A DNA stretch of 64,000 nucleotides from an uncultured Gammaproteobacteria bacterium (GTDB lineage Bacteria > Patescibacteriota > Microgenomatia > Levybacterales > UBA12049). A model generated the notes under the pieces. That model did not search any database. It was not told the DNA's origin and worked only from the letters and a program-made list of their open reading frames with translations. Positions 1-64,000 of the stretch are shown one piece after another; the stretch's first letter is position 1, and the number at the start of each line of letters is the position of its first letter. The stretch covers positions 155,575 to 219,574 of the forward strand of contig CAZCYO010000003.1 of the NCBI GenBank assembly GCA_964503265.1, given 5' to 3'. A program made the translations under genes and the position numbers.

Positions 1-209
1 TTACAGTTCGCGTGGTGGGTGGAGGACCAGCTGGACAACTTGATGCTACAGTTGCAGGTATCTCAAATGCTCTTGCAAAAATCGATCCAGAGTATCGAAG
101 AATATTAAAACAAAAAGGATTTTTGACAAGAGATTCACGTATTCGTGAAAGAAGAAAAGTTGGTACTGGAGGAAAAGCACGACGAGCAAAGCAATCTCCA
201 AAACGATAA
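1..209 (+). CDS. rpsI: 30S ribosomal protein S9, C-terminal part; the N-terminus lies upstream of the window
   Basis: The translated frame ends ...RRILKQKGFLTRDSRIRERRKVGTGGKARRAKQSPKR, which is the conserved basic C-terminus of uS9. The ORF runs off the left edge of the window. Confidence 0.85.
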   Translation, partial: TVRVVGGGPAGQLDATVAGISNALAKIDPEYRRILKQKGFLTRDSRIRERRKVGTGGKARRAKQSPKR

Positions 210-812
210 TTACTGTATTTGCCAATCCATTCCCTGCATTTTTCCGATTCTTTCTGCTTCTACTACAAGGTTTTTAGGATCAATTTTTGATAGATCTACA
301 TTCTCTTTGGATGCCAATATTAATCCTTGTATAATACGTCTCACTTTCTCTGCCTCGTTCTTTCGAAGATAAGAAATTTCAACACTATTCTCAATGTAAC
401 TATTATCGATTATTTTTATACTAGCAAAAAGAAACGATGTACTGATAAGAATATCTGCAATATTTTTAATAGGGATGCTTCGTGATTCTGCTGTCAGAAA
501 AAACGATTTGATACAAATATTAACTTGGTCAGGCTCAATACTAATTTCATTTGGAAAAAAGTCAAAAGGGAAAACTGCAGAAGTTTTATATAGATACACT
601 CGTCCACGTGAGACTAAATTTGATAATTTATCAGTGTGAATTTTTTTTGACTTTATTTCTTCTTTAACACTTTCTGTAGCTGCCTCCCGTTCCAACTGAT
701 TTCTTGTAACAGGAGAAATAGGAGGTGAGGATATCTGTGATTTAGGATAAGAAAGAGATTTGTCTAATGGGCTTGGTAGCACACTTTTGTAAAGTGTGTC
801 TGAACTCTTCAT
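210..812 (-). CDS. Hypothetical protein with a Ser/Pro-rich N-terminus
   Basis: A 200-aa ORF with no overlapping alternative and coding-like composition. No family was recognised by eye. Confidence 0.4.
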   Translation of the reverse strand: MKSSDTLYKSVLPSPLDKSLSYPKSQISSPPISPVTRNQLEREAATESVKEEIKSKKIHTDKLSNLVSRGRVYLYKTSAVFPFDFFPNEISIEPDQVNICIKSFFLTAESRSIPIKNIADILISTSFLFASIKIIDNSYIENSVEISYLRKNEAEKVRRIIQGLILASKENVDLSKIDPKNLVVEAERIGKMQGMDWQIQ

Positions 813-853
813 GTTGATAGTATACTGAAGATATATAAGTACCGAGCAAGAAC

Positions 854-1306
854 TCAGTAAGAGTTATCGATGAGATTCAAACCCGTTTCAGCGTCAAACT
901 TTCTTTCAATTTTTCCAGGTAAAATACTTAGAGTAATTTCACATGTTGCTGAAACAATAAGATTTTTAACATGTCCTCCGATTACCGATAAGTCTTTTCT
1001 CCCAAATGTACCATGAGCATGAATTATCGGTTCATCGTTCATCCACCCACAATTTCCGACTATCCCTGTTATTTCCATATCTTCATTAAATAGGTGATCT
1101 TCATATTTTTTCTCTTTTAAATTGTAATAAGAAAGAGTTAATTCACCACATGCACCTATAGCAGTAAAGTGTGATGCCGTAATATGTTCATTTTGTGTAA
1201 TTTGTTTAAGTGATGTGATAAATTCATCACCTTTTTTTAATCGCATAAACATAACTACATTACTTTTTAGAATAATCATTATTACTTTCTTGCTCCCCAC
1301 TGCCAC
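854..1306 (-). CDS. PPC/DUF296-family predicted DNA-binding protein (COG1661-like)
   Basis: The 150-aa protein carries FMRLKKGDEFITSLKQ...ASHFTAIGACGELTLSYY...ITGIVGN...IHAHGTFG...GGHV...ATCEITL. This matches the PPC (PD1-like) domain pattern. Confidence 0.55.
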   Translation of the reverse strand: MAVGSKKVIMIILKSNVVMFMRLKKGDEFITSLKQITQNEHITASHFTAIGACGELTLSYYNLKEKKYEDHLFNEDMEITGIVGNCGWMNDEPIIHAHGTFGRKDLSVIGGHVKNLIVSATCEITLSILPGKIERKFDAETGLNLIDNSY

Positions 1307-1554
1307 TTTGGAGTTTCTCCTGTTTTATAACAAATACTAATTAAGATTATCGTATAGAATAATACTTCTGGAATAAAGGAAAAGAGTACATCTGGTGAGG
1401 TGCCAGTAAACATATTTGCATTAAATGCTGCTGCTAGTATACTTAATAAATAAATACCTAAAACACTCCAACCTTGCCATGAAGAGGGATACCAACCCCA
1501 TCCATATCTCTTTCTTTTAAACCAATATTTTTCCATAAAAGTAGTATACACCAT
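1282..1554 (-). CDS. Small membrane protein, trimmed to the internal Met
   Basis: The listed ORF 1282..1737 overlaps the well-supported ABC exporter start at 1591. The Met at 1554 gives a 90-aa product with two hydrophobic helices (GWGWYPSSWQGWSVLGIYLLSILAAAF...). Confidence 0.3.
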   Translation of the reverse strand: MVYTTFMEKYWFKRKRYGWGWYPSSWQGWSVLGIYLLSILAAAFNANMFTGTSPDVLFSFIPEVLFYTIILISICYKTGETPKWQWGARK

Positions 1555-1590
1555 ATCCGATATCACTTCCTTCAGGTATAATATATACGT

Positions 1591-3357
1591 ATGAAAAATA
1601 TCGTTAGTATTTTTAAACTCGCACGTCCAATGTATGGTCTTATTGGCTTTATTGCTTTTCTTATTGTGACAGCATCCATGATGGATTTGGTCGCTCCAAT
1701 TATCTCTAAAAGTATTGTTGATGAAATTGTAAAACATATAAATACAAAAAATGGTAATCTTGGAAGCCTATCCTTTTTAATCGCACTTTCATTCGGAGCG
1801 AGTTTATTTAGTCTTATTATAACTACGTTTTCAGACCGACTTGGAGATCTTTTAGCATCAAGAATGCGTAAGTTTTTAACCGAAACATTTTACGATAAAG
1901 TATTAACACTTCCTCAGAGTTATTTTGATGGTGAGATTTCAGGCAAGATTGTTAATCAGCTGAATCGTGGAATTCAAAGCATTCAGGATTTTATTAATAA
2001 CTCGACGAATTTTATTCTTCCGATGTTTCTTCAAAGTATTTTTACCATTGCAGTATTAGCTTATTTTAATGTCCCAATTGCAATATTCACATTTATGCTG
2101 TTTCCGACGTATTTAATTTTAAGTTATTATTCATCAAAAAAATGGGGTGAGGAAGAAGTGAAAAAAAATGCGATTGAAGATATGTCTAGAGGACGAATTC
2201 AAGAAGCGATAAGTAATATGAATTTGGTGAAAAGTTTTAATAACCAACTCTCAGAATTCAAACTTGTCTCATCAAATCTTACTAAGATAAATAAGATCTA
2301 TGATAGACAAAGTACTACCTATCATATTTTCGACTTCTTTCGGGGACTAAGTCTTAATCTTATTCTTCTTGCTGTTAATATTCTTACATTCTACAACACC
2401 TTTATCGGAAGATTAACGATAGGAGAATTGGTGTTAATCTTACAGCTTTTTGCTCAAGCTCGTCGTCCACTCTTTGCAATGTCATTTATTTTAACAAGAA
2501 TTCAGGCTGCAGAAAGTGGCTCAAAAGAATTTTTTAATATTCTTCATTTATCATCGACAGAAGATTATAAAAAAAGCATCAATGTTAAGAAAGTAAAAGA
2601 GGCAACCATAACATTTGATCATGTAACGTTTAACTATGAAACTTCAGAAACAGTACTCAAAGATGTATCATTTACGATTAACCCTCGTGAACAAGTTGCG
2701 TTAGTTGGGCATAGTGGAGCCGGAAAGTCGACAATTATTAGCCTTATTTTAAAGTTCTATGATGCCACCAAAGGAGAAGTTCTTTTTAATGGAGACAATT
2801 ATGAAAAACTAGATCATTCATTTATCAGAAATAATATTTCACTTGTTTTTCAAGAGAATGAATTATTCTCATCAACTGTTCGAGAGAATGTCTCCTATGG
2901 ATCTGATGCGTCTGAGGAAGAAATTATCAATGCACTGAAAGTCGCAAATGCATATGATTTCGTAATGAAGCTACCTCGCGGGCTTGATGCAGAAATTGGT
3001 GAACGGGGAGTGCGGCTCTCTGGAGGACAAAAACAGCGTTTGCAAATTGCGCGTGTCGTTTTGAAAGATGCGCCAATTTTAATTCTTGATGAAGCAACCA
3101 GTAGTCTTGATGCGAAATCTGAAAAGGAAGTACAGGATGCACTTGAGCATGTGATGAAAGAACGTACAGTTATTATTATCGCGCATCGTTTCTCAACAAT
3201 TCAAAATGTGAACAAGGTTATTGTAATAAATGAAGGCGAAGTAGTAGATTGTGGCACTCCTCAGGAGTTATCGAAAAAACCTGGAATTTATGCGGATCTC
3301 CTTAATTATCAAATTTCAGGAAACAAGAAATTACTCGAGAAATTTGAAATATATTAG
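1591..3357 (+). CDS. ABC transporter, fused permease/ATPase (MsbA-like exporter)
   Basis: An N-terminal six-TM domain is followed by a nucleotide-binding domain with Walker A GHSGAGKST, signature LSGGQKQR, Walker B ILILDEATS and an H-loop IAHR. Confidence 0.9.
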   Translation: MKNIVSIFKLARPMYGLIGFIAFLIVTASMMDLVAPIISKSIVDEIVKHINTKNGNLGSLSFLIALSFGASLFSLIITTFSDRLGDLLASRMRKFLTETFYDKVLTLPQSYFDGEISGKIVNQLNRGIQSIQDFINNSTNFILPMFLQSIFTIAVLAYFNVPIAIFTFMLFPTYLILSYYSSKKWGEEEVKKNAIEDMSRGRIQEAISNMNLVKSFNNQLSEFKLVSSNLTKINKIYDRQSTTYHIFDFFRGLSLNLILLAVNILTFYNTFIGRLTIGELVLILQLFAQARRPLFAMSFILTRIQAAESGSKEFFNILHLSSTEDYKKSINVKKVKEATITFDHVTFNYETSETVLKDVSFTINPREQVALVGHSGAGKSTIISLILKFYDATKGEVLFNGDNYEKLDHSFIRNNISLVFQENELFSSTVRENVSYGSDASEEEIINALKVANAYDFVMKLPRGLDAEIGERGVRLSGGQKQRLQIARVVLKDAPILILDEATSSLDAKSEKEVQDALEHVMKERTVIIIAHRFSTIQNVNKVIVINEGEVVDCGTPQELSKKPGIYADLLNYQISGNKKLLEKFEIY

Positions 3358-3392
3358 ATTGTATATAAAATGTCCTCTTTTGAGCTACTCCG

Positions 3393-3401
3393 TGGTACAA
3401 T
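3393..3401 (+). promoter_or_regulatory. Extended -10 element (TGgTACAAT) 6 nt upstream of the obg ATG; possibly a near-leaderless transcript
   Basis: The sequence ccgTGGTACAATacacatATG places the predicted +1 at or near the A of the obg start codon. Confidence 0.3.
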
Positions 3402-3407
3402 ACACAT

Positions 3408-4394
3408 ATGTTAATAGATGATGTCAAAATTACAATAAAAGCAGGTAAAGGTGGAAACGGTGCGATTTCATTCCGACATGATGAAGGAAAGGATCATGGA
3501 GGCCCTGACGGGGGTAACGGCGGCTATGGCGGTGATGTCTATGTGATTGCTGTGGACGACATGATGGCACTTCGACAGTTCCAATTTAAAAAACAGCTTA
3601 AAGCAGATGATGGAGTTCCTGGAAAAAGAAAGAATCTTTTTGGTAGAAAAGGAGAAGACCTTCTTCTTAAAGTTCCACGAGGTACACAAATTACGGATAT
3701 GGATAATGGCCGTACCATCGAAATCGTTGATCGAGTAACGCCAGTTCGACTCGCCACTGGTGGAATCGGGGGCAGAGGAAACAATGAGTTTAAAACCTCA
3801 ACCATCCAAGCACCACGTTACGCAGAAGACGGAACACCAGGTGAAGAAAAACATCTCCACATTGAACTGAAGATTATTGCTGACATCGGATTTATCGGGC
3901 TGCCAAATGCTGGGAAAAGTAGTCTTCTTGGCATGCTCACAAATGCAAATCCTAAAATCGGGGCATATCCATTTACGACACTTGAACCGAATCTTGGTGC
4001 GATGGGAAATATTATCATGGCAGATATTCCAGGACTTATTGAAGGAGCACATGAAGGACGCGGGCTTGGGATAAAATTTCTTAAACACATTGAAAAAACA
4101 AAACTGCTATTTCATTGTATTGATGTAACTACAGAGAATATTCTAGAAACATACGAACTTGTACGAAGAGAATTTGCTGAGTATAAAACAGAATTACTAG
4201 AAAAACCAGAAATAATTCTACTCACAAAAACAGATTTGGTTGATGCAAAAACGATAGCAGATAAAAAGAAACTGCTTAAGAAAACGAAACGCGAGATTTA
4301 TAGTGTTTCTGTGTACGATGATAAGAGTTTGGAAGAGCTCAAGAATATTATTGAGAGAAATGTTGTAAACACAGAAGCTGTCATTCCCGATTGA
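3408..4394 (+). CDS. obg: GTPase Obg/CgtA
   Basis: The N-terminal glycine-rich Obg fold (KAGKGGNGAISFRHDEGKDHGGPDGGNGGYGGDVY) is followed by a GTPase domain with G1 GLPNAGKSSLL, DIPGLIEGA and LTKTD. Confidence 0.95.
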   Translation: MLIDDVKITIKAGKGGNGAISFRHDEGKDHGGPDGGNGGYGGDVYVIAVDDMMALRQFQFKKQLKADDGVPGKRKNLFGRKGEDLLLKVPRGTQITDMDNGRTIEIVDRVTPVRLATGGIGGRGNNEFKTSTIQAPRYAEDGTPGEEKHLHIELKIIADIGFIGLPNAGKSSLLGMLTNANPKIGAYPFTTLEPNLGAMGNIIMADIPGLIEGAHEGRGLGIKFLKHIEKTKLLFHCIDVTTENILETYELVRREFAEYKTELLEKPEIILLTKTDLVDAKTIADKKKLLKKTKREIYSVSVYDDKSLEELKNIIERNVVNTEAVIPD

Positions 4395-4450
4395 TCGGGA
4401 ATCCAGTAAAATAGATCCGCCAGCGGCGGATGACAAGAGGGAATCACTCT

Positions 4451-5341
4451 ATGATTATTTTGCAGACTCCCGGCTGGGATGACTACTCACTACTAGATAC
4501 TGGAAACGGAAAGCGACTTGAACAGTTTGGTAAATATCGACTAGTTCGTCCTGATCCACAAATCATTTGGAAACCAAAACTCCCGAACATCGAATGGGAG
4601 AGGGCAGATGCAGTTTTTGAAAATGGCGAAAAAGGGAAGCGTGGACAATGGGTCAAAAAAAAGACCATGCCAGAAGAGTGGAGCGTTCAATATAATGATA
4701 TTATTTTTAACGCTAAACTTTCACCATTTAAACATACGGGGATTTTTCCAGAACAGTCACTTCAGTGGGAATGGATGGAAGGAATATTACAAAAGGCAGA
4801 GAATAATGGGCAAAGAGATATCAAAGTATTAAATCTATTTGCCTATACTGGTGGAGCTTCACTAATAGCGGCAAAAGCTGGTGCGAAAGTGACACATGTA
4901 GATGCCTCAAAGCCAAGTATTTCCTGGGCGCATGAAAATCAAGAAGCATCACACTTGAGTGATAAACCTATTCGATGGATTCTGGAAGATGTGCTCTCAT
5001 TTGTCAGACGAGAAGTAAAAAGAGGGAATACCTATGAGGGGATTATTATGGATCCACCAGTATTTGGTCACGGACCAGAAGGAGAGAGATGGGAGTTTAA
5101 CGAAAGTTTTCCTGAATTATTACACCTCTGTAAATCTCTTTTATCTAAAGAAGCACTTTTTATCATCATCAATGCGTATGCTATTTCCTCCTCATCACTT
5201 ATGCTCGAAAACAGCCTCTCAGATATTGTCGAAGACTTACAAGGTGAAATAGAAGTGGGAGAGTTAGCACTTGAAGAAAAAACAAATCACCGTCTTCTTT
5301 CAACCGGAATATTTGCGAGATGGTCAGTGAAGAATATATAA
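4451..5341 (+). CDS. Class I SAM-dependent RNA methyltransferase (RlmI/YccW-like, COG1092-type catalytic domain)
   Basis: Motifs include LLDTGNGKRLEQFG, a LNLFAYTGGASL (motif I-like) stretch, AKVTHVDAS and IIMDPPVF (DPP motif). The start is trimmed to the ATG at 4451, which has an AGAGGGA Shine-Dalgarno 7 nt upstream. The ATG at 4430 lacks an SD. Confidence 0.7.
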   Translation: MIILQTPGWDDYSLLDTGNGKRLEQFGKYRLVRPDPQIIWKPKLPNIEWERADAVFENGEKGKRGQWVKKKTMPEEWSVQYNDIIFNAKLSPFKHTGIFPEQSLQWEWMEGILQKAENNGQRDIKVLNLFAYTGGASLIAAKAGAKVTHVDASKPSISWAHENQEASHLSDKPIRWILEDVLSFVRREVKRGNTYEGIIMDPPVFGHGPEGERWEFNESFPELLHLCKSLLSKEALFIIINAYAISSSSLMLENSLSDIVEDLQGEIEVGELALEEKTNHRLLSTGIFARWSVKNI

Positions 5342-6154
5342 ATCCTGTTTATATCCACCTACCCCCACGAATTCTGCATCGCCTTTAATGATAGCTTCAA
5401 ACGGATAACATTCTCGACAGCCGTTTCTCGGACAGTCGAATGCTTTTGTGGTTCGGGCTTCTTTTACTTTTTTGGCAACAGTAATCACTTTTTCATATGC
5501 ATCACCTAAGGATGGAAGTACTACCTCGTTTAAATTGTCAGAAGAATCGAGGTACCAGTAACTTGCTTTTGAAACGTTTCTTTTCTGACAGTTTTTAACG
5601 AGAAGGTGATAAATAGGAAGTTGGAGTGAGTCGGCATTTTCTTCGTATTTGCCTGTTTTAAAATCGATCACATGAACTGTGTCAGTGTCTGGTAAGTACT
5701 CAAGCCAGTCTACTTTCCCACAGAGAATGATATTGTCTATTTCTGACAAATAATAATGTGGTAAATCTTCTTTAATTTTTATTGCTTTATTAAGAATCGG
5801 CCCTGGTTGATCGAGCACTCTTTGGAGCATATTCCTTCCTCTTTCTTTAAATTCTTCTTCTTCATAAATATCACTAAATCCTCCCATCCTCCCTGAAACT
5901 TTTCCCCACACTTCATCATAAGTCTCGTGAAGTGATTTAGTAAAACGTTCCGGTGCAGGGAGTAATGATAATGCTTCGAGTACTTCATGAACTGATTGAC
6001 CAAGGGCGAGTGCGGGGCTAATGATATTAACTTTATGATTTGTCTTAGGATCTTTATAGACGTTTCTTAAATAATATAATCTGGGGCATTTGAGAAAATC
6101 ACTAATAGACGAATGTGAAACCCATGTCGCGCTGAATTTATCCTGCATTACCAA
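5324..6154 (-). CDS. Cas4-like PD-(D/E)XK nuclease with a 4-Cys Fe-S cluster (DUF83/RecB-like)
   Basis: An N-terminal Cys (FLKCPRLYY), an IDFKTG (D-x-K) motif, a QLPIYHLL (QxxxY) motif and a C-terminal CPRNGCRECYP triad. This is the Cas4/AddB-type nuclease signature. Confidence 0.75.
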   Translation of the reverse strand: MVMQDKFSATWVSHSSISDFLKCPRLYYLRNVYKDPKTNHKVNIISPALALGQSVHEVLEALSLLPAPERFTKSLHETYDEVWGKVSGRMGGFSDIYEEEEFKERGRNMLQRVLDQPGPILNKAIKIKEDLPHYYLSEIDNIILCGKVDWLEYLPDTDTVHVIDFKTGKYEENADSLQLPIYHLLVKNCQKRNVSKASYWYLDSSDNLNEVVLPSLGDAYEKVITVAKKVKEARTTKAFDCPRNGCRECYPFEAIIKGDAEFVGVGGYKQDLYILH

Positions 6155-7917
6155 CTTCCCCCTCCGCCGCCGCCAAAACCACCACCCGATGATCCACCAC
6201 TACTAAATCCACTACTTTTCGGAGTAGCCGCAATCGCTCCTGAAAATGACTCTGAAAAAGAGTTTACTTGTGAACTAAACAGCACTGGATTAAATACTGT
6301 ATGTCCTGAGTACCATGTGGGGGTAGGTGGTTTGATGCCCATATCTTTCATTGACTGAGCAAATTTTTCCGTCAAGCCAAAGATAATCGCGTAGGGAAGA
6401 ATTTCGTTAAACATATTCTTCTTTTCGAAAAATTGCTGACGATATTTTTCTGATGTATTGATAAATAATCGATACCCTTTTATTCGTCGATATAAATCAT
6501 ATCCTTTCTCTGTACGACGTGGCATGCCGCGTGATGTAACGAGGAGTGCCAGTCCCCCTGGAAGAAGTCCCGCTGCAATGGCTGTGGGGAGTACCCATTC
6601 ACGTGTGATACTAAAGAACAGTAATACACTTGATGCAATAATAAGAAAAATAGCATAGGCCAAGTATTGAGTTCTTACCTTTTCAGGATCTGAGACAAAT
6701 AGTCCTTTATCTTCCATCTCTTTATAGAGAAGTTCTTTCACTTTTTTTAGATCATCATAAAATGTTTGTTTGAGAGCTGATACAACGATTGATTTTTTAC
6801 TTCCGGAGAATAATCGTGTTAAGAGAGCTTTTTCGTATGCGAGGAGACTATCTGTTGGTTTCTCTTTACTAGTCAGCGTATAATCTACTTTTCCAAATAG
6901 CCATTTTTTTGGGATCTCAGTAATGGTTAAAAATCCACGTGATGCAAGGTCAATAATCGTTCCTGTGACATCAATAGTATCTGCCCGCTCGTCGATAAGA
7001 ACACCAATTTCTGCAGGACGTAAATCTTCAGGAGGAGTAAATTCGACAACTGTCGCTTCTTTGATTAGAAGTGGTTTATTTGTGCCTTTTTGTGTAGCGT
7101 CGAGAAGAAGTGGTACCTTCACCCATTTGTCTCGCCCGCGTGTCCACCATAACCAGAAAATATTTCCGGTAGAAAATAAAAACGTGAGAAGAAAAAGCAC
7201 CAGTGATTCCACAGAAAATAGTTTGTCTGCAAATGTTTTCGGTTTACTGGCGGCAATAATTGGAACCATGCCTTTATTCCATCCTGCAACGATAGTCAGT
7301 CCTTCACTCGGATTTAGCTCTCTTTTTGTACTAAATTGTGCTTGTGATTTATCTGGTTGGGAGATAGTACAGGTTTCTTTTTCGCCAATTATTCCTTCGA
7401 AACAGGTTGTTTGTGTAAGATTTGGTTCAGGGAGATGCACTGTGGTAGTTGTAGAACCGATAGATGTCTCCCAATAGTTCCCTGTTACATTCCAGTATAG
7501 CTCGTCGTGATCGGAGAATGCTTTTAACGCTCCAATGACATCGTAATCAATCGTGTATTCCTGCTCTCCCGAAAGTGTTCGATTGGCGTCACCGATTTTT
7601 ATTTCCACATTGTCGCCTTTGAGTGTTACTGTATAAGTAGTACTTTGTTTGTTTCGTGTTACAGAGTTGACTGTTATATTTAAATACGAAAGATCATTAC
7701 TATCACCGTGATAGATATACGGAATATCTCGATAAATACCGTGTTTTGAGAGATTGTTAAAATTTACCAATAATTTTTCTGTTACATGAACTACTCCTGA
7801 TGGCTTGATGGTTATATCAGTATTAAAGGTATCTATCGTCCACTCTTGATCTGCATATGCTATCTGTGGAAGAATAAGAAGAGAGAGTAGAAATAAGAGA
7901 ATGACGAGTTTTCGCAT
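6148..7917 (-). CDS. DUF2207-family membrane protein
   Basis: A signal peptide (MRKLVILLFLLSLLILPQIAYA), a large extracytoplasmic domain, several TM helices and the characteristic C-terminal glycine tail SGGSSGGGFGGGGGGSW. It overlaps the downstream nuclease gene by 7 bp. Confidence 0.7.
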   Translation of the reverse strand: MRKLVILLFLLSLLILPQIAYADQEWTIDTFNTDITIKPSGVVHVTEKLLVNFNNLSKHGIYRDIPYIYHGDSNDLSYLNITVNSVTRNKQSTTYTVTLKGDNVEIKIGDANRTLSGEQEYTIDYDVIGALKAFSDHDELYWNVTGNYWETSIGSTTTTVHLPEPNLTQTTCFEGIIGEKETCTISQPDKSQAQFSTKRELNPSEGLTIVAGWNKGMVPIIAASKPKTFADKLFSVESLVLFLLTFLFSTGNIFWLWWTRGRDKWVKVPLLLDATQKGTNKPLLIKEATVVEFTPPEDLRPAEIGVLIDERADTIDVTGTIIDLASRGFLTITEIPKKWLFGKVDYTLTSKEKPTDSLLAYEKALLTRLFSGSKKSIVVSALKQTFYDDLKKVKELLYKEMEDKGLFVSDPEKVRTQYLAYAIFLIIASSVLLFFSITREWVLPTAIAAGLLPGGLALLVTSRGMPRRTEKGYDLYRRIKGYRLFINTSEKYRQQFFEKKNMFNEILPYAIIFGLTEKFAQSMKDMGIKPPTPTWYSGHTVFNPVLFSSQVNSFSESFSGAIAATPKSSGFSSGGSSGGGFGGGGGGSW

Positions 7918-7964
7918 GAGGATATTATACTACGCTTTCTGCGTGGTGCTATACTAAATCTATT

Positions 7965-8849
7965 ATGTCGCAAAAACAATATATCTCACACTACGAGAAT
8001 CTTAAAGATAAGTGGGTAGATAGACATCAAGATCTCCAAAAGATCTTACATGAAAAACATAGTGAGGCTAAGGAGTGGATTGAAAAGTCGACGCAGCATT
8101 TGTTAGTTGGTTCAATGGCAGGCATGATGCTCTTAGCAGCGCCTATAACCCAAGCGTTTCCTCTCAGTACCCCATCGGCTCAAGAACAACCATTTCAAGA
8201 TCTGGATAAGAGAGTATTTCTTATTTCTGATCTCTCATATGAACTTCCCGACAGTGTGCAGGCGTTATCTCTCACACAGGAAGACGTCATTTCAGAAACA
8301 CTCACTCGGCACTTTAATATTCGTGTCACTCCTGAGTTGCAAGGAATTCGACTTAATCGAAGTTATGGCTATATAGGAGCAGAACAGCATTTAGCACGAT
8401 ACCCGGGTGATACGATGAGTACTCATTTTGATTCTGTGGATGATGCGACGAGGTATTATTCATCGGGTATGGCACCAGGGCTTGGAGCGTGGGGGTATTT
8501 TGCTCAATCGCAATCTTCGATGACAGAACAAGACGTGTTGCGTGAAAAGTATTATATCGCAGTACAGACGTTTCTTTCAGAGGGGTATAATCAGAATGTT
8601 AGAGAATATAGTCAATTCTTTAAATATCGTAAGATGTTAGTTGTGAATCCAAATAATGGAAAAGGAATAGTAGTTGTTATCGGAGACGCTGGGCCTGCTG
8701 CATGGACAGGAAAACATCTGGGTGGGTCACCAGAGGTGATGAAATATCTTGAGAGGGTTGATGGTGCTCAAAAAGGGCCAGTACTCTACTTTTTTGTTAA
8801 CGATCCATTTGATAAAGTCCAACTTGGACCAATTGATGTTACACAATAA
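7965..8849 (+). CDS. Membrane-anchored RlpA-like double-psi beta-barrel (DPBB) domain protein
   Basis: An N-terminal TM anchor. The C-terminal KMLVVNPNNGKGIVVVIGDAGPAAWTGKHLGGSPEVMKYLE resembles the RlpA DPBB core (V.V.N..NGks..VrvnDrGP...gR.iDLS). Confidence 0.45.
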   Translation: MSQKQYISHYENLKDKWVDRHQDLQKILHEKHSEAKEWIEKSTQHLLVGSMAGMMLLAAPITQAFPLSTPSAQEQPFQDLDKRVFLISDLSYELPDSVQALSLTQEDVISETLTRHFNIRVTPELQGIRLNRSYGYIGAEQHLARYPGDTMSTHFDSVDDATRYYSSGMAPGLGAWGYFAQSQSSMTEQDVLREKYYIAVQTFLSEGYNQNVREYSQFFKYRKMLVVNPNNGKGIVVVIGDAGPAAWTGKHLGGSPEVMKYLERVDGAQKGPVLYFFVNDPFDKVQLGPIDVTQ

Positions 8850-8850
8850 T

Positions 8851-9180
8851 ATGAAACAATACTTTTATAGCCATATCGTAAAAATTGATTCGCTAACTGA
8901 TGCTCTTGATACACTTGTGTTATCAAAAGATGAAAGAGCACATTTACTTGCTCTTGCACAATCAAATATTCACCATGCAATTCTTGATGCGATTTTATCC
9001 GAGCTATCTTCAGAAGATAAAATACTTTTCTTAAAACATGTTGCATCTGAAAATAATACGGAGATTTGGGATTTATTAAATACAAAAGTAGAAAGAATTG
9101 AAGATAAGATTAAATCTGCGGCTGAAAGCTTAACAAAAGAACTGCACGACGATATAGAAGATACGAAAAAATCCTCATAA
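8851..9180 (+). CDS. Hypothetical helical protein (109 aa)
   Basis: The start is trimmed from 8749 to the ATG at 8851, directly after the stop of the upstream gene. Composition is coding-like and no family was recognised. Confidence 0.4.
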   Translation: MKQYFYSHIVKIDSLTDALDTLVLSKDERAHLLALAQSNIHHAILDAILSELSSEDKILFLKHVASENNTEIWDLLNTKVERIEDKIKSAAESLTKELHDDIEDTKKSS

Positions 9181-9230
9181 TTTCTCTCTTGAACTATTAA
9201 TAACCTTATAGTATTATCCCTATATCTTTT

Positions 9231-9827
9231 ATGTATCTGAAAGTTTTACGGTGTATTATACTTTTGTTTGTCTTAGGGCTTGTTATGAATCGTTTTTTTG
9301 TCGTGAATTCTGTTTTCGCAGATGAGCCATATAAAAGTTCAATGGAATGGTTATCTCTTCAGTCTAAAGAGACTCCTGTAGGTGAACAGGTAACTTCAGA
9401 TATTCCTGATATATACACAGCACCTGCGCCAAGTTTTCTTGAAATCCCAGAGCTTACGCAACTATTTTTTGCATATCCGCTCTCAAGTAAGCCTGTTGTT
9501 ACGACAGTTTTTTCGCTTCTGCATCCAGGTGTTGATTTTGCAGTGCCAGAGGGGACCTCGATTGTTGCTGCCGAAACAGGACTAGTAACTACAGCGGGAT
9601 GGGATACTACCGGGTATGGGCAAACTGTTATATTGCATCAATCAAAGGATACATATACGAGGTACGCACACTTGTCGAAGATTGACGTAAGCGTAGGTCA
9701 ATATATTATAAAAGGAATGCCCATTGGATTAGTTGGATCGACTGGACGATCGACTGGCCCTCATTTACATTTTGAGATTCGTATGGGAGATCACTTTGTC
9801 GATCCACTTTCTCTTGTAACATTCTGA
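9231..9827 (+). CDS. M23-family metallopeptidase (LytM domain) with signal peptide
   Basis: HPGVDFAVPEGTSIVAA...GYGQTVILHQSKDTYTRYAHLS...GLVGSTGRSTGPHLHFEIR carries the HxxxD and HxH zinc-site motifs of M23. Confidence 0.9.
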   Translation: MYLKVLRCIILLFVLGLVMNRFFVVNSVFADEPYKSSMEWLSLQSKETPVGEQVTSDIPDIYTAPAPSFLEIPELTQLFFAYPLSSKPVVTTVFSLLHPGVDFAVPEGTSIVAAETGLVTTAGWDTTGYGQTVILHQSKDTYTRYAHLSKIDVSVGQYIIKGMPIGLVGSTGRSTGPHLHFEIRMGDHFVDPLSLVTF

Positions 9828-9844
9828 TTTTTTGAGAAACAGTA

Positions 9845-10024
9845 TTATTTTTTGTTATTCGTGAAAGAATGATTTTCTATAGTGAGCCCCTTTTTTTGAA
9901 TATCTGCAATTACTCCGATCAAGCTGATATCGAGAATAATAGCACAGCAAATCAGTATAGAAATAGTTTTATGGTGTAAGATTAATGTTTTTAATTCATG
10001 AAAAACATATTTTACCTGTTTCAT
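9845..10024 (-). CDS. Possible small membrane protein (59 aa); may be spurious
   Basis: Only an ORF in a 230-bp gap between plus-strand genes. It contains a hydrophobic stretch TISILICCAIILDISLIGVIA. It was trimmed to the internal Met so that it does not overlap the start of the downstream gene. Confidence 0.2.
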   Translation of the reverse strand: MKQVKYVFHELKTLILHHKTISILICCAIILDISLIGVIADIQKKGLTIENHSFTNNKK

Positions 10025-10058
10025 AGTTTTATAATACCAGATATAATAGATACTACCT

Positions 10059-10583
10059 ATGGATAAAGAAGAAAAAGAATTGTGTCCCAAGTGCAACTCA
10101 CCACTTAATGAAATTACGACAACCGCAACTGGTCGTAAGCTTCAGCGATGCTCAAATGGTCAGTGGGATGTCGCGACGCGAACATCTGTCGGTTGTGATT
10201 ATGTAAAGTGGCTTGAGATTGAACCAGAGACACTTGATGAAAAATGCCCGAAATGTGGTGAACCACTTCTTCTTGCAACGACCAGAACCGGTAAGAAGAT
10301 GAAGAAGTGTAGCACCGGTGGGTGGGATAAAGAAACGAAAAAGGCTACAGGATGCGATTATATTGAATGGATAAATGGAACGAGTGAGAAGCTTGGAGAG
10401 AAGTGCCCTCAATGTGATGCTGAGTTAGTACTTTTTACGACTGCTTCTGGAAAAAGAATGAAGAAATGTAGTACAGCTGGATGGGATAAAGAGAAAAGAG
10501 TCGCTACAGGATGTACATATGTCCAATGGCTCAAACCAGGTGAATACGAAAAAAGCCCTCAATCAGAAGACATGCCTTTCTAA
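10059..10583 (+). CDS. Protein with three tandem topoisomerase-type C4 zinc ribbons
   Basis: Three ~55-aa repeats, each of the form CP(K/Q)C...(L)...T..GKKMKKCS(T/N)GGWDKETKKATGC(D/T)Y(I/V)(E/K/Q)W. There are four Cys per repeat, arranged like the Topo I/III C-terminal zinc ribbons. Confidence 0.65.
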   Translation: MDKEEKELCPKCNSPLNEITTTATGRKLQRCSNGQWDVATRTSVGCDYVKWLEIEPETLDEKCPKCGEPLLLATTRTGKKMKKCSTGGWDKETKKATGCDYIEWINGTSEKLGEKCPQCDAELVLFTTASGKRMKKCSTAGWDKEKRVATGCTYVQWLKPGEYEKSPQSEDMPF

Positions 10584-10668
10584 TCCCCAGGATTTCTTAT
10601 TAGGTTTTAATAAGCGTAAGTAACCCTATTTTTATTAATAACTATGTTTATTCTCTGAAGAGATTTGC

Positions 10669-11136
10669 CTATTTAATACTAAGGAGTTCGACCTCAAATA
10701 TAAGAGTAGAGTTTGGTGGAATTGAATCTCCGGCACCTGCTGGTCCGTATCCAAGTGATGGTGGGACTGTTAGTTTCCTTTTTCCTCCGACTTTCATACC
10801 GACAATACCTTCATCCCAACCTTTGATAACTGCTCCAACACCGATTTTAGTTTCAAACGGTGTGCCTCGATCATACGAACTATCAAATTGTTTCCCGTTT
10901 GTGAGTGTTCCTTTATAATTAACACTTACTGTATCACCTGGTTTTACTTCTTTTCCTTCTCCAACTTTCAGATCTTCCATTTTAACTTTCTCAGAAGCGG
11001 TGGGTGATGTTGCAGCAGCTGTTTTTTCAGCATTTGATGGTACGTAGCCAAAAAAGGAATTAATAATAAGACCACTTATGACAATAATGCCGATGATAAA
11101 TAATCCGAGAATTATATTTTTCATATGGACTATCAT
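10669..11136 (-). CDS. FKBP-type peptidyl-prolyl cis-trans isomerase, membrane-anchored
   Basis: [65 protein letters not shown] is the canonical FKBP domain. There is an N-terminal TM helix. Confidence 0.9.
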
Positions 11137-11187
11137 ACACTACTTTTTTGATTTGTAAAATAATCAATTTTTGTTATACTGCCTTAT

Positions 11188-11640
11188 ATGAAAGCTCCAA
11201 TGTTTACTCTTCCAGATTTTATGGGTACTACTCATTCACTTGAAGATTTTAAAGGGAAATGGGTCGTACTCTATTTTTACCCAAAAGATAACACACCAGG
11301 CTGTACGAAGGAGGCGTGTGGATTTCGAGATAGTGCTCCCCAGTTTGCGGCCAAAAATGCAGTGATACTTGGTGTGTCGAAAGATTCTGTAAATTCACAT
11401 AAGAAATTTTCAGATAAATTTTCTCTTTCCTTTCCACTCTTAAGTGATGAAAGTCTAGAAACGATAAAAGCGTATCGAGCGTGGGGTAAAAAGAAGTTCA
11501 TGGGAAAAGAGTTTAATGGAATAATTCGTTCGACTGTGCTTATTAATCCGAGTGGGGAGATCGTAAAACGGTATGAAAAAGTAGACCCAATTCTTCATGC
11601 AGCAGAAATTCTTCAGGATTTAGACGCACTCTCCAAATAA
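11188..11640 (+). CDS. bcp: Thioredoxin-dependent thiol peroxidase (peroxiredoxin Bcp)
   Basis: YFYPKDNTPGCTKEACGFRD contains the peroxidatic and resolving Cys arrangement of Bcp/PrxQ. Confidence 0.9.
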   Translation: MKAPMFTLPDFMGTTHSLEDFKGKWVVLYFYPKDNTPGCTKEACGFRDSAPQFAAKNAVILGVSKDSVNSHKKFSDKFSLSFPLLSDESLETIKAYRAWGKKKFMGKEFNGIIRSTVLINPSGEIVKRYEKVDPILHAAEILQDLDALSK

Positions 11641-12590
11641 TCTTTTACTACTGTTTGTAACTCAGAGAAGTTAGTTGTCGTCATCAGCTTCATTCGAAGT
11701 TCAGTGGCTGCTTCAAAGCTATGGACGTATGTTTTTACAAATTTTCTCATGATCACAAAGTGTTTTGTTTTTCCCCAGGTTTTTTCAAAAAGTGATGCAT
11801 GTGTGAGGAGCATTTTGAGGCGATCACTACTTGTGGCCTCAAATTCCTCACCAAAAAGCCAGGCGTTTTGAAAGATACCTCGCCCAATCATAACGCCATC
11901 TACACCATATGTGTTTACTTTCTCATGCCCCTCAACCTTTGTTTTTACATCTCCGTTACCGATAATGACTGTATTCTTTTGTAATGCATCTCGAAGTTTT
12001 ACTACTTTTCCGATTTCGTCCCAATGAGCATCTACAGCCGATTCTTCTTTGGCTGTTCGGCCATGAATGGTTAATGCGTCTAAATTATGCTCAAGTAAAA
12101 AAGATGCCCATTCTTCTGTCTTTATTTCACTAAAGCCGATTCGAGTCTTCACACTGACTGGCATCTCTCCAGCTTCACTTTTAACTGCGTTAATAATCTC
12201 ACTAGCAAGTGGGGGGTTCTTTATGAGGCCTGCACAACTGCCACGTTTTACAATACTTTTTTCAGGACATCCCATGTTAATATCCACACCATCAAATCCC
12301 ATTTCTCTGATAATTTTTGTTGTTTGTTTATAGTGCTCGGGGTTTGTTCCCCAGATCTGTGCGATAAGAGGTCGTTCATTTTCTGTAAATTGAAGTTTTT
12401 TCTCAACTCGACTTCGTCCAGCTGAACACATTCCATCAGTGTTGGTAAACTCAGTAAAAAATACATCAGGTTTTCCCGTCTCAGCCACAATTTGTCGAAA
12501 AACAGAATCTGTTACATCATCCATTGGTGCTAACACAAAGAAAGGTTTCGGAAGGTCTTGCCAAAAAGTTTTCATAGATGGATTATACAA
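11613..12590 (-). CDS. dus: tRNA-dihydrouridine synthase
   Basis: FVLAPMDDVTDSVFRQI, FTEFTNTDG and GVDINMGCP are Dus-family FMN/TIM-barrel motifs. Confidence 0.9.
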   Translation of the reverse strand: MYNPSMKTFWQDLPKPFFVLAPMDDVTDSVFRQIVAETGKPDVFFTEFTNTDGMCSAGRSRVEKKLQFTENERPLIAQIWGTNPEHYKQTTKIIREMGFDGVDINMGCPEKSIVKRGSCAGLIKNPPLASEIINAVKSEAGEMPVSVKTRIGFSEIKTEEWASFLLEHNLDALTIHGRTAKEESAVDAHWDEIGKVVKLRDALQKNTVIIGNGDVKTKVEGHEKVNTYGVDGVMIGRGIFQNAWLFGEEFEATSSDRLKMLLTHASLFEKTWGKTKHFVIMRKFVKTYVHSFEAATELRMKLMTTTNFSELQTVVKDYLESASKS

Positions 12591-12611
12591 GATTTGAGGC
12601 TAATAGAGAAA

Positions 12612-12974
12612 TTAATACTCTGTATATTTCTTATGAGAGTTTTTCGCTTTTTCAATGGGATATTTTTTCTCATTTTGTTCAAGCTTTTTATCAAAGGCTT
12701 TTGCAATATCGATCTCTAAGTCGTGACACATAAGGAGTACCCAATACAAAGTATCAATAAGTTCCTCTCCGACCTCTTCCTTTTTCGTTTTAATGTGCTC
12801 CTTCATCTCTTGCTCATTTTTCCATAAGAAATGTTCAAGTACTTCATTTGCCTCCATCACTAGTGCAATAGATAAATCTTTCGGGTTATGAAACTGTTTC
12901 CAGTTTCGTGCATCACGAAATGCAATAACTTTTTTTTGGAATTCTTCTATTGTTGTCGAGGATTGCTTTTTCAT
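12612..12974 (-). CDS. MazG-like nucleotide pyrophosphohydrolase (small all-alpha NTP-PPase)
   Basis: EEFQKKVIAFRDARNWKQFHNPKDLSIALVMEANEVLEHFLWK...EEVGEELIDTLYWVLLMCHDLEIDI is the MazG/EE(x)2E-type motif. The start is trimmed to the ATG at 12974. The upstream 63 nt of the listed ORF are the tRNA-Pro gene. Confidence 0.75.
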   Translation of the reverse strand: MKKQSSTTIEEFQKKVIAFRDARNWKQFHNPKDLSIALVMEANEVLEHFLWKNEQEMKEHIKTKKEEVGEELIDTLYWVLLMCHDLEIDIAKAFDKKLEQNEKKYPIEKAKNSHKKYTEY

Positions 12975-12977
12975 TTT

Positions 12978-13051
12978 TGGTCGGGGTGCCGCGAATCGGA
13001 CGCGGACTACTGCACCCCCAGCGCAGCGTACTACCACTATACTACACCCCG
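12978..13051 (-). tRNA. tRNA-Pro (anticodon GGG)
   Basis: A GC-rich island in AT-rich DNA. The minus-strand RNA is CGGGGTG-TA-GTAT-AGTGGTA-GTAC-G-CTGCG-CTGGGGG-TGCAG-TAGT-CCGCG-TCCGATT-CGCGG-CACCCCG-A-CCA. It has a 7-bp acceptor stem, a D-arm with GG, a 5-bp anticodon stem, U33-GGG-G37, a perfect 5-bp T stem and an encoded CCA. The T loop is non-canonical (TCCGATT). Confidence 0.75.
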
Positions 13052-13225
13052 GAAAGAAAGTTAGAAGTTAAAAGTGAAAAGTTAAATAGAGAATAAAACT
13101 TTTATTTTTAACTTGTATTTTTGCATTTTACCTTTTTATTTTTGACTTATCAAGAATAACCTATATTGCTGCAGATTGACCTATTGTATTTTTTCAGTAT
13201 CTTTAATATAGTTAGTGCAATTCAT

Positions 13226-14341
13226 ATGGCAAAATCCTCTACTAATCAAAAAGTCATGGGTTCGACTCCAGACAGCGATGCAGACAAAAAACACGAAGCG
13301 ATAAGACTCGCAATGGATTCTATTGAAAAACAATATGGTCGTGGTTCCATCATGCGTTTTGGTGAAGCTGCTCAAAAATTAGATATTTCAGTTATCTCGA
13401 CAGGATGCCTTCCTCTTGATATCGCCCTTGGAGTCGGCGGACTCCCACGCGGAAGAATCATTGAAATTTATGGCCCAGAGTCTAGTGGAAAAACAACTGT
13501 ATGTTTATCCACTATCGCTCAAGCACAAAAGCATGGTGGAATTGCAGCATTTATTGATGCAGAGCATGCACTAGATCCGATTTGGGCAGAACGACTTGGT
13601 GTAAAACTTGATGATTTGCTTATTTCTCAGCCAGATACAGGTGAGCAAGCGCTTGAGATTACTGAGAGTCTTGTTCGTTCTGGTGCGGTTGACGTATTAG
13701 TGATTGATTCTGTTGCTGCACTTGTTCCACGAGCTGAAATAGAAGGGGATATGGGAGATTCTGTGATGGGACTTCAAGCGCGTCTTATGTCTCAAGCACT
13801 TCGAAAACTAACTGGTGTTATCTCAAAATCTAAAACTGTTGTTATCTTTACTAACCAGTTACGACAAAAGATTGGGGTTATGTTTGGAAATCCTGAAACG
13901 ACTACTGGAGGACTTGCGCTTAAATTCTATGCGTCAATCCGAATGGATATTCGAAAAATCGAAACAATTAAAGATGGCGATAAACCAATAGGATCTCGTC
14001 ATCGCGTGAAAGTAGTTAAAAATAAAGTTTCAACTCCTTTTCGGCTTGCTGAATTTGATGTGATGGGTACAGGTATTTCACGAGAAGGTGGAATTATGGA
14101 TGTGGGCGTTGAGATGGAAATCATTCAAAAGTCCGGAGCTTTCTACCGATATAATGATCAAATGATTGGCCAAGGGAAAGTAGCAGCACAGGAGTTCTTA
14201 AAAGAAAATCCAGATATTGCAAAAAAGATGGTTGCTGAAATTATGGCAAAGAATAAAGAAGGTGGAATGCCCCTTGCTGTCGGAATTGAAGAAAGTGATG
14301 ATACTAATTCTGAAAATGGTGTCGATGCACTGGTCGGGTAG
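13226..14341 (+). CDS. recA: Recombinase RecA
   Basis: [18 protein letters not shown], Walker [13 protein letters not shown], the L1/L2 regions and the whole length are typical RecA. The start is set at MAKSS (13226) rather than the ORF-track 13166, because the first 20 codons are hydrophobic and non-RecA-like. Confidence 0.9.
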
Positions 14342-14346
14342 TCTGC

Positions 14347-14856
14347 ATGGACGAATTTGATCGATATTACCGTAAAGCAATTAACTTCTTATCCTATCGC
14401 GCTCGCTCCATAAAAGAAGTACAAGAGAACCTCGAAAAAACTCTCCAGAAAAGAAAACTTCCCGTAGAGAGTACTGAAGATCACAAGAAAATCATTCTCG
14501 AAGTCATTGATAAGCTTATTATTCAAAAATTTCTTGACGACACGCAGTTTGCTTTGTGGTGGATTGAACAACGTGCGCGAAATAAGCCGAAAAGTAAAAT
14601 GGTTTTGAGAATGGAATTAAAACAAAAAGGTGTTTCGCAAGAAATTATTACAGCAGCTCTCTCAAATGAGGAATTAGAAGCTGTTATTGATGATCTTAGT
14701 CAAGCTCGAAAACTGGTTGAAAAAAAAATCGAACGGTATAAAGACTTACCGAGAAATGATATTTATAAAAAACTCGGAGGGTATTTAGGACGTCGTGGAT
14801 TCTCTTGGGAGGTCATTAAGCGCAGCATTGACGAAAATTTAGCTAATAGAGTATAA
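14347..14856 (+). CDS. recX: RecA regulator RecX
   Basis: A 169-aa helical-repeat protein sitting 5 bp after recA. AINFLSYRARSIKEVQENL...FLDDTQFALWWIEQRA is RecX-like. Confidence 0.8.
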   Translation: MDEFDRYYRKAINFLSYRARSIKEVQENLEKTLQKRKLPVESTEDHKKIILEVIDKLIIQKFLDDTQFALWWIEQRARNKPKSKMVLRMELKQKGVSQEIITAALSNEELEAVIDDLSQARKLVEKKIERYKDLPRNDIYKKLGGYLGRRGFSWEVIKRSIDENLANRV

Positions 14857-14977
14857 TATACCTATAGCAAATAGAGATTGCTGATGTGTACTATGGATAA
14901 AACATTCCAAACAATTTTCGTCCACACATCACCAGTTACTGTATAACTGGGTATCTTCTATTGCTTCTTTTACATAT

Positions 14978-16249
14978 ATGGCTGATATTAATCAAAACGA
15001 TTTACTACAACTTGAAAAAAAACTTCTTGAACGACAAGAAAAACTCGATGCTAAAGCAGATGAGGTTTCTCGTATTGAAGAAGAAGTAAAGAAAGCACGT
15101 GAGCAATATACAAAAAAACTCGAACAAATTTCAGGGATAACTACTGAAGAAGCAAAGAAATCACTCCTTCTAGAAACAGAAAAAGATGCATCTCATATGG
15201 TAGCGCGAATTATTAAAGAAAAGGAAGAAGAAGCAAAACGTTCAGGTGATAAGAAAGCACAGGAAATTATTCTTGAAAGTATTAGACATGGTGCTCTTAA
15301 TTACATTCCTGAATATACTGTCTCAATTGTTAAAGTAGCAGAGGAGGAAATGAAAGGAAGAATCATTGGGAAAGAAGGAAGAAATATCCGTGCTTTTGAA
15401 CAGGCGACTGGGGTTGACGTAGATCTCGATGAAGAAGGAGTTATTAGACTTTCATCATTTGACTCTATTAGACGAGAAATTGCTCGACGAGCTCTTGAGA
15501 AACTACTCAAAGATAGTAGAATCCAACCTTTTAGAATTGAAGAGGTTGTAAAGCAAACTCAAGAAGAGCTTGATAAATTCATGTTTGAAGAAGGAGAGAA
15601 AATTGCGATTGAAGTGAGTGTGTATAACCTCCCAGCAGATCTTTATACCTTTCTAGGAAGATTTAAATTTAGAACATCATATGGCCAGAACTTAGTCGTT
15701 CATTCACTAGAAGTCGCAAAGATTGGTATTCATATTGCTGAGGAAATGGGTGCAGATGTTAATATCGTTCGACTCGGTGCACTCTTCCATGACATCGGAA
15801 AAGTAGTTGAAGGTGAAGGAAGCCACGTTAAGCTTGGAGTCGACCTCTTAAAGCGGTACAACCTCCCAGAGGCGGTCATTAACTGTGTAGCAGAACATCA
15901 TGAAGATAAGCCATTCTCAAGTGTTGAATCAGTAATTGTTCATGTTGCTGATGCGATTTCTGCTGCACGACCTGGTGCACGATATACAGATATTGAAAAT
16001 TATGCAAAACGCTTAAATGAAATGGAAGCAATTGCTAAAAAATATGAAGGAGTGGAAGATGCGTACGCATTTGAAGCTGGACGTGAACTTCGGGTTATTA
16101 TTAACGCAGGAAGACTTGACGATAGTCAGACAATTATTCTTTCAAAGAAAATCCAAGAAGAAGTAAGTAGATCTCTTGCTGTTCCCGGAGAAGTTAAAGT
16201 AACTGCTATCCGTGAATTCCGCGCAGTATATCCAGAAACCTCTATTTAA
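14978..16249 (+). CDS. rny: Ribonuclease Y (KH + HD domains), without the usual N-terminal membrane anchor
   Basis: An N-terminal coiled coil, a KH domain (IIGKEGRNIRAFEQATGVDVDLDEEG) and an HD domain (HSLEVAKIGIHIAEEMGADVNIVRLGALFHDIGK). Confidence 0.9.
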   Translation: MADINQNDLLQLEKKLLERQEKLDAKADEVSRIEEEVKKAREQYTKKLEQISGITTEEAKKSLLLETEKDASHMVARIIKEKEEEAKRSGDKKAQEIILESIRHGALNYIPEYTVSIVKVAEEEMKGRIIGKEGRNIRAFEQATGVDVDLDEEGVIRLSSFDSIRREIARRALEKLLKDSRIQPFRIEEVVKQTQEELDKFMFEEGEKIAIEVSVYNLPADLYTFLGRFKFRTSYGQNLVVHSLEVAKIGIHIAEEMGADVNIVRLGALFHDIGKVVEGEGSHVKLGVDLLKRYNLPEAVINCVAEHHEDKPFSSVESVIVHVADAISAARPGARYTDIENYAKRLNEMEAIAKKYEGVEDAYAFEAGRELRVIINAGRLDDSQTIILSKKIQEEVSRSLAVPGEVKVTAIREFRAVYPETSI

Positions 16250-16451
16250 CGCTAGCTTCAAACTTCAAGAACATGTGTTGTCATTTCGAACGAATGTGAG
16301 AAATCTCATATTGTGAGATCCTCACGTCGCTTTGCTCCTCAGGATGACAGATTATTCCTTCTACTGTTGGGCTGTCTCTTGACAAAGTATTCGTTTTTCT
16401 TGTACTTTAGATCTAAATGACATATTTTATAGTGAAAGGGGGTGACTGTTT

Positions 16452-16724
16452 ATGACGAAGAAAGATCTAATTGATGTCGTCTCCAAAAAAGCAAATCTCA
16501 CTAATAAAGCCTCTCGTGATGCAGTTCAAACAGTATTTAATACTATCCGTGATTCTCTTAAAAGAGGAGAAAAAGTAGTTCTCACTGGGTTTGGAACATT
16601 TAGTATTCGAAAACGGGTGGAAAGAGTTGGGCGAAATCCAAAAACTGGAGAGCGAATAACACTTACTGCTCGTAAAGCACCAGGCTTTACACCTGGAAAG
16701 ACACTAAAAAAAGCAGTTCGGTAG
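16452..16724 (+). CDS. hup: DNA-binding protein HU
   Basis: MTKKDLIDVVSKKANLTNKASRDAVQTVFNTI...GFGTFSIRKRVERVGRNPKTGERITL is the HU/IHF fold signature. An SD GAAAGGGGGTGA lies upstream. Confidence 0.95.
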   Translation: MTKKDLIDVVSKKANLTNKASRDAVQTVFNTIRDSLKRGEKVVLTGFGTFSIRKRVERVGRNPKTGERITLTARKAPGFTPGKTLKKAVR

Positions 16725-16743
16725 TATTTTTATATTCTCAAAA

Positions 16744-16786
16744 AAGAAGTTTCGGGTGGAAAACTCCACAAGAAACTTCTTTTTTT
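16744..16786. terminator. Bidirectional intrinsic terminator between hup (+) and rnpB (-)
   Basis: A 9-bp stem AGAAGTTTC/GAAACTTCT with an inner GTGGA/TCCAC helix, followed by a T-run on the plus strand. On the minus strand the hairpin is also followed by TTTT, directly after the rnpB P1 3' strand. Confidence 0.65.
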
Positions 16787-16787
16787 G

Positions 16788-17195
16788 TATCCTCGGAAGG
16801 TAGTAAGCCAGATTCTGTTTTAGATCGCAATCTATCTTAGTGATGATTCTACATCATCTTACCCGCCTTTAGGGCGCGGTGCCTTCTTTCTTTGCTGCTT
16901 TCGTACTACGGATAATCATCCCCCTTCGCATGAATTCTTTTCAGAATCCAGCTACGGAGGGACAAGGCGCAGCGTTCGGAAGTTGCAGGAGGTGGGATTG
17001 CCCGTTTCATACCCATTCGTCTCTGTTGCTCTCAGAAAATGTCAATTCATTCTCTGCTCGTATTTTCATATATGGGAGAGAAAATACGATACCAGCTATT
17101 ACTAGTCGGAGCTTACACTCCGTCCCTGTAGTACCCCTGTCTGGACTTTCCTGTACAGTTTTTAAGGCTGCACTAGCGATCCTTCTTCCGAGGAT
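16788..17195 (-). ncRNA. rnpB: RNase P RNA (bacterial type, M1 RNA)
   Basis: The minus-strand RNA has an 11-bp P1 helix (ATCCTCGGAAG...CTTCCGAGGAT), P2 (AGGATCGC/GCGATC) and a P3 hairpin. The P4 5' strand is AGGAAAGTCCAGAC, and the P4 3' strand is ACAGAATCTGGCTTAC with the conserved bulged U. A CCAGA/TCTGG covariation replaces the E. coli CCGGG/CCCGG. A GCGGGTAAGA stretch may correspond to the GGUAAG J11/12 region (weak match). The length is ~408 nt. Confidence 0.85.
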
Positions 17196-17201
17196 GAGCG
17201 T

Positions 17202-17229
17202 ATTGTATCAAAATCAGGAAAATAAGCAA
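17202..17229 (-). promoter_or_regulatory. Sigma-70-type promoter for rnpB
   Basis: On the minus strand: TTGCTT, a 16-nt spacer, TACAAT, 6 nt, then the first P1 nucleotide. Confidence 0.5.
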
Positions 17230-17255
17230 GAAATAGAGTAATTATAGTGTTCGAT

Positions 17256-17648
17256 CTAATTTTTTGATCGTTTTAAAGCAATTGGAAAATGGATAAAAAA
17301 GAGAACAAGGCCAAGTAATGGGAATGCAATCGCATTTTTAATATCGTTTACTTTACGCTGCTTCCGCTCTATTTCTAATTGAGACAAACATACAGTTCGT
17401 TGTTTGGCAGTAACAGATGCATCTGTTACTGCTTGTTTACTGTCACTAGCTGGGAGCGGTTCAGCCATAATACAACGATCTTCGCCGTATGTTAGCGGAT
17501 ATTTATCAAATTGTGTAACGTTTAATGTAAAAGAAATAATATGAAAAACACCAATAATAAGGAGAATGAGTGCAATAATACTCACTAAATAGAAATAGAT
17601 AATACTAATTAGTTTACCATTCATGTATTTATAGTAACCCTTATACAT
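17256..17648 (-). CDS. Hypothetical membrane protein
   Basis: Two predicted TM helices flank a hydrophilic region. It is positioned immediately downstream of the helicase-nuclease gene. Confidence 0.4.
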   Translation of the reverse strand: MYKGYYKYMNGKLISIIYFYLVSIIALILLIIGVFHIISFTLNVTQFDKYPLTYGEDRCIMAEPLPASDSKQAVTDASVTAKQRTVCLSQLEIERKQRKVNDIKNAIAFPLLGLVLFFIHFPIALKRSKN

Positions 17649-17662
17649 TGTAAATTCAATGA

Positions 17663-20566
17663 TTATCCACTAACTGTTTTACAAATCATTTTATATTCAC
17701 AATTTTTGCAGTTAGTAATACTACAAACATAATCACTTCTAGCAATTTCATCGGCTTTTTTTATAATCGTATCTTTTGCTTGATCAAGCTGTTCACTTGT
17801 TCGAGTAGTTGTTAAAATATTATCTTGTTCAACATAGTGAAGTGATAAAAGTATTTCTTCAGGCGATTTATGTAATAGTGGATCTTCAATTTCTCTTATT
17901 GCGAGTGCATACATAGTCAACTGCATATCAGAAGCAAGTTTTTTCTCGTCAGGAATATTCGCACCTGTTTTATAGTCAATAATCTCTATTTTTCCATCAG
18001 CTAATTTGTCAATTCTGTCTATCCGTCCACCAACTTTCATGCGATCGATAGTAAATGAAAATGGTACTTCAATTGCGATAGGATGTGCTATTTGTCTATA
18101 TTTCATGATGTATGAATCAACTGTTTTCTCAGCTTGTGCTAACGCTTGTTCTTCATGTGACTTACTTTCATAACCTTCATGTATCCATACACGAGATATT
18201 AATTCTTTAGCAGAAATTTTAATATTCGGGTCAGCTATTCTAGCTTGGAAGTAATCTCTAAGCGCTCCATGAACACTAGTCCCATAACTAAGTGATGAGT
18301 TTGGAAAAGGGGGGATATGTAGGATATATCGTAGTTTATAGTGGAGCGGACACATATCGTATGTCTGGATTTGTGAATATGAAATATACGTGATAGGAAT
18401 AAAAGGAATGTCCGGTTTTTCTACGGATAATTCTTGTTCAACTGGAATTGGCATAAGATCAAGTAACGATAGTTGTTTAACTGAAGCTTCTACTTTCTTT
18501 TTTTGTATTATTTGATTAACGTATGTTTCGCCAAGTGCCTCGTAAATGAATGGTGAAAGTTTTCTTTCTCTTTTACCTTCGCCATAATAATTTGCAGCAG
18601 TTAAATATAATTTGTCTTTTGCGCGTGTCATCGCGACATAGAATAGTCTTCTTTCTTCACTGATGTTTTGATCGCTATCTGGAAGAACTTCTCTAATAAG
18701 ATCTGTTGGAATTGGAATTTGGTCTTTTCTGTCTCGTGATGGAAAGCGCTGTGTAACTAGATTTACGACAAACACAACTGGAAATTCAAGGCCCTTACTC
18801 GAGTGAATTGTTAGAATATTGACTGCATTATTCTCAGACCAATCAGAATCTGCGGCTAGTGGACTTTCTCCAAGTTGCATTGATAAATCAATCCAGTCAA
18901 CAATGGCAAAAACAGATGCCTCTTCGTGTGCTGCTTCATATCCTTTAATTTTTTCAAAAAATTTTGCTATGTTTTGTACTTTAGTATGCTCTTGTTCATT
19001 TTCTGGTTCGAGAAGTTTTTTTAGCAGTCCAGAGTTTTCAAAGAAATAATAAAGAATTTGTCCAGCAGATTCTCGAGGCACACGAGCTAAATGACTTTTT
19101 ATTATATCAATTAGTTTTTTCGCTTTTTCTTTTGTTTCGTCTGAAAGAAATGTATCATCAAGTTGTTCAAGTGACTCAAAAAGAGAAAAGTTCTTTTTTT
19201 TAGCAAAATTAAGAATTGCTGCAATATCACGTGGAGAGAATTCAAATACGGACATTGTTAGCACCCTGTACATTGCTGCTGAATCTTCAAAATTAACAAG
19301 TACTTTCAAATATGCTATCAAATCTTTAATTTCTTCCTGGTGAAATAAGTGTCCTGGACCTAAAAATTGATACGGAATACCAACTCTTTCCATCGCTCGA
19401 ACAAATGGTTGGGCGTGGTCGTTTGCACGAACCAGAATCGCGATGTCTTTATATTCGCGTTTATGTTTTTTAACTTGTTCAATGATTTTTCCTATAACAG
19501 CTTCAGCTTCATGCTCAACTCGTGGTCCAAAAAGGAATTCTACTGGTTCACCTTTTATACCACGCATGGAAAGAAGTTGTTTGTTTATTTTTTCTTTCAC
19601 TTCAAGTCTGTCTGGGTTGTTAAATTGGATCATTTGGTGCGAACGGGTTAAAATTTCCTCAGTAGATCGATAATTCTTATTAAGGGTAACAATTTTACTT
19701 GTCGGAAAATGTTCTCTAAATTGAACGATATTTGCGAGTGCGGCACCTCGCCATCTATAAATTGCTTGATCATCATCTCCAACAACATTAATGTTTTGTC
19801 TTTTTCCTGCAAGAAGTATCGCCAGTTCGTTTTGGGCGTAGTTGGTATCTTGAAATTCGTCAACTAAAATATATTTAAATTTTTCTTGATAATACGTTAG
19901 AATATTTTTTCTATTTCGGAAAAGTTTTAATACATTTGCGATTAGATCAGAAAAATCCATAAATCCTTCTTTTGTTTTTAGTTCTTCGTAGATTTTGAAC
20001 GCTTGGGCTAACTCTGCAATACGTTTCTTCTCATCATCATCAATATCATCATTGTCTTTTATAGAATTAGCATATTCAATATACTGCTCAGGACTAATAT
20101 CGTCGTCTTTAAGACGTGAAAAATGTTGTAATATTCCTGACAAAAATTTGTATGGATTACCAAGCGGTCTGAAATATTCGAGATGAAATTTATATAAATT
20201 TCGTCTAATAAAAAGCATAGACTCTGTTTCAGTAAGAAGTCGAAATCCAGGATTAAGTCCTATATGGATACCATCTTGTTTTAAAATACGATCACAAAAT
20301 GCATGAAATGTAAGCATCCACATCTGAGAATATCCATATGGAAGTGCGATATCTATGCGTTCTTCCATTTCTCTTGCAGCTTTTTCTGTGAATGTGAGAG
20401 CGAGTATCTCTGAAGCTGGAACTTTCTCTTCTATAATTAAATGCTTTATTCGCTCAACAACAACGGTGGTTTTGCCAGTTCCTGCCCCAGCGATGATGAG
20501 CATTGGGCCATCACCATAGCAGATAGCTTCTTTTTGTTCAGGGTTTATCCGTGTATCATCTGCCAT
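17663..20566 (-). CDS. UvrD/PcrA-family SF1 helicase fused to a C-terminal Cas4/AddB-like PD-(D/E)XK nuclease (AddA/AdnB-like)
   Basis: The N-terminus has Walker A AGAGTGKTTVV, helicase motifs (DEFQDTN, VGDDDQAIYRWRGA) and the 2B/2A domains. The C-terminal ~230 aa carry YSQIQTYDMCPLHYKLRY, IDRIDK, EIIDYKTG and a CSITNCKNCEYKMIC Cys cluster, i.e. a nuclease with an Fe-S motif. Confidence 0.85.
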   Translation of the reverse strand: MADDTRINPEQKEAICYGDGPMLIIAGAGTGKTTVVVERIKHLIIEEKVPASEILALTFTEKAAREMEERIDIALPYGYSQMWMLTFHAFCDRILKQDGIHIGLNPGFRLLTETESMLFIRRNLYKFHLEYFRPLGNPYKFLSGILQHFSRLKDDDISPEQYIEYANSIKDNDDIDDDEKKRIAELAQAFKIYEELKTKEGFMDFSDLIANVLKLFRNRKNILTYYQEKFKYILVDEFQDTNYAQNELAILLAGKRQNINVVGDDDQAIYRWRGAALANIVQFREHFPTSKIVTLNKNYRSTEEILTRSHQMIQFNNPDRLEVKEKINKQLLSMRGIKGEPVEFLFGPRVEHEAEAVIGKIIEQVKKHKREYKDIAILVRANDHAQPFVRAMERVGIPYQFLGPGHLFHQEEIKDLIAYLKVLVNFEDSAAMYRVLTMSVFEFSPRDIAAILNFAKKKNFSLFESLEQLDDTFLSDETKEKAKKLIDIIKSHLARVPRESAGQILYYFFENSGLLKKLLEPENEQEHTKVQNIAKFFEKIKGYEAAHEEASVFAIVDWIDLSMQLGESPLAADSDWSENNAVNILTIHSSKGLEFPVVFVVNLVTQRFPSRDRKDQIPIPTDLIREVLPDSDQNISEERRLFYVAMTRAKDKLYLTAANYYGEGKRERKLSPFIYEALGETYVNQIIQKKKVEASVKQLSLLDLMPIPVEQELSVEKPDIPFIPITYISYSQIQTYDMCPLHYKLRYILHIPPFPNSSLSYGTSVHGALRDYFQARIADPNIKISAKELISRVWIHEGYESKSHEEQALAQAEKTVDSYIMKYRQIAHPIAIEVPFSFTIDRMKVGGRIDRIDKLADGKIEIIDYKTGANIPDEKKLASDMQLTMYALAIREIEDPLLHKSPEEILLSLHYVEQDNILTTTRTSEQLDQAKDTIIKKADEIARSDYVCSITNCKNCEYKMICKTVSG

Positions 20567-20602
20567 GAAAACTATTCTAGCATAAAGGAAATAGAGGGTT
20601 CT

Positions 20603-21019
20603 TTATTCAACAATTATTGTGCCTGACTGGAGAGGGTTATAGTGGTTATGGAAGTCGTATCGTCCACTCTTTGTGAAGATATGTGTAAGTGAGATATTGT
20701 TGCCAAATTCACCTAAGTTTATTTCTGGAAATTTCTTGTGCGTCGGATGATCTGCTGAGTTAATAGTTGCTTTTACACCAGATTTATTTGTCCAGCTAAT
20801 ACCTTCGTTTACTTTAATCGTAACTATTCGAGGAGAAAAACCAGTTTTAGTTAACTCTATTTTGGTTTCCTTAAACAGAGAGTGTGAGGGCGAAGGGACA
20901 GTTGTTTTTACGTTACTGATTGGACGTGTTGATGGTTTCTGTTTTATAACAATTATAACAATGCCAAGTAACAAAATAAGTATAAGTATTAATAATCCGG
21001 ACAGCATTTTGTTACTCAC
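20603..21019 (-). CDS. Membrane-anchored cupredoxin-like domain protein (no Cys ligand)
   Basis: An N-terminal TM helix. The beta-rich C-terminal domain (IVTIKVNEGISWTNKSGVKATINSADHPTH...YDFHNHYNPLQSGTIIVE) resembles Cupredoxin_1-type folds lacking the copper Cys. Confidence 0.35.
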   Translation of the reverse strand: MSNKMLSGLLILILILLLGIVIIVIKQKPSTRPISNVKTTVPSPSHSLFKETKIELTKTGFSPRIVTIKVNEGISWTNKSGVKATINSADHPTHKKFPEINLGEFGNNISLTHIFTKSGRYDFHNHYNPLQSGTIIVE

Positions 21020-21060
21020 ATAGTAATCATAAACGGTTTCTCGATTTTTTAAAAGTATTG

Positions 21061-22119
21061 CTATTTAATTGGCGCCTCTAGCGTCTCAACGACTTCTTCT
21101 TCAATAACTCGTGTCGACTGTAGTTTTGTTCCAATCTGTGTAAATCCGGAAATAACATTACTATATTGTGCTGATGCATTACCAAGGTGTTTACCAAGCA
21201 CCGATATCGTTTCTTCAACTTTCTCATAATCTATTTGGATTGCTCTAAGAAGTCTAAAAACTTCTTTTGATCGTGATTCTATCTTTTTCCCTTCAAAGGA
21301 GAGTAAAATTGTTTGTAAATGAGCATACAGAGTGCTTGGAGAAACAATATAAACTCTGGATCTTCGTGCATAGTCTAGTAAATCTGTCATATTACATAGT
21401 TCATAATAAACAGTTTCACTTGGAACATACATAAGCGCAAAATCCATAGTTCCCTCTTCTGGGAGAATATATTTTTTAGCTATTGTATCTATATGTTTCC
21501 TTACATCTCGAGTAAACTCTTTTTTAAAGGCTTGAAATTCTTCACCACTTTCTTGAGATTTAACCATTTTCTGGAAATTTTCCATGGGAAATTTAGAATC
21601 GATTGGAAGGATGCCTGCATCTGTTTTAATTGCTGCATCAACTTTTTCTCCAGAGCGGAATTGGTATTGAAGGAAGAAACTTTGTTTTGGAAATAACTGA
21701 CCTATCAGGTCTTTAAGAATTTCCTCACCTATATTGCCTCTGATCTTAGGGTTTTTAAGAAAGTTTTGTAATTCGCGCATACTTCGACCAATCTCACTCA
21801 TTTGTCCCACTTCTTTTCCTACATTCCCGATAACTTCAGCAGCCTTATCAAGCCGTTCATTTAATTGCTTTGCATTTTCTTGTAGTGTTTTCACCATTTG
21901 GTTTGAATTTGTAGAAAGTGCATCGTTAAGTGTTGTGTTCGTTTGTTGAACTGAAGTCTGCATTGTTTGCAACCATTGAAGAAGTACTTGATTTGGTTCG
22001 ACTTTTTTTAGCGAGTTTAGTTTTTGGTTAAGAAGTACAATGATAGTTGAGAAGCCAATAACAAGTAAGGCAATTAAAATAAGATAGGCAGTATCCATAC
22101 GATCAGTGTATTTTATCAC
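21061..22119 (-). CDS. rmuC: DNA recombination protein RmuC
   Basis: An N-terminal TM helix, long coiled-coil regions and a C-terminal RmuC core (YILPEEGTMDFALMYVPSETVYYE...SPSTLYAHLQTI). Confidence 0.75.
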   Translation of the reverse strand: MIKYTDRMDTAYLILIALLVIGFSTIIVLLNQKLNSLKKVEPNQVLLQWLQTMQTSVQQTNTTLNDALSTNSNQMVKTLQENAKQLNERLDKAAEVIGNVGKEVGQMSEIGRSMRELQNFLKNPKIRGNIGEEILKDLIGQLFPKQSFFLQYQFRSGEKVDAAIKTDAGILPIDSKFPMENFQKMVKSQESGEEFQAFKKEFTRDVRKHIDTIAKKYILPEEGTMDFALMYVPSETVYYELCNMTDLLDYARRSRVYIVSPSTLYAHLQTILLSFEGKKIESRSKEVFRLLRAIQIDYEKVEETISVLGKHLGNASAQYSNVISGFTQIGTKLQSTRVIEEEVVETLEAPIK

Positions 22120-22158
22120 AGATAGTAAAGGCTGAATTACAAAAGGTATACTATACGT

Positions 22159-23595
22159 ATGAAACAGAATAATGGTAGAACACCTATCTTACTTATATTT
22201 CTTCTAGGAGGAATGGTTATTTCATGGATTATTTTTTCATGTTTATTTACGATTTTCTCATATATTGAATCAATTTATTTTGCATTTGATAAAATTTCAG
22301 GACATTTTTTTTCACTCCCTATTCTCATTACTGTCGGTTTATTTATCTTTTTGTTAGTTAGTTATAGCGTGTTAATTGCACACTTATTTACAAAAAATAT
22401 TTCACGTACTATATGTGCTCTTCTTGTAAGTACAATTTTCTTCTCTTTAGTTGCTGCATTTGTAACATACCCAGTTGGTGCATTAGATGTTTTTAATTAT
22501 GTGCTTATGGGTAAGCTTGTTGTCTATTACCAACAAAATCCATTCGTTTACCCTTTTGATTTATTTGCATCTCACGATTCGCTTCATAAATATGCAATAT
22601 TTCTGAACGTAACAACAGGATATGGCCCATGGTGGTTGTTATTAACGAGTCTTTCTGTGCTTCTGAGTGGAACATCATTCATTTTGCCGATGGTGCTTAG
22701 CTATAAACTAATGACATGGTTTTTTTTCATAATAACAGGGGTGGTGCTATATTCAATACCCAAAGAAAAAAATGATAAAGTTCTTAGTGCAACAATATAT
22801 TTACTTAATCCTTTTATAGTTTTTGAAGGAATGGTAAATGCACATAATGATATTTTAGTTGCATTTTTCCTGATTCTTTCATGGTGGGCGTACAAGAAGA
22901 AGCATAGTGGTATATTTTTATTTATTGTTCTTGCTGGACTAATAAAGCTTTATGCATTTGTGTTAGTGCCATTGTTTTTGATCATGGTAATTAATGACAA
23001 GTGGAATAAAAAAGATATTATAGTATCTATTCTCTTAGCTGCAATTGGTTTTTTAGCTATTTATTTACCTTTTTGGGAGAAAGATAGACTATTATCTAGT
23101 GTCGTTAAAGGGCTAAACGATGCTCAAGTAATTAATGGCTTTTCTCCTTATTCATTGATGCGAGAATTTTTTGTTACTCTATCTGTATCAACGAACGTAC
23201 TTTTACTAAATCAATATATTTTTATAGCAATATTTATTAGTATTTTTCTTTGCTCTGTATGCTACGTGTTAAGAACAAAAGACTATTTGCGAGGCTGCAT
23301 CTTTATATTATTATCATTTATTTTAACTGTTACAATTTTTCAACCTTGGTATATTCTCCCAACGCTCGCACTATTATCATTATCAAAGAAAAAAATAGAT
23401 ATTATTTTTTCAGTCCTTATTTCTAGTTTTGCTCTTTTATCTTATCCAGTTTCTGTTTGGGGATGGTTTCACTCAGGGTGGAGTACCTTCGTGATTCACT
23501 TATTTCTAGCTTGTTTTATTGCATTACCTTCGCTTATCTATGTAGCAGTTTTTTTAAGAGATGCTATGCGGGCTCGTAGTAGAGTTCAGGGTTAG
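22159..23595 (+). CDS. Polytopic membrane protein, putative GT-C-fold glycosyltransferase (DUF2029/GT87-like)
   Basis: About 12 or more TM helices with periplasmic-loop motifs (YGPWW, NPFIVFEGMVNAHND). This resembles the mannosyl/arabinosyl-transferase-like DUF2029 family. Confidence 0.4.
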   Translation: MKQNNGRTPILLIFLLGGMVISWIIFSCLFTIFSYIESIYFAFDKISGHFFSLPILITVGLFIFLLVSYSVLIAHLFTKNISRTICALLVSTIFFSLVAAFVTYPVGALDVFNYVLMGKLVVYYQQNPFVYPFDLFASHDSLHKYAIFLNVTTGYGPWWLLLTSLSVLLSGTSFILPMVLSYKLMTWFFFIITGVVLYSIPKEKNDKVLSATIYLLNPFIVFEGMVNAHNDILVAFFLILSWWAYKKKHSGIFLFIVLAGLIKLYAFVLVPLFLIMVINDKWNKKDIIVSILLAAIGFLAIYLPFWEKDRLLSSVVKGLNDAQVINGFSPYSLMREFFVTLSVSTNVLLLNQYIFIAIFISIFLCSVCYVLRTKDYLRGCIFILLSFILTVTIFQPWYILPTLALLSLSKKKIDIIFSVLISSFALLSYPVSVWGWFHSGWSTFVIHLFLACFIALPSLIYVAVFLRDAMRARSRVQG

Positions 23596-24601
23596 CTCTA
23601 ATTGTGTCTATATTTTTTGCTTCTCCCATAAAAAGAGCAGCTGTCGCTATCATTGCGCCGTTATCCGTACAAAGATTTTTAGGTGGAACAGAAAACGTAA
23701 GTGAAAGATTCTTCTTTTGTATTTCTTGTTTAAACCGTTCAGATAATGTTTCATTTGCCGCTACTCCACCTGAAATGATAACTGTGTTAACTTCATACAG
23801 TTCTGCTGCTTGTAAGGTCTTTTTTACAAGAATATCGCTGATTGCATCCATAATACACGCAGCCATAGTATTAATAAATTCTTCAGACAGTTCTTTTTCT
23901 TTCATAACTTCACGATAGACTGCAGTTTTAAGGCCAGAAAATGAAAAATCGAAATTACCTGATCCGTCCATGGGTCGTGGAAAGCGAATATATGATTTAT
24001 CTCCATATTTTGCTCTCTTTTCTATTTCAGGTCCTCCTGGATAGGGAAGCCCGAGGAGTCGTGCCGTTTTATCAAATGCCTCTCCTGCTGCATCATCGCG
24101 TGTTCCACCCAGAAGAATGAAATCTTTATGATTTTTAAGTAATAATAAATCTGTGTGATTTCCTGAAACAACTAAAACAAGAGCAGGGAGTTCTATGTTC
24201 GGATTTGCGATCCAATTTGCATAGATATGTCCCATCATATGATTAACTGGTATGAGGGGTTTATCCCACAGATATGCAAGTGTTCGAGCTGTCTCAACGC
24301 CAACCAGCAGTGATCCAATTAGCCCTGGGCCATAAGTTACGGCAATACCGTCAATGTCAGGAGAATTTTTAGAAATTGTAGTTCCAAGTCCTATTTCAAG
24401 TGCTTCTGAAATAACTGGGAGAATATATTTAACTTGTTCCCTCGCTGCTACTTCTGGAATGATACCACCTGTTTTTGCATGAAGTGCTAGTGATGTGGCG
24501 ATGACGTTTGAAAGAAGTGTAATAGTAGAAGATGAAGAATTTTTCTCTACAATTCCTGCTGATGTTTCATCACAAGATGTCTCTATACCGAGAATTCTCA
24601 T
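23564..24601 (-). CDS. tsaD: tRNA N6-adenosine threonylcarbamoyltransferase TsaD (Kae1/YgjD)
   Basis: MRILGIETSCDETSAGIV, HMMGHIYA and the ASKH-fold motifs. The length is 345 aa. Confidence 0.95.
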   Translation of the reverse strand: MRILGIETSCDETSAGIVEKNSSSSTITLLSNVIATSLALHAKTGGIIPEVAAREQVKYILPVISEALEIGLGTTISKNSPDIDGIAVTYGPGLIGSLLVGVETARTLAYLWDKPLIPVNHMMGHIYANWIANPNIELPALVLVVSGNHTDLLLLKNHKDFILLGGTRDDAAGEAFDKTARLLGLPYPGGPEIEKRAKYGDKSYIRFPRPMDGSGNFDFSFSGLKTAVYREVMKEKELSEEFINTMAACIMDAISDILVKKTLQAAELYEVNTVIISGGVAANETLSERFKQEIQKKNLSLTFSVPPKNLCTDNGAMIATAALFMGEAKNIDTIRANPELYYEPA

Positions 24602-25074
24602 AAGGTGGTCTTAACTGTATCTCCTACCTTTATTCCATATTTATCAACTAGCCCACTATTAATTTCCAGAACTTTATTTATATCACTTTGTGGAGTATAG
24701 ATAGGAAGTTGGTTATCTGCTACATCTATATCTGAAGGAGGAGGTGTTACTTGTTTGAAAATTGTAACAATTTTATCATCTTTAATAAAAATCAGATCAA
24801 GTGGAAATTGCATTTTTTTCATCCAAAATGAATACATACCTGGCGTATCAAAAATAAAAATCATTCCACGATCTTCTGCAATAGATGATCGTGATGACAG
24901 ACCGATTTCTTTTTCAGATTCAGATTTCGCTACTTCGGCGGTAAATACATGTGTTCCTATTTCGACTTTAGCTGTTTTTTTGAAAAGACCAGAAAATGGA
25001 TTAAATCGTATAGTTAGTATAATAATACCGAGAATTATGATAACAGCGATTACTATTGCGGCAACTTTATTCAT
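24598..25074 (-). CDS. DUF192-family protein (COG1430), membrane-anchored
   Basis: DRGMIFIFDTPGMYSFWMKKMQFPLDLIFI...KVLEINSGLVDKYGIKVGDTV matches the DUF192 consensus. There are 4-bp overlaps with both neighbouring genes. Confidence 0.75.
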   Translation of the reverse strand: MNKVAAIVIAVIIILGIIILTIRFNPFSGLFKKTAKVEIGTHVFTAEVAKSESEKEIGLSSRSSIAEDRGMIFIFDTPGMYSFWMKKMQFPLDLIFIKDDKIVTIFKQVTPPPSDIDVADNQLPIYTPQSDINKVLEINSGLVDKYGIKVGDTVKTTL

Positions 25075-25547
25075 AGAGTATGTAACATCTTGGTCGTCGA
25101 ATATTCAGGTAGTCGGTCAATGACATCAATTACTTTCGCTCTTACCATCATTGCTTGCCGTTCTTTATGATACCGATAAGGATCCCCAAGTGTTGTTGCT
25201 ATTATATCAGGTTTGAGGCTAAAAATCACCTTATCATACTCGTCATTTTGTGAGAGGTATGGCAGAAGTATAATGTAATCGATAATTCGTAGTTCTGCTA
25301 GGTTTTTCGCTCTTTTTTCTTGTGTATTTTTAGGACGATCGTCTCCTTTTATTTCTTTTATTTTTTGATCACTCTCAAGTAGCACAACTAAGCACTCCGC
25401 GTGTTGTTTGCAAGCTGTGAGAAATGATGTGTGTCCTGGATGAATAATATCAAAACATCCCCCTGCCAGTACTTTTTTTTTCTTCAATAGAGGTAGTAGT
25501 TTGTTTGCATCTTCAAGTGACAATAGTATTGTTTTAGTCTTCGTCAT
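25071..25547 (-). CDS. Cytidylyl/adenylyltransferase-like nucleotidyltransferase (HxGH class)
   Basis: GGCFDIIHPGHTSFL (HxGH motif) and a DRPKNTQEKRAKNLAELRIIDYIILLP region like TagD or RfaE domain II. A TAATG stop/start overlap with the upstream VanW gene. Confidence 0.7.
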   Translation of the reverse strand: MTKTKTILLSLEDANKLLPLLKKKKVLAGGCFDIIHPGHTSFLTACKQHAECLVVLLESDQKIKEIKGDDRPKNTQEKRAKNLAELRIIDYIILLPYLSQNDEYDKVIFSLKPDIIATTLGDPYRYHKERQAMMVRAKVIDVIDRLPEYSTTKMLHTL

Positions 25548-27025
25548 TAGTTATCTTTTATTCCTCGCAAAAATATTGCTTGCCATGGACGATAATTTGA
25601 AATAAATGTGTCAGAAATTATTACTTTGTTATCTTTTTTAACTGTTCTTGTGAAATATACTCGTGCTCCCGCAGCAGCAAAATCAACTTGTTTAATTTGA
25701 CCTCTCGGTAGAGATGGGTCGTCTTGGTATAAAGCTTCGGGTGCTGGTGATTGCGATGTAATAACTGGAGTACCCATTTCGACTGTCCTTCCATCGGTTG
25801 TTCCATAAATATTAAAAGTAAGACGAAGTTCGTCTGGGTTAATATAACTTTGAATTAGCATATAATGTCCCGTGTCGTTTTTAATTTTGAGATCTACACT
25901 TGGAGAATAAATTGCAGCATCAATACCAGGAGGGGAGTCTTCCTCATAATATCCCACACGGTAAGCATGTGGATTGCGCTCTATAATTGGAAGACCTGCG
26001 TTAAGTGCTGCTCTGAAAAGAGTTGTCGAAACTTGGCATACTCCACCTCCATCACCCAGTACTGTCTTTCCGCCAGAGATAACGTATGCTTGTTTATACC
26101 CAGTCAGTGAAGAAATATCTCCCAACGCTTTTACGACAGAAAACGTTTCACCAGGCGGAACGAGTATTCCGTTTAAACGAGATGACGCGAGAGTAACATT
26201 ATAGATTCTATTTTCAATTGAGTGTTGAAATAGTGAGGTCCCAGTTCCGATAAGCTCTTTGATCCCTAAGTTGTTTACTTTTTCTGTAGTAATTTTAGGC
26301 TCTAACGAGACAATCGGAATACTAATAGTAATATTCTCGGGAAGTTTTTTATAGTTAGATTGGATAGTTCTATTGAGAAGGGTACCCGTTATTTGATTGA
26401 TATTAATTGTCTGTCCATTTTCAGAAGGTTTAAATGCAGTAACGCGATTGTTTTCGAATGAAAATAACGCATCGATAGGCTCTTTATAAACTGAATCTTT
26501 TAGCGGTCTTAATAATGCAACTAATTTATCTTCATCGTAATGATATGCTGGTTGAAGATTAATTCCATACATATATGCTTGAAACATCAAACTAATATTA
26601 GAAAGGAAGTTTGATGATCTTCCGATACTGTATGCTTGTTGTGCGAGGAGTTTCTCATCGTATCCGAGACTTAATTCTTTTGCTGAAACTGTAGCAATTT
26701 TATCGTTTACGACAAAGGTAATAGTAGTTTTTTGTATTTCTATATTTTTCTTGCCAAAATAGTTTTGAACAGCCTCTTGTGATTTGCCACTAAATTCAAT
26801 TTGGTTTACATATACGCCTGGAAAAATTACTTTTCCATAAAGTTGCTGGTAGACAATACCTAGAAAACTAATAAAGAAGAATAAACCGAGGACTGCACCT
26901 AATAAAAACCAGCTTACAGTTTTTCCGATTTGTCTCCACGGATGCATTTTTGTAACAATAATCTCAATTTTTGTAGGATCAACTTGCTCAATTTTTTTGG
27001 TTGTAGGCACCTTTGTATGTTTCAT
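25547..27025 (-). CDS. VanW-family protein with N-terminal TM anchor
   Basis: VKALGDISSLTGYKQAYVISGGKTVLGDGGGVCQVSTTLFRAALNAGLPIIERNPHAYRVGYYE is the VanW (PF04294) core. Confidence 0.8.
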   Translation of the reverse strand: MKHTKVPTTKKIEQVDPTKIEIIVTKMHPWRQIGKTVSWFLLGAVLGLFFFISFLGIVYQQLYGKVIFPGVYVNQIEFSGKSQEAVQNYFGKKNIEIQKTTITFVVNDKIATVSAKELSLGYDEKLLAQQAYSIGRSSNFLSNISLMFQAYMYGINLQPAYHYDEDKLVALLRPLKDSVYKEPIDALFSFENNRVTAFKPSENGQTININQITGTLLNRTIQSNYKKLPENITISIPIVSLEPKITTEKVNNLGIKELIGTGTSLFQHSIENRIYNVTLASSRLNGILVPPGETFSVVKALGDISSLTGYKQAYVISGGKTVLGDGGGVCQVSTTLFRAALNAGLPIIERNPHAYRVGYYEEDSPPGIDAAIYSPSVDLKIKNDTGHYMLIQSYINPDELRLTFNIYGTTDGRTVEMGTPVITSQSPAPEALYQDDPSLPRGQIKQVDFAAAGARVYFTRTVKKDNKVIISDTFISNYRPWQAIFLRGIKDN

Positions 27026-27071
27026 GAGTGGATGGAAGTATCGTCCTTTTGCTATTATACATTAGTAGACT

Positions 27072-28616
27072 ATGAATGATAATACAAACGACCCTCAAGC
27101 TGCTACTCCTGTTCAGCCTGCATCGACTGCTCTGCAGCCTGCTCATTCTTTTTATGATCAGCAAGTACCTCAGACACAGCCACAACCAGCAACAACAGAT
27201 CCTGTCTTACCCCCTCCTGCTCTCGAGACACCCGTTATGCCTCAACAGACTAAAACAGAATCATCACAAGTAGGGCAACCAGCAGTTCCTCCTCCTCCTT
27301 TTGATGGTGGTTCGTCTTCGTGGATTAAAACAGTCCTTAAAATTGGGGGCATAATTCTGATCATTATTTTGGTATTAGCTATCTCTTTTCGTTTTGTTTT
27401 GCCGATGTTTTCATCAAAGAAAGTCGAAAATGTTACGTTAACATATTGGGGGTTATGGGAAGATAATCGAGTTATGGAACAGGTTCTATCTGAATTTACG
27501 AGAACCCATCCGAATATAAAAGTTGAATATGCAAAACAAGATATTAAGGATTATCGAGATCGGTTGATAACCAGAGTGGGAAACGGCAACGGACCGGATA
27601 TTTTCCGTTATCATAATACGTGGGTAACTCCATTATCAAAAATTCTCACACCCTTATCTGCAGATGTAATTTCACCAACTGAGTACAAAAAGAATTACTA
27701 TCCTGTTATTCAAAGTGATCTTACCCGCAATGGAGCAATATATGGAATTCCACTAAGTATTGATACGTTAACGCTTTTTGTAAATACTGAGATACTTACA
27801 TCAGGTGGTCAAACAATTCCAACTACATGGGACGAATTTATAAAAGTGTCTAAGGCATTAACAGTTAAAGACGAACAGCAAAAAATAAAAACATCAGGAG
27901 CTTCGATTGGAACATTTGATAACATTACTCACGCTCCCGATATAGCATCGTTAGTTATGCTACAGAATGGCACAAATTTTTATGATTTAACTAATACTGC
28001 CAAGAATGCATCAGACGCATTATCGTTTTATACTTCATTTGCATCTGATCAAAATAATATCTGGGACGGAACACTCGATCCATCATTAACTGCATTTGCC
28101 AAAGGTAACGTTGCAATGTACTTTGGATACTCATGGGATATTTTTACCATTAAATCATTAAATCCGGCCTTAGCCTTTACTACAAATGTCGTTCCTAACC
28201 TTCCTAATAAACACTTAAGTGTGGCAAGTTATTGGGTCGAAGGGGTTTCATCTAAAAGCAAACACCAAAAAGAAGCTATGGAGTTGATGAAATACTTAGC
28301 GCAAAAAGAAACAGCACAAAAATTTTATACTGAAACGGCAAAGACTCGTTTATTTGGCGAACCTTATGCTCGTGTAGATCTCGGAGAATCTCTAAAGAAT
28401 AACTCACTTGTTTCAGCTGTTATTACTCAGGCACCTTATGCTGTATCTTCTCTTTTTGCTAGTGATACCTATGATCAAGCGTTTAATGGTACGTTAAATA
28501 ATTATCTTGGAAATGCGATTCGTTCTATGCTAAATAACACCTCAAGTGATACAGCAGTTCAAACACTTAATAATGGTGTTCTTCAAGTTCTCCAACAGTA
28601 TGTATCAGCAAAGTAA
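27072..28616 (+). CDS. Extracellular solute-binding protein (SBP family 1), membrane-anchored, with Pro/Gln-rich N-terminal linker
   Basis: A low-complexity N-terminus and a TM helix. It then has VTLTYWGLWEDNRVMEQVLSEFTRTHPNIKVEYAKQDIKDYRDRLITRVGNGNGPDIFRYHNTWV, typical of the MalE-type SBP N-lobe. No ABC permease gene is adjacent. Confidence 0.7.
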   Translation: MNDNTNDPQAATPVQPASTALQPAHSFYDQQVPQTQPQPATTDPVLPPPALETPVMPQQTKTESSQVGQPAVPPPPFDGGSSSWIKTVLKIGGIILIIILVLAISFRFVLPMFSSKKVENVTLTYWGLWEDNRVMEQVLSEFTRTHPNIKVEYAKQDIKDYRDRLITRVGNGNGPDIFRYHNTWVTPLSKILTPLSADVISPTEYKKNYYPVIQSDLTRNGAIYGIPLSIDTLTLFVNTEILTSGGQTIPTTWDEFIKVSKALTVKDEQQKIKTSGASIGTFDNITHAPDIASLVMLQNGTNFYDLTNTAKNASDALSFYTSFASDQNNIWDGTLDPSLTAFAKGNVAMYFGYSWDIFTIKSLNPALAFTTNVVPNLPNKHLSVASYWVEGVSSKSKHQKEAMELMKYLAQKETAQKFYTETAKTRLFGEPYARVDLGESLKNNSLVSAVITQAPYAVSSLFASDTYDQAFNGTLNNYLGNAIRSMLNNTSSDTAVQTLNNGVLQVLQQYVSAK

Positions 28617-29487
28617 TACGTTTTCTTCTGTTGTTAAAACACTCGTGTATAGTAGTCTATTTCACTTCCCACTTTCTTATGATGAATTATGGCGATATAT
28701 TATGGGTGAGAAATCTATAACTAAAAATGAACTCTATGAGCTATTGCAAAGAGAAAATGCGATTATTAAAAATATAGATAACTATTATTTTCTGAAGGGT
28801 GAAGATGATAGTGTTTTAAAACGACAAAAAGAGAGAATAAACTACGACCGCAAGCTATGTATCGCTCAAAACGTGGCTCGTCTTTTATCGTATCTTCCCT
28901 CAATTCTTTTCATTGGAATGAGTGGGAGCTTGGCAGCTGGGAGTGCTTCAAAAGATGCTGATATTGATTTTTTTATTATAACTAGTCCAAGTACGGTTTG
29001 GGTTACTCGACTCTTCTGTGTTGTTTTATTATCAATAACTGGATGGAGAAGACAAAGAGGAGTACTAAAGGCACCTGATAAAGTATGTCTTAATAGTTTT
29101 ATCGATTATCGGAGCATGGATTATTTTCATGGATCACAAGATATATATACCGCTCACGAAATTGCTCAGTTAGCACCTCTTTTTAATCGAGCTAAAACAT
29201 ATGAAGTGTTTCTAAAAACGAATGATTGGTATTTAGATGTTCTTCCAAATGCAGGTCCTAAAAATTCTCTATTACAACGAAACACGTCATTAACGTTTCT
29301 TATTGGATTACTTCAGTGGATAAACCCAATATGTGCGTTTCTCCAAATAATGTATATGAAAAAACATCGTACAAAAGAGGTGATAAACGATGGGATAATT
29401 CTCCTTCACCCACACGATTATAAAGGGGAAATTATTAAGCGATATACTGATAAATTGATTGAGTATGATTTATTGACAAAGGAATAA
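28597..29487 (+). CDS. Minimal nucleotidyltransferase-fold (Pol-beta-like) protein
   Basis: The motif GMSGSLAAGSASKDADIDFFII (G[SG]x9-13 D.D) identifies the fold. The start is trimmed to the ATG at 28597 (MYQQSN...), giving a 20-nt overlap with the SBP gene. A terminator-like hairpin TCCCTC-n11-GAGGGA plus a T-run follows at 29512..29548. Confidence 0.5.
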   Translation, partial: SMYQQSNTFSSVVKTLVYSSLFHFPLSYDELWRYIMGEKSITKNELYELLQRENAIIKNIDNYYFLKGEDDSVLKRQKERINYDRKLCIAQNVARLLSYLPSILFIGMSGSLAAGSASKDADIDFFIITSPSTVWVTRLFCVVLLSITGWRRQRGVLKAPDKVCLNSFIDYRSMDYFHGSQDIYTAHEIAQLAPLFNRAKTYEVFLKTNDWYLDVLPNAGPKNSLLQRNTSLTFLIGLLQWINPICAFLQIMYMKKHRTKEVINDGIILLHPHDYKGEIIKRYTDKLIEYDLLTKE

Positions 29488-29555
29488 AATTTATTTATAC
29501 TGCCAATGATTTGCTATTCCCTCGAAGATAATTTGAGGGATTTTATTTTATAATT

Positions 29556-30023
29556 ATGGCTGATAAACATATTTATTTAACCGCTGAAGGTCTTGAAGAT
29601 TTAAAAAAAGAACATCAAGATCTTAGTAAAGTTCGTCGTCCAGAGGTTGTTGCTAGAGTTGCAAACGCACGTGAACTTGGTGACTTATCTGAAAATGCTG
29701 AGTATCAAGCTGCGAGAGACGAACTTGCTTTTATTGATGGACGACTTGAAGAATTAGAAGACATTCTTAAGAAAGTTCAAGTCATTAAAGATCATACTGG
29801 CATTATAACGAATGTTGATTTAGGTTCAACGGTTACGTTAGAACATAAAGGTAAGAACGAAGATTATATGGTGGTTGGAGAGTGGGAAGCTGATCCAATT
29901 GAAAAGAAAATCTCACACGCATCACCGCTTGGGAAGGCATTACTCGGTAAAAAAGTAGGAGAAAATATAGAAGTTGAAGCACCTGCTGGCAAAATAACCT
30001 ATACAATTATCTCCGTAAAGTAA
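29556..30023 (+). CDS. greA: Transcription elongation factor GreA
   Basis: YLTAEGLEDLKKEHQDLSKVRRPEVVARVANARELGDLSENAEYQAARDELAFIDGRLEELE is the canonical GreA N-terminal coiled coil, and an FKBP-like C-terminal domain follows. Confidence 0.95.
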   Translation: MADKHIYLTAEGLEDLKKEHQDLSKVRRPEVVARVANARELGDLSENAEYQAARDELAFIDGRLEELEDILKKVQVIKDHTGIITNVDLGSTVTLEHKGKNEDYMVVGEWEADPIEKKISHASPLGKALLGKKVGENIEVEAPAGKITYTIISVK

Positions 30024-30063
30024 ATATTTTTTTTGTTATCTTTTAGGCTATAATTAATATGTT

Positions 30064-31245
30064 ATGGCTCGAAAGAAACTTTCTGAATATAAAGCGAAAT
30101 CACTTTTATATGCTGTTTTTGGTCAAGAATATTCAGGGATATCTGTTGGAGAGGGTGAGTTATCTACTCTTCCAGATCCGAAATCTTCATATGTTGTTAA
30201 AGTAGATCAGGGAGTAAAGAAACGGTTTAAAAAAGGACTTGTTCTCCTCAATATTACTTCTCAATCAATTTCAAAAGCGACTGAAACGTTACGAGAAAAG
30301 GGTTACAGTCATTTTCTCATTGAACCACAACAATCATACGATACTTCATCTGAACACTATCTTGCGCTATTGAGAGAGCGTAATGGAATAATGCTTTTTT
30401 ATTCTCCACATGGTGGAGTTGATATCGAAGAAAATCAAGGATCTATACAAAAAATAATGATTTCTTCGTTTGATAAAGAAAATATTAAACATATCGCACA
30501 ACAGATTCATATTGACGAACTTATTCTCCAAGCTCTTATTTTTGCTTTTAACACTTATTATTTTTCATTTTTAGAAATTAATCCATTTATTGTTATTAAT
30601 AAAAAATTTATTATGTTAGATGCAGCTGTCGAAGTAGATAGTACAGCAGAATTTTTTGTTGAAGGAGCGTGGAATGAGACTGATTTTACTGAAGAAAAAA
30701 ATATACAATTGCCTGAAGTCGAGCAGGTAAAAGCGCTTGCTAGTCGTAGCCAAGCTGCATTTTCACTGACTGTACTTAATCCTGAAGGATCACTAGGTAT
30801 GCTGCTTTCAAGTGGTGGTGCAAGTATCGTATTGGCAGATGAAGCAGGAAATCTTGGGTATGGAAACGAGCTGATTAATTATGGAGAATATAGTGGAAAC
30901 CCAAACGCTGAAGAAACATATCTCTATACAAGAAGTATTTTATCGTTACTTATAAAATCTAAGGCTTCAAAAAAAGCACTAATCATTGCTGGTGCTGTTG
31001 CTAACTTTACTGATATACGTATTACCTTCTCTGGTGTCATCAAAGCCCTCAGGGAGTGTTCGTCTGATCTTCGGGCACAACATATCAAGGTATTTGTTCG
31101 GCGCGGTGGTCCTAACCAAAAAGAAGGCTTATCGTTGATGACTGATTTTCTAGAGGAGGAAGATCTTTTTGGACAAGTAAAAGGACCAGAAATGGTTTTA
31201 ACTGATATTATTCATGAAGCTATCTCTTATATAAAAAATGATTAA
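30064..31245 (+). CDS. aclB: ATP-citrate lyase, ATP-grasp subunit (AclB-like; homologous to the N-terminal half of eukaryotic ACLY)
   Basis: Colinear similarity to the ACLY N-terminus: LSEYKAKSLLY, FLIEPQQ, FSFLEINPFIVIN, LTVLNPEGSLGMLLSSGGASIVLADEAGNLGYGNELINYGEYSGNP and KVFVRRGGPNQKEGL. Confidence 0.85.
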   Translation: MARKKLSEYKAKSLLYAVFGQEYSGISVGEGELSTLPDPKSSYVVKVDQGVKKRFKKGLVLLNITSQSISKATETLREKGYSHFLIEPQQSYDTSSEHYLALLRERNGIMLFYSPHGGVDIEENQGSIQKIMISSFDKENIKHIAQQIHIDELILQALIFAFNTYYFSFLEINPFIVINKKFIMLDAAVEVDSTAEFFVEGAWNETDFTEEKNIQLPEVEQVKALASRSQAAFSLTVLNPEGSLGMLLSSGGASIVLADEAGNLGYGNELINYGEYSGNPNAEETYLYTRSILSLLIKSKASKKALIIAGAVANFTDIRITFSGVIKALRECSSDLRAQHIKVFVRRGGPNQKEGLSLMTDFLEEEDLFGQVKGPEMVLTDIIHEAISYIKND

Positions 31246-33028
31246 CTTAGCATTATTACGCAGTAAAGAACCAAAAATTATTTCTTATGGAGTTCATAGA
31301 GGGATTATTCAATCTGTTCTTGATTACGACGTACTTCTTGGGCGAAAGCATCCGAGTATCGTTGGTATAATTGGCTCTGCAAAAGCCTTTGATAGATATT
31401 TTTTTGGTAAAAAAGAAATTCTAATTCCTGTTTTTTCATCAATAGATGAAGCATATCGGGTAAAAGATATAGTGACTCTTTTTATGAACGTTTCATCATC
31501 GAGAAGAGTGCTTTCAAGTACACAAGAGCTTCTCTCGTCATTCCCCGAGCTACAAGGAGGTGTTATTTTTGCAGAGGACGTTCCAGAAAAACAAGCATTG
31601 GAACTACAGGCATTATCTGAGAAGTATAATAAATGGATTATGGGACCTGCAAGTGTTGGCCTCTTGATTCCTGAGCATGTAAAACTTGGAGCGATCGGTG
31701 GTGTTGACTATCGACAGCTTATTAGTTCTCAATTATTAACTGCTGGAAATGTCGCTGTATTTTCAGCATCTGGTGGGATGACTAATGAAATTATTAGAGT
31801 TGTGACGGGAAATGGGAAGCATATTTCTTTTAGTCTTCATTTTGGTGGAGACCGATTTCCGATTATTCAGCCAAAGGATGCGTTTTTACTTGCAGAACAT
31901 GATATACAAACTGAGGTAATTGTGTATTATGGTGAGCTGGGTGGGTTTGATGAATATGAAATAGCAACACTCATAAAAGATAAAAAAATAACAAAACCTG
32001 TTATTTGTTATATCGCTGGTACTGTATCAGATTTATTTGAAACTCCTCCACAATTTGGGCATGCAAAGGCCATGGCGGAACAAAAAGGAGAAAGTGCTTC
32101 AGATAAGAAAAAAGCACTTCGTGAGGCCGGCGCAACCGTTGCAGACTCATTTGGAGAATTTGTTGAGCATATAAAAAAGATTGAAGCTGGAGTTCTTCCT
32201 GAGGAGAAAGATGTCACTGCTATTATGGCTGATATGCAACATCGTAAACCTGCGCTTATTACAACTAGTATCTCAAAAGATCATGATGGACAAGCGATGG
32301 TTTTGCAGGAGAATTTACTGACTTTTGCAAAGTCTCACTCATTTGCTTACGAAGTGGTATCGATGTTTCTTGGAAAGAAGATCACGTCAAAAGAACTTGA
32401 AGAATTTGTCGATTTTGTCCTTCGTATTCTAGTCGATCATGGGCCATATGTTTCAGGAGCGGTTAACACAATCATTACTGCTCGTGCAGGCAGGGATTTA
32501 GTTTCATCACTTGCTACCGGTATTCTAACAATCGGACCTCGATTTGGGGGAGCAATTAACCAAGCAGCAGGGAATTGGTTAGAGGGGGTTACTAGTGGCA
32601 AATCATCACATGAGTTTGTAGAGGTATTCGCAACGCAAAAAAAATATATCTCTGGAATTGGTCATAAAAAATATCGTGCTGACTTACCTGACCCGCGAGT
32701 TACTGAACTTCTTGCATTTACGGATAAGCTTAAAAAAAAGAAATTTACACTGTTCGCGAAACAGGTAGAAAAGATAACTACAGCAAAAAAAGGAAATCTT
32801 ATTTTAAATGTTGATGGAGCAATTGCAGCAATCCTCCTAGACATTCTCCACGAAAAGGAGGGAATGACTCATGCAGAACTTGAAAAGCTTGTAGAGATTG
32901 AATTTTTCAATGCTCTTTTTGTTCTTTCACGTTCTGTAGGATTTATTTCTCACTTCTTAGATCAAAAAAGATTAGATGAAGGGTTATTTAGGCTTGATGA
33001 AGATTTAGTTGCTGAAGCAGAGATGTAA
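31238..33028 (+). CDS. aclA: ATP-citrate lyase, CoA-binding/phospho-His subunit with citrate-synthase-like domain (AclA-like)
   Basis: GHKEILIPVF-like KKEILIPVF, the phospho-His motif QFGHAKAM (ACLY: QFGHAGA), VDHGPYVSGAVNTIITARAGRDLVSSLATGILTIGPRFGGA, GIGHKKY, NLILNVDG and FVLSRSVGFISHFLDQKRL. An 8-bp overlap with aclB. Confidence 0.85.
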   Translation: MINLALLRSKEPKIISYGVHRGIIQSVLDYDVLLGRKHPSIVGIIGSAKAFDRYFFGKKEILIPVFSSIDEAYRVKDIVTLFMNVSSSRRVLSSTQELLSSFPELQGGVIFAEDVPEKQALELQALSEKYNKWIMGPASVGLLIPEHVKLGAIGGVDYRQLISSQLLTAGNVAVFSASGGMTNEIIRVVTGNGKHISFSLHFGGDRFPIIQPKDAFLLAEHDIQTEVIVYYGELGGFDEYEIATLIKDKKITKPVICYIAGTVSDLFETPPQFGHAKAMAEQKGESASDKKKALREAGATVADSFGEFVEHIKKIEAGVLPEEKDVTAIMADMQHRKPALITTSISKDHDGQAMVLQENLLTFAKSHSFAYEVVSMFLGKKITSKELEEFVDFVLRILVDHGPYVSGAVNTIITARAGRDLVSSLATGILTIGPRFGGAINQAAGNWLEGVTSGKSSHEFVEVFATQKKYISGIGHKKYRADLPDPRVTELLAFTDKLKKKKFTLFAKQVEKITTAKKGNLILNVDGAIAAILLDILHEKEGMTHAELEKLVEIEFFNALFVLSRSVGFISHFLDQKRLDEGLFRLDEDLVAEAEM

Positions 33029-33029
33029 C

Positions 33030-33125
33030 ATGAGGTATAAATTATTCGCTTTTCTTACGCTTGGTGTTATTACATTACTTGGTCTAAGCGGAATTGCACT
33101 TATTATTCTTTCTCTTTTCCGCTGA
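33030..33125 (+). CDS. Possible 31-aa single-TM micro-protein
   Basis: ATG 1 nt after the aclA stop. The product is MRYKLFAFLTLGVITLLGLSGIALIILSLFR. It is below the ORF-track size cutoff. Confidence 0.2.
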   Translation: MRYKLFAFLTLGVITLLGLSGIALIILSLFR

Positions 33126-33128
33126 TAG

Positions 33129-33419
33129 TTATCGTTGTTTTACTGCATCAATGTGAGGGAAGACAGCTCTTATTTCTTCCCAAAATTTCTCTGATAAATT
33201 TTCTGAAAATTTCCCAAATCCTGTGTTTTCAGATTTAGAACATAATGCATCTTCGTACCTTCTTATTACTCGAAGTACTTTTGTCCCTGTCTGATTAAAC
33301 TCTTCTTCAAGTTCTTCTTTATTATCAGAAAATTCATCATGAAGTTTTTTAAATTCTCCAAAAAGAGTACTATTCTCTTCAATCATTTGTTTAAATACTT
33401 TTTGATATTTTGCAGCCAT
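33129..33419 (-). CDS. Hypothetical coiled-coil protein (96 aa)
   Basis: Trimmed to MAAKYQKVFKQMIEE so it does not overlap the upstream XapX-like gene. It is Glu/Lys-rich and helical. Confidence 0.4.
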   Translation of the reverse strand: MAAKYQKVFKQMIEENSTLFGEFKKLHDEFSDNKEELEEEFNQTGTKVLRVIRRYEDALCSKSENTGFGKFSENLSEKFWEEIRAVFPHIDAVKQR

Positions 33420-33423
33420 ATTA

Positions 33424-33585
33424 TTATTTATGAAAAAATGTTGAATAAAGTACAAATCCTAGATAGATTCCAACAATTCCCATAATCCCAGCAAGTGCAG
33501 GAGGTGCAGGGATAGGAAGCTTAATCGCTGCAAAAAGAAATCCGACAAGAAGTCCTGAAGTAAGCGCCTTAATTATGTCTACCAT
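33424..33585 (-). CDS. XapX-like small membrane protein (53 aa)
   Basis: MVDIIKALTSGLLVGFLFAAIKLPIPAPPALAGIMGIVGIYLGFVLYSTFFHK has the (S/L)P(A/I)PAPP..L.G..G motif and the ~50-aa length of XapX-domain (DUF1427) proteins. It is not in the ORF track. Confidence 0.55.
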   Translation of the reverse strand: MVDIIKALTSGLLVGFLFAAIKLPIPAPPALAGIMGIVGIYLGFVLYSTFFHK

Positions 33586-33665
33586 AGATAGTAGTATATC
33601 AGGATTTCCTCTATGTTAAAATAAGTGTGCGAAGAATAGAATGATTGTATTTTAGTAGTAAGCAT

Positions 33666-33887
33666 ATGAGTAACATAAAACTTGGTAAATACCAACATTA
33701 TAAAGGAAATTATTACCAAGTTATCGCTGTGGCGAAACATAGTGAAACACTAGAAGAGCTCGTCGTTTACGAATGTTTATATGATAATCCGAGAGCAAAA
33801 GTTTGGGTTAGGCCGTTATCTATGTTTTTGGAAACTGTTGAAGTCGATGGAAACCATTTGCCGCGATTCAGATACATACATGCATAA
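33666..33887 (+). CDS. DUF1653-family protein
   Basis: GKYQHYKGNYYQVIAVAKHSETLEELVVYECLY matches the DUF1653 signature. The start is trimmed to MSNIKLG. Confidence 0.7.
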   Translation: MSNIKLGKYQHYKGNYYQVIAVAKHSETLEELVVYECLYDNPRAKVWVRPLSMFLETVEVDGNHLPRFRYIHA

Positions 33888-33942
33888 ACCTTATTAATTA
33901 GTCTATTTGATTCTGGTTTCATAATTCTTTACAATTACGAGT

Positions 33943-34905
33943 ATGATTGTCCACACAGAATGTTCTATCGCTCCAGCACTCTGGTATAAACTGAGTGGAA
34001 ATGTTAAACAATTTATTCAAGTAGCTACGAAAGAAGAACTAATAGATGCTCTTGAATCTCTTCATGAGCAAAAAATAGAGAAATATTTTGTTTGTGGAAG
34101 TGGTTCTAATCTTATTTTTGCAGCAGATTACTTTGATGGCGTAGTAATCCAGGTTACGAGATCCGACACAAAAGATATACTACTTTCAGGAAACAACATT
34201 ACAGCATACGCAGGTGAAATGCTTGGAGATGTTATCGATACTTCATTTGATCATAATCTAACTGGTCTGGAGTGGGCAGGCGGATTACCTGGTACTATTG
34301 GTGCAGCGGTGAGGGGAAATGTTGGAGCATATGGAGGCGAGATAAAAGACAACTTTCTTTCTGCGGAAGTTTTAGAAATTACTGATTCTGGTGTTGAGAG
34401 AAAAACGTTGTATAAGGATGATATGCATTTTGTGTATCGTGGAAGTGTGATTAAAGATAATAGGAAGTTAATAGTACTATCTGCAACATTCCAGCTTGAA
34501 AGTGCTGATGAAGAAGAATTAACAGTAGCTAAAGAAATATATAAAAAGAATCAAGATTCAAGAAAAAAGAATCACCCGCTGGAATATCCCAACTGTGGCT
34601 CTGTTTTTAAAAACTTACGTGATAAAGAACAAATAGAAAAAGTGCTTACTGTTTTCCCGGAACTTCGTGAACAGGTTGAAATGAAATGGTACGGGAAAGT
34701 TGCCGTGGCATCGGTGATTGAAAAGTTGGGGTTGAAGGGGTATCGAGTCGGAAACGCGCAGATTTCTGAAAAGCATGCGTTATTTATTATTAATTTAGGT
34801 GGCGCAACTCCAGAGGATGTCCTTACCATTATTAAAAAAGTTCAGGACACATTCATGGAAAAATTCGGATTTATGCTTGAGACTGAAGTCGAAATCGTCT
34901 CCTAA
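33943..34905 (+). CDS. murB: UDP-N-acetylenolpyruvoylglucosamine reductase
   Basis: An FAD-binding domain (FVCGSGSNLIF, GLEWAGGLPGTIGAAVRGNVGAYG) and a MurB C-terminal domain (YPNCGSVFKN...ISEKHALFIINLGGATPEDV). Confidence 0.9.
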   Translation: MIVHTECSIAPALWYKLSGNVKQFIQVATKEELIDALESLHEQKIEKYFVCGSGSNLIFAADYFDGVVIQVTRSDTKDILLSGNNITAYAGEMLGDVIDTSFDHNLTGLEWAGGLPGTIGAAVRGNVGAYGGEIKDNFLSAEVLEITDSGVERKTLYKDDMHFVYRGSVIKDNRKLIVLSATFQLESADEEELTVAKEIYKKNQDSRKKNHPLEYPNCGSVFKNLRDKEQIEKVLTVFPELREQVEMKWYGKVAVASVIEKLGLKGYRVGNAQISEKHALFIINLGGATPEDVLTIIKKVQDTFMEKFGFMLETEVEIVS

Positions 34906-34950
34906 TTTCCTCACCTTTATTTATACGTGTAGAAAAGGTAAAATACACCT

Positions 34951-37221
34951 ATGTTTTGGGCAGATAAAGTAGCACAACAATTAAAAGAACGAAATCTTCC
35001 ACTTGAATGGGTGGATGATATGAAAACTCCATCCGGAAGAATCCATGTGGGATCTCTTTTAGGTGTTATTTTTCATGGTTTAGTCTTTAAAGCATTACAA
35101 GATGCGGGTGTAAATACGAAGTATACATATGTTTTTGAGAATCACGATCCGATGGATGATATTCCTTCATATTTATCTCGAGAAAAATTTGAACAGTATC
35201 TTGGTATGCCATTATTTAAGATTCCATCACCTGAGGATGGATTTGTAAATTTTGCAGAATATTATGCGCTCGAATTTAAAAAAGCATTCAATGAACTAGG
35301 GTTTCATCCTGAAATCATATGGACAAAAGATCTTTATACGAGTGGGAAAATGAACGAAGGGATTCGTATCGCACTCGATAACGCAGCAGAAATCAGGAAG
35401 ATTTATGAAGAAATGTATAAAAAACCAATGGCTTCTGATTGGTATCCTTTTCAAGTGTATTGTGAATCATGTGGAAAAGTCTCAACAACAAGAGTTTATG
35501 ACTGGGATGGCGAAAATGTTTCGTATCGATGTTTAGTTGATGCAACAGAATGGACGAAAGGTTGTGGATATGAGGGAAAGGTATCTCCTTTTAGTACTGA
35601 ATCTGGAATGACAGGAAAGCTGACGTGGAAAGTTGATTGGCCTGCTAAATGGCAAGCAATCGGTGTCACCGTTGAAGGGGCTGGCAAAGACCACATGAGT
35701 AAAGGGGGATCTCATGATGTCGCAACACAAGTGTGCGAAAGAGTGCTTAATTATGCTGTTCCTTTTCCAGTAGGGTATGAATTTATGCTTATTGGTGGCA
35801 AAAAAATGTCTTCTTCAAAAGGACGTGGGTTCGCAGCATCGGATATGACAACTATTTTGCCACCAGAGCTTGTACGGTTTTTAATTGTAAAAATGGATCC
35901 ACGTTCGCAAACAAATTTTGATCCAGGTGACGGAGACACAATTCCAAAGCTGTTCGACGAGTATCAAGAATATGCGCGTCATTTTATCGAGAAGAAAGAA
36001 GATGATGAAGCGAGGATTTTTGAACTTTCTCAAATTGATGGCGTGTCAATTCCACCTCTTGATATACGATTCTCTACACTTGCACAGTGGGTTCAAATGC
36101 CTAACATGCAGCAAAAGATTAGCGATTTAGGACTTGAAGAATGGGCAAAATATGCACGAATTTGGATTGAACGATTTGCTCCAGAGAATGAAAAATTCTT
36201 GATTCAAAAAGACCTTCCAAGTACTGTTGCTACCCTTTCTGAACAACAAAAAACATTCATCAAAGCCGTAGCTGACATGTTGGAGGATGAATTAGATGCC
36301 GAAACATTTCAAAAAGCTATCTATGAGAAATCAAAAGAATTGGGCATATCTTCAAAAGACGCATTTGGGGCAATTTATACTGCATTACTTGGAAAAGCTA
36401 ATGGACCTAAAGCTGGGTGGCTAATTCTCTCATTGGATAAAGATTTTGTAAAAAATCGTTTTATAGAAACATCTGAGTCTAAGCTTATTGAACAAGTAGG
36501 AGAGGATATATCGTATGGAAAATTTAATAATCCGGAAATATTTTCAATTGTTTCTGATGTAAAAGAAAAATATCCTAGTTTATCTGTGGGTGTAGCAATT
36601 ATTAGAGGTGTAAATATAAACGAAAAAAATAATGAACTTGAAAAAGAAAAAATGGAATTATTTGCTCGACTGAGTGGACTTACTACAGAAGTAATTAATG
36701 AATATCCGGAAGTGAAAGCGTATCGTACGCTATATAAAGAGATGGGTGTGGATTGGCATTCACGACGACCAAGTCCTGAAGCATTGCTTCGAAGAATTTC
36801 TCAAGGGAAAGACCTATACACTATAAATACCTGTGTTGATGCATACAATCTCGTTGTGATGGATAAAAGAATATCTATTGGAGCCTTTGATTTGGATACA
36901 CTTTCTCTTCCTACTTCGTTACGTTTGGCACGTGAAGGAGAAGAAATCTTGCTCCTTGGGGATAGTGAAGCAACAATATATAAATCATCAGAACTAGCAT
37001 ACTTTGATCAGATCGGGGGATATAATATTGATTTTAATTATCGTGATGCTATACGAACTGCAGTAACAGGTGAAACAAAAAATATTATGTTAAATGTCGA
37101 CGGCGTTTATGGAATTACACCACAGCAAGTTAATGAATCGCTACATCTTGCTGCTAAAAAAATTATTCACTACTGTGGGGGAGAAATTGAGTCGATAGGT
37201 GTCGTAACTGCTACTGACTAA
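34951..37221 (+). CDS. lysS: Class I lysyl-tRNA synthetase (LysK-type) fused to a C-terminal PheT-type B3/4 domain
   Basis: The N-terminal ~520 aa have the HIGH-like PSGRIHVGSL, class-I LysRS zinc-knuckle Cys residues (CESCGK...CLVDATEWTKGCGY) and KMSSSKG. The C-terminal ~230 aa carry IGAFDLDTL...LRLAREGEEILLLGDSE...LAYFDQIGGY, the B3/4 consensus. Confidence 0.8.
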   Translation: MFWADKVAQQLKERNLPLEWVDDMKTPSGRIHVGSLLGVIFHGLVFKALQDAGVNTKYTYVFENHDPMDDIPSYLSREKFEQYLGMPLFKIPSPEDGFVNFAEYYALEFKKAFNELGFHPEIIWTKDLYTSGKMNEGIRIALDNAAEIRKIYEEMYKKPMASDWYPFQVYCESCGKVSTTRVYDWDGENVSYRCLVDATEWTKGCGYEGKVSPFSTESGMTGKLTWKVDWPAKWQAIGVTVEGAGKDHMSKGGSHDVATQVCERVLNYAVPFPVGYEFMLIGGKKMSSSKGRGFAASDMTTILPPELVRFLIVKMDPRSQTNFDPGDGDTIPKLFDEYQEYARHFIEKKEDDEARIFELSQIDGVSIPPLDIRFSTLAQWVQMPNMQQKISDLGLEEWAKYARIWIERFAPENEKFLIQKDLPSTVATLSEQQKTFIKAVADMLEDELDAETFQKAIYEKSKELGISSKDAFGAIYTALLGKANGPKAGWLILSLDKDFVKNRFIETSESKLIEQVGEDISYGKFNNPEIFSIVSDVKEKYPSLSVGVAIIRGVNINEKNNELEKEKMELFARLSGLTTEVINEYPEVKAYRTLYKEMGVDWHSRRPSPEALLRRISQGKDLYTINTCVDAYNLVVMDKRISIGAFDLDTLSLPTSLRLAREGEEILLLGDSEATIYKSSELAYFDQIGGYNIDFNYRDAIRTAVTGETKNIMLNVDGVYGITPQQVNESLHLAAKKIIHYCGGEIESIGVVTATD

Positions 37222-37270
37222 TCGTTTGTAAATCATAACTATTCTTGCTAAGATAGGGTCTCTTAGGTGT

Positions 37271-38116
37271 ATGAAACGAACTTTTTTCATTATTCTTCCC
37301 TCTCTTATCCTTGCGTTGATCTTATTTCTGGTATATCAACTGTTTTTTAATAAAAATACTGGAAAAGGTGCATTACAGGTTACTGCCTCACCTGAAAGTA
37401 AATTATACTTAAATGGGAAATTTATTGGCCAGACCCCTTTTCCTAAATCAGAAGGTCAAAATATTTTTGCATCTGGTGACTACTCCTTACGTATTATTCC
37501 AAATGACACGAATTATCAAGCGTATGAAGAAAAAATTACCATTACGCGATCTACATTAACGGTTGTTGATCGTAAATTTGGTGAGTCTGGAGTCGCTGAA
37601 GGAAGTGTTATATCATTAGTGCCATTACCAAACCAGAAAGAAATTCAGTTACTTGTTCTTTCATTTCCTGAAAAAGCGAGTGTTTTTGTTGATTCCAATA
37701 TGGTCGGTACGACACCACTGTTACTTAAAGATTTAACACAGTCAGATCATAAATTAAAAATAAAAGCGGATGGTTATAGGGAAAAACTTATACCAATTAG
37801 AACTCCTGAAGGATATAAATTACAGGTTGTAGCTTATTTGGGAATTGATACTGACATTGCTCCTACTCCAACTATTGCTTCTCCATCTGCAACCCCAACA
37901 CCTACTGGTATAGCTAAGAAAATAACAATACTTAAAACCCCAACTGGTTATCTACGAGTACATGTCGATGCCACTATCAGTGGAGCAGAGATTGGTCGAG
38001 TTAGCCCGGGTGAAGTGTATACAATCGTAGATGAAAAAAAGGATTGGTTTGCAATTACGTTATCTGATGGAAAAATTGGATGGGTTAGTTCAGATTATGC
38101 TAAAGTTCAAGAGTAA
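37271..38116 (+). CDS. Membrane-anchored PEGA-domain / SH3b-domain surface protein
   Basis: An N-terminal TM helix. Two PEGA-like beta domains (PESKLYLNGKFIGQTPF, ASVFVDSNMVGTTPLLLKDL), a Pro/Thr linker, then a C-terminal SH3b (GYLRVHVDATISGAEIGRVSPGEVYTIVDEKKDWFAITLSDGKIGWVSSDY). Confidence 0.6.
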   Translation: MKRTFFIILPSLILALILFLVYQLFFNKNTGKGALQVTASPESKLYLNGKFIGQTPFPKSEGQNIFASGDYSLRIIPNDTNYQAYEEKITITRSTLTVVDRKFGESGVAEGSVISLVPLPNQKEIQLLVLSFPEKASVFVDSNMVGTTPLLLKDLTQSDHKLKIKADGYREKLIPIRTPEGYKLQVVAYLGIDTDIAPTPTIASPSATPTPTGIAKKITILKTPTGYLRVHVDATISGAEIGRVSPGEVYTIVDEKKDWFAITLSDGKIGWVSSDYAKVQE

Positions 38117-38117
38117 G

Positions 38118-39071
38118 TTACCCTGCTTGCTGAATAATATAAATTATTCCTATAACTAAAATAATCCATGAAATGACCGTGGCTAGAAGTGGTTTATCTG
38201 ATAATAATACTTTCTCTGGGCTTTCGCCTTCGTGTTTCTCATAAATATCTTGCAAGTATCGCATAAGTCCATAAACCACTGGAATAATTGTGATCATCAG
38301 CCATTTGCGCTGAAATGTTTGTGGAAGAAATTCAGGTAAAAATAATTCATTAGTTACCGTTAGCCCGTTTCCGTTCTCGACAAATGTAAAAAGAGCATAA
38401 GAAATAAATGTTGATGTTGCAAAAATTGATGCGTAAACGTCAAGTAATCTTTCTGAATAATGAGATAGTGTCAGTCTCGTTTGAGCAATTTGTTCACTTT
38501 TATATGTAGATAGAAGGGTTAGTTCAGAACGTCTTTTACCAATAGCAAGAAATAGTGACAGCGAAATAGTCGTTAGAAGTAACCACACGGAAGTATGTGA
38601 CCCAACTGCTAACGTTTCTCCAGCATAAACACGAAGGATATATCCTGCTGCGACAATTAAGATATCTATTACAGCGATATGCTTCAATACTATTGAATAA
38701 GAGAATTGCATAAGAATATAGATGACTGCAATTGCTAAAAATGATGCAGAAATAAAGTAACTAAAAAATAGTGAACCAGTAGTTAAAATAACCGCGAGGA
38801 TAATTGCAATAGGAATTGGGATATCCCCGTTTGCTAATGGTCGGAATCGTTTAAATGGGTGTTTTTTATCTTTTTCAACATCAAAAACATCATTAATTAT
38901 ATAAATAGCACTTGATAAAGCACAAAGAATAAGAAATCCATATATTACTTTCGGTAGAATATCTAGGTTAAACAAGTCTCCGTTAAAAGTAAGTGCGGCA
39001 AAAATTGCAAGGTTTTTAATCCATTGTCGAGGTCGAAGTAGTCTTAGAAAATCACGTAATGTCTTTTTCAT
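38118..39071 (-). CDS. UbiA-family prenyltransferase, decaprenyl-phosphate phosphoribosyltransferase (DPPR synthase)-like
   Basis: MKKTLRDFLRLLRPRQWIKN is the characteristic DPPR-synthase N-terminus. NDVFDVEKDKKHP is the Asp-rich motif. There are 8-9 TM helices. Confidence 0.7.
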   Translation of the reverse strand: MKKTLRDFLRLLRPRQWIKNLAIFAALTFNGDLFNLDILPKVIYGFLILCALSSAIYIINDVFDVEKDKKHPFKRFRPLANGDIPIPIAIILAVILTTGSLFFSYFISASFLAIAVIYILMQFSYSIVLKHIAVIDILIVAAGYILRVYAGETLAVGSHTSVWLLLTTISLSLFLAIGKRRSELTLLSTYKSEQIAQTRLTLSHYSERLLDVYASIFATSTFISYALFTFVENGNGLTVTNELFLPEFLPQTFQRKWLMITIIPVVYGLMRYLQDIYEKHEGESPEKVLLSDKPLLATVISWIILVIGIIYIIQQAG

Positions 39072-40137
39072 TTGAATAACGCGCCATAAGATGTAAGAAG
39101 AGTAATCCTCCTCCTGTAATTATTCCTACCATAATAATAGCAAATAATTTACTCTTACTTTCAAGCGTTAAAGAAACTAGCCCCAATATAGCAGAAATAC
39201 ACCAGTAAAACAACGCAATTTGACGTTGTGAATAGCCTAGATCAAGGAGTAAGTGATGGAGATGTTTGTTATCACCAAAAAATGGATTTTTTCCTTGAAT
39301 TATTCGTCTAAAAATAGTAAATATTGCATCAGCTGTAGGTATCCCCATGACTAATAGTGCTGTTGCTAGTTTACTACTGGATAAAATAGCTGTAACTGCA
39401 ACAAGTAAGTACATTGCAGTAGCTCCATATCCTGGGAAAATTTTTGCAGGATGAAAATTAAAAATAAGAAATCCAAGCATTGCTCCAGCAATAATGAAGG
39501 CAAGTGTGGCATCAGTAATTACTGCTTCATTTTCGAGTGGAAAACGTAGACTCAATAGCCCGATAGTAAGCGATGAAATTATTACAATCCCAGGCATTTG
39601 TCCGTCAACTCCCTTACTCCAATTAAGCATAGTCATTACCCAAATTATCCAAAGAACAGAAATTATTTGTGAGAGGGGAAATTGAATATGAAAAAAACTA
39701 GGGATAAGTTGATCAAAATAGAGAACACCACCAAATGGACTTGTAATAAACGGTATGCTAATTCCACTTCCCACTACAATAACTGCACAGATAACTGTTA
39801 CTAAAAAGCGAAGATATGGAGAAACATCTTTTGAATTTGCATTCAATCGATCGTCAATAACACCAATTATAAGTGCTAACAAGCACGCCATGAATATAGC
39901 AATTGTAATTTGATTAATGGGGAGGAATAATAAGCCTGAAATAAAAACTCCAATGAAAAGAGGAATTCCACCTCCTCGTGGAATTGGTTTTGTGTGGATA
40001 ATCGCTGGGTGAATATGTGATTTTGGATCGTCAAATAGCCCCATTTTTTTTATAAGGGGAAGAAGTAATGGGACTGCTATCGTTGTAACAAAGAATGCTG
40101 TAAAAAATGCTAAGAAAAGAGACCAGTTTATCATCAT
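39052..40137 (-). CDS. Polyprenyl-phosphate N-acetylhexosamine-1-phosphate transferase (WecA/MraY family, GT4 fold)
   Basis: A polytopic protein with the DDxxN-type GVIDDRLNANS motif, the HLHHLLL loop and ~10 TM helices. Confidence 0.7.
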   Translation of the reverse strand: MMINWSLFLAFFTAFFVTTIAVPLLLPLIKKMGLFDDPKSHIHPAIIHTKPIPRGGGIPLFIGVFISGLLFLPINQITIAIFMACLLALIIGVIDDRLNANSKDVSPYLRFLVTVICAVIVVGSGISIPFITSPFGGVLYFDQLIPSFFHIQFPLSQIISVLWIIWVMTMLNWSKGVDGQMPGIVIISSLTIGLLSLRFPLENEAVITDATLAFIIAGAMLGFLIFNFHPAKIFPGYGATAMYLLVAVTAILSSSKLATALLVMGIPTADAIFTIFRRIIQGKNPFFGDNKHLHHLLLDLGYSQRQIALFYWCISAILGLVSLTLESKSKLFAIIMVGIITGGGLLFLHLMARYSNEKDIT

Positions 40138-40487
40138 AGTAAGAGTTGAGTTATGCGAAAAATAAATATGAATGTCGTAATACTAACAATAATTGAGGTA
40201 ATTGTCAGTATGCGAGAAATAAGTGGCATCGCGTTGTAAAGCATTTTTGATAAAACAATATTTGTTCCAAAAATAAGAATCATATAAAAAAAAGGGAGGA
40301 AAATTCCCACTTTTGCTCCAAGTCTTTCTACTCCCCACGGAAGCTGGTTAAAAATTGGGATAAATGGAGGAAGGAATCGGTAAACAAAACCAAGGTAGAT
40401 TATCGAAATCACCACAAAGAAGATTGTCACGAATGAACCGTACCAAATAATTTTATCTCCTTTAATGTCTTTAATAAATTCTTTCAT
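40134..40487 (-). CDS. Small hypothetical membrane protein
   Basis: Four predicted TM segments. It is translationally coupled (4-bp overlap) to the WecA-like gene and lies between two glycosyltransferase genes. Confidence 0.4.
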   Translation of the reverse strand: MKEFIKDIKGDKIIWYGSFVTIFFVVISIIYLGFVYRFLPPFIPIFNQLPWGVERLGAKVGIFLPFFYMILIFGTNIVLSKMLYNAMPLISRILTITSIIVSITTFIFIFRITQLLL

Positions 40488-42006
40488 AGATTGCAGAATC
40501 TTTTATCGTTATCATATAGTGATACTTTGTGAGTGAAAAAGGTTTTTCTTTTTCATCAGGAAGAATCACTATAAATGCTGGATTAATCTTTTGAAGTAAT
40601 ACATTTGTTTCATCAAATGTTTTTTTATTATACGCGATATGGTACGCTACTGTATATTTAACAGGAGGAATCTTGTTTGCTAAAACATAGATTTGCGCAC
40701 TATTTCCCCAAATAAAAAGATCTTCATTTGGTTTTACAATTGTTCTAATATATTCTGCGACAGCGTAATCTCTTGGGACATTTTTATCAAAATATTTCTG
40801 ATATTCTTCTGTAGATTTATGGTTAGTTATATAAGAAATAAAGTTGGGGTAGTAGGTAAATGGATTTTTGGTCCATGTAGTTTGGAAATAAAAAAATAAA
40901 AACATAACAAATGATCCAATAAATGCTAAAACCGATTTTCTATTTTTTGTAATCGCGTATCCGAATATAAGACAAGCTACAGGAGTAAGTAGTAATAAAT
41001 AGTGTGGGTATGGACGATTCGAGAAAAAAGTACTATAAAGTGAGAACAATAGCCAAATACAGAGTAATTGAGCTTCAAATAATAATGATTTTCTTTTAAT
41101 AAATAATAATCCTAATGAAAATCCAAGAATAATAGTTCGTAACACTAGTAGTCCTTGGGGAATTATAAAATCATTATTATATCCGACGTAGTTAATATTT
41201 CCTAAAAATACTGATCCTAAAAAAAGAGTTAGTTCACCTTTAATTAAAAAATAGATTGTATATAGTAACATTGGGATAATAAAGCCACTGATTATTGGAA
41301 TAATAAGCGAAAACAAATGGTTAAGAGTTTTCTTCCAATAGGTTGTTGCTATCTGTCTTTGTGTTGGAACAATAAAAAAAAGTAAGATTGTACAAATCGT
41401 AGCCAAATCAAATAGTGCTAGTATCTTTATAGTAAAACTTATTCCAAGAAGAAAACCAGTGAACAATAGTAAGCGACTCTCTTTTGTTTTCCAAATTATT
41501 TGTTTCCAGTGGAGTAGGTCTGGTGGTGTTTTTTCAAGAAAGCTTTTCCTGTTAAGATAGACGATAAGTACTGCACTAGTTGCGGGGAAAAGCATAAAGT
41601 TTTCTGCGTTAGCAATATTTCCTTCAAGAATAGGAGTACCAAATAAAAATATAAATAGTGAACTTGCTAAAATACTTACTTTAGTGCTTTTAAGTATATT
41701 TATACAAAGATAAAAAAAGACTAGTAATGTGAGTACTCCAATAATAAGAGAGAAAAAACGAATTTGAAATTGGTTTGCATCAAAGAAAGCATATAGGTAA
41801 TAAAGAGTTGGTGGTTTATTGTCCCACGCACCCACATAGAGTAATTTACCTGCTCTTAGAGCCCTCCCAATTGCTTGATATATACCCTCGTCTCCGTACC
41901 AGTTAGGTTCAAAAAGAGAAGGAAATCTCGTGAGGAAAAAAACGAAGGATAGAAAGAGTGCAACCCAAACATCTTTCTGTTTTTCTAAGTATGATACTAT
42001 TCTCAT
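40471..42006 (-). CDS. GT-C-fold glycosyltransferase, ArnT/PMT (GT39/GT83)-like
   Basis: The N-terminal loop NWYGDEGIYQAIGRALRAGKLLYVGAWDNKPPTLYY is typical of the ArnT/PMT family. There are 11 or more TM helices. Confidence 0.6.
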   Translation of the reverse strand: MRIVSYLEKQKDVWVALFLSFVFFLTRFPSLFEPNWYGDEGIYQAIGRALRAGKLLYVGAWDNKPPTLYYLYAFFDANQFQIRFFSLIIGVLTLLVFFYLCINILKSTKVSILASSLFIFLFGTPILEGNIANAENFMLFPATSAVLIVYLNRKSFLEKTPPDLLHWKQIIWKTKESRLLLFTGFLLGISFTIKILALFDLATICTILLFFIVPTQRQIATTYWKKTLNHLFSLIIPIISGFIIPMLLYTIYFLIKGELTLFLGSVFLGNINYVGYNNDFIIPQGLLVLRTIILGFSLGLLFIKRKSLLFEAQLLCIWLLFSLYSTFFSNRPYPHYLLLLTPVACLIFGYAITKNRKSVLAFIGSFVMFLFFYFQTTWTKNPFTYYPNFISYITNHKSTEEYQKYFDKNVPRDYAVAEYIRTIVKPNEDLFIWGNSAQIYVLANKIPPVKYTVAYHIAYNKKTFDETNVLLQKINPAFIVILPDEKEKPFSLTKYHYMITIKDSAIYERIY

Positions 42007-43496
42007 ATTTTCTCAGTCACTTTATATTCCATACGTTTTCCAAACATGAGTTGGGTATGAGAAATAAGCGCTGGGAGTGCAGAGAGGAAAAATCCAATAA
42101 GCGGCATGAGGATAAATTCAAAAGGGAAAATAAGTTTACGATACCACGGAAGAATTATGTGAGAGGGTCGATTCTTATAATCAATATAAATCAAAAGGAC
42201 TATTGCTATTAATCCAAATGTTAAAATCGAACCTGCGAGACGTGGAAGCATAAGACCAAGAGATGTTCTTGAGAATACTGGATTTACGAGCGGTATTATA
42301 TTTGCAGCAGCAGTAATAATAAACCAGTGAACGGGCCATAAGACGTGATCCATAAGAACCATACTAAGAAGCACTGTTTTTCTCATAAATGGTACATCTG
42401 GAATTGTTAACCACCACTTAATAAATAACGGTTGGTCTGATACTCCCCATGACCAACGTCGTTCTTGATCATACCGACTTTTAAGGCTATTAATATATCC
42501 ATGAGATTGAACTGCGTCGAGTGATGTTTTAAGAAAAATAGGTTCTACCCAGACTTGCCCCTTCATAGCATAGAAAGCTTTAAAGAAAATACGATAATCC
42601 TCTGGAATAACATCAACATCCCAGAACCCGACCCCATGCATTAGCTTCATTGAAGTTGAGTAGGTAGCGTGTGTTAAACACTTATCTCCTTGAATGAGGA
42701 GGGCTGTGCGGTATAGCCCACCAAAAAATGAAATAATTCGTGTTGGAGCTGGAACTTGCCACATGTTATTATAAAAAACGATCGCAGACTGCCAGAATTT
42801 GTTATACGGCTTCTCATCAGTCAAGAATAAATAGGTTAAATTAGCAAAATATTCCTTATCGAAAATAGAATCTGCGTCGACTGATGAAATTGTTCCATAA
42901 TTAATGTCGAGATTTCCTTCTTCAAAAAGAATTCGATACGCTTCACGGCCTGCGTATGACTCATTCGATGATTTTCCCTTTACTTCTCCTAATACATCTG
43001 GGTGAAAGGTGGCGTTAATTGAACCAAATTGTCCTTCAAACGCTTTCATTATTTCAATTGCTTTTTCTTGAACGTTTTCTTCACGCTCTTCCATTCCAAG
43101 TACGATATGGAGGTATTTGAGTGGTAATGATTGATGAGAAAGGGCGGAAAGTGTTTTTGACAATTTTTCTTTTGATTCTTTATATGTTGGTATTATTAAT
43201 ACATGATGAACATCATCGAAGTGTGGGAGATCTTTACTTTTTTCATACCAATTTGTTGCTTCAGATTCTTTAATTTTTCGAGAAGCAATAAAAGCTGTCG
43301 CAACGAGAGAAAATGATTTATAAAACCAATAAACATCAAAAAAGAGAATAAAATATGCTAGAAGTGTTGGCATGAGAAGTGCTCCCCAGACTGGTAGTGA
43401 AATCAGTGTCCAGGACATAATTCCTGGCAGCATTTCTAGAAACCTACGTGTTTTAATTGGGTATCTGGTAAAGAGTTTCTGAAAAAAAGAAATCAT
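42003..43496 (-). CDS. Family 2 glycosyltransferase, membrane-embedded (processive synthase-like)
   Basis: VLIIPTYKESKEKLSKTLSALSHQ (GT-A DxD region), SVDADSIF and the QxxRW motif (QERRWSWG), flanked by TM helices. Confidence 0.7.
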   Translation of the reverse strand: MISFFQKLFTRYPIKTRRFLEMLPGIMSWTLISLPVWGALLMPTLLAYFILFFDVYWFYKSFSLVATAFIASRKIKESEATNWYEKSKDLPHFDDVHHVLIIPTYKESKEKLSKTLSALSHQSLPLKYLHIVLGMEEREENVQEKAIEIMKAFEGQFGSINATFHPDVLGEVKGKSSNESYAGREAYRILFEEGNLDINYGTISSVDADSIFDKEYFANLTYLFLTDEKPYNKFWQSAIVFYNNMWQVPAPTRIISFFGGLYRTALLIQGDKCLTHATYSTSMKLMHGVGFWDVDVIPEDYRIFFKAFYAMKGQVWVEPIFLKTSLDAVQSHGYINSLKSRYDQERRWSWGVSDQPLFIKWWLTIPDVPFMRKTVLLSMVLMDHVLWPVHWFIITAAANIIPLVNPVFSRTSLGLMLPRLAGSILTFGLIAIVLLIYIDYKNRPSHIILPWYRKLIFPFEFILMPLIGFFLSALPALISHTQLMFGKRMEYKVTEKI

Positions 43497-43592
43497 AGAT
43501 AAATTAAAAGTTTAAAATGAAAAATGTAAAGTTAGTAGTACTAAATAATATAATTATCAAGCAACTTTTAACTTCACACTGTTAAATTTTAA

Positions 43593-44471
43593 CTAGCTTA
43601 GTTTCGTGAATACAGTATGGACGTTTTTTGTTGTTTGTTCAACCAGGGTTTCAAACGACACACCTTTTATTTGTGCTAAAAATTCTCCTACAATTATAAC
43701 ATGACTTGGTTCGTTGCGAGTTCCCCTGAATGGTTCAGGGGTAAGATATGGACTATCTGTTTCAGTTACAATTCTATCTAATGGAGTAAGTTTGGCTAGT
43801 TCAGATAATTCTTCAGTTTCACCTCGTGCAACACCCTTATAGGTAATGTTCCCATCAAATCCAATATAAAATCCCAGATCAAGAGCTTGTTTTAAAAAAT
43901 CTTTACTACCTGCAAAACAGTGAAACATACCAGGGACTGGGAGAAGCAAGTTTTTGTGATGAGTTAAAATATCGATAAGTTCTTGTCCGACCTGCCGATG
44001 ATGGATTTGAAGAGGAAGTTTGAGTCTGTGTGCTAGATCTATTTGTGCTTCAAATACCTCTCTTTGACGTATGGGATCAACAACGCCATTTGATGCATAA
44101 CTGTAATAGTCCATACCGATTTCACCAATGCCGATGACTTTTGGGTGAGTAGCTATTATTTCTAGTTCTTTAATCCAATTACTTTTTGTCATGCTGGCTT
44201 TTCCAGAATCTACATTTTGGAGTCTGGAAAAGTCGTTTCTTTCCAGAATGACATCTTCCTCATCTACCTTGTCCGCGTGATGGGGATGGACTCCGACTAT
44301 GGCATAGAGGTCTTCGTATTGTTCTGCAAGTTTTACTGCCCACTGACTTGTTTCAATGGATGTTCCGACATTAACGATATTCGATACGCCTTTCTCGCGA
44401 GCACGCTTAATTACTTCATCGTAATCAGTTTCAAATTTATGAAAATTTAAATGGCAATGGATATCAATCAT
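43593..44471 (-). CDS. tatD: TatD-family metal-dependent hydrolase/DNase
   Basis: MIDIHCHLNF, VGVHPHH, IGEIGMDYY and QIHHRQ are TatD TIM-barrel metal ligands. Confidence 0.9.
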   Translation of the reverse strand: MIDIHCHLNFHKFETDYDEVIKRAREKGVSNIVNVGTSIETSQWAVKLAEQYEDLYAIVGVHPHHADKVDEEDVILERNDFSRLQNVDSGKASMTKSNWIKELEIIATHPKVIGIGEIGMDYYSYASNGVVDPIRQREVFEAQIDLAHRLKLPLQIHHRQVGQELIDILTHHKNLLLPVPGMFHCFAGSKDFLKQALDLGFYIGFDGNITYKGVARGETEELSELAKLTPLDRIVTETDSPYLTPEPFRGTRNEPSHVIIVGEFLAQIKGVSFETLVEQTTKNVHTVFTKLS

Positions 44472-44473
44472 AT

Positions 44474-45898
44474 CTATATGCGCGGAAATAATGAATTTTG
44501 GGTAATAATTTCTGGTCCTCTGAATTGTGTTTCAATCTTATTTGCAACTTCTGGCATAAATGGTTTGAGGTTATATGCAATTCGTTGAATTTGGTGAATT
44601 ATATTTGTGAGAACTGGTGTTGCATCAACTTTCGAAAGCTTCCACGGCTTACTATCATTTAGCTCTATATCAAGTTTTGTGATTTCTTTCCAGATACTTT
44701 CTAGTGCGACATGAAATTTAAATTCAGTCAGTGCTGATGTTACTTCAGGAAACAGTATTTGTTCTGACTGAGTCTGGATCGATACTTCGTTATTCTGGGC
44801 GAGTTTAGCAACACGTGCTATGAGGTTTCCAAGACCATTTGCTAAATCTGAGTTAAATACTTCTTTTAATCTCTCCTCTGAGAAATCACCATCTGAGAAG
44901 GGAGAAAATTTAGCAAGACAATAATATCTGACTGCATCTGCTCCGTATTTTTCGATGAGATCAACTGGGTTAATGACATTTCCAATGGTTTTAGACATTT
45001 TCTGTCCGTCAACTGTGAAATACTCATGGACAAAAAGCTTTTTAGGAAGTGGGAGTCCAGCAGACATAAGAATTGCTGGCCAGTAAACAGCATGAAACCT
45101 GATAATTCCTTTTCCTATGACATGAAGATCTGCTGGCCACCACTTTTTATAGTTTTCTTCATCCCAGCCAAATCCGATCGCACTTTGATAGACATTTAAC
45201 GCATCAAACCAGACATAAATTCGTTGTGATTCATCTCCTGGAACTGGAATTCCCCAGTTCTTTGCTCGTTCATTTGAGCGTGAGATACTAAAATCTTGAA
45301 GTCCCGATTTAATAAACGAAATAATTTCATTTTTTCTAAATTCAGGTACAATCTCATATTCATTTGATTCAATAATTTTTAAGAGTTGGTCCTGATAGTT
45401 GGATAACTTAAAGAAGTAATTCTCTTCCTCAACCTCCTGAAGTTTTTTGCCTGGATGTTCTGGACATTCGCCATTTTCGTTTAAATCTTCTGGAGATTTA
45501 AACTCCTCACAGCCGACACAGTAAAGACCTTTATATGATTTTTTATAGATATCATCATGTTTAGCACAAAGTTCCCATAATTTCTGACTTGCCGGATAAT
45601 GTTTTTCCTGATCACTTGTCTTTTGAAAGATATCAAATTCAATATTTAGTTTTTTTGCCACATCTGAGAATGCAAGTGCATATTTATCTACAAGTTCTTG
45701 CACTGGGATCCCTTCTGCCTCTGCTACTTGTGCATTTTTTAACGCATTCTCGTCAGATCCACAAACATAGACCACGTCATCTCCAAGTAGTTTATGAAAT
45801 CTGGCGATCGTATCTGACTGAATGAATTCAAGTGCATGTCCGATGTGCGGAACAGCATTAACATATGGAATAGCGTTAGTAATGTAATATTTGCTCAT
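44474..45898 (-). CDS. metG: Methionyl-tRNA synthetase (short form without C-terminal tRNA-binding domain)
   Basis: The HIGH motif (AIPYVNAVPHIGHALE), zinc-knuckle Cys residues (CVGCEEF...CPEHPG) and KMSKTIGN. Confidence 0.95.
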   Translation of the reverse strand: MSKYYITNAIPYVNAVPHIGHALEFIQSDTIARFHKLLGDDVVYVCGSDENALKNAQVAEAEGIPVQELVDKYALAFSDVAKKLNIEFDIFQKTSDQEKHYPASQKLWELCAKHDDIYKKSYKGLYCVGCEEFKSPEDLNENGECPEHPGKKLQEVEEENYFFKLSNYQDQLLKIIESNEYEIVPEFRKNEIISFIKSGLQDFSISRSNERAKNWGIPVPGDESQRIYVWFDALNVYQSAIGFGWDEENYKKWWPADLHVIGKGIIRFHAVYWPAILMSAGLPLPKKLFVHEYFTVDGQKMSKTIGNVINPVDLIEKYGADAVRYYCLAKFSPFSDGDFSEERLKEVFNSDLANGLGNLIARVAKLAQNNEVSIQTQSEQILFPEVTSALTEFKFHVALESIWKEITKLDIELNDSKPWKLSKVDATPVLTNIIHQIQRIAYNLKPFMPEVANKIETQFRGPEIITQNSLFPRI

Positions 45899-45944
45899 AG
45901 TGTGAAGATTGTATCAAATAGGGGGCGTAGTTCCAAGCTCGGGG

Positions 45945-46283
45945 TTATTGTTTTCGAGATGTAATCATGATTTCCAGAACAATAAATAACGCGAGGAGTA
46001 ATATTAAGAAAATTGGACTCCTCAGGTAATTTAGTCTTAAAAGGAAGAATGTAACAGTAAATGAGCTTATCAAAATTCCATGAATAGCATTTTTCATTAT
46101 AATCCCACTGATAAAATAGGTAGAGATAAATAAGGTAAACAAAAATAGGTAGAGAGAAGGAATGTGAATCATCCAAATTTGAAAAGGGGTATGTGGAGAT
46201 TTAAATAGTAGGATACTCACACATGAAATGGTTGAGAGAATAGTTGCGACGCCATAAATAATTCGTTTTCTTTTTCGTTCCAT
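45945..46283 (-). CDS. Hypothetical membrane protein
   Basis: Three TM helices. It is preferred over the overlapping 45895..46176 ORF, which has odd composition. Confidence 0.35.
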   Translation of the reverse strand: MERKRKRIIYGVATILSTISCVSILLFKSPHTPFQIWMIHIPSLYLFLFTLFISTYFISGIIMKNAIHGILISSFTVTFFLLRLNYLRSPIFLILLLALFIVLEIMITSRKQ

Positions 46284-46316
46284 AAAGTAACTGTAGCAAA
46301 AAATACATCTGAGATC

Positions 46317-46353
46317 TTGACATTTTTTGGCAGTCTTGTTATTATATTGCTAA
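46317..46353 (+). promoter_or_regulatory. hrcA promoter (TTGACA-17-TATTAT) overlapping a degenerate CIRCE-like inverted repeat
   Basis: -35 TTGACA at 46317..46322, a 17-nt spacer and -10 TATTAT at 46340..46345. The element TTGGCAGTC-N9-TATTGCTAA at 46327..46353 resembles CIRCE (TTAGCACTC-N9-GAGTGCTAA) in its outer TTAGCA/TGCTAA arms. Confidence 0.5.
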
Positions 46354-46368
46354 TCGTGTTCATTAACC

Positions 46369-47100
46369 ATGATGCATAATCTAACACAACGTCAAATCGA
46401 AATTTTAAAAAGTGTCATCGAGGAATATATCGACACTGCTGAGCCTGTCGGATCAGAAACAATTGAGAAGAAGCATAACCTCAGTGCCTCTCCTGCGACT
46501 ATCCGAAACGAGATGGTTCACTTATCAAAGCTTGGTTATTTACAAAAGCCTCATTCTTCTGCTGGGAGAATCCCCACATCAGGAGGGATGAAATTTTATG
46601 TTAAAGAGTTAATGAAAGAGAAAGAGCTTTCAACGGCTGAAGAAGTTGCTTTAAAAGAAGGTGTTTGGGATTACAGGGAGCAAACACAAAAATTCTTAAA
46701 AGAAATTACAAAAGTACTTGCTGAAAAAACGAAAACACTTGCCATTGTTACTACAACTGAAGGAGAGATTATCTGTTCTGGATATGCAAATATTTTAGAT
46801 ATGCCTGAATTCTATGATATTGATATTACCAAGTCGTTATTAACTGCACTTGATGAATATGAATATTTCATGAATTTATTTCATCTTCCACGTGGAGAGG
46901 GAGATGTTCATGTCATAGTAGGCGATGATTTTACAGCGCCACTCCAAGGTCCATATGGAATTGTTTTTACAGACTATAATACTGGTACAAATCAAGGCCA
47001 AATTGGTGTAATCGGGCCTGTTCGATTACAATATACATCAATTATCCCGACATTACGCTATGTGAGTCATTTGATTCAGGATACAGCAAAAGGATGGTAA
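46369..47100 (+). CDS. hrcA: Heat-inducible transcription repressor HrcA (short, 243 aa)
   Basis: LTQRQIEILKSVIEEYIDTAEPVGSETI...ATIRNEMVHLSKLGYLQKPHSSAGRIPT is the HrcA winged-helix N-terminus. It is the first gene of the hrcA-grpE-dnaK-dnaJ operon. Confidence 0.9.
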   Translation: MMHNLTQRQIEILKSVIEEYIDTAEPVGSETIEKKHNLSASPATIRNEMVHLSKLGYLQKPHSSAGRIPTSGGMKFYVKELMKEKELSTAEEVALKEGVWDYREQTQKFLKEITKVLAEKTKTLAIVTTTEGEIICSGYANILDMPEFYDIDITKSLLTALDEYEYFMNLFHLPRGEGDVHVIVGDDFTAPLQGPYGIVFTDYNTGTNQGQIGVIGPVRLQYTSIIPTLRYVSHLIQDTAKGW

Positions 47101-47116
47101 GAGGGATATACTAAAT

Positions 47117-47608
47117 ATGAATGACGATAATAAAAAAGTAACAGAAGAAAAAGTTGAATCTGAAGCGAATGAAGAGATCACACAGCTTGAAGAGAAAAAT
47201 GTTGAACTGGAAAATAAATATCGCCGTGCGCTTGCTGATTATCAAAATCTAGAAAAAAGAGTCCGAGAAGAGCGAAGTGAATGGATCAAAAGTGCAAATC
47301 AACAATTATTGTTACGACTACTTCCAGCGCTTGATACAGTAATGCTTGCCGCACAACATACTGAAGACAAAGGAATTAAGGCAACAGTTGATCATTTTTT
47401 GAGTACACTAGCAGCAGAAGGTATTGAAAAAATAGATACAACTGATAAAGAATTTGATCCAAGTACCATGGAAGTGATTCAAACAATGGATGGTAAAGAA
47501 GGAAAAGTACTTCAAGAAGTACGTGCAGGTTACACATTATACGGAAAATTGCTACGGCCAGCACAAGTGATTGTCGGCCAGGAACAAAAAGAAGAAAGTA
47601 GTAATTGA
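47117..47608 (+). CDS. grpE: Nucleotide exchange factor GrpE
   Basis: A coiled-coil N-terminus (NKYRRALADYQNLEKRVREE) and a C-terminal beta domain (GKVLQEVRAGYTLYGKLLRPAQVIV). Confidence 0.9.
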   Translation: MNDDNKKVTEEKVESEANEEITQLEEKNVELENKYRRALADYQNLEKRVREERSEWIKSANQQLLLRLLPALDTVMLAAQHTEDKGIKATVDHFLSTLAAEGIEKIDTTDKEFDPSTMEVIQTMDGKEGKVLQEVRAGYTLYGKLLRPAQVIVGQEQKEESSN

Positions 47609-47672
47609 TTTGTGCCTAATAATCTGTAATAATAGATTAATAGACATGAGTTAATCACACTCAAAAAAATAT

Positions 47673-49568
47673 ATGGCAAAAATAATTGGTATTGATTTAG
47701 GAACAACAAATTCATGTGTCGCTGTCATGGAAGGTGGATCACCAAAAGTAATCCATTCTGCTGAAGGTAGAAATACTATCCCTTCAGTGGTTGACCCGAT
47801 TTCGCATGTTGTTGGAGATGTTGCAAAACGACAGATGGTGTTAAAGCCAAAGAGAACAATCTTCTCTGTTAAACGCCTTATGGGTCACAAGTTGCATGAT
47901 GAATCTGTTCAGTATGACATGAAATGGCTTCCATACACAGTTAAAGCAGGTCGTGATGACATGGCTGTGGTTGAAGTTGAAGGAAAAGAATTTACTCCTC
48001 AGGAAATCTCCGCACAAATATTACAGAAAATTAAAGCAGATGCCGAAAGCTATCTTGGTGAAAAAGTTACACAGGCAGTTATTACTGTTCCAGCGTATTT
48101 CGATGACAGTCAGCGTCAAGCAACGAAACAAGCTGGGGAAATTGCTGGACTTGAAGTTCTTCGTATTATCAATGAGCCAACTGCTGCAGCACTCGCATAT
48201 GGACTTGATCGAAAAGAATCTCATACGATTGCTGTGTATGATTTAGGTGGAGGAACCTTTGATATTTCTATTCTTGAACTAGGTGAAGGTGTTACAGAAG
48301 TAAAATCAACAAATGGTGATACACACTTAGGTGGGGATGACTTTGATCAGGTAATAATTGATTTTCTCGCTGATGAATTCAAAAAAGAACACAACATCGA
48401 TCTTCGAAAAGACTCTCAAGCACTGCAACGACTTAAAGAATCAGCAGAAAAAGCGAAGATTGAACTATCAAGTAGTCAAGAAGCTCAGATAAATCAGCCA
48501 TTTATTACTCAGGGAGCTGATGGTCCCCTTCACTTAACTATGTCGCTTTCTCGTTCAAAACTTGAAAGTTTAGTTGACGATCTTATTCAAAAAACGCTAA
48601 AGCCTGTAGAAAAAGCGTTAGCTGATGCCGGAATGAAAGCATCTGAAATTGGTGAGGTAGTCCTCGTTGGTGGGATGACCAGAATGCCAAAAATTGTTGA
48701 AACAGTCACGAAATTCTTTGGGAAAGAACCAAATAAATCTGTAAACCCAGATGAAGTTGTTGCAATTGGTGCAGCTGTTCAAGGTGGAGTTTTAGCAGGA
48801 GATGTAAAAGATGTATTGCTTCTTGATGTCACACCATTGACACTTGGAATTGAAACCATGGGAAGTGTCTCTACGCCTCTTATTAATCGAAACAGTACAA
48901 TCCCAACGTCTAAATCACAAGTATTTTCTACAGCAGCTGATAATCAAACGCAGGTAGAAATTAATGTTCTACAGGGTGAGCGTCCAATGGCAGCAGACAA
49001 TAAATCACTTGGTCGATTCGTCCTTGATGGTATTCCACCAGCACCTCGAGGTGTACCACAAGTTGAAGTCACATTTGATATTGATGCAAGTGGGATTCTC
49101 TCAGTTAAAGCACAAGATAAAGCAAGTGGAAAAGAACAAAGCATTAAAATTACTGGAAGTACTGGTCTTTCTAAAGAAGAAGTCGAGAAAATGACGAAAG
49201 AAGCAGAGATTCATGCTCAAGAAGATGCTGTGAAGAAGGAAAAGATTGAAGCAAAAAACGCAGCAGATTCTCTTATATTTACTGCTGAGAAATCACTGAA
49301 AGATGCTGGAGATAAGGTATCAGCAGAACTTAAAAGCGAAGTTGAAGAAAAAATAAAAGCACTTAAAGATATTCTTGATAGTGGTACAAAAGAAGATCTT
49401 GAAGCAAAAACATCAGAATTATCTGACTCACTACAAAAAGTAGGTCAAGCAATGTCTCAAAATCCATCCCAAGAAGCGCCAAAAGATTCTGAGCAAAAAG
49501 AAGAAACCAAAGATACAACTGGTAACGAAAAGAAAACGGATGCAGAAGAAGGGGAAGTCGTAGGATAA
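47673..49568 (+). CDS. dnaK: Molecular chaperone DnaK (Hsp70)
   Basis: [32 protein letters not shown] and a full substrate-binding domain and lid. Confidence 0.98.
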
Positions 49569-49603
49569 ACGTTTAGTCATTAGCGTTTAGCGTATCGATA
49601 TTT

Positions 49604-49625
49604 AGCGCGAAAGCGCTTTTTTTAT
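49604..49625 (+). terminator. Rho-independent terminator after dnaK
   Basis: The AGCGC-GAAA-GCGCT hairpin is followed by TTTTTTT. Confidence 0.7.
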
Positions 49626-49650
49626 ATTTTAAAAAAATAATATACCAAAT

Positions 49651-50520
49651 ATGGCAACAAATACTGATTATTATCAATTACTAGGAGTTTCAAAAACTGC
49701 GACTGCTGATGAACTTAAAAAAGCATATCGTAAATTAGCATTGCAGTATCACCCTGATAAAAATAAAACGAAAGAGGGAGAAGCTAAATTTAAAGAAATT
49801 AACAATGCATATGAAGTGCTTTCAGATCCTCAGAAACGTCAAACATATGACTCTGTAGGACATTCTGCATATGAACAAGGCGGTGGTGGTAATCCTTTTA
49901 GTGGGGGACAAAATGGCCCATTTTCCTATACGTATACGAACGGTGGTGGAGCACAAGGGTTTGATTTTGGTGGATTTTCTGATCCTTTTGATATCTTCGA
50001 ACAATTTTTTGGTGGAGCATCTCCATTTGGAAGACAGACGAGACGGCAGGTTTACTCTATTACTATTTCGTTTGCTGATGCGGTTCATGGTGCTCAAAAG
50101 GAAGTTACGATCGATAATAAAAAAACAAAACTTAAAATCCCACCAGGTGTTGATCGTGGATCTCGAATTCGATTTAACGATTATGACGTTGTCATTGATG
50201 TGATTCCAGATAAGAAATTTCATAGAGAAGGTGCGGATATCGTGACAGATAAAGAAGTATCATTTGCGCAGGCAGTTATTGGAGTAGAAGCAGAAGTAGA
50301 GACGATTCATGGGATGGTAAAGATTAGAATACCAGCTGGAACACAGCCAGACACATTAATTCGTCTTTCTGGAAAAGGAATTTCACGGTTACAGGGTAGT
50401 GGTAAAGGTGATCATTATGTGCGTGTTCGAATTGTTATTCCAAAGTCAATTTCTAAAAAACAAAAAGAATTGCTCGAAGCATTTGAAAAAGAAAGTACGA
50501 CTAAAAAAAGTTGGTTTTAG
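49651..50520 (+). CDS. dnaJ: J-domain co-chaperone, DnaJ type II (CbpA-like; no CxxCxGxG zinc-finger repeats)
   Basis: A J domain with HPD ([33 protein letters not shown]), a Gly/Phe-rich region, then CTD I/II directly. No Cys-rich insert. Confidence 0.85.
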
Positions 50521-50577
50521 CCTCTAATTTTCTCCTCTCCGCTAGTATTTACAACGCAAATATACTACTATTATTAT

Positions 50578-50874
50578 ATGGCGCTTTGTACACCAACTGA
50601 AACACAAACAGAATTAGGATGCCTTCCCAATGATCCAGTTCAATTTATTGCTAAATTCTACAGTATTGGTTTGGGATTAATTGGAGGAGTCGGAATCCTT
50701 TTCATTATTTATGGTGGATATCTTATTATCACCTCTCAGGGAAATCCACTGAAACTTCAGCAAGGACAAGGGTATGTAAAATATGCAATTATTGGCATTC
50801 TGCTTGCAATTTTCGGATACGTGTTAGTACAAGTGATCATTGGTGATGTATTACAAATTCCTGGTTTTGGCTAA
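50578..50874 (+). CDS. Small two-helix membrane protein, VirB2/TrbC pilin-like topology (putative)
   Basis: A 98-aa protein. A polar N-terminus with 2 Cys, a hydrophobic helix 1 (IAKFYSIGLGLIGGVGILFIIYGGYLIITS), a short polar loop (QGNPLKLQQGQGY) and a hydrophobic helix 2 (AIIGILLAIFGYVLVQVIIG). Its stop is 2 nt before the next ATG. Confidence 0.45.
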   Translation: MALCTPTETQTELGCLPNDPVQFIAKFYSIGLGLIGGVGILFIIYGGYLIITSQGNPLKLQQGQGYVKYAIIGILLAIFGYVLVQVIIGDVLQIPGFG

Positions 50875-50876
50875 CT

Positions 50877-53800
50877 ATGAAAGTATTCCTGCCCTTTATT
50901 ATCATAGCATCTGTTCTTCTTGTTGTTCTGTCTCCTGGTGTTCAAAAATTGAATAGTACTGCAAATGCTCAAACTCCACCTGCAACTCCTTCTGTCTCCC
51001 CTTCACCAACATCTATCCCAGCAGGGGGTGGACTGGGCGTTCAGGATGCTGGCGCTCCTGATGGAACATGGGTGAAAGATCCCGATGTCACATTCGTTGG
51101 TAAAACAGCTGCACGTGCAGGTTCATTTCTTGATTGGTCACTCGCAAACTATAACTGGGTTTCCATAGGAGCAAATGATCCTAATCCGCTTGTTGATTTC
51201 TGGAGAAGCGTTCGAAATATTGTATACTCTTTCTTTTCGATTTTCGTACTTATCACCGCTTTCGTGATTATGATTACTCGAGGGAAAAATATAACTGTCA
51301 TGCGGTTTATTCCTCGTTTTATAGGCATAATTTTGCTTGTTACGTTCTCATTTGCACTCGTGCAGTTTCTGTATCAAGTTTTTGATATTATCCAAGGATT
51401 TTTTCTACGAAACCCTGAGTGTTATATCCCAAATCAACCTATGCCAGATTTTTGTACATCCGTCGGAGATAAAATCTCACAAGCAAACTTACTAAATATC
51501 GGATTTAACTATGCTGATTTTACTGGGTATAGACAGCTCGGGATGGGAAATGATGAATCAGCCATCATTACACTTCTTTTAACGAAGCTAACAGCAGTTA
51601 CCTATTATGTGATGGTTGGGGTGCTTATTGTCCGAAAAATAATTTTATGGTTTTTCATTATTATTTCTCCGATTTTTCCATTGCTACTACTCTATCGACC
51701 AGTTCGTAACACTGGGAAAATTTGGGTTGGGGAATTTTTCCGTTGGCTTTTGTATGCACCACTTTTTTCCGTGCTTCTTGCAGGACTGGTATCTCTTTGG
51801 AGAGCCGGCATTCCATTATTTCAATACGATGCCACTACAGGAGATATTATTTCTAAAGCAGTCGTTGATGGTGATAAGCAAGTCGTAGGTATTAATATGA
51901 TATACCCGACAGCAATAAATATTCTACTTGGAGGGCCTAAAGCAAATATCTCTCTTCAGAATAGTATTAATCTGCCTGAAACATTTGCGTTATATGTCAT
52001 TTGTTTGATTATGCTTTGGGTTGTCATTATTTTGCCCTTTATTCTTCTTCGAATATTTCTTGATTATGCTTTTTCAGTATCACTTGCTGAGAATAATTCT
52101 ATTAAACAAGTTATGTCCATGGCGAATTCATTTATTAATAAACCTCCATCTCCAACGTCTCCTGTTGGCCCTCAAACCCCACCTGCTGGTGCCGGACTTG
52201 CACGAGCACTCCCTTTTACTAAGCGCTTTACTGTTCCCGAAGGTGTTGCACGTACAATTTCACAAAGTAACGAAAGAAGTAGTAGTATCTCAAGAAATGC
52301 AGCAACAAGCACAAACACGAATACAAATACAAATACGTTTACCTCACGTATTGCTGAGAAACTAACTAACCGTACCCAAAGTAGATCTGTTAAAGAAACA
52401 TCTGAAATAACAAAATTAACTAACCTCTCTGTTCCAACAATGCGTGATATCGCTAAATATGAAACAGCACAATTGTCATCGAGTACTACGCAACGAAGTG
52501 AGGTAACTCAAGTTAATCAATCATTACAAAAAATTGCTAATCCAACACAAACTGCTACTCCAATTGAACGAGAAAGATATGTTCAAGTTCGAGAGAAATT
52601 AGTGACAGAAAGCCAGAAAGGAAATGTGCTTGCTACAACTATTCTGAACGCTGCAAATACTGTCTCTCACTCAAATATATCAAATCAAGCAGTTCATACC
52701 AACACAGCGGTTAAAACAGTGTTTAAACAGCTTGCAAATCCTGAACGAATTGCGAACCCAACGGAGCGTGATCAATATACACAAGTAAAAGGGAAAATTG
52801 AATCAGAAAACCAAAGCGGAAATCAGGTGGCTGCATCACTTTTGGCATATATTAATAATTTATCTGAAAACACCCTTGCATCGACGCAGAACATATCAGT
52901 CGATCATGTTCAGAAGTTTCTTAAGAATATATCCTCTCCAATTTCTATCACGGATAATACGACAAAAAATACCTACATGCAGCTTCGTGATCAGTTGCAA
53001 ACACAGAGTAAACAAGGAAATACGCTCGCTACAACTATTCTAAACCTTAGTTCTTCGACTAGCACTGCGAATCCAGATCAACTAACTGCTCTTAAAGACC
53101 AACTTGCGACAGCGCAAAAATCTGGTGATCCAATCGCTTCAAGCGTCCTCTCTACAGTTCAGAAAGAAGTAGGAGATGTAGATATTGATCAAGTAAGAGA
53201 GAAACTGGTACAAGCAAAAGCAAAAGGCGATAAAGTTGCTACAGTCTTACTTTCACTTGTCGATGCAAAACAACAAACAAATAAAACTACGACCGCATCA
53301 CCGTCTCTTCCAGTTGTAAATCGTCTTCAGACTGTGAGTCTTGATGATTATGAGGCTGTAAAGAAGACATGGAGAGAGAGTTATAAAGATGTCGATGTTC
53401 CTCAGAAACTCAATAAAGTTCAGTCACGTAAAGAATGGATTCAGAGTGATATCACTCAAATTAGTGGTACGATAAACCTTCTTTCATCACCTGATGCTGA
53501 AAAAAGAGCAGAAGGTATGAAAGAAGTTTCAGGGATATTGCCGTTCTTATTAATTGGAGGATTTTCTCAGACAGAAATTATCGCCTATCTTAAAGCAAAA
53601 CTCCAAGCAGCTAAAGATGTTTCAAGTGATATTGAAGAAAAAGACCAAGAAGAAGGTTCACTTGTTACTACTGAACGAAAAGCGACAGTTCAACCTCAAG
53701 TGATGCATATGACGACAGAGGCTAAAATGCCTGAAATAAAGACTAGCAGTGAGAAAAACGATCCGACTGATGACGAAATGTCATCACCACTGGAAACAGT

Positions 53801-55028
53801 TATGAGAAACAACAACGCTATACAGCCTACAATGACTACTCTACCAGTAACAAGTTCGATGAGTACGATGCCGGTAAATACTGCACCTAGTAATACTACA
53901 GTTTTGCAGCTCATTAATATTTCGATCCCTACTATGAAAGATATTGCGCGATTTGAGACAAATCACTTCGCTAATAATACTCAGTCAGCACCAGAAGTGG
54001 TAAAAATTCAAGAAACATTGCGTCAGATTTCTCAACCGACAGGTAATCCAGATTTAGCTGTCCAGCAAAAATATGTCGGAATTCGAGAGAAGCTCATTAC
54101 TCAGAGTAATAATGGTGATTCTCTCGCAACATCAATTCTCACAGCAGCAAATGCAATAACTGGAGGTGCAACACCAGTTGAATCACTTACATCATCGGAT
54201 CTTACTCAGGTAATCACTACACTCGCTCATCCTGAAACCATCACTGACCCAGCACAGAAAGAAAAAGTGATCCAACTTAAGGCATCACTCACGCAAGAAA
54301 AAGAACAAGGAAACCCTCTAGCTATACAGATGATGCAAGCTACTGAACAACCACAGTCAGAAGCTACTACCAATGAACTTAAAACGAAGCTGATTACTGC
54401 AAAAACTCAGAATAACCCTGTTGTAACCTCAATTATGTCTCTTATTCCGCCAAAAGGTGCAAGTGTCACACAAGCTGCTTCACCGATAAAATTACCTGAA
54501 ACTAATAGAGTTCAATCCGTAAGTGTTGAAGATTATGAAGCTGTTAAGAAAATATGGCAGGATAGTTACAAAACAGTTGCATTTCCACAAGAAGACGGAA
54601 AAGTTACCGATAGAAAAGATTGGATTGAACAAGATATGCATGAAATCACGGATACTATTGCACTACTGTCTTCTACAGAATCTGAAAAACAACAAGCAGG
54701 AATGAAAAAAGTATCTGAAATTCTGCCGTTCCTATTAATAGGTGGGTTTTCTGAGTCTGAAGTCACAACATATCTTAAAGCAAAACTCGAAGCAGCTAAG
54801 ATGGTTTCCTCAGAGCTTGATGAAAAAGAACAAGAAGAGGGTTCATTACTTGATAGGGAACAAAAGGATGTTGATCAGCCAAAAGCGATGGTAACTGAGG
54901 AAAAAAATGAAATTGAAGTAAAACCTCCTATCACTCAATCTATGCAAACAATTGGTGGGACAATGACCGTTCCTAATAAATCTTCAGTAATACTTGACGA
55001 TCTTAAGCAAAACAGTCAGAATGAGTAA
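50877..55028 (+). CDS. Giant (1383 aa) envelope protein with a polytopic VirB6/TrbL-like membrane block and two ~480-aa tandem repeats
   Basis: A signal/TM segment, then a Pro/Ser linker, then 6 or more TM helices over residues ~110-400. A ~950-aa hydrophilic region follows, built of two divergent repeats. Each starts L(T/Q)N(L/I)S(V/I)PTM(R/K)DIA(K/R)(Y/F)ET and ends ILPFLLIGGFS(Q/E)(T/S)E(I/V)..YLKAKL(Q/E)AAK...EEGSL. Confidence 0.5.
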   Translation: MKVFLPFIIIASVLLVVLSPGVQKLNSTANAQTPPATPSVSPSPTSIPAGGGLGVQDAGAPDGTWVKDPDVTFVGKTAARAGSFLDWSLANYNWVSIGANDPNPLVDFWRSVRNIVYSFFSIFVLITAFVIMITRGKNITVMRFIPRFIGIILLVTFSFALVQFLYQVFDIIQGFFLRNPECYIPNQPMPDFCTSVGDKISQANLLNIGFNYADFTGYRQLGMGNDESAIITLLLTKLTAVTYYVMVGVLIVRKIILWFFIIISPIFPLLLLYRPVRNTGKIWVGEFFRWLLYAPLFSVLLAGLVSLWRAGIPLFQYDATTGDIISKAVVDGDKQVVGINMIYPTAINILLGGPKANISLQNSINLPETFALYVICLIMLWVVIILPFILLRIFLDYAFSVSLAENNSIKQVMSMANSFINKPPSPTSPVGPQTPPAGAGLARALPFTKRFTVPEGVARTISQSNERSSSISRNAATSTNTNTNTNTFTSRIAEKLTNRTQSRSVKETSEITKLTNLSVPTMRDIAKYETAQLSSSTTQRSEVTQVNQSLQKIANPTQTATPIERERYVQVREKLVTESQKGNVLATTILNAANTVSHSNISNQAVHTNTAVKTVFKQLANPERIANPTERDQYTQVKGKIESENQSGNQVAASLLAYINNLSENTLASTQNISVDHVQKFLKNISSPISITDNTTKNTYMQLRDQLQTQSKQGNTLATTILNLSSSTSTANPDQLTALKDQLATAQKSGDPIASSVLSTVQKEVGDVDIDQVREKLVQAKAKGDKVATVLLSLVDAKQQTNKTTTASPSLPVVNRLQTVSLDDYEAVKKTWRESYKDVDVPQKLNKVQSRKEWIQSDITQISGTINLLSSPDAEKRAEGMKEVSGILPFLLIGGFSQTEIIAYLKAKLQAAKDVSSDIEEKDQEEGSLVTTERKATVQPQVMHMTTEAKMPEIKTSSEKNDPTDDEMSSPLETVMRNNNAIQPTMTTLPVTSSMSTMPVNTAPSNTTVLQLINISIPTMKDIARFETNHFANNTQSAPEVVKIQETLRQISQPTGNPDLAVQQKYVGIREKLITQSNNGDSLATSILTAANAITGGATPVESLTSSDLTQVITTLAHPETITDPAQKEKVIQLKASLTQEKEQGNPLAIQMMQATEQPQSEATTNELKTKLITAKTQNNPVVTSIMSLIPPKGASVTQAASPIKLPETNRVQSVSVEDYEAVKKIWQDSYKTVAFPQEDGKVTDRKDWIEQDMHEITDTIALLSSTESEKQQAGMKKVSEILPFLLIGGFSESEVTTYLKAKLEAAKMVSSELDEKEQEEGSLLDREQKDVDQPKAMVTEEKNEIEVKPPITQSMQTIGGTMTVPNKSSVILDDLKQNSQNE

Positions 55029-55040
55029 AGATGATATAAG

Positions 55041-57890
55041 ATGCCACTTGTAGTGGTTTCTGCCCATTATATCGATATGTTAGGAAATTTATTTAATCAA
55101 AAAAAAACAGTTGACGTAGTTGAGAATCCATCACAGGATACTTCACAGATATCTATGACTGCTTCTTCTCCTATTCAGTCTGATCAAGTTATTGCAGCCC
55201 AACAGAATTCACAGACTGTTATACCTCAATCAGATACAACTCAGCCAGTAGTCGGTTCTTCAATAGATCCAGTCAAGAGACAAGATATGTCTGCGCTTTC
55301 ACATCTGGATAACCGTGCATTACAAGCGTTAACTCATGCTCAGGAAGAAGCAAAACGAATAAAGCAGCAAATGATTGAACCAGAACTTTTGTTGTATGGC
55401 TTATTATTTGACCAAGAAATTTTTGCACTTCTTGAACAATTTCATGTCGATGCTGCGAAACTTACGAAAGAAATTCAGGAAAAAGAAACAGAGGGAACTT
55501 TCATTGGTGAACCAACGCTGAGTGATGGTGCAAAACAAATCTTTGAAACAGCATACAGTGAAGCAAAAAAACGAAATGTATCTTTTGTCTCCGCAGAAGA
55601 TTTATTAATAGCCTTATTCTCATCATCATCCAGTTCTGCTTTTCTTAACGCAGAAGGACTACAAAAAGAGGTTGTTATGGAAAAACTAACCAAGAATCCA
55701 CATTTCCAAACAGGCAAATCTTCAGTACTTGATCAATTTGGGGTAGATTTAACGCAGGAAGCAAGAGATGGAAAACTTGATCCAATTTTTGGACGTGATA
55801 AAGAAATTGAGCGACTTGAGCATATCTTACTTCGTCGCTCAAAGAATAACCCAATTATCATAGGAGAAGCGGGTGTTGGGAAAACTGCAATTATTGAAGG
55901 ATTAGCACAGCAAATTGTAAAAGGAGAAGTTCCCCAGGATTTAGCAAATAAAAGAATAATTCAACTCGATGTTTCGTCTCTCGTAGCAGGTGCATCACAT
56001 AGAGGTGAATTTGAAGAACGGCTTCGAAGTGTTATTAAAGAATCTATGATGTCTAACGGTCAAATCGTATTATTTATAGATGAAATTCATACACTTATGG
56101 GAACGGGAGATAGTGACGGTGCGCTTGATGCATCAAACATCATTAAACCACATTTAGCTCGAGGTCATTTGCAAATTATTGGAACAACAACGACCGCAGA
56201 ATATCGAAAATATTTTGAAAAGGATAAAGCGTTTGAACGACGATTCCAGCCAATTCTATGTGAGGAACCAAGTGAAGAGGTTGCGATTGGTATGCTCGCC
56301 ATTCTGAAAGGAAAATATGAAAAGTTCCATTCTGTCGTAATGCCCGATGATGCCTTAGCTGCTGCTGTACACTTATCTAAAAAATATATTGGAGAACGAT
56401 ATTTACCAGATAAAGCAGTTGACTTGCTTGATGAGGCTGCAGCTGATGTTAAACTCCAACATGCTGCTGGAAAAAGGCAAGACAATACAGTTAACAAATC
56501 AGATATTGAGAAAGTTGTTAGTACGTGGACAGGGATTCCAATAACGAAATTAACTGAAGATGAAAGTCAAAAACTGCTCCATATAGATGACTTGATCCAT
56601 AAACGATTAATAGGTCAAGAAGAAGCTGTTACCGCAGTTGCTGAAGCAGTAAGGCGAGGTCGAATCGGATTAGCCCCTGCAAACAGACCAATTGCTTCGT
56701 TTATTTTCTTAGGCCCAACAGGTGTTGGTAAAACAGAACTAGCTAAAACTCTCGCTGAAATCTTATTTGGAAAAGACGATTTAATGGTACGACTTGATAT
56801 GAGCGAATACATGGAGAAGCACGAAGTTGCAAAACTTATCGGTGCACCTCCAGGATATGTTGGGTATGAAGAGGGTGGACAGTTAACAGAAGCAGTTCGT
56901 GCAAAGCCATACTCAATCGTTCTTCTCGATGAAATTGAAAAAGCGCATCCAGATGTATTTAATATTCTTCTGCAACTTCTCGAGGATGGAAGACTAACTG
57001 ATAATAAAGGAAATACTATTTCATTTAAAAATACTATTGTTATTGCGACTTCAAATATTGGGAGTGCACTTATCCAACAAGAACTCAGTAAAGAGACGAA
57101 ATCAAAAGAAGAATTTGAAAAAAACTTCTCAGAACTCCATGGACTCATCAACCAGGAGCTTCATAAATTCTTTAAACCAGAACTCTTGAATCGTTTTGAT
57201 GAAGTGGTTATCTTTAAACCATTGATGCTCAAAGATATGTCGATGATTGCCAAAAATAACATTGGCACAACCGCTAAATTACTTCAGGAGCAAGGATTCG
57301 ATTTGCAAATTACTCAAAGAGCCCTAGAGCAATTAGGAAAAGAAGGATATGATCCAGTATACGGTGCACGGCCACTTCGACGATTGATCCAAACAGTTAT
57401 TGAAAACCCGATCGCACTCCTTCTGATTAATAAAACATTTGTTATTGGAGATACTATTCTTGTTGACTATGATGTACAGAAAACACAATACAGTTTTGCA
57501 AAAGGTGCCCCAAAATCAGCTAATCCTGTAGATGGTACTGCTAAAAATGAATTAGTTTCTCAACCAACAGATGGACAAACTGTTTCACAAAGCTCATCGG
57601 TTTCTGCATCTGGAATTTCAAATACACCAGTGTCTACAGATAGCTCAAATCAAATACAACAACCAAATGTATCAGGTACTCAACTTCAGAATTCTCAAGC
57701 ATCAGTTACGTCTCAAGACGCTTCCCAAATGCCTCAACCTTTATCTACTATTCCTGCTGCACCCGTGAGTACAAATAATGTAACTGGTTCTCTTATGCCG
57801 AATCTTTCACTATCACAGGTACAAACACCACCATCTGTAGATCCTTCTATTCCTGAAAATAATACTACAGTGCAAACAGCGACATCGTAA
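55041..57890 (+). CDS. Clp/Hsp100 double-AAA+ ATPase (ClpA/ClpC-like, no M-domain) with Q/S/T-rich disordered N- and C-terminal tails
   Basis: Clp_N repeats (LDNRALQALTHAQEEAKRIKQQMIEPELLLYGLL), D1 Walker A GEAGVGKTA, D2 Walker A GPTGVGKTE, and a sensor-2 GARPLRR. Only ~20 aa separate D1 and D2. The ClpP-docking IG(F/L) loop is not evident (NIGSA). A ~130-aa low-complexity C-tail. The start is ambiguous: 55041, or the internal Met at 55287. Confidence 0.8.
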   Translation: MPLVVVSAHYIDMLGNLFNQKKTVDVVENPSQDTSQISMTASSPIQSDQVIAAQQNSQTVIPQSDTTQPVVGSSIDPVKRQDMSALSHLDNRALQALTHAQEEAKRIKQQMIEPELLLYGLLFDQEIFALLEQFHVDAAKLTKEIQEKETEGTFIGEPTLSDGAKQIFETAYSEAKKRNVSFVSAEDLLIALFSSSSSSAFLNAEGLQKEVVMEKLTKNPHFQTGKSSVLDQFGVDLTQEARDGKLDPIFGRDKEIERLEHILLRRSKNNPIIIGEAGVGKTAIIEGLAQQIVKGEVPQDLANKRIIQLDVSSLVAGASHRGEFEERLRSVIKESMMSNGQIVLFIDEIHTLMGTGDSDGALDASNIIKPHLARGHLQIIGTTTTAEYRKYFEKDKAFERRFQPILCEEPSEEVAIGMLAILKGKYEKFHSVVMPDDALAAAVHLSKKYIGERYLPDKAVDLLDEAAADVKLQHAAGKRQDNTVNKSDIEKVVSTWTGIPITKLTEDESQKLLHIDDLIHKRLIGQEEAVTAVAEAVRRGRIGLAPANRPIASFIFLGPTGVGKTELAKTLAEILFGKDDLMVRLDMSEYMEKHEVAKLIGAPPGYVGYEEGGQLTEAVRAKPYSIVLLDEIEKAHPDVFNILLQLLEDGRLTDNKGNTISFKNTIVIATSNIGSALIQQELSKETKSKEEFEKNFSELHGLINQELHKFFKPELLNRFDEVVIFKPLMLKDMSMIAKNNIGTTAKLLQEQGFDLQITQRALEQLGKEGYDPVYGARPLRRLIQTVIENPIALLLINKTFVIGDTILVDYDVQKTQYSFAKGAPKSANPVDGTAKNELVSQPTDGQTVSQSSSVSASGISNTPVSTDSSNQIQQPNVSGTQLQNSQASVTSQDASQMPQPLSTIPAAPVSTNNVTGSLMPNLSLSQVQTPPSVDPSIPENNTTVQTATS

Positions 57891-57894
57891 TAGT

Positions 57895-60606
57895 ATGGAA
57901 GAGAATACCGCACCTATAGAACCACTTGTTAATCAGGTTCCACAAGACTCTCCACCAAAAATATCAAAAAAAATAATCTTTGTAATTGGAGCAGTTTTTT
58001 TAGTGTTTATTTTTTTCGTCTTTAGTATGCTCCTTTCATCTCAAGTTGCTAAAAAGACCTCTCTAAAGCCAGATACTACGACTAAAGATATATCAGTTGT
58101 CTCGCCAGGTGCTCGCAGATGGCAAATACTTCTTTCCTACAATCCAACTCAACAGGACTTGCAGCTTAAATCAATTGCTATTGAAAAAGGAGAAGCTGCT
58201 CCACTGTCAGTTAGTAACTCAGTATATCTATTACGTGTTTTTGATAAGGCTAAGAAAAAGATTTACGAAACACCAATCGCAGTTTCTGAAGCTGTTCTGT
58301 ATGATATTTATGTTCCATCGAGTGGGGGAAAAGTTATTTCGCTTCCAAAGCAACCACGAAGTTTCGATACAACAATTACCATTCCATATCTTTCAACGGC
58401 AGATTCAATTCAAGTTAGTAAAAATGCTGCTGTTGTTTTAGAGTTCGCTCCACCAAAAGAGATAAGCTTGCATGTTATTCCTCAAGCGTATGCAGAAACA
58501 CCTGCCTGTAAAGCACTAACTGTACTATTTATTAGTGATGGGTATACAGATAAAGCTAAATTTGAAAGTGATGCATTAAAAATACAAAACATCTTAACTG
58601 GAGTCGCACCTTATAATACTGAAGCAAATAAAGCTATATTTAATTTTAAAACAGTTTGGAATACGAATTCATTGAAATGTATCTCAAGTGGGAAGCTTGA
58701 TTCTCGTTGTGTTATCACTGCCGAAACACAATCTGCAGCGAAAACAGCTGCCGGCTCTCTCGCTGAAACAGCTCTGAATAAATATATTATTCTTGCTGAT
58801 GCTTCTCCAGAGCTGATAGGAACGGTTCCACCAAGTGGTGATACTAGTAATATGCCAAAGATTCTCGGTGCTGCAAGTGGAGCTGGTGGAGATTTTGCAG
58901 TCGTGCAAACGCGTGATGCTGCGACTACCAATGCAAGTACGGTTCATGAGATAGGTGGACATGCGATTGGACAACTCTATGATCGATATGTTGATGATCA
59001 GGATTACGCTGGATTAAGTCTTGGGCCACATAGTAACTGTTCGGATAGTGCAACAGTACATACAGGATGGGTTGGAAATGCATATAAAGGATGTACAAAA
59101 TCTACGTGGTATGCGCCTGCTCCGACAGCTGATCCTGTACAATTTCCTGCTTGTGGACCTGGAGGGGTACTTCTTTCTGGTGGAACACCGGATACTGTTA
59201 TGAGTGCTGCTGGGTGTTTTAGCGCGCCATTAGCTAAATTCGATGCTGCTGAAACCTCCTGGATAGATAATCTTCTAAAAAGTAATTATGAACCTTATCA
59301 ATCTTGTATAGATCGAGCGAAAGTTGTGACACAGTCTCCATCAACACTTACACCAACAGTTCCGACAACTAGTAACGCTTCGTTACCACCAATGGCTACA
59401 AAAATCGAGCAGTGTCCAGCTAAACCTGCTGCTGGATCGCCAGGAACAGTAGAGCCTGGAACAAGGAACTTAAGCTACAACGATAACAACGATCCAGAAA
59501 TTTTATTTGGTCATTACATTGATAGTATAAATCGGACAGACTTGTACTACACTGCTGGCCAAGCAAATATCGAAGCAAGATGGGCAGGTAGTAAAATCCG
59601 CAATCCTGCTAACGGTGAATATCGAGGAATGTATTATGTGCGTGCAGGACGTCCTGGAGGATTTGAACATGCTGGGGGATATGTCTATGATCCTGCATAT
59701 GACTGGGCAACCCCTTACGGTGAAGGACATTATGCAGAAAGTGGGTGGAGTCATGCGATGGGAAGAACTGGGGAAGCAGAAAAAGGATCTTTGGGACTAA
59801 CCAAAGACAGAAATTGTATCTTAGCTACTCAAATTCAACGACTGATTGGTGAAAATACGAATGACAGTGGTAATAATTCGTATTATACAGGGAGTAAGAT
59901 GTGGTATCGGGTCGATACACGTCCAGCACCTCCTACGAGTGAAGCAAATTCAGTTATTAAGATTCATGCAACAGGAAGTGGTATTAATGGAGGATGGTAT
60001 CCTACAATGGCTCTTTATATAGATCAATATAAAGTTAAAACATGGAAAAACTTTGGTAAAAACCCAAAACCTGGTGATATTTATACATACCCTGATCCAA
60101 ATGATCCTGCAGATGCAAATGTGCGAATTGGTAAAGTTGAACCACACCGTGTCATTATTGGGATTGATGATAGTAGATTTGATAACGATGATGGAGTAGG
60201 AAAAGTTAATAGCATGGTTTTGTATGGGATCAATATTGATGGGAAAGACTATTCAAGTGTGGCAGATACGACATTTCATGCTACGACATATGTCGATAAG
60301 ATTCAGTCATGTGTAGCAATCCCAGGCAAAGAGTTTGATCATAGTGCAACAGGAGGGTGGTTCTGGTGTGGATATTTCTGGTTTGATTATAAAAATGCCT
60401 TAACAGATCGTTATACAAGTCCGACATTATTTAAAGACATAAGTGCAGATGGTTCAAAAGGTACAGGTACAGCTCTTGGAGGTTCTGAAGCGGGGAACGG
60501 TACATCAAAAGCCAAACAGCAATATTATACTTGCTCTGCTGACCCAGCATGTAAAGCTGGCAAATTAGGTGTTCAGTTATGCGCATTAAAGTGCGTTCCT
60601 AAGTAG
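57895..60606 (+). CDS. Large membrane-anchored secreted protein with putative M64-like zinc-metallopeptidase motif
   Basis: An N-terminal TM helix. The internal GAASGAGGDFAVVQTRDAATTNASTVHEIGGHAIGQLYDRY resembles the M64 (IgA-peptidase) GGG...HExGH...L.DEY core, with one extra Gly. The C-terminus is Cys-rich. Confidence 0.45.
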   Translation: MEENTAPIEPLVNQVPQDSPPKISKKIIFVIGAVFLVFIFFVFSMLLSSQVAKKTSLKPDTTTKDISVVSPGARRWQILLSYNPTQQDLQLKSIAIEKGEAAPLSVSNSVYLLRVFDKAKKKIYETPIAVSEAVLYDIYVPSSGGKVISLPKQPRSFDTTITIPYLSTADSIQVSKNAAVVLEFAPPKEISLHVIPQAYAETPACKALTVLFISDGYTDKAKFESDALKIQNILTGVAPYNTEANKAIFNFKTVWNTNSLKCISSGKLDSRCVITAETQSAAKTAAGSLAETALNKYIILADASPELIGTVPPSGDTSNMPKILGAASGAGGDFAVVQTRDAATTNASTVHEIGGHAIGQLYDRYVDDQDYAGLSLGPHSNCSDSATVHTGWVGNAYKGCTKSTWYAPAPTADPVQFPACGPGGVLLSGGTPDTVMSAAGCFSAPLAKFDAAETSWIDNLLKSNYEPYQSCIDRAKVVTQSPSTLTPTVPTTSNASLPPMATKIEQCPAKPAAGSPGTVEPGTRNLSYNDNNDPEILFGHYIDSINRTDLYYTAGQANIEARWAGSKIRNPANGEYRGMYYVRAGRPGGFEHAGGYVYDPAYDWATPYGEGHYAESGWSHAMGRTGEAEKGSLGLTKDRNCILATQIQRLIGENTNDSGNNSYYTGSKMWYRVDTRPAPPTSEANSVIKIHATGSGINGGWYPTMALYIDQYKVKTWKNFGKNPKPGDIYTYPDPNDPADANVRIGKVEPHRVIIGIDDSRFDNDDGVGKVNSMVLYGINIDGKDYSSVADTTFHATTYVDKIQSCVAIPGKEFDHSATGGWFWCGYFWFDYKNALTDRYTSPTLFKDISADGSKGTGTALGGSEAGNGTSKAKQQYYTCSADPACKAGKLGVQLCALKCVPK

Positions 60607-60773
60607 ACAGGATAATAGATTGTTGCATTGTTAAATTGCTCCATTGCTTGTTAGTTTTATTTCATTAGATCCTCGTATGTAGGCTGTTCTCTTTCCGGAA
60701 CGTAACGTCAATAAAACAATGAACGATCAGTGCGAGTTGAAAAAAAATCGAGTAGTATGGGAGCTATTCCTCC

Positions 60774-63494
60774 TTATCGTTTAATAACGAATTGTAGATA
60801 ACAGCTTGCTCTCTGCGTAATTTCTCCAGGATAATACGAGTTAATTTGGAGAGATTTGGCAGGTGTTGGTGTTGGGATTGGTGCAGGTGCGATCGATTCG
60901 CCTAGGATTGTACGAATCGGTTCAGTGATTTTATTTATGATCTTCGCAAAAAGCCCAGTATTTGATTTCGCTGGGACAATGGCTAGTATTTTTGGTTGAC
61001 AGTCCATATCTGCGACTACACGGAAGAGGTCTCCATTGTTTGCATTAGCTGGGACCGTGTAATCCCATATTGTTTGATATCTGACTTTTGTAGTTGTTGA
61101 TTCGATAACACTTGGTGAGATAAACCCAGACTTTGCAATTTCATCTTGAATCTCTGCTCCACCTCTAAATACTCTAATATTGACACCTTTAACAATTGCA
61201 CTTAGTACATCTGCCCCTTCAACTTTAGAATATGCTGTAAAGGTTACTTTTTGGCCCGTTCCTATAGCTGATGCAGTGATTCCATCACATTTGCATGCTC
61301 CTGCATTAAACGGAAGCTGGCATTTACCTCCCAGACAGCTCACACAACCATCTTTTGTGGCAGCACCTGCACAATCACTGTCTCTTGAGCATGACACGCC
61401 ACAAGCTGCTACAGAGCATTTGCCAGTGGTTGAGTTACAGGTATTACAGCCACCAGGTGCTGTTGCACAGTCTCCTGTTGTTGAACAACTAGTTCCACAA
61501 GCTGGAGGAGGTGAGCATTTTCCGGCACTATTACAAACAGTACAGCCACTTTGTCCACCAGCACAATCGGCATTGTTAGAGCAGGTTGAGTTACACGATG
61601 GGGCAACTTTGCATTTCCCAGCTGTACATGTGGTACATCCATTCTGTCCCCCCGCACAGTCAGCATTATTGGAACATGCTGCGTCACATGCTGGAGCAGG
61701 TGAGCATTTCCCAGCGCTGTTACACACTGTGCATCCGTTTTGTCCACCAGTACAGTCTGCGTTGTTAGAACATGTTGCATTACAAGCAGGGCCAGCTTTG
61801 CATTTCCCAGCTGTACATGTGGTACATCCATTCTGTCCCCCAGCACAATCAGCATTATTAGAACAACTTGCATTACAGGCTGGCGCTGGATTTTGGCATG
61901 TACCTGCAGTTCCAGGAGCTGTCATGCATTTGGCTAAATCAGGATGAGCTGGAGAGGTACCAAATGTATAGAGTTGCTGAAGAAAGTCACCTCGTTTAAT
62001 TGTAGTTCCCCAAGGATTAATAGGAGTACTTCCAGTAAAGTAATCTGTTTTTTCAATACCTTTGAAACCATATACCCAGTTTCCTTCAGGATCAAAACAT
62101 TTAACGGTTGCATCAGCTGAATAATATGGATCTCCCGGCTGATAAATACTATTACAAGGAGCACCAGATATAAATCCTTTGTTATATGCAGTCTCGATTT
62201 CTTTCGTAAGATCACCAAGAGGAACGTCTTTAAAGATTCCTCCAGTTGGGGTACTCCACGTCCAGTGTCGTGAATCAGAAGCTGCTATAGCATCGACATG
62301 ATATCGTGCGATAAATGCGACAGCAAATTTTCTGGTTGTTGGAAATTCACCACCAAGATAGCCATCAGGTGGTGTTTTAGAAAGATCCATACCCGCACAC
62401 GAACTTCCAGCCGGACATGTCGCTTCGCTATATCCTTGGACGACACAATATGCTTTGTTTAAACATTCAGCGGCAAGACGATATGCGGCATTCGCGTATG
62501 TAGGTTCACGAGGGGTGCCATTTGAAAGAAGTGATGCAAAATTTCTTTTACAACTGGAACCTGTAAGTTTAGTGAAATCTAATTCTGGTGCAGGAGAACT
62601 GCTTGGCTTACACGTAGTACAGCCATCTGTAGCTAGTGCACACTGTGTTGTATTCGTACAGGCTGAATTACACGCAGCAACAGTAGGAGGCGTTGGTGTA
62701 CTGGTAGCTGCTACTGCAGGTGCTGCCATACAGAGACTAAGGTCTTGATGAGTAGGATCAATTCCGTATTTATAGAGTTGTTCTAGAAAAGCTCCGCGTG
62801 TCATAGATGCTCCAGCAGCACTAAAGTTATAACAAGCACCTTGCCAGCATTCTTCAGCTGGGTGTGGAGTAGGGTTTTTATCATCAAACGAACCTTTTCT
62901 ATATACTCCGTGAAAACCAAATAGCCATGGATCTTCTGGAGAGAATGCAGGCTTTTGTCCATTTGCAGCTACTTGTCCACTAATGAGTTTATAATGAGCT
63001 GCCGTTTCAATTTCTTGTCCAAGATCAGTTCCAAGTGGAACATCACTAAATACTGTGCCAGTAAACGGTTGGGGAGTCCAATCTTTCAAGACCTTTGTAT
63101 GATAGTGTGCGATAAATGCGACGGCGAATTTTCGAGAGGTTGTAATATCACCACCAAAAGAAGGAAATGGTAATCCCAGAGTGTCTCCCGACGTTTTATC
63201 AAATCCTTGAGTTACACAGTATGTTTGATTTAAACAGAATACTGGAACCTTATATGATTTTGTAGAGGATGCAGGAAGATCATTGAAATCTACGCGACAA
63301 CCTGTTTGTGGAAAGTTCGATGTGATTGGAATTAATTCTCCTGCTGCACGTTGGCGGATGTCTTGGACTTGGTTTAATACAAATACGGTCAGAGGGATAC
63401 TGAGAATGAGAGCGGCAAGTCCAAGGGGTTTTGTGTACTGCTTTATTGTATCGAAAATATGGCGAGATTTACGTATTACAATTTTTCGTTCCAT
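60774..63494 (-). CDS. Large cell-surface protein: signal/TM helix, two duplicated SLH-like domains, an array of 27-32-aa six-Cys repeats and a C-terminal beta domain
   Basis: FSDVPLGTDLGQEIETAAHYKLISGQ and FKDVPLGDLTKEIETAYNKGFISG are SLH-like (F.DV...a..aI......G.I.G). There are at least seven repeats of the type PACNA(S/T)CSNNADCAGGQNGCT(T/V)C(T/N)(A/S)(A/G)KC. Confidence 0.6.
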   Translation of the reverse strand: MERKIVIRKSRHIFDTIKQYTKPLGLAALILSIPLTVFVLNQVQDIRQRAAGELIPITSNFPQTGCRVDFNDLPASSTKSYKVPVFCLNQTYCVTQGFDKTSGDTLGLPFPSFGGDITTSRKFAVAFIAHYHTKVLKDWTPQPFTGTVFSDVPLGTDLGQEIETAAHYKLISGQVAANGQKPAFSPEDPWLFGFHGVYRKGSFDDKNPTPHPAEECWQGACYNFSAAGASMTRGAFLEQLYKYGIDPTHQDLSLCMAAPAVAATSTPTPPTVAACNSACTNTTQCALATDGCTTCKPSSSPAPELDFTKLTGSSCKRNFASLLSNGTPREPTYANAAYRLAAECLNKAYCVVQGYSEATCPAGSSCAGMDLSKTPPDGYLGGEFPTTRKFAVAFIARYHVDAIAASDSRHWTWSTPTGGIFKDVPLGDLTKEIETAYNKGFISGAPCNSIYQPGDPYYSADATVKCFDPEGNWVYGFKGIEKTDYFTGSTPINPWGTTIKRGDFLQQLYTFGTSPAHPDLAKCMTAPGTAGTCQNPAPACNASCSNNADCAGGQNGCTTCTAGKCKAGPACNATCSNNADCTGGQNGCTVCNSAGKCSPAPACDAACSNNADCAGGQNGCTTCTAGKCKVAPSCNSTCSNNADCAGGQSGCTVCNSAGKCSPPPACGTSCSTTGDCATAPGGCNTCNSTTGKCSVAACGVSCSRDSDCAGAATKDGCVSCLGGKCQLPFNAGACKCDGITASAIGTGQKVTFTAYSKVEGADVLSAIVKGVNIRVFRGGAEIQDEIAKSGFISPSVIESTTTKVRYQTIWDYTVPANANNGDLFRVVADMDCQPKILAIVPAKSNTGLFAKIINKITEPIRTILGESIAPAPIPTPTPAKSLQINSYYPGEITQRASCYLQFVIKR
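61330..61940. repeat. Tandem DNA repeat array (unit ~81-96 bp, 192-bp higher-order unit) encoding the six-Cys modules
   Basis: Near-identical copies at ~61600..61680 and ~61792..61872 (ttgcatttcccagctgtacatgtggtacatccattctgtcc...). Related copies occur every ~83-96 bp. The array produces the spurious ORFs 61180..61947(+) and 61409..61873(-). Confidence 0.75.
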
Positions 63495-63544
63495 AAGACT
63501 ATTATAGGCATGAATTGAGAGAGAACGCTAGGGGCAGTTTCTTT

Positions 63545-64000
63545 TTAGTTACCAAATTTGAAGCGTACAATACTACATGATTTTTCAATAATCTTTGCTT
63601 CAGTAAATGTACCAATTTGTAATGAGTTTTGAGCAGCGAGAACCGCAGGTGAAGGTCTAGTACTGACCATCGCTGATTCTGATGGAATAGGCATTTTTTG
63701 ATAGTCTGTAGCGACTGGTTGAGGTGTTAATCCAAAGAGGTACCCTATGAACGATACAATTCTATCGATAAGAGTTGGTTCATATTTTATGGAAGCCCCA
63801 AGCACGTTTTGAGCCACACATTTAATTTTTGATTGTACTCTAAAGATTTCTCCTTGCTTTATATCTGTAGGGATTTTATATCCCCAGGTTGATTTATATC
63901 GGTTTTTTGTTGAAGATTGTGATTCTAGTGTTGACGGAACTGCCCCAGAATCAGCGACTCGCGTAGCAGTGGTTGCGTCTCCACGGTAAACATAGAAATT
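63545..64000 (-). CDS. C-terminal part of a paralogous surface protein; the N-terminus lies beyond the window
   Basis: The open frame runs off the right edge; the listed Met/GTG at 63817 is internal. ...TKNRYKSTWGYKIPTDIKQGEIFRVQSKIKC... parallels the C-terminal domain of the 60774..63494 protein (TKVRYQTIWDYTVPANANNGDLFRVVADMDC). Confidence 0.55.
   Translation of the reverse strand, partial: NFYVYRGDATTATRVADSGAVPSTLESQSSTKNRYKSTWGYKIPTDIKQGEIFRVQSKIKCVAQNVLGASIKYEPTLIDRIVSFIGYLFGLTPQPVATDYQKMPIPSESAMVSTRPSPAVLAAQNSLQIGTFTEAKIIEKSCSIVRFKFGN

Follow-up and report, generated by a model that had tools for sequence, protein, structure and literature searches.

A CtdA-like B3/4-fold module at the C-terminus of a patescibacterial class I lysyl-tRNA synthetase: a candidate tethered editing domain

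The CtdA family of deacylases was first characterized in 2023. Lysyl-tRNA synthetase (LysRS) is, to our knowledge, regarded as lacking a domain for post-transfer editing, and we know of no LysRS of either class for which post-transfer editing has been described. In the available portions of the CtdA literature (PMC10018355; PMC12449066), the sole characterized activity of CtdA concerns canavanine on tRNA(Arg). Its residue N105 is essential for hydrolysis and G116 shapes the pocket, C166 is a strictly conserved specificity residue and a Gln or Glu is conserved at position 173, while the editing-site residues of Escherichia coli PheRS include H265 and G318 (PMC12449066). For class II LysRS, the available part of a review describes only pre-transfer editing, that is, the cyclization of homocysteine, homoserine and ornithine (PMC7373986). 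The AARS Online table of domains found in at least two synthetase families contains, in the part available, Edit-LIV and Edit-AT, and the B3/B4 type is absent from it (PMC11580382).

A class I LysRS with an additional C-terminal module

The window analyzed here, a stretch of 64,000 nucleotides, carries on its plus strand a gene (34951..37221) for a LysRS joined through a linker to a CtdA-like B3/4 module. It is a single ORF of 756 aa plus stop, in which internal stops are absent. A reading made from the sequence alone (hereafter the sequence-only reading) had proposed a complete class I LysRS in the N-terminal part, and this was borne out, as residues 1–504 match TIGR00467 lysS_arch of NCBIfam with 369.6 bits (cut-off 147.55) and the solved LysRS chain 1irx_A aligns to residues 2–503 (E 1.2e-65). 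In detail, the catalytic domain (residues 2–362; 34954..36036, plus strand; PF01921 of Pfam, E 3.3e-93, 312.9 bits against a cut-off of 27) contains the motifs H32-x-G34 (35044–35055, plus strand) and K285-M-S-S-S289 (35803–35817, plus strand), which we take to be the HIGH-like and KMSKS-like signatures of class I. Their residues H32, G34, K285, M286, S287 and S289 show no variation across 44 fused homologues. The anticodon-binding helical domain follows at residues 426–503 (36226..36459, plus strand; PF19269, 26.8 bits against a cut-off of 23.6), and the LysRS body is predicted to be functional.

The fusion gene encodes the sole LysRS of the bacterium, whose genome is small. The genome, scored 100% complete, has one PF01921 gene, and its best match to class II LysRS reaches 110.7 bits against a cut-off of 427.6; a second LysRS that would make the fusion gene redundant was thus not found in it.

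The full-length model has a mean pLDDT of 91.0 and a pTM of 0.66, a value at which the geometry between the domains is not predicted, while each half of the protein is confidently folded. The pLDDT falls below 50 only at residues 512–521 (36484..36513, plus strand), a low-confidence linker. The plain LysRS of genome G106, from the same family, stops just short of the equivalent point, and a long C-terminal extension is missing in 55 of the 60 LysRS-I-bearing genomes of the phylum sample.

The module beyond the linker occupies approximately residues 525–756 (36523..37218, plus strand), as delimited by Foldseek, profile and model. The presence of a B3/4-fold domain was confirmed by PF03483, which covers residues 591–741 (36721..37173, plus strand; E 6.7e-21, 75.1 bits against a cut-off of 29.3), and the motifs quoted in the sequence-only reading do lie in this C-terminal part. 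According to Pfam, the other domains of the protein are those of LysRS-I only. With its ~230 aa, the module is the counterpart of a complete free-standing protein, which measures about 225–240 aa, and its profile covers residues 1–230 of the free-standing relatives. The model of residues 505–756 (pLDDT 94.3, pTM 0.89) retrieves CtdA structures 9mkl and 9f7e as the top Foldseek matches (E 5e-15 to 1e-14, ~235 aligned columns, TMq 0.73–0.77, TMt 0.81–0.83), with the PheRS beta chains as a second tier (E 1e-10, TMq 0.54–0.58). The module profile ranks the PDB in the same order, that is, 9f7e_A (2.9e-9), 9mkl_A (4.1e-8) and PheRS beta (5e-7). Since CtdA comes first by both sequence profile and fold, the module is CtdA-like, closer to the free-standing enzyme than to PheT, and the earlier label of a PheT-type domain has to be given up; the wider statement that this is an aminoacyl-tRNA editing fold, also found in free-standing deacylases, stands.

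A substitute for a lost PheT editing domain is excluded, as the genome's own PheT-like ORF (G000:C2) retains a B3/4 domain (154 bits).

The continuity of the junction was checked with Logan contigs from other sequencing runs. A contig of 362 nt from run X2, which belongs to the study of the likely source run, covers 36320–36681 with 0 differences. A contig of 151 nt from run X3, of another study, covers 36385–36535 gap-free with 3 substitutions, and one of 687 nt from run X4, an RNA library of a third study, covers 36305–36969 with 41 substitutions and, as sole indels, a compensating +1/−1 pair at 36914–36918. No single contig spans the full 1.4 kb in any run examined. Both PF01921 and PF03483 are present in 118 of the 120 best homologues listed, the window's own protein (P0002) included. 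The exceptions are P0112 and P0117, the latter a 78% identical homologue with no PF03483 listed; the homologue P0090 has it. In the genome sample of the order, 42 of the 46 module matches are contained in open frames of 729–986 aa, and in the module no variation is seen at 24 columns among the 44 fused homologues (39–79% identity). The intact ORF, the bridged junction, the two-domain homologues and the invariant columns together indicate that the fusion is genuine, conserved and under selection.

Distribution and relatives of the module

The fusion is patchily distributed. Of 201 genomes sampled from the window's order, 45 have the module and 156 are without a match; in the phylum sample, 21 of 401 genomes have it. 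Two genomes of the same family, G106 and G328, encode a plain LysRS of 503 aa with no second B3/4 copy. The downstream genes there are those of a Ham1-family protein and SerRS, and a split arrangement, with the B3/4 domain encoded by a gene of its own after that of LysRS, was rejected since the sole B3_4 match of these genomes lies in a PheT-sized ORF. Given the plain LysRS of such close relatives and the 156 genomes without a match, the module is dispensable. The sequence-only reading had called the fusion atypical for LysRS, which holds in general but not within the order itself, where related genomes are divided between those with the same fusion and those, like G106 and G328, with the plain enzyme.

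Carriage of the module is apparently linked to a larger genome, in a listing outside which most non-carriers fall. As to the titles of the deposited records, 80 loci divide into 40 of Patescibacteria-group taxa, 34 of other phyla and 6 named "bacterium" only; 26 of the 34 read "uncultured Gammaproteobacteria", all labels being as deposited.

The neighbors of the gene are an ATP-citrate-lyase-like ORF, a DUF1653 gene, MurB, a PEGA+SH3 protein, UbiA and a GT4 transferase, and this neighborhood gives no hint of a pathway for a non-proteinogenic amino acid. A scan for promoters and terminators returned fewer matches than shuffled sequence.

The best 150 of 3678 relatives of the module include proteins in which it is carried by a class II LysRS; the TIGR00499 cut-off was passed by all 11 such fusions tested, among them P0185 and P0146, the latter with an additional tRNA_bind domain. 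The nearest relatives of the window's module are these C-terminal modules on class II LysRS, with identities of up to 56% (55.8% over 224 residues for P0123).

An IQ-TREE phylogeny of 80 modules, from which the characterized CtdA sequences themselves were left out, placed all LysRS-attached C-terminal modules (22/22 of LysRS-I and 15/15 of LysRS-II) in one clade (SH-aLRT 92), hereafter the lysine clade, together with one "free" sequence. Such library representatives come without taxonomy or context, so some "free" sequences may be fragments; P0135 and P0149 are indeed C-terminal fragments. Within the clade, the modules of the two LysRS classes are intermixed, and a topology holding the LysRS-I-attached modules together was rejected (delta lnL 271, p-AU 3e-46), the groups of this AU test having been named after inspection of a first tree. 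In the trees, the lysine clade is separate from CtdA-1-like sequences (..CRRWNWRQ type), and neither in the sampled genomes nor in the best 150 of 3678 relatives was it seen attached to a synthetase other than LysRS. More distant CtdA-like modules of the same phylum are attached to ArgRS, TyrRS, TrpRS (L015 in the trees) and MetRS.

CtdA-like B3/4 deacylases could tentatively be seen as a mobile, amino-acid-specific proofreading cassette in Patescibacteria, the lysine clade having been repeatedly exchanged between LysRS classes, although we would put the chances of this somewhat below even. Instead of the modules being exchanged, the synthetase bodies may have been swapped under a lysine-clade module.

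Pocket residues and the proposed function

Two blocks of the module were mapped to the pocket of CtdA through a HMMER alignment to 9mkl_A, with equivalences that are read at about 15–16% identity. The putative active-site block includes N633, G644, F646 and D647 (36847..36891, plus strand), all unchanged in the 44 fused homologues, and the putative second pocket block consists of N692, D694, F695, N696, Y697, R698 and D699 (37024..37047, plus strand). By this alignment, N633 corresponds to N105 of CtdA and N254 of PheRS, G644 to G116 of CtdA and H265 of PheRS, N692 to the position of C166 of CtdA, and D699 to Q173 of CtdA and G318 of PheRS. The essential Asn and the pocket Gly of CtdA are thus retained, and Cys166 and the Gln/Glu at 173 are replaced by Asn and Asp. 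Set against the PheRS editing site, the module keeps Asn254 alone, with Gly for His265 and Asp for Gly318, while the B3/4 domain of the genome's own PheT has His and Gly in these two columns.

In the wider set of modules, the N633 column is Asn in 21 of 22 LysRS-I-attached and in 15 of 15 LysRS-II-attached sequences, and the G644 column is Gly or Ala in all. The modules of both LysRS classes share the signature F/Y646, D694 and D699. On the contrary, the ArgRS-attached modules have R/A/M/Y in place of D694 and E/Q in place of D699. In detail, the 10 ArgRS-attached modules have Glu at 646 in nine cases, Cys at 692 in seven, Trp at 695 in eight and Glu or Gln at 699 in all. They resemble P0194, a free form of the CtdA-1-like type, which has Asp, Cys, Trp and Gln at 646, 692, 695 and 699, and Arg at 694. 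The column equivalent to C166 varies even within the lysine clade, with N10/C6/T3/A2 in LysRS-I-attached and T6/N6/C3 in LysRS-II-attached modules; consequently, one common substrate is not assured.

The relation of the additional module to a known tRNA-proofreading enzyme and its presence on both LysRS classes suggest that lysine is subject to a proofreading step not described so far. We favor, with a probability of roughly 0.55 and on the basis of sequence comparison and predicted structure, the reading that it is a tethered domain which edits, after transfer, tRNA(Lys) that has been mischarged with a lysine look-alike. A flexible linker of ~10 residues would join a complete CtdA-family deacylase to the C-terminus of LysRS. 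The synthetase would attach the look-alike to tRNA(Lys), and the module would hydrolyze this product after transfer and spare Lys-tRNA(Lys). The amino acid removed may be a near-cognate or non-proteinogenic one, probably cationic, for which ornithine, thialysine and oxalysine are candidates by guess; the sequence-only reading had named ornithine and homocysteine, on no firmer ground. Since the same clade is found on both unrelated LysRS classes and the tether is flexible, the module would probably resample the acceptor end as a tethered trans-editing factor, and not through a fixed channel for shuttling the CCA end.

Appended tRNA-binding domains raise the tRNA affinity of other synthetases, and the module could likewise be a non-catalytic appendage for tRNA binding or handover, with which LysRS would bind tRNA(Lys) more tightly and which would have no part in hydrolysis. 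The dispensability of the module in close relatives and the tRNA_bind domain of P0146, by which tRNA-binding additions do occur on such enzymes, agree with this, as does the binding of the tRNA 3′ end by B3/4 domains, in which R244 of PheRS contacts C75 (PMC12449066). We nevertheless hold it to be unlikely. The residues invariant in the fused homologues include N633, G644, D647, N696 and D699, which align with the lining of the catalytic pocket of CtdA, and the equivalent of N633 is required for hydrolysis by CtdA (PMC12449066). Moreover, the fold of the entire free-standing enzyme has been kept, and the differences at pocket positions between lysine- and arginine-attached modules are more in keeping with recognition of the amino acid than with a generic binding of tRNA.

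The module could also be an active deacylase whose target is not a LysRS product, either a general or D-aminoacyl-tRNA deacylase or a CtdA-like deacylase of canavanyl-tRNA(Arg). A DTD (PF02580) was not found in the genome scored 100% complete, the tether suggests action in trans, and, in the available portions of the CtdA literature, CtdA acts on tRNA(Arg) in trans (PMC10018355; PMC12449066). This reading appears improbable, as the lysine clade stands apart from the clade of CtdA-1-like and ArgRS-attached modules and lacks their signature of Glu, Cys, Trp and Gln/Glu. That this clade was joined to both of the unrelated LysRS classes but, in the sampled genomes and the best 150 relatives, to no other synthetase would be difficult to account for if lysine or tRNA(Lys) were not the link between them.

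Finally, an artificial origin of the fusion, through a frameshift, an overlooked stop or the chimeric assembly of two genes, for which we found no support other than the origin of the window in a metagenome-type assembly, can practically be dismissed in view of the intact ORF, the junction-spanning contigs from three studies, the same architecture in homologues from many assemblies and the long open frames around the module matches.

If the modules of the lysine clade are active, they would provide the first case of post-transfer editing by a LysRS and would point to a so far undiscovered natural antimetabolite of lysine (or to ornithine) that scavenging, biosynthesis-poor cells must exclude from their proteins. 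A module that follows lysine specificity across the divide of class I and class II provides a directly testable hypothesis, namely that of a new proofreading activity with F/Y646, D694 and D699 as new specificity determinants. Together with the fusions of ArgRS, TyrRS, TrpRS and MetRS, those of LysRS suggest that, in amino-acid scavengers with small genomes, many synthetases are supplemented with editing in cis or by a tethered domain. In practice, modules of this kind could help in finding natural amino-acid antimetabolites and could serve as tools for controlling the misincorporation of lysine analogues.

Comparison with known systems

The LysRS-B3/4 architecture is presumably shown in public domain-architecture listings. 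No published description of the fusion was found in searches that covered titles, abstracts and main texts and in which the slashed phrase "B3/4" is unsearchable, and nothing relevant to a LysRS or lysine fusion stands in the texts of PMC12449066, PMC10018355, bioRxiv 10.1101/2024.11.30.626143 and PMC13149037.

Compared with the solved LysRS-I (PDB 1IRX), residues 1–504 of the window's protein match both TIGR00467 and chain 1irx_A over the full length. However, the solved chain has 523 aa and the window's protein has 250 extra residues.

CtdA (9F7E, 9MKL) is the closest described relative of these extra residues. The fold matches across the whole ~230-aa protein (TM 0.73–0.83), the best sequence match in the PDB is to CtdA, and both belong to the same superfamily of ~225-aa proteins. 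On the other hand, the CtdA structures are only about 15–16% identical to the module, in which Phe takes the place of a Glu of CtdA, and Asp694 that of an Arg. Furthermore, CtdA is free-standing, whereas the window's module is fused to a synthetase and associated with LysRS and not with ArgRS.

The B3/B4 domain of PheT shares with the module the Pfam family PF03483 and the Asn equivalent to N254 of PheRS. The module differs in the Gly and Asp at the columns of H265 and G318 and in being located outside the multi-domain chain of PheT (B5, tRNA-binding and class II-like domains).

The pre-transfer editing of class II LysRS, as presented in the available part of the review (PMC7373986), answers the same problem of lysine look-alikes entering LysRS. 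It precedes transfer, is carried out by the synthetic site and requires no added domain, whereas modules of the window's type are found on both LysRS classes and would act after transfer. Lastly, the AlaX-type domains of AlaRS and ThrRS and the YbaK/INS-type domain of ProRS are, in the available part of PMC11580382, similar cases of a deacylase fold that exists both alone and fused to a synthetase; the difference is that here it is the B3/4 fold that is carried by LysRS-I, LysRS-II, ArgRS, TyrRS, TrpRS and MetRS.

Architecture and genomic setting of the fused gene

The gene at 34951..37221 (+) is a single uninterrupted ORF of 756 codons. Residues 1-504 form a full-length class I lysyl-tRNA synthetase (LysRS-I; TIGR00467, 369.6 bits against a cut-off of 147.55), in which PF01921 covers residues 2-362 (E 3.3e-93) and the Pfam anticodon-binding domain PF19269 residues 426-503. 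The solved LysRS chain 1irx_A matches residues 2-503 (E 1.2e-65). In the C-terminal module, B3_4 (PF03483) is located at residues 591-741 (E 6.7e-21, 75.1 bits against a cut-off of 29.3). Thus, both parts named in the sequence-only reading, a complete class I LysRS followed by a B3/4 domain, are recovered. In the AlphaFold model of the whole protein (44 homologues as input; mean pLDDT 91.0, pTM 0.66), residues 512-521 are the only stretch with pLDDT <50, and residues 505-756 modelled separately reach a pLDDT of 94.3 and a pTM of 0.89. The prediction describes a flexible linker between two well-folded bodies.

The fusion is real, as that reading had proposed. Logan contigs from other sequencing runs bridge the junction in frame: one (X2) spans 36320-36681 with 0 differences, one from a different study (X3) spans 36385-36535 with 3 substitutions, and one from an RNA library of a third study (X4) spans 36305-36969 as a variant ~94% identical to the window, whose sole indels are a compensating +1/-1 pair at 36914-36918. 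PF01921 and PF03483 are both present in 118 of the 120 best homologues (748-1077 aa, with a few partial sequences shorter), and those with names are annotated as lysine--tRNA ligase (Levybacteria, Roizmanbacteria, Patescibacteria). Across 44 fused homologues, 39-79% identical, 24 module columns are invariant. With the junction bridged and the same two domains recurring, an artefact has practically no chance of explaining the fusion. The ~94% identical variant occurs, over 36305-37294, in contigs of X4 and a further run, X5, both wastewater metatranscriptome libraries, and such contigs cannot prove transcription.

The host genome (1.38 Mb, 5 contigs, scored 100% complete and 0.78% contaminated) has this gene as its only LysRS. 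It is the single strong PF01921 match, and the highest class II LysRS (LysRS-II) score in the genome, 110.7 bits, falls short of the 427.6 cut-off. The genome's PheT-like ORF (PheRS beta subunit) keeps its own B3/4 domain (154 bits), so that an origin of the module as a displaced part of PheT is ruled out. The neighboring genes, i.e., an ATP-citrate-lyase-like ORF, DUF1653, MurB, a PEGA+SH3 protein, UbiA and a GT4 transferase, were read as housekeeping. In the first of these (31238-33028 (+), 596 aa), a CoA-ligase domain (PF00549) is found together with a citrate-synthase C-terminal domain (PF00285), an arrangement resembling ATP-citrate lyase, here in a genome of 1.38 Mb. One YbaK-type (PF04073) ORF of 169 aa is located elsewhere (G000:C1:174731-175099 (+)).

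Distribution and phylogeny of the module

Among 401 evenly drawn genomes of the phylum Patescibacteriota, LysRS-I was found in 60 (the unpublished genome G154 counted), 5 of which carry the long form (759-782 aa), and any module at E <= 1e-15 was found in 21. The survey of related LysRS-I genes proposed earlier therefore does find the fusion in relatives. Within the order Levybacterales, the module is present in 45 of 201 genomes, and 42 of the 46 matches fall in open frames of 729-986 aa, which we infer from length and score to be LysRS-I fusions. In two genomes of the window's own family (G106, G328), LysRS is plain, 503 aa long, and ends where the window's linker starts; its neighbors, Ham1-family and SerRS genes, differ from those of the window, and a second B3_4 match was not found in either genome. 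For 34 of 80 related loci (L046-L125), the record title names another phylum, in 26 cases "uncultured Gammaproteobacteria" (titles as deposited), and modules from such records are 55-69% identical to that of the window.

Fused and plain forms are intermingled in the tree of LysRS-I bodies (FastTree, 68 rows, with every third fused database match kept). The LysRS of the window falls in a group with P0003, a fused form, and P0117, a plain one. The large fused clade has the plain G106/G328/G354 group as its sister, and fused forms also make up separate lineages in G183, G005+G033 and G353. This interleaving, together with the patchy spread, indicates that the module is a non-essential add-on which has been repeatedly gained, lost or exchanged.

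When 1.84 billion representatives were searched exhaustively with the module profile, 3678 relatives were obtained (125 at E <= 1e-30). The best 150 of these, sorted into types with hmmsearch and phmmer run locally and checked with Pfam and NCBIfam, include LysRS-I fusions, many free-standing proteins of 215-240 aa and, among the closest relatives, LysRS-II fusions. The last include ten with the module at the C-terminus (P0123, P0132, P0133, P0134, P0138, P0144, P0146, P0148, P0151, P0152), which, with the N-terminal fusion P0185, all pass the TIGR00499 cut-off (11/11 tested). The window module is 55.8% identical to that of P0123 over 224 residues, inside the range of 54-63% seen with other LysRS-I-attached representatives, and the modules of P0123 (class II) and P0128 (class I fragment) are 67.9% identical.

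In both module trees (FastTree, 130 modules; IQ-TREE, LG+G4, quick, 80 modules), every LysRS-I-attached and every C-terminal LysRS-II-attached module belongs to one clade, in which the two kinds are intermixed. In the IQ-TREE phylogeny this lysine clade holds 22 LysRS-I, 15 LysRS-II and 1 "free" rows (SH-aLRT 92). Forcing the 22 into one group against the 15 was rejected (delta lnL 271, p-AU 3e-46), with groups named after the first tree had been seen. Modules of both LysRS classes have in common N633, G/A644, F/Y646, D647, D694, N696, Y697, R698 and D699.

A second clade contains CtdA-1-like free proteins and N-terminal fusions. CtdA-1-like P0194, for instance, carries Cys in place of N692, Arg in place of D694, Trp in place of F695 and Gln in place of D699. 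N-terminal fusions occur on ArgRS (P0165, with two tandem modules, P0198, P0205, P0216, P0270) and on LysRS-II (P0185, P0222). In the window's phylum, LysRS-II-attached modules are found in G047 and G234, both above the TIGR00499 cut-off; in G001 the carrier of the module also has LysRS-II as its best family, but its score of 396 bits does not reach the cut-off of 427.6. ArgRS-attached ones are found in G259 (by TIGR00456; L019:331-2925 (-), N-terminal B3_4) and in G019, G346 and G379 (by Pfam ArgRS domains). Other carriers are a TyrRS with N-terminal B3_4 (L025:2011-4017 (+), G047), a TrpRS with an N-terminal YbaK-type tRNA_edit domain and B3_4 (L015:1166-3424 (-), G118) and a MetRS with C-terminal B3_4 (L016:2550-4925 (-), G346). 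P0111 is a LysRS-I with two tandem modules, P0133, P0146 and G234 (L014:1098-3941 (-)) combine LysRS-II, B3_4 and HD, with tRNA_bind also in P0146, and P0134 combines LysRS-II, B3_4 and DUF2000.

One genome with a plain LysRS-I of 514 aa (G317) also encodes a free-standing 243-aa module (L020:1368-2096 (-)). Given its CtdA-1-type signature (Glu, Cys, Arg, Trp and Glu at F646, N692, D694, F695 and D699), this is probably a genuine CtdA rather than a lysine-type module that became detached. Some module matches (G259, G165, G379, G052, G430) contain one in-frame TGA or TAG. In G259 a stop-free frame covers the entire 865-aa ArgRS fusion, so the stop is probably upstream of its start.

Putative function and relation to CtdA and PheT

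CtdA is described as a stand-alone editing protein hydrolysing canavanyl-tRNA(Arg) (PMC10018355, PMC12449066). A profile of four aligned LysRS-I-attached modules (alignment A1) has CtdA as its top PDB matches (9f7e_A, 2.9e-9; 9mkl_A, 4.1e-8), followed by PheRS beta subunits from 5e-7. Similarly, CtdA chains take Foldseek ranks 1-3 (E 5e-15 to 1e-14, TMq 0.73-0.77, TMt 0.81-0.83), with alignments of about 235 columns, i.e., the whole CtdA protein, and PheRS beta chains come next (E 1e-10, TMq 0.54-0.58). The earlier view of the domain as an editing-type fold is in agreement with these matches.

For S. enterica CtdA, PMC12449066 describes N105 as essential, G116 and Q173 as shaping the pocket, and C166 as tuning specificity. 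By HMMER alignment to 9mkl_A (chain numbering offset 2; about 15% identity), N105, G116 and Q173 correspond to N633, G644 and D699, each invariant in the 44 fused homologues. C166 is matched by N692, which shows at least 90% conservation in close fused homologues.

The module keeps a catalytic Asn and a pocket of the CtdA type as well as the complete fold of the free-standing enzyme, and modules attached to lysine enzymes differ in the pocket from those attached to arginine enzymes. These features suggest that it is an active aminoacyl-tRNA deacylase, with a specificity that would follow its carrier synthetase. Counting against this are the dispensability of the module, the variability of the C166-equivalent position inside the lysine clade and a residue mapping at about 15% identity. 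A non-catalytic tRNA-binding appendage is an unlikely alternative. Somewhat less probable still is a deacylase whose target is unrelated to LysRS, a reading favored by the lack of any match to D-aminoacyl-tRNA deacylase (DTD, PF02580) in the genome, scored 100% complete.

As a deacylase following its synthetase, the module would hydrolyse aminoacyl-tRNA as a tethered trans-editing (resampling) domain. The two LysRS classes reach the acceptor stem from opposite sides. Since the same clade is placed on both classes, behind a 10-residue tether of low confidence, a fixed CCA-translocation path is unlikely and the tethered mode seems to fit better. Both LysRS forms recognise the same tRNA determinants (PMC7373986). 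The clade-specific Asp pair D694 and D699 may point to a cationic side chain as substrate. Ornithine, thialysine and oxalysine are possible candidates.

Fused proteins are already in public databases, named merely lysine--tRNA ligase. Literature searches, for which slash-containing domain names are not searchable, found no published LysRS with a B3/4 or CtdA-like domain, and they found no published CtdA-like domains fused to synthetases. LysRS editing is described as pre-transfer only in the available portion of PMC7373986, and the AARS Online shared-domain table (PMC11580382) has no B3/B4-type domain. The LysRS fusion thus places an editing-type domain at the end of a synthetase, and adds a new branch to the CtdA family.

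The PheRS editing residues H265 and G318 sit at the positions of CtdA G116 and Q173 (PMC12449066). The genome's own PheT has H and G in the G644 and D699 columns, whereas the module has Gly and Asp. Judged by these residues, the pocket is CtdA-like and not PheT-like, in agreement with the profile and Foldseek rankings, and the "PheT-type" label of the sequence-only reading gives way to CtdA-type.

Follow-up and report, generated by a model that had tools for sequence, protein, structure and literature searches.

A T4SS-type pilin and an extended VirB6-like protein share a conserved operon with an M-domain-less Hsp100/Clp ATPase in Levybacteria

Few machines have been shown to be indispensable to Patescibacteria living as epibionts, and the T4SS is one of them. 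The Patescibacteria T4SS is MPF-FATA-like (Wang et al. 2023, PMC10633639; Quiñonero-Coronel et al. 2025, PMC12102498). It is monoderm-type and chromosomal, lacks a relaxase, and combines VirB2-like pilins of family PF18895 with a polytopic protein of the VirB6 type, features shared with the locus described here. For Levybacteria, Tables S1 and S3 of the latter survey give VirB4, TrsD, two VirB2 pilins and a T4CP and no VirB6, a component found to be "scarce" in Microgenomatia (PMC12102498). VirB6 proteins extended by large hydrophilic domains are known, though poorly understood, e.g., the Rvh VirB6 paralogs of Rickettsiales and TraG of the F plasmid, in which at least five hydrophobic helices are followed by a big C-proximal hydrophilic domain (PMC12857230). 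Neither a Clp nor any chaperone is linked to the Patescibacteria T4SS in PMC10633639 or PMC12102498, and "Clp" does not occur in the T4SS review PMC12857230. In the T6SS, ClpV (TssH) is a ClpB-family double-ring AAA+ protein without a ClpP loop that is encoded among secretion-system genes and acts on components of the system rather than in general proteolysis. We know of no T4SS that uses an Hsp100.

Here, a pilin and a VirB6-like protein were found apart from VirB4, in an operon with an Hsp100 next to dnaK. In the 64-kb stretch of DNA analysed (the window), which derives from a Levybacteria-type member of the Microgenomatia (Patescibacteria/CPR), the four ORFs of interest lie on the + strand, co-directional and tightly spaced as the initial annotation had reported, with the ATG of the giant protein 2 nt past the pilin stop and the 903-aa ORF beginning 4 nt past the Clp stop. 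The first three are referred to as the trio, and the features of the locus are as follows.

46369-50520, + strand: heat-shock block hrcA-grpE-dnaK-dnaJ, upstream context outside the trio
46369-47100, + strand: hrcA (ORF and translation)
47117-47608, + strand: grpE (ORF and translation)
47673-49568, + strand: dnaK (ORF and translation)
49651-50520, + strand: dnaJ (ORF and translation)
50563-50571, + strand: extended -10-like promoter motif TACTACTAT, from sequence (family consensus TGCTACGAT)
50578-50874, + strand: VirB2/TrbC-type T4SS pilin, 98 aa (Pfam PF18895)
50877-55028, + strand: giant VirB6-like protein, 1383 aa (ORF)
50877-52286, + strand: VirB6/TrbL-like membrane domain, residues 1-470 of the giant protein
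52407-53705, + strand: C-terminal module copy 1, residues ~511-943 of the giant protein (self-comparison, family consensus)
53901-54890, + strand: C-terminal module copy 2, residues ~1009-1338 of the giant protein, tandem duplicate of copy 1
55041-57890, + strand: Hsp100/Clp double-ring AAA+ unfoldase, 949 aa (Pfam, NCBIfam, ClpC alignment)
57895-60606, + strand: 903-aa protein, membrane-anchored; weak M64-like stretch, HEIGGH motif (Pfam below cut-off)

The GC content is flat (~0.38 across the locus) and the flanks hold housekeeping genes, so the locus is a resident chromosomal feature. No VirB4, VirB3 or T4CP gene was found in the 64-kb window.

The small protein had been proposed to be a VirB2/TrbC-type pilin, and it indeed matches Pfam T4SS_pilin (PF18895) above the gathering score (27.5 against 26.6 bits, profile positions 6-71 of 71), while the NCBIfam Mbov_0395 pilin-like model gives 32.4 bits, under its cut-off of 40. 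Two hydrophobic helices, linked through a short basic loop, come after a polar head with Cys-x10-Cys and before a C-terminal IPGF; the two-helix layout is seen in the sequence and in an alignment of 80 orthologs, which also keeps the pattern C...GC(I/L)P.DP...IPGF. The window pilin lacks a signal peptide: its start is 3 residues ahead of the conserved Cys, and upstream of this start comes an in-frame stop. Most of the 80 orthologs begin 1-3 residues ahead of the first Cys, and ~10 have a classical signal peptide.

The giant protein opens with a signal-peptide-like N-terminus and an external segment of ~80 residues, followed by hydrophobic segments at residues ~113-133, 146-176, 231-251, 257-272, 288-310 and 369-392. 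This membrane block (residues 113-392) comprises five TM helices and one short hydrophobic re-entrant segment, and hydropathy segments and AF2 helices together give the at least five TM helices expected of VirB6/TrbL. The fold of the membrane domain in an AF2 model of moderate confidence (pLDDT 62.6) fits TrwI/VirB6 of R388. The window protein itself misses the Pfam TrbL (PF04610) cut-off of 25.9 with 18.9-20.4 bits; among its orthologs, 15 of 33 match TrbL at E<=0.01 (best 1.6e-7), and PF04610/PF19590 assignments are precomputed for some of the relatives in the database. VirB6 relatives also occur in classical VirB4 clusters, and divergent members of the family are encoded with VirB4 and other T4SS genes (L086/L090/L091, L152, L167). 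Relatives beside PrgI(VirB3)/TrsD/VirB4 near dnaA match published gene orders (PMC10633639, PMC12102498). The first two genes appear to encode the pilin and the channel component (VirB6) of the T4SS known from ultra-small Patescibacteria, the latter as an "extended" VirB6 that would act as an inner-membrane channel or platform subunit. The locus would then supply the VirB6 that could not be found in Microgenomatia in the survey (PMC12102498).

The membrane block is followed by ~990 hydrophilic residues, a plan shared with the extended VirB6 proteins of Rickettsiales and the F plasmid; unlike in these, the tail consists of family-specific helical repeats and an end domain, in a protein divergent enough to miss the Pfam cut-off. 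The initial annotation described ~950 aa of surface-exposed repeats. The hydrophilic tail is real, but the "repeats" are a tandem duplication of one module (40% identity between the copies, E 1e-67 in self-comparison) that is usually single-copy in orthologs. Copy 1 opens with the motif LSxPTMRDIAKYET; the module contains three to five helical repeats of ~45 residues (ANP..P.ER..Y....KL..E.Q.GN.LA..IL) and closes with a conserved end domain of ~110 residues (VSLDDYE.VKK.W...ILPFLLIGGFS..E...YLKAKL). The module has no Pfam or PDB match, and across the VirB6 family its copy number ranges from one to many, with protein lengths between 700 and 3266 aa. In a search through every ORF of 90 sequences, the end domain occurred only in the VirB6 family, and the repeats only in VirB6-family ORFs and six Clp ORFs (L070, L071, L074, L077, L079 and L081), where they form the C-terminal tail of the ATPase (E 1e-22 to 1e-36). 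These repeat-bearing Clp proteins have no signal peptide or TM segment, and their tails may trace to one evolutionary event. Exposure at the surface is contradicted by the loop charges of the giant protein, which fit an N-out, C-in topology, and by the same repeats on a soluble ATPase in six species; on these two grounds, the VirB6 tail is most likely cytoplasmic. VirB6 of A. tumefaciens reportedly has the same N-out, C-in topology.

The third protein carries the Pfam domains Clp_N, AAA, AAA_lid_9, AAA_2 and ClpB_D2-small of a class I Hsp100/Clp AAA+ ATPase, laid out as a disordered Q/S/T N-tail, Clp_N, D1, D2, D2-small and a 135-residue disordered tail. Both AAA+ modules are intact, with Walker A/B at residues 275/344 in the first and 558/627 in the second. 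The D2 pore loop is PPGYVG, and the D1 pore loop is AGASHRGEFE with His replacing Tyr, as in 66/73 Levybacteria orthologs and 114/120 other Microgenomatia homologs. S. aureus ClpC and T. thermophilus ClpB match it best among PDB entries (E about 1e-208), and the window Clp shares with ClpB and ClpC/ClpA the Clp_N domain and both AAA+ modules, their Walker motifs intact. In contrast to ClpB and ClpC/ClpA, the window Clp has the D1 pore His and long disordered tails (of the VirB6 repeat type in the six species). Unlike ClpB and ClpC, it has no M domain, its residues 478/479 aligning to S. aureus ClpC 410/466. Unlike ClpC/ClpA, it also has no ClpP-docking (I/L/V)-G-(F/L) loop, as the region opposite the ClpC "AGF" reads SKETKSKEEF. 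The alignment to ClpC hence bears out the earlier description of a double-ring unfoldase without a ClpP-docking loop and adds the missing M domain. The motifs flanking the M domain are 33-39 residues apart in 55/60 Levybacteria orthologs and 80-89 in 115/115 others, and the non-Levybacteria orthologs retain a short ClpC-like M domain.

Scores against the ClpA, ClpV and ClpC-like models are all under the cut-offs. A ClpB disaggregase was rejected because of the absent M domain and an NCBIfam ClpB score of 892 bits against a cut-off of 1232, a ClpP partner of the ClpA/ClpC kind because of the missing docking loop, and ClpV/TssH because of 684.8 bits against 884.95 and the absence of T6SS genes from the window and related loci. 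Unlike ClpV, the window Clp retains no trace of an M domain and is partnered with T4SS genes; action on system components, and dedication to secretion, are presumed.

The motif TACTACTAT ends 6 nt ahead of the pilin ATG. At up to two mismatches and followed by an in-frame ATG within 15 nt, the promoter motif was found in 52/80 loci, in 29 of them at exactly 6 nt, against 0.15 per 130 nt expected from background. The pilin ATG is not preceded by a Shine-Dalgarno sequence, and the arrangement implies a predicted promoter of the trio's own and a leaderless mRNA. Upstream, a terminator-like hairpin follows dnaK (49604-49617). No CIRCE operator was matched at up to three mismatches anywhere in the window, and the only candidate in its place is an 8-nt A/T palindrome overlapping a promoter-like site of hrcA. 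Related loci have the same HrcA/GrpE/HSP70/DnaJ order by Pfam, and the trio lies inside or beside the dnaK operon in Levybacteria-type loci, with DnaK upstream in 61/64 and dnaJ upstream of the trio in 41 and downstream of Clp in 27.

Across 82 Levybacteria-type loci, the pilin is upstream of VirB6 in 79 and Clp downstream in 68 of 70, so that the co-occurrence called for by the initial annotation is confirmed for the trio and fails for the fourth gene. The arrangement recurs in ~80 species-level genomes, which puts it far from chance. Breakpoints flank the trio rather than split it: dnaJ changes sides, additional genes can separate dnaJ from the pilin, and the downstream content varies; in L070, the trio is intact with no dnaK operon within 10 kb. 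Since synteny is well conserved in the clade generally, with metG-tatD-hrcA... also kept, adjacency is weak evidence of coupling when taken from Levybacteria alone. Outside this clade, Clp recurs beside T4SS genes in several orders: as VirB6-Clp-pilin after T4CP ... TraC-like in L116, where the pilin homolog scores 33.1 bits to PF18895; after a VirB6 gene and a gene for a 692-aa protein by the dnaA region in L147; divergent from PrgI-TraC-like-VirB4 at a distance of 190-300 nt in L170 and L171; and flanked by two pilins and a VirB6-like gene in L172. In three of these loci (L147, L170 and L171), Clp and the T4SS genes alike lie close to dnaA, and common proximity to the origin could account for them. 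In two of the five Clp-centred loci (L173, L174), no T4SS gene was nearby, and in VirB6-centred loci outside Levybacteria Clp was adjacent in only 2/80.

The 903-aa protein had been counted into the module as a secreted M64-like protein. Pfam Peptidase_M64 matches it at 20.2 bits, below the cut-off of 26 and at profile positions 8-73 of 302 only, and no HExxH motif was found in it, the sole candidate being HEIGGH. Homologs lie downstream in 11/59 loci, and other loci have an M4 protease or unrelated genes in its place. The M64-like gene is outside the conserved unit.

The reading that is somewhat favoured is that a pilin and an extended VirB6 of the Patescibacteria T4SS are encoded in a leaderless operon with an Hsp100/Clp, the ATPase core (VirB4, TrsD, VirB3), further pilins and the T4CP being encoded elsewhere. 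Because VirB4, TrsD, further VirB2 pilins and a T4CP are found elsewhere in Levybacteria (PMC12102498), the locus looks like a detached part of a T4SS rather than a self-contained machine. This bears against the initial view that Clp takes the place of VirB4/VirD4 in an independent attachment or translocation organelle made of pilin, VirB6-like protein, Clp and M64-like protein, with the repeats as a surface adhesin. Such an organelle could draw on the tight co-directional spacing of the four genes, the absence of VirB4 from the window, the existence of extended VirB6 proteins whose large hydrophilic domains are not understood (PMC12857230), and the exported proteases or exported unknown proteins often seen near VirB6-family genes. 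It is nevertheless improbable, given the sporadic M64-like gene, the cytoplasmic C-terminus favoured by loop charges, the repeats on an ATPase without export signals and the VirB6 relatives in classical VirB4 clusters. The claim of an undescribed system also needs dividing: a pilin-bearing T4SS of Patescibacteria has been described (PMC10633639, PMC12102498, PMC12857230), whereas its association with an Hsp100 and this Microgenomatia VirB6 family are absent from those works. Decaying genes of an integrated conjugative element would fit the sub-cut-off match of the pilin to a Mycoplasma ICE pilin-like family and the integrase and T4CP near the homologous genes in L116. However, the GC content is flat, the window holds no integrase, relaxase or repeat boundary, and ~80 species carry the ORFs intact, with 45-68% identity and in one and the same place on the chromosome, which indicates long-term vertical inheritance under selection; this origin is essentially refuted by the conservation data.

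Alternatively, Clp could simply be a general Hsp100 chaperone among heat-shock genes, its adjacency to the pilin and VirB6 reflecting inherited synteny or a shared expression level without coupling. The position directly after hrcA-grpE-dnaK-dnaJ, the conserved flanking synteny and the lack of an adjoining Clp at most VirB6-like genes outside Levybacteria agree with this. Furthermore, Clp belongs to a Microgenomatia-wide orthogroup with some members far from recognisable T4SS genes, and it is the only fully featured Hsp100 in these loci, where a paralog close by shows a degenerate D1 and no pore loops; it may be the cell's only full Hsp100, hence a housekeeping chaperone. Coincidence is nonetheless rather unlikely, as loss of the M domain, through which ClpB cooperates with DnaK, is odd for a disaggregase of a dnaK operon, the trio has its own predicted promoter and stays intact when dnaJ switches sides or the dnaK operon is absent, the VirB6-tail repeats are found on the Clp tail in six species and nowhere else beyond the VirB6 family, and Clp orthologs of four further lineages directly adjoin T4SS genes, in differing orders and away from any dnaK context. 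It is possible, and put forward tentatively, that the Microgenomatia Clp/Hsp100 is a dedicated T4SS component docked on the VirB6 tail that unfolds substrates or recycles pilin for the essential T4SS of an episymbiont. In the proposed mechanism, the pilin would insert N-out without a signal peptide and VirB6 N-out, C-in, leaving the long helical-repeat tail in the cytoplasm. A Clp hexamer freed of the DnaK-coupling M domain and the ClpP loop could be recruited to this tail, where its D2 motor may unfold protein substrates and feed them to the channel, or extract and recycle pilin. Clp would then be a T4SS counterpart of the T6SS ClpV and the first Clp-type ATPase assigned to a T4SS, and would offer a concrete way to test how these organisms ready substrates for export. 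It could also provide the unfolding activity of the coupling protein, reportedly dispensable in the only Patescibacteria T4SS that has been examined by genetics.

The locus presents a VirB6 with an amplifiable, most likely cytoplasmic, scaffold and points to an Hsp100 unfoldase that recurs in the company of T4SS genes. Should the coupling prove unfounded, annotation still gains a new VirB6 family, a pilin preceded by a predicted leaderless promoter and an Hsp100 lacking the M domain. In the last of these, the conserved N-terminal motif MxGxLFN suggests that the real start may be Met13 (nt 55077).

The four co-directional genes described in the initial annotation are all present on the forward strand, directly downstream of a chaperone gene cluster.

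Features of the locus (window positions)
46369-50520, forward strand: hrcA, grpE, dnaK and dnaJ, directly preceding the four ORFs
50578-50874, forward strand: pilin, 98 aa, ORF call
50877-55028, forward strand: giant VirB6-like protein, 1383 aa, with its ATG 2 nt past the pilin stop
55041-57890, forward strand: Clp ATPase, 949 aa, ORF call
57895-60606, forward strand: fourth ORF, 903 aa, ORF call

GC content is level at ~0.38 throughout the region, and the remainder of the window consists of ordinary chromosomal genes, including recA, RNase Y, tRNA synthetases, MurB and Obg. Top database matches are to 'Candidatus Levybacteria' and Patescibacteria MAGs, which places the organism within Microgenomatia as a member of Levybacteria type. 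No VirB4, VirB3, T4CP, relaxase or integrase gene was found in the 64 kb. PADLOC returned generic AAA+ matches only, and the locus is therefore not a known defence system. Upstream of hrcA (46170-46368), a strong promoter-like site, TTGACA-17-TATTAT with TG, lies at 46317-46345; no CIRCE operator (≤3 mismatches) was detected there or anywhere in the window, the presence of hrcA notwithstanding.

The small protein matches Pfam T4SS_pilin (PF18895) at 27.5 bits (curated cut-off 26.6) over almost the full profile, while its match to the NCBIfam Mycoplasma ICE pilin-like family stays under that family's cut-off. It is thus assigned by homology as a T4SS pilin, as its architecture had initially suggested. 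Across 80 orthologs, the head carries two conserved Cys (C-x9-11-GC[IL]P.DP), followed by two hydrophobic helices with a short basic loop between them and a C-terminal IPGF. A classical signal peptide is found on ~10 of the 80; most orthologs, including that of the window, lack one and start 1-3 residues ahead of the first Cys. Just upstream of the gene is a conserved extended -10-like motif (consensus TGCTACGAT; window copy TACTACTAT at 50563-50571), expected by chance 0.15 times per 130 nt. It is followed by an in-frame ATG in 52/80 loci, at a spacing of exactly 6 nt in 29 of those 52, and no Shine-Dalgarno sequence was found upstream of the pilin. We infer that this motif is the own promoter of the pilin-VirB6-Clp operon, giving a leaderless mRNA, and the trio would therefore be a transcription unit separate from dnaKJ.

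The only Pfam family matched by the membrane block of the giant protein is TrbL/VirB6. The window protein scores 18.9-20.4 bits, under the cut-off of 25.9, and the profile matches 15 of 33 orthologs (best E 1.6e-7). Genomic context supports this match independently: the family member P0257 (33% identical) lies in the order PrgI(VirB3)-TraC-like(TrsD)-VirB4-dnaN-dnaA-rnpA-yidC-jag-VirB6, the origin-proximal T4SS neighbourhood described for Patescibacteria (PMC12102498), and members in two other related loci (L152 and L167) lie ≤10 kb from VirB4-cluster genes. The giant protein is therefore assigned as an extended VirB6, and the VirB6/TrbL-like reading of its TM block is upheld at the family level. 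Searching PDB sequences with the family profile gave nothing relevant (best E 2.4, unrelated coiled coils). In a 50%-clustered library, the family counts 835 proteins at E≤1e-3, of which 323 reach E≤1e-30, the best 150 matches being close relatives only, from which no distant contexts were obtained. VirB6 has been described as 'scarce' in Microgenomatia, 'suggesting extreme sequence divergence', and for two Levybacteria genomes VirB4, TrsD, two VirB2 pilins and a T4CP are listed, with VirB1 in one and VirB6 in neither (PMC12102498). The present family is the obvious candidate for this missing subunit, and the same listing speaks against the idea that Clp stands in for VirB4/VirD4. A lone VirB6 paralog of ~1125 aa (L067:10001-13381 and L083:9902-13273) has no T4SS, pilin, Clp or dnaK neighbours and is followed by two secreted subtilases (Peptidase_S8).

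The hydrophilic region of ~950 aa following the membrane block, previously read as surface-exposed repeats, is indeed a repetitive tail; it is built by tandem module duplication, residues ~511-943 and ~1009-1338 being copies with 40% identity (E 1e-67, self-comparison). Each module contains an 'LSxPTMRDIAKYET' motif, 3-5 helical repeats of ~45 residues and a conserved end domain of ~110 residues. Most orthologs carry a single copy (median length 791 aa), and further amplification gives 2147 aa in locus L060 and up to 3266 aa in the library. Loop charges in 33 orthologs agree with an N-out, C-in protein having five TM helices and one re-entrant segment; A. tumefaciens VirB6, which the giant protein would resemble in this respect, reportedly has the same topology. 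Together with the occurrence of the same repeats on soluble Clp in six species, these charges argue for a cytoplasmic tail and against surface exposure.

The Clp ATPase belongs to the class-I Hsp100 proteins: it comprises Clp_N, D1, D2 and D2-small domains, and its Walker motifs are intact. In the PDB it is matched best by ClpC and ClpB, and it scores below the NCBIfam equivalog cut-offs for ClpB, ClpA and ClpV. The M domain is missing (residues 478/479 align to ClpC 410/466), and SKETKSKEEF occupies the position of the ClpC AGF loop, bearing out the earlier view of an unfoldase without a ClpP-docking loop. The D2 GYVG loop is intact, and the D1 pore loop reads AGASHRGEFE, with His where ClpB has Tyr. 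This His, found in 66/73 Levybacteria orthologs and 114/120 other homologs, marks a Microgenomatia-wide Clp orthogroup. Spacing of the motifs flanking the M domain is 80-89 residues in 115/115 non-Levybacteria proteins and 33-39 in 55/60 from Levybacteria; by this measure, a short ClpC-like M domain is kept outside Levybacteria and lost within. To judge from a conserved MxGxLFN motif at the N-terminus, the window protein may actually start at Met13 (nt 55077). In L068:9685-13295 and L084:14037-17359, two neighbouring ORFs, N-D1 and D2, take the place of the single gene, and the break coincides exactly with the would-be M-domain position. In 15/22 loci with room for it, a second Clp-like paralog is encoded 3-6 kb beyond the downstream end of the trio (e.g., L002:18211-20607, L006:18787-21174); the window stops before the expected position. 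The paralog carries two TM helices at its N-terminus, its D1 Walker A/B motifs are degenerate (GEAGSGRGE; no DE), and it has lost the D2 pore loop (no GYVG) and lacks an M domain. This membrane-anchored AAA+ protein is probably half-dead and could serve the active Clp as a partner or anchor.

Co-occurrence of the genes, which the initial annotation had left to a survey of related genomes, is conserved for pilin, VirB6 and Clp. Of 82 non-redundant Levybacteria loci (45-68% identity), 79 have the pilin upstream of VirB6. Clp follows VirB6 in 68 of the 70 loci with room for it, both exceptions being the lone VirB6 paralog. The fourth gene lies outside this conserved unit: an M64-like gene follows the trio in 11/59 loci only, and the 903-aa protein, formerly taken as a secreted M64-like member, is membrane-anchored, has a sub-threshold M64 match and carries HEIGGH rather than HExxH. 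Synteny is generally conserved in the clade, and trio adjacency within Levybacteria alone is therefore weak evidence of a functional link. Rearrangement breakpoints fall around the trio, not within it: dnaJ precedes the trio in 41 loci and follows Clp in 27, additional genes separate dnaJ from the pilin in L003, L017, L060 and L084, downstream gene content varies, and in L070 no dnaK operon lies within 10 kb of the trio. In L070, L071, L074, L077, L079 and L081, Clp bears a C-terminal tail of 270-630 residues made of repeats of the VirB6-tail type (E 1e-22 to 1e-36); a survey of every ORF in 90 sequences places such repeats in VirB6-family proteins and these six Clp proteins only.

Outside Levybacteria, T4SS genes recur beside the Clp orthogroup in different gene orders, namely T4CP ... 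TraC-like | VirB6-Clp-pilin (L116), dnaA region-VirB6-692-aa protein-Clp (L147), Clp divergent from PrgI-TraC-like-VirB4 across 190-300 nt (L170, Gottesmanbacteria, and L171) and Clp flanked by two pilins and a VirB6-like gene (L172). No T4SS gene was found near Clp at L173 and L174, two of five Clp-centred look-ups, and Clp is adjacent in only 2/80 VirB6-centred loci from outside Levybacteria. In three of the positive cases, Clp and T4SS genes are both near dnaA. A search of the long tails of 120 Clp homologs from outside Levybacteria found no VirB6-type repeats. On balance, functional coupling of Clp to the T4SS is considered somewhat more probable than not. In L086, the truncated ORF that diverges from PrgI was considered as a possible Clp; judged by its sequence motifs, it is more probably NAD-synthetase-like. 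Just upstream of VirB6-Clp-pilin, L116:4016-9804 encodes a VirD4-like coupling protein, a nitroreductase, a tyrosine recombinase and the TraC-like gene, and this copy might be on or beside an integrated element.

In the proposed mechanism, the pilin would insert N-out and VirB6 N-out, C-in, both working with VirB4, TrsD and VirB3, whose genes lie elsewhere. VirB6, through its amplifiable helical tail, could form a cytoplasmic docking scaffold that recruits a Clp hexamer freed from DnaK coupling (no M domain) and from ClpP (no loop), which may then unfold export substrates, or extract and recycle pilin. The position beside dnaKJ may allow co-expression with chaperones holding unfolded substrates or be a historical accident. 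ClpV of the T6SS is the closest analogy; the window protein falls outside ClpV as well as ClpB and ClpA/ClpC.

The T4SS with pilins is an established system of Patescibacteria, essential in Southlakia (PMC10633639, PMC12102498, PMC12857230), and 'extended VirB6' proteins are a recognised, unexplained class (PMC12857230). 'Clp' is absent from PMC10633639, PMC12857230 and PMC12102498, Table S4 of the last (families near virB4) aside, and full-text literature searches pairing VirB6 with Hsp100 and Levybacteria with type IV secretion returned nothing relevant. Neither this VirB6 family in Microgenomatia nor the modular tail that it carries was found described, and no account was found of any T4SS-Clp/Hsp100 association; the claim of an undescribed combination thus holds for these, while the pilin-bearing T4SS was already known.

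An exported, signal-anchored family with a conserved C-terminal domain, 'CKPA(V/I)YLYP', and without a Pfam match (e.g., L006:12366-13757) lies between VirB6 and Clp in nine loci (L006, L008, L016, L018-L020, L022, L023, L045), with relatives in L003, L017, L048, L052, L062, L063, L089, L101, L147, L148, L152 and L153. Several lineages have it beside VirB6-family genes, the window lacks it, and it may be an accessory T4SS component. In the window, a 906-aa protein (60774-63494, reverse strand) without any Pfam match contains about eight Cys-rich repeats in tandem, ACN.(S/T)CSNNADCAGGQNGCT.C..GKC, and is probably secreted or surface-located. An ATP-citrate-lyase-like gene pair (30064-33028, forward strand; Citrate_bind/ATP-grasp, then CoA-ligase/Citrate_synt) would not be expected in a Patescibacteria genome of reduced metabolism, and a class I lysyl-tRNA synthetase of 756 aa (34951-37221, forward strand) carries a fused C-terminal B3_4 domain.
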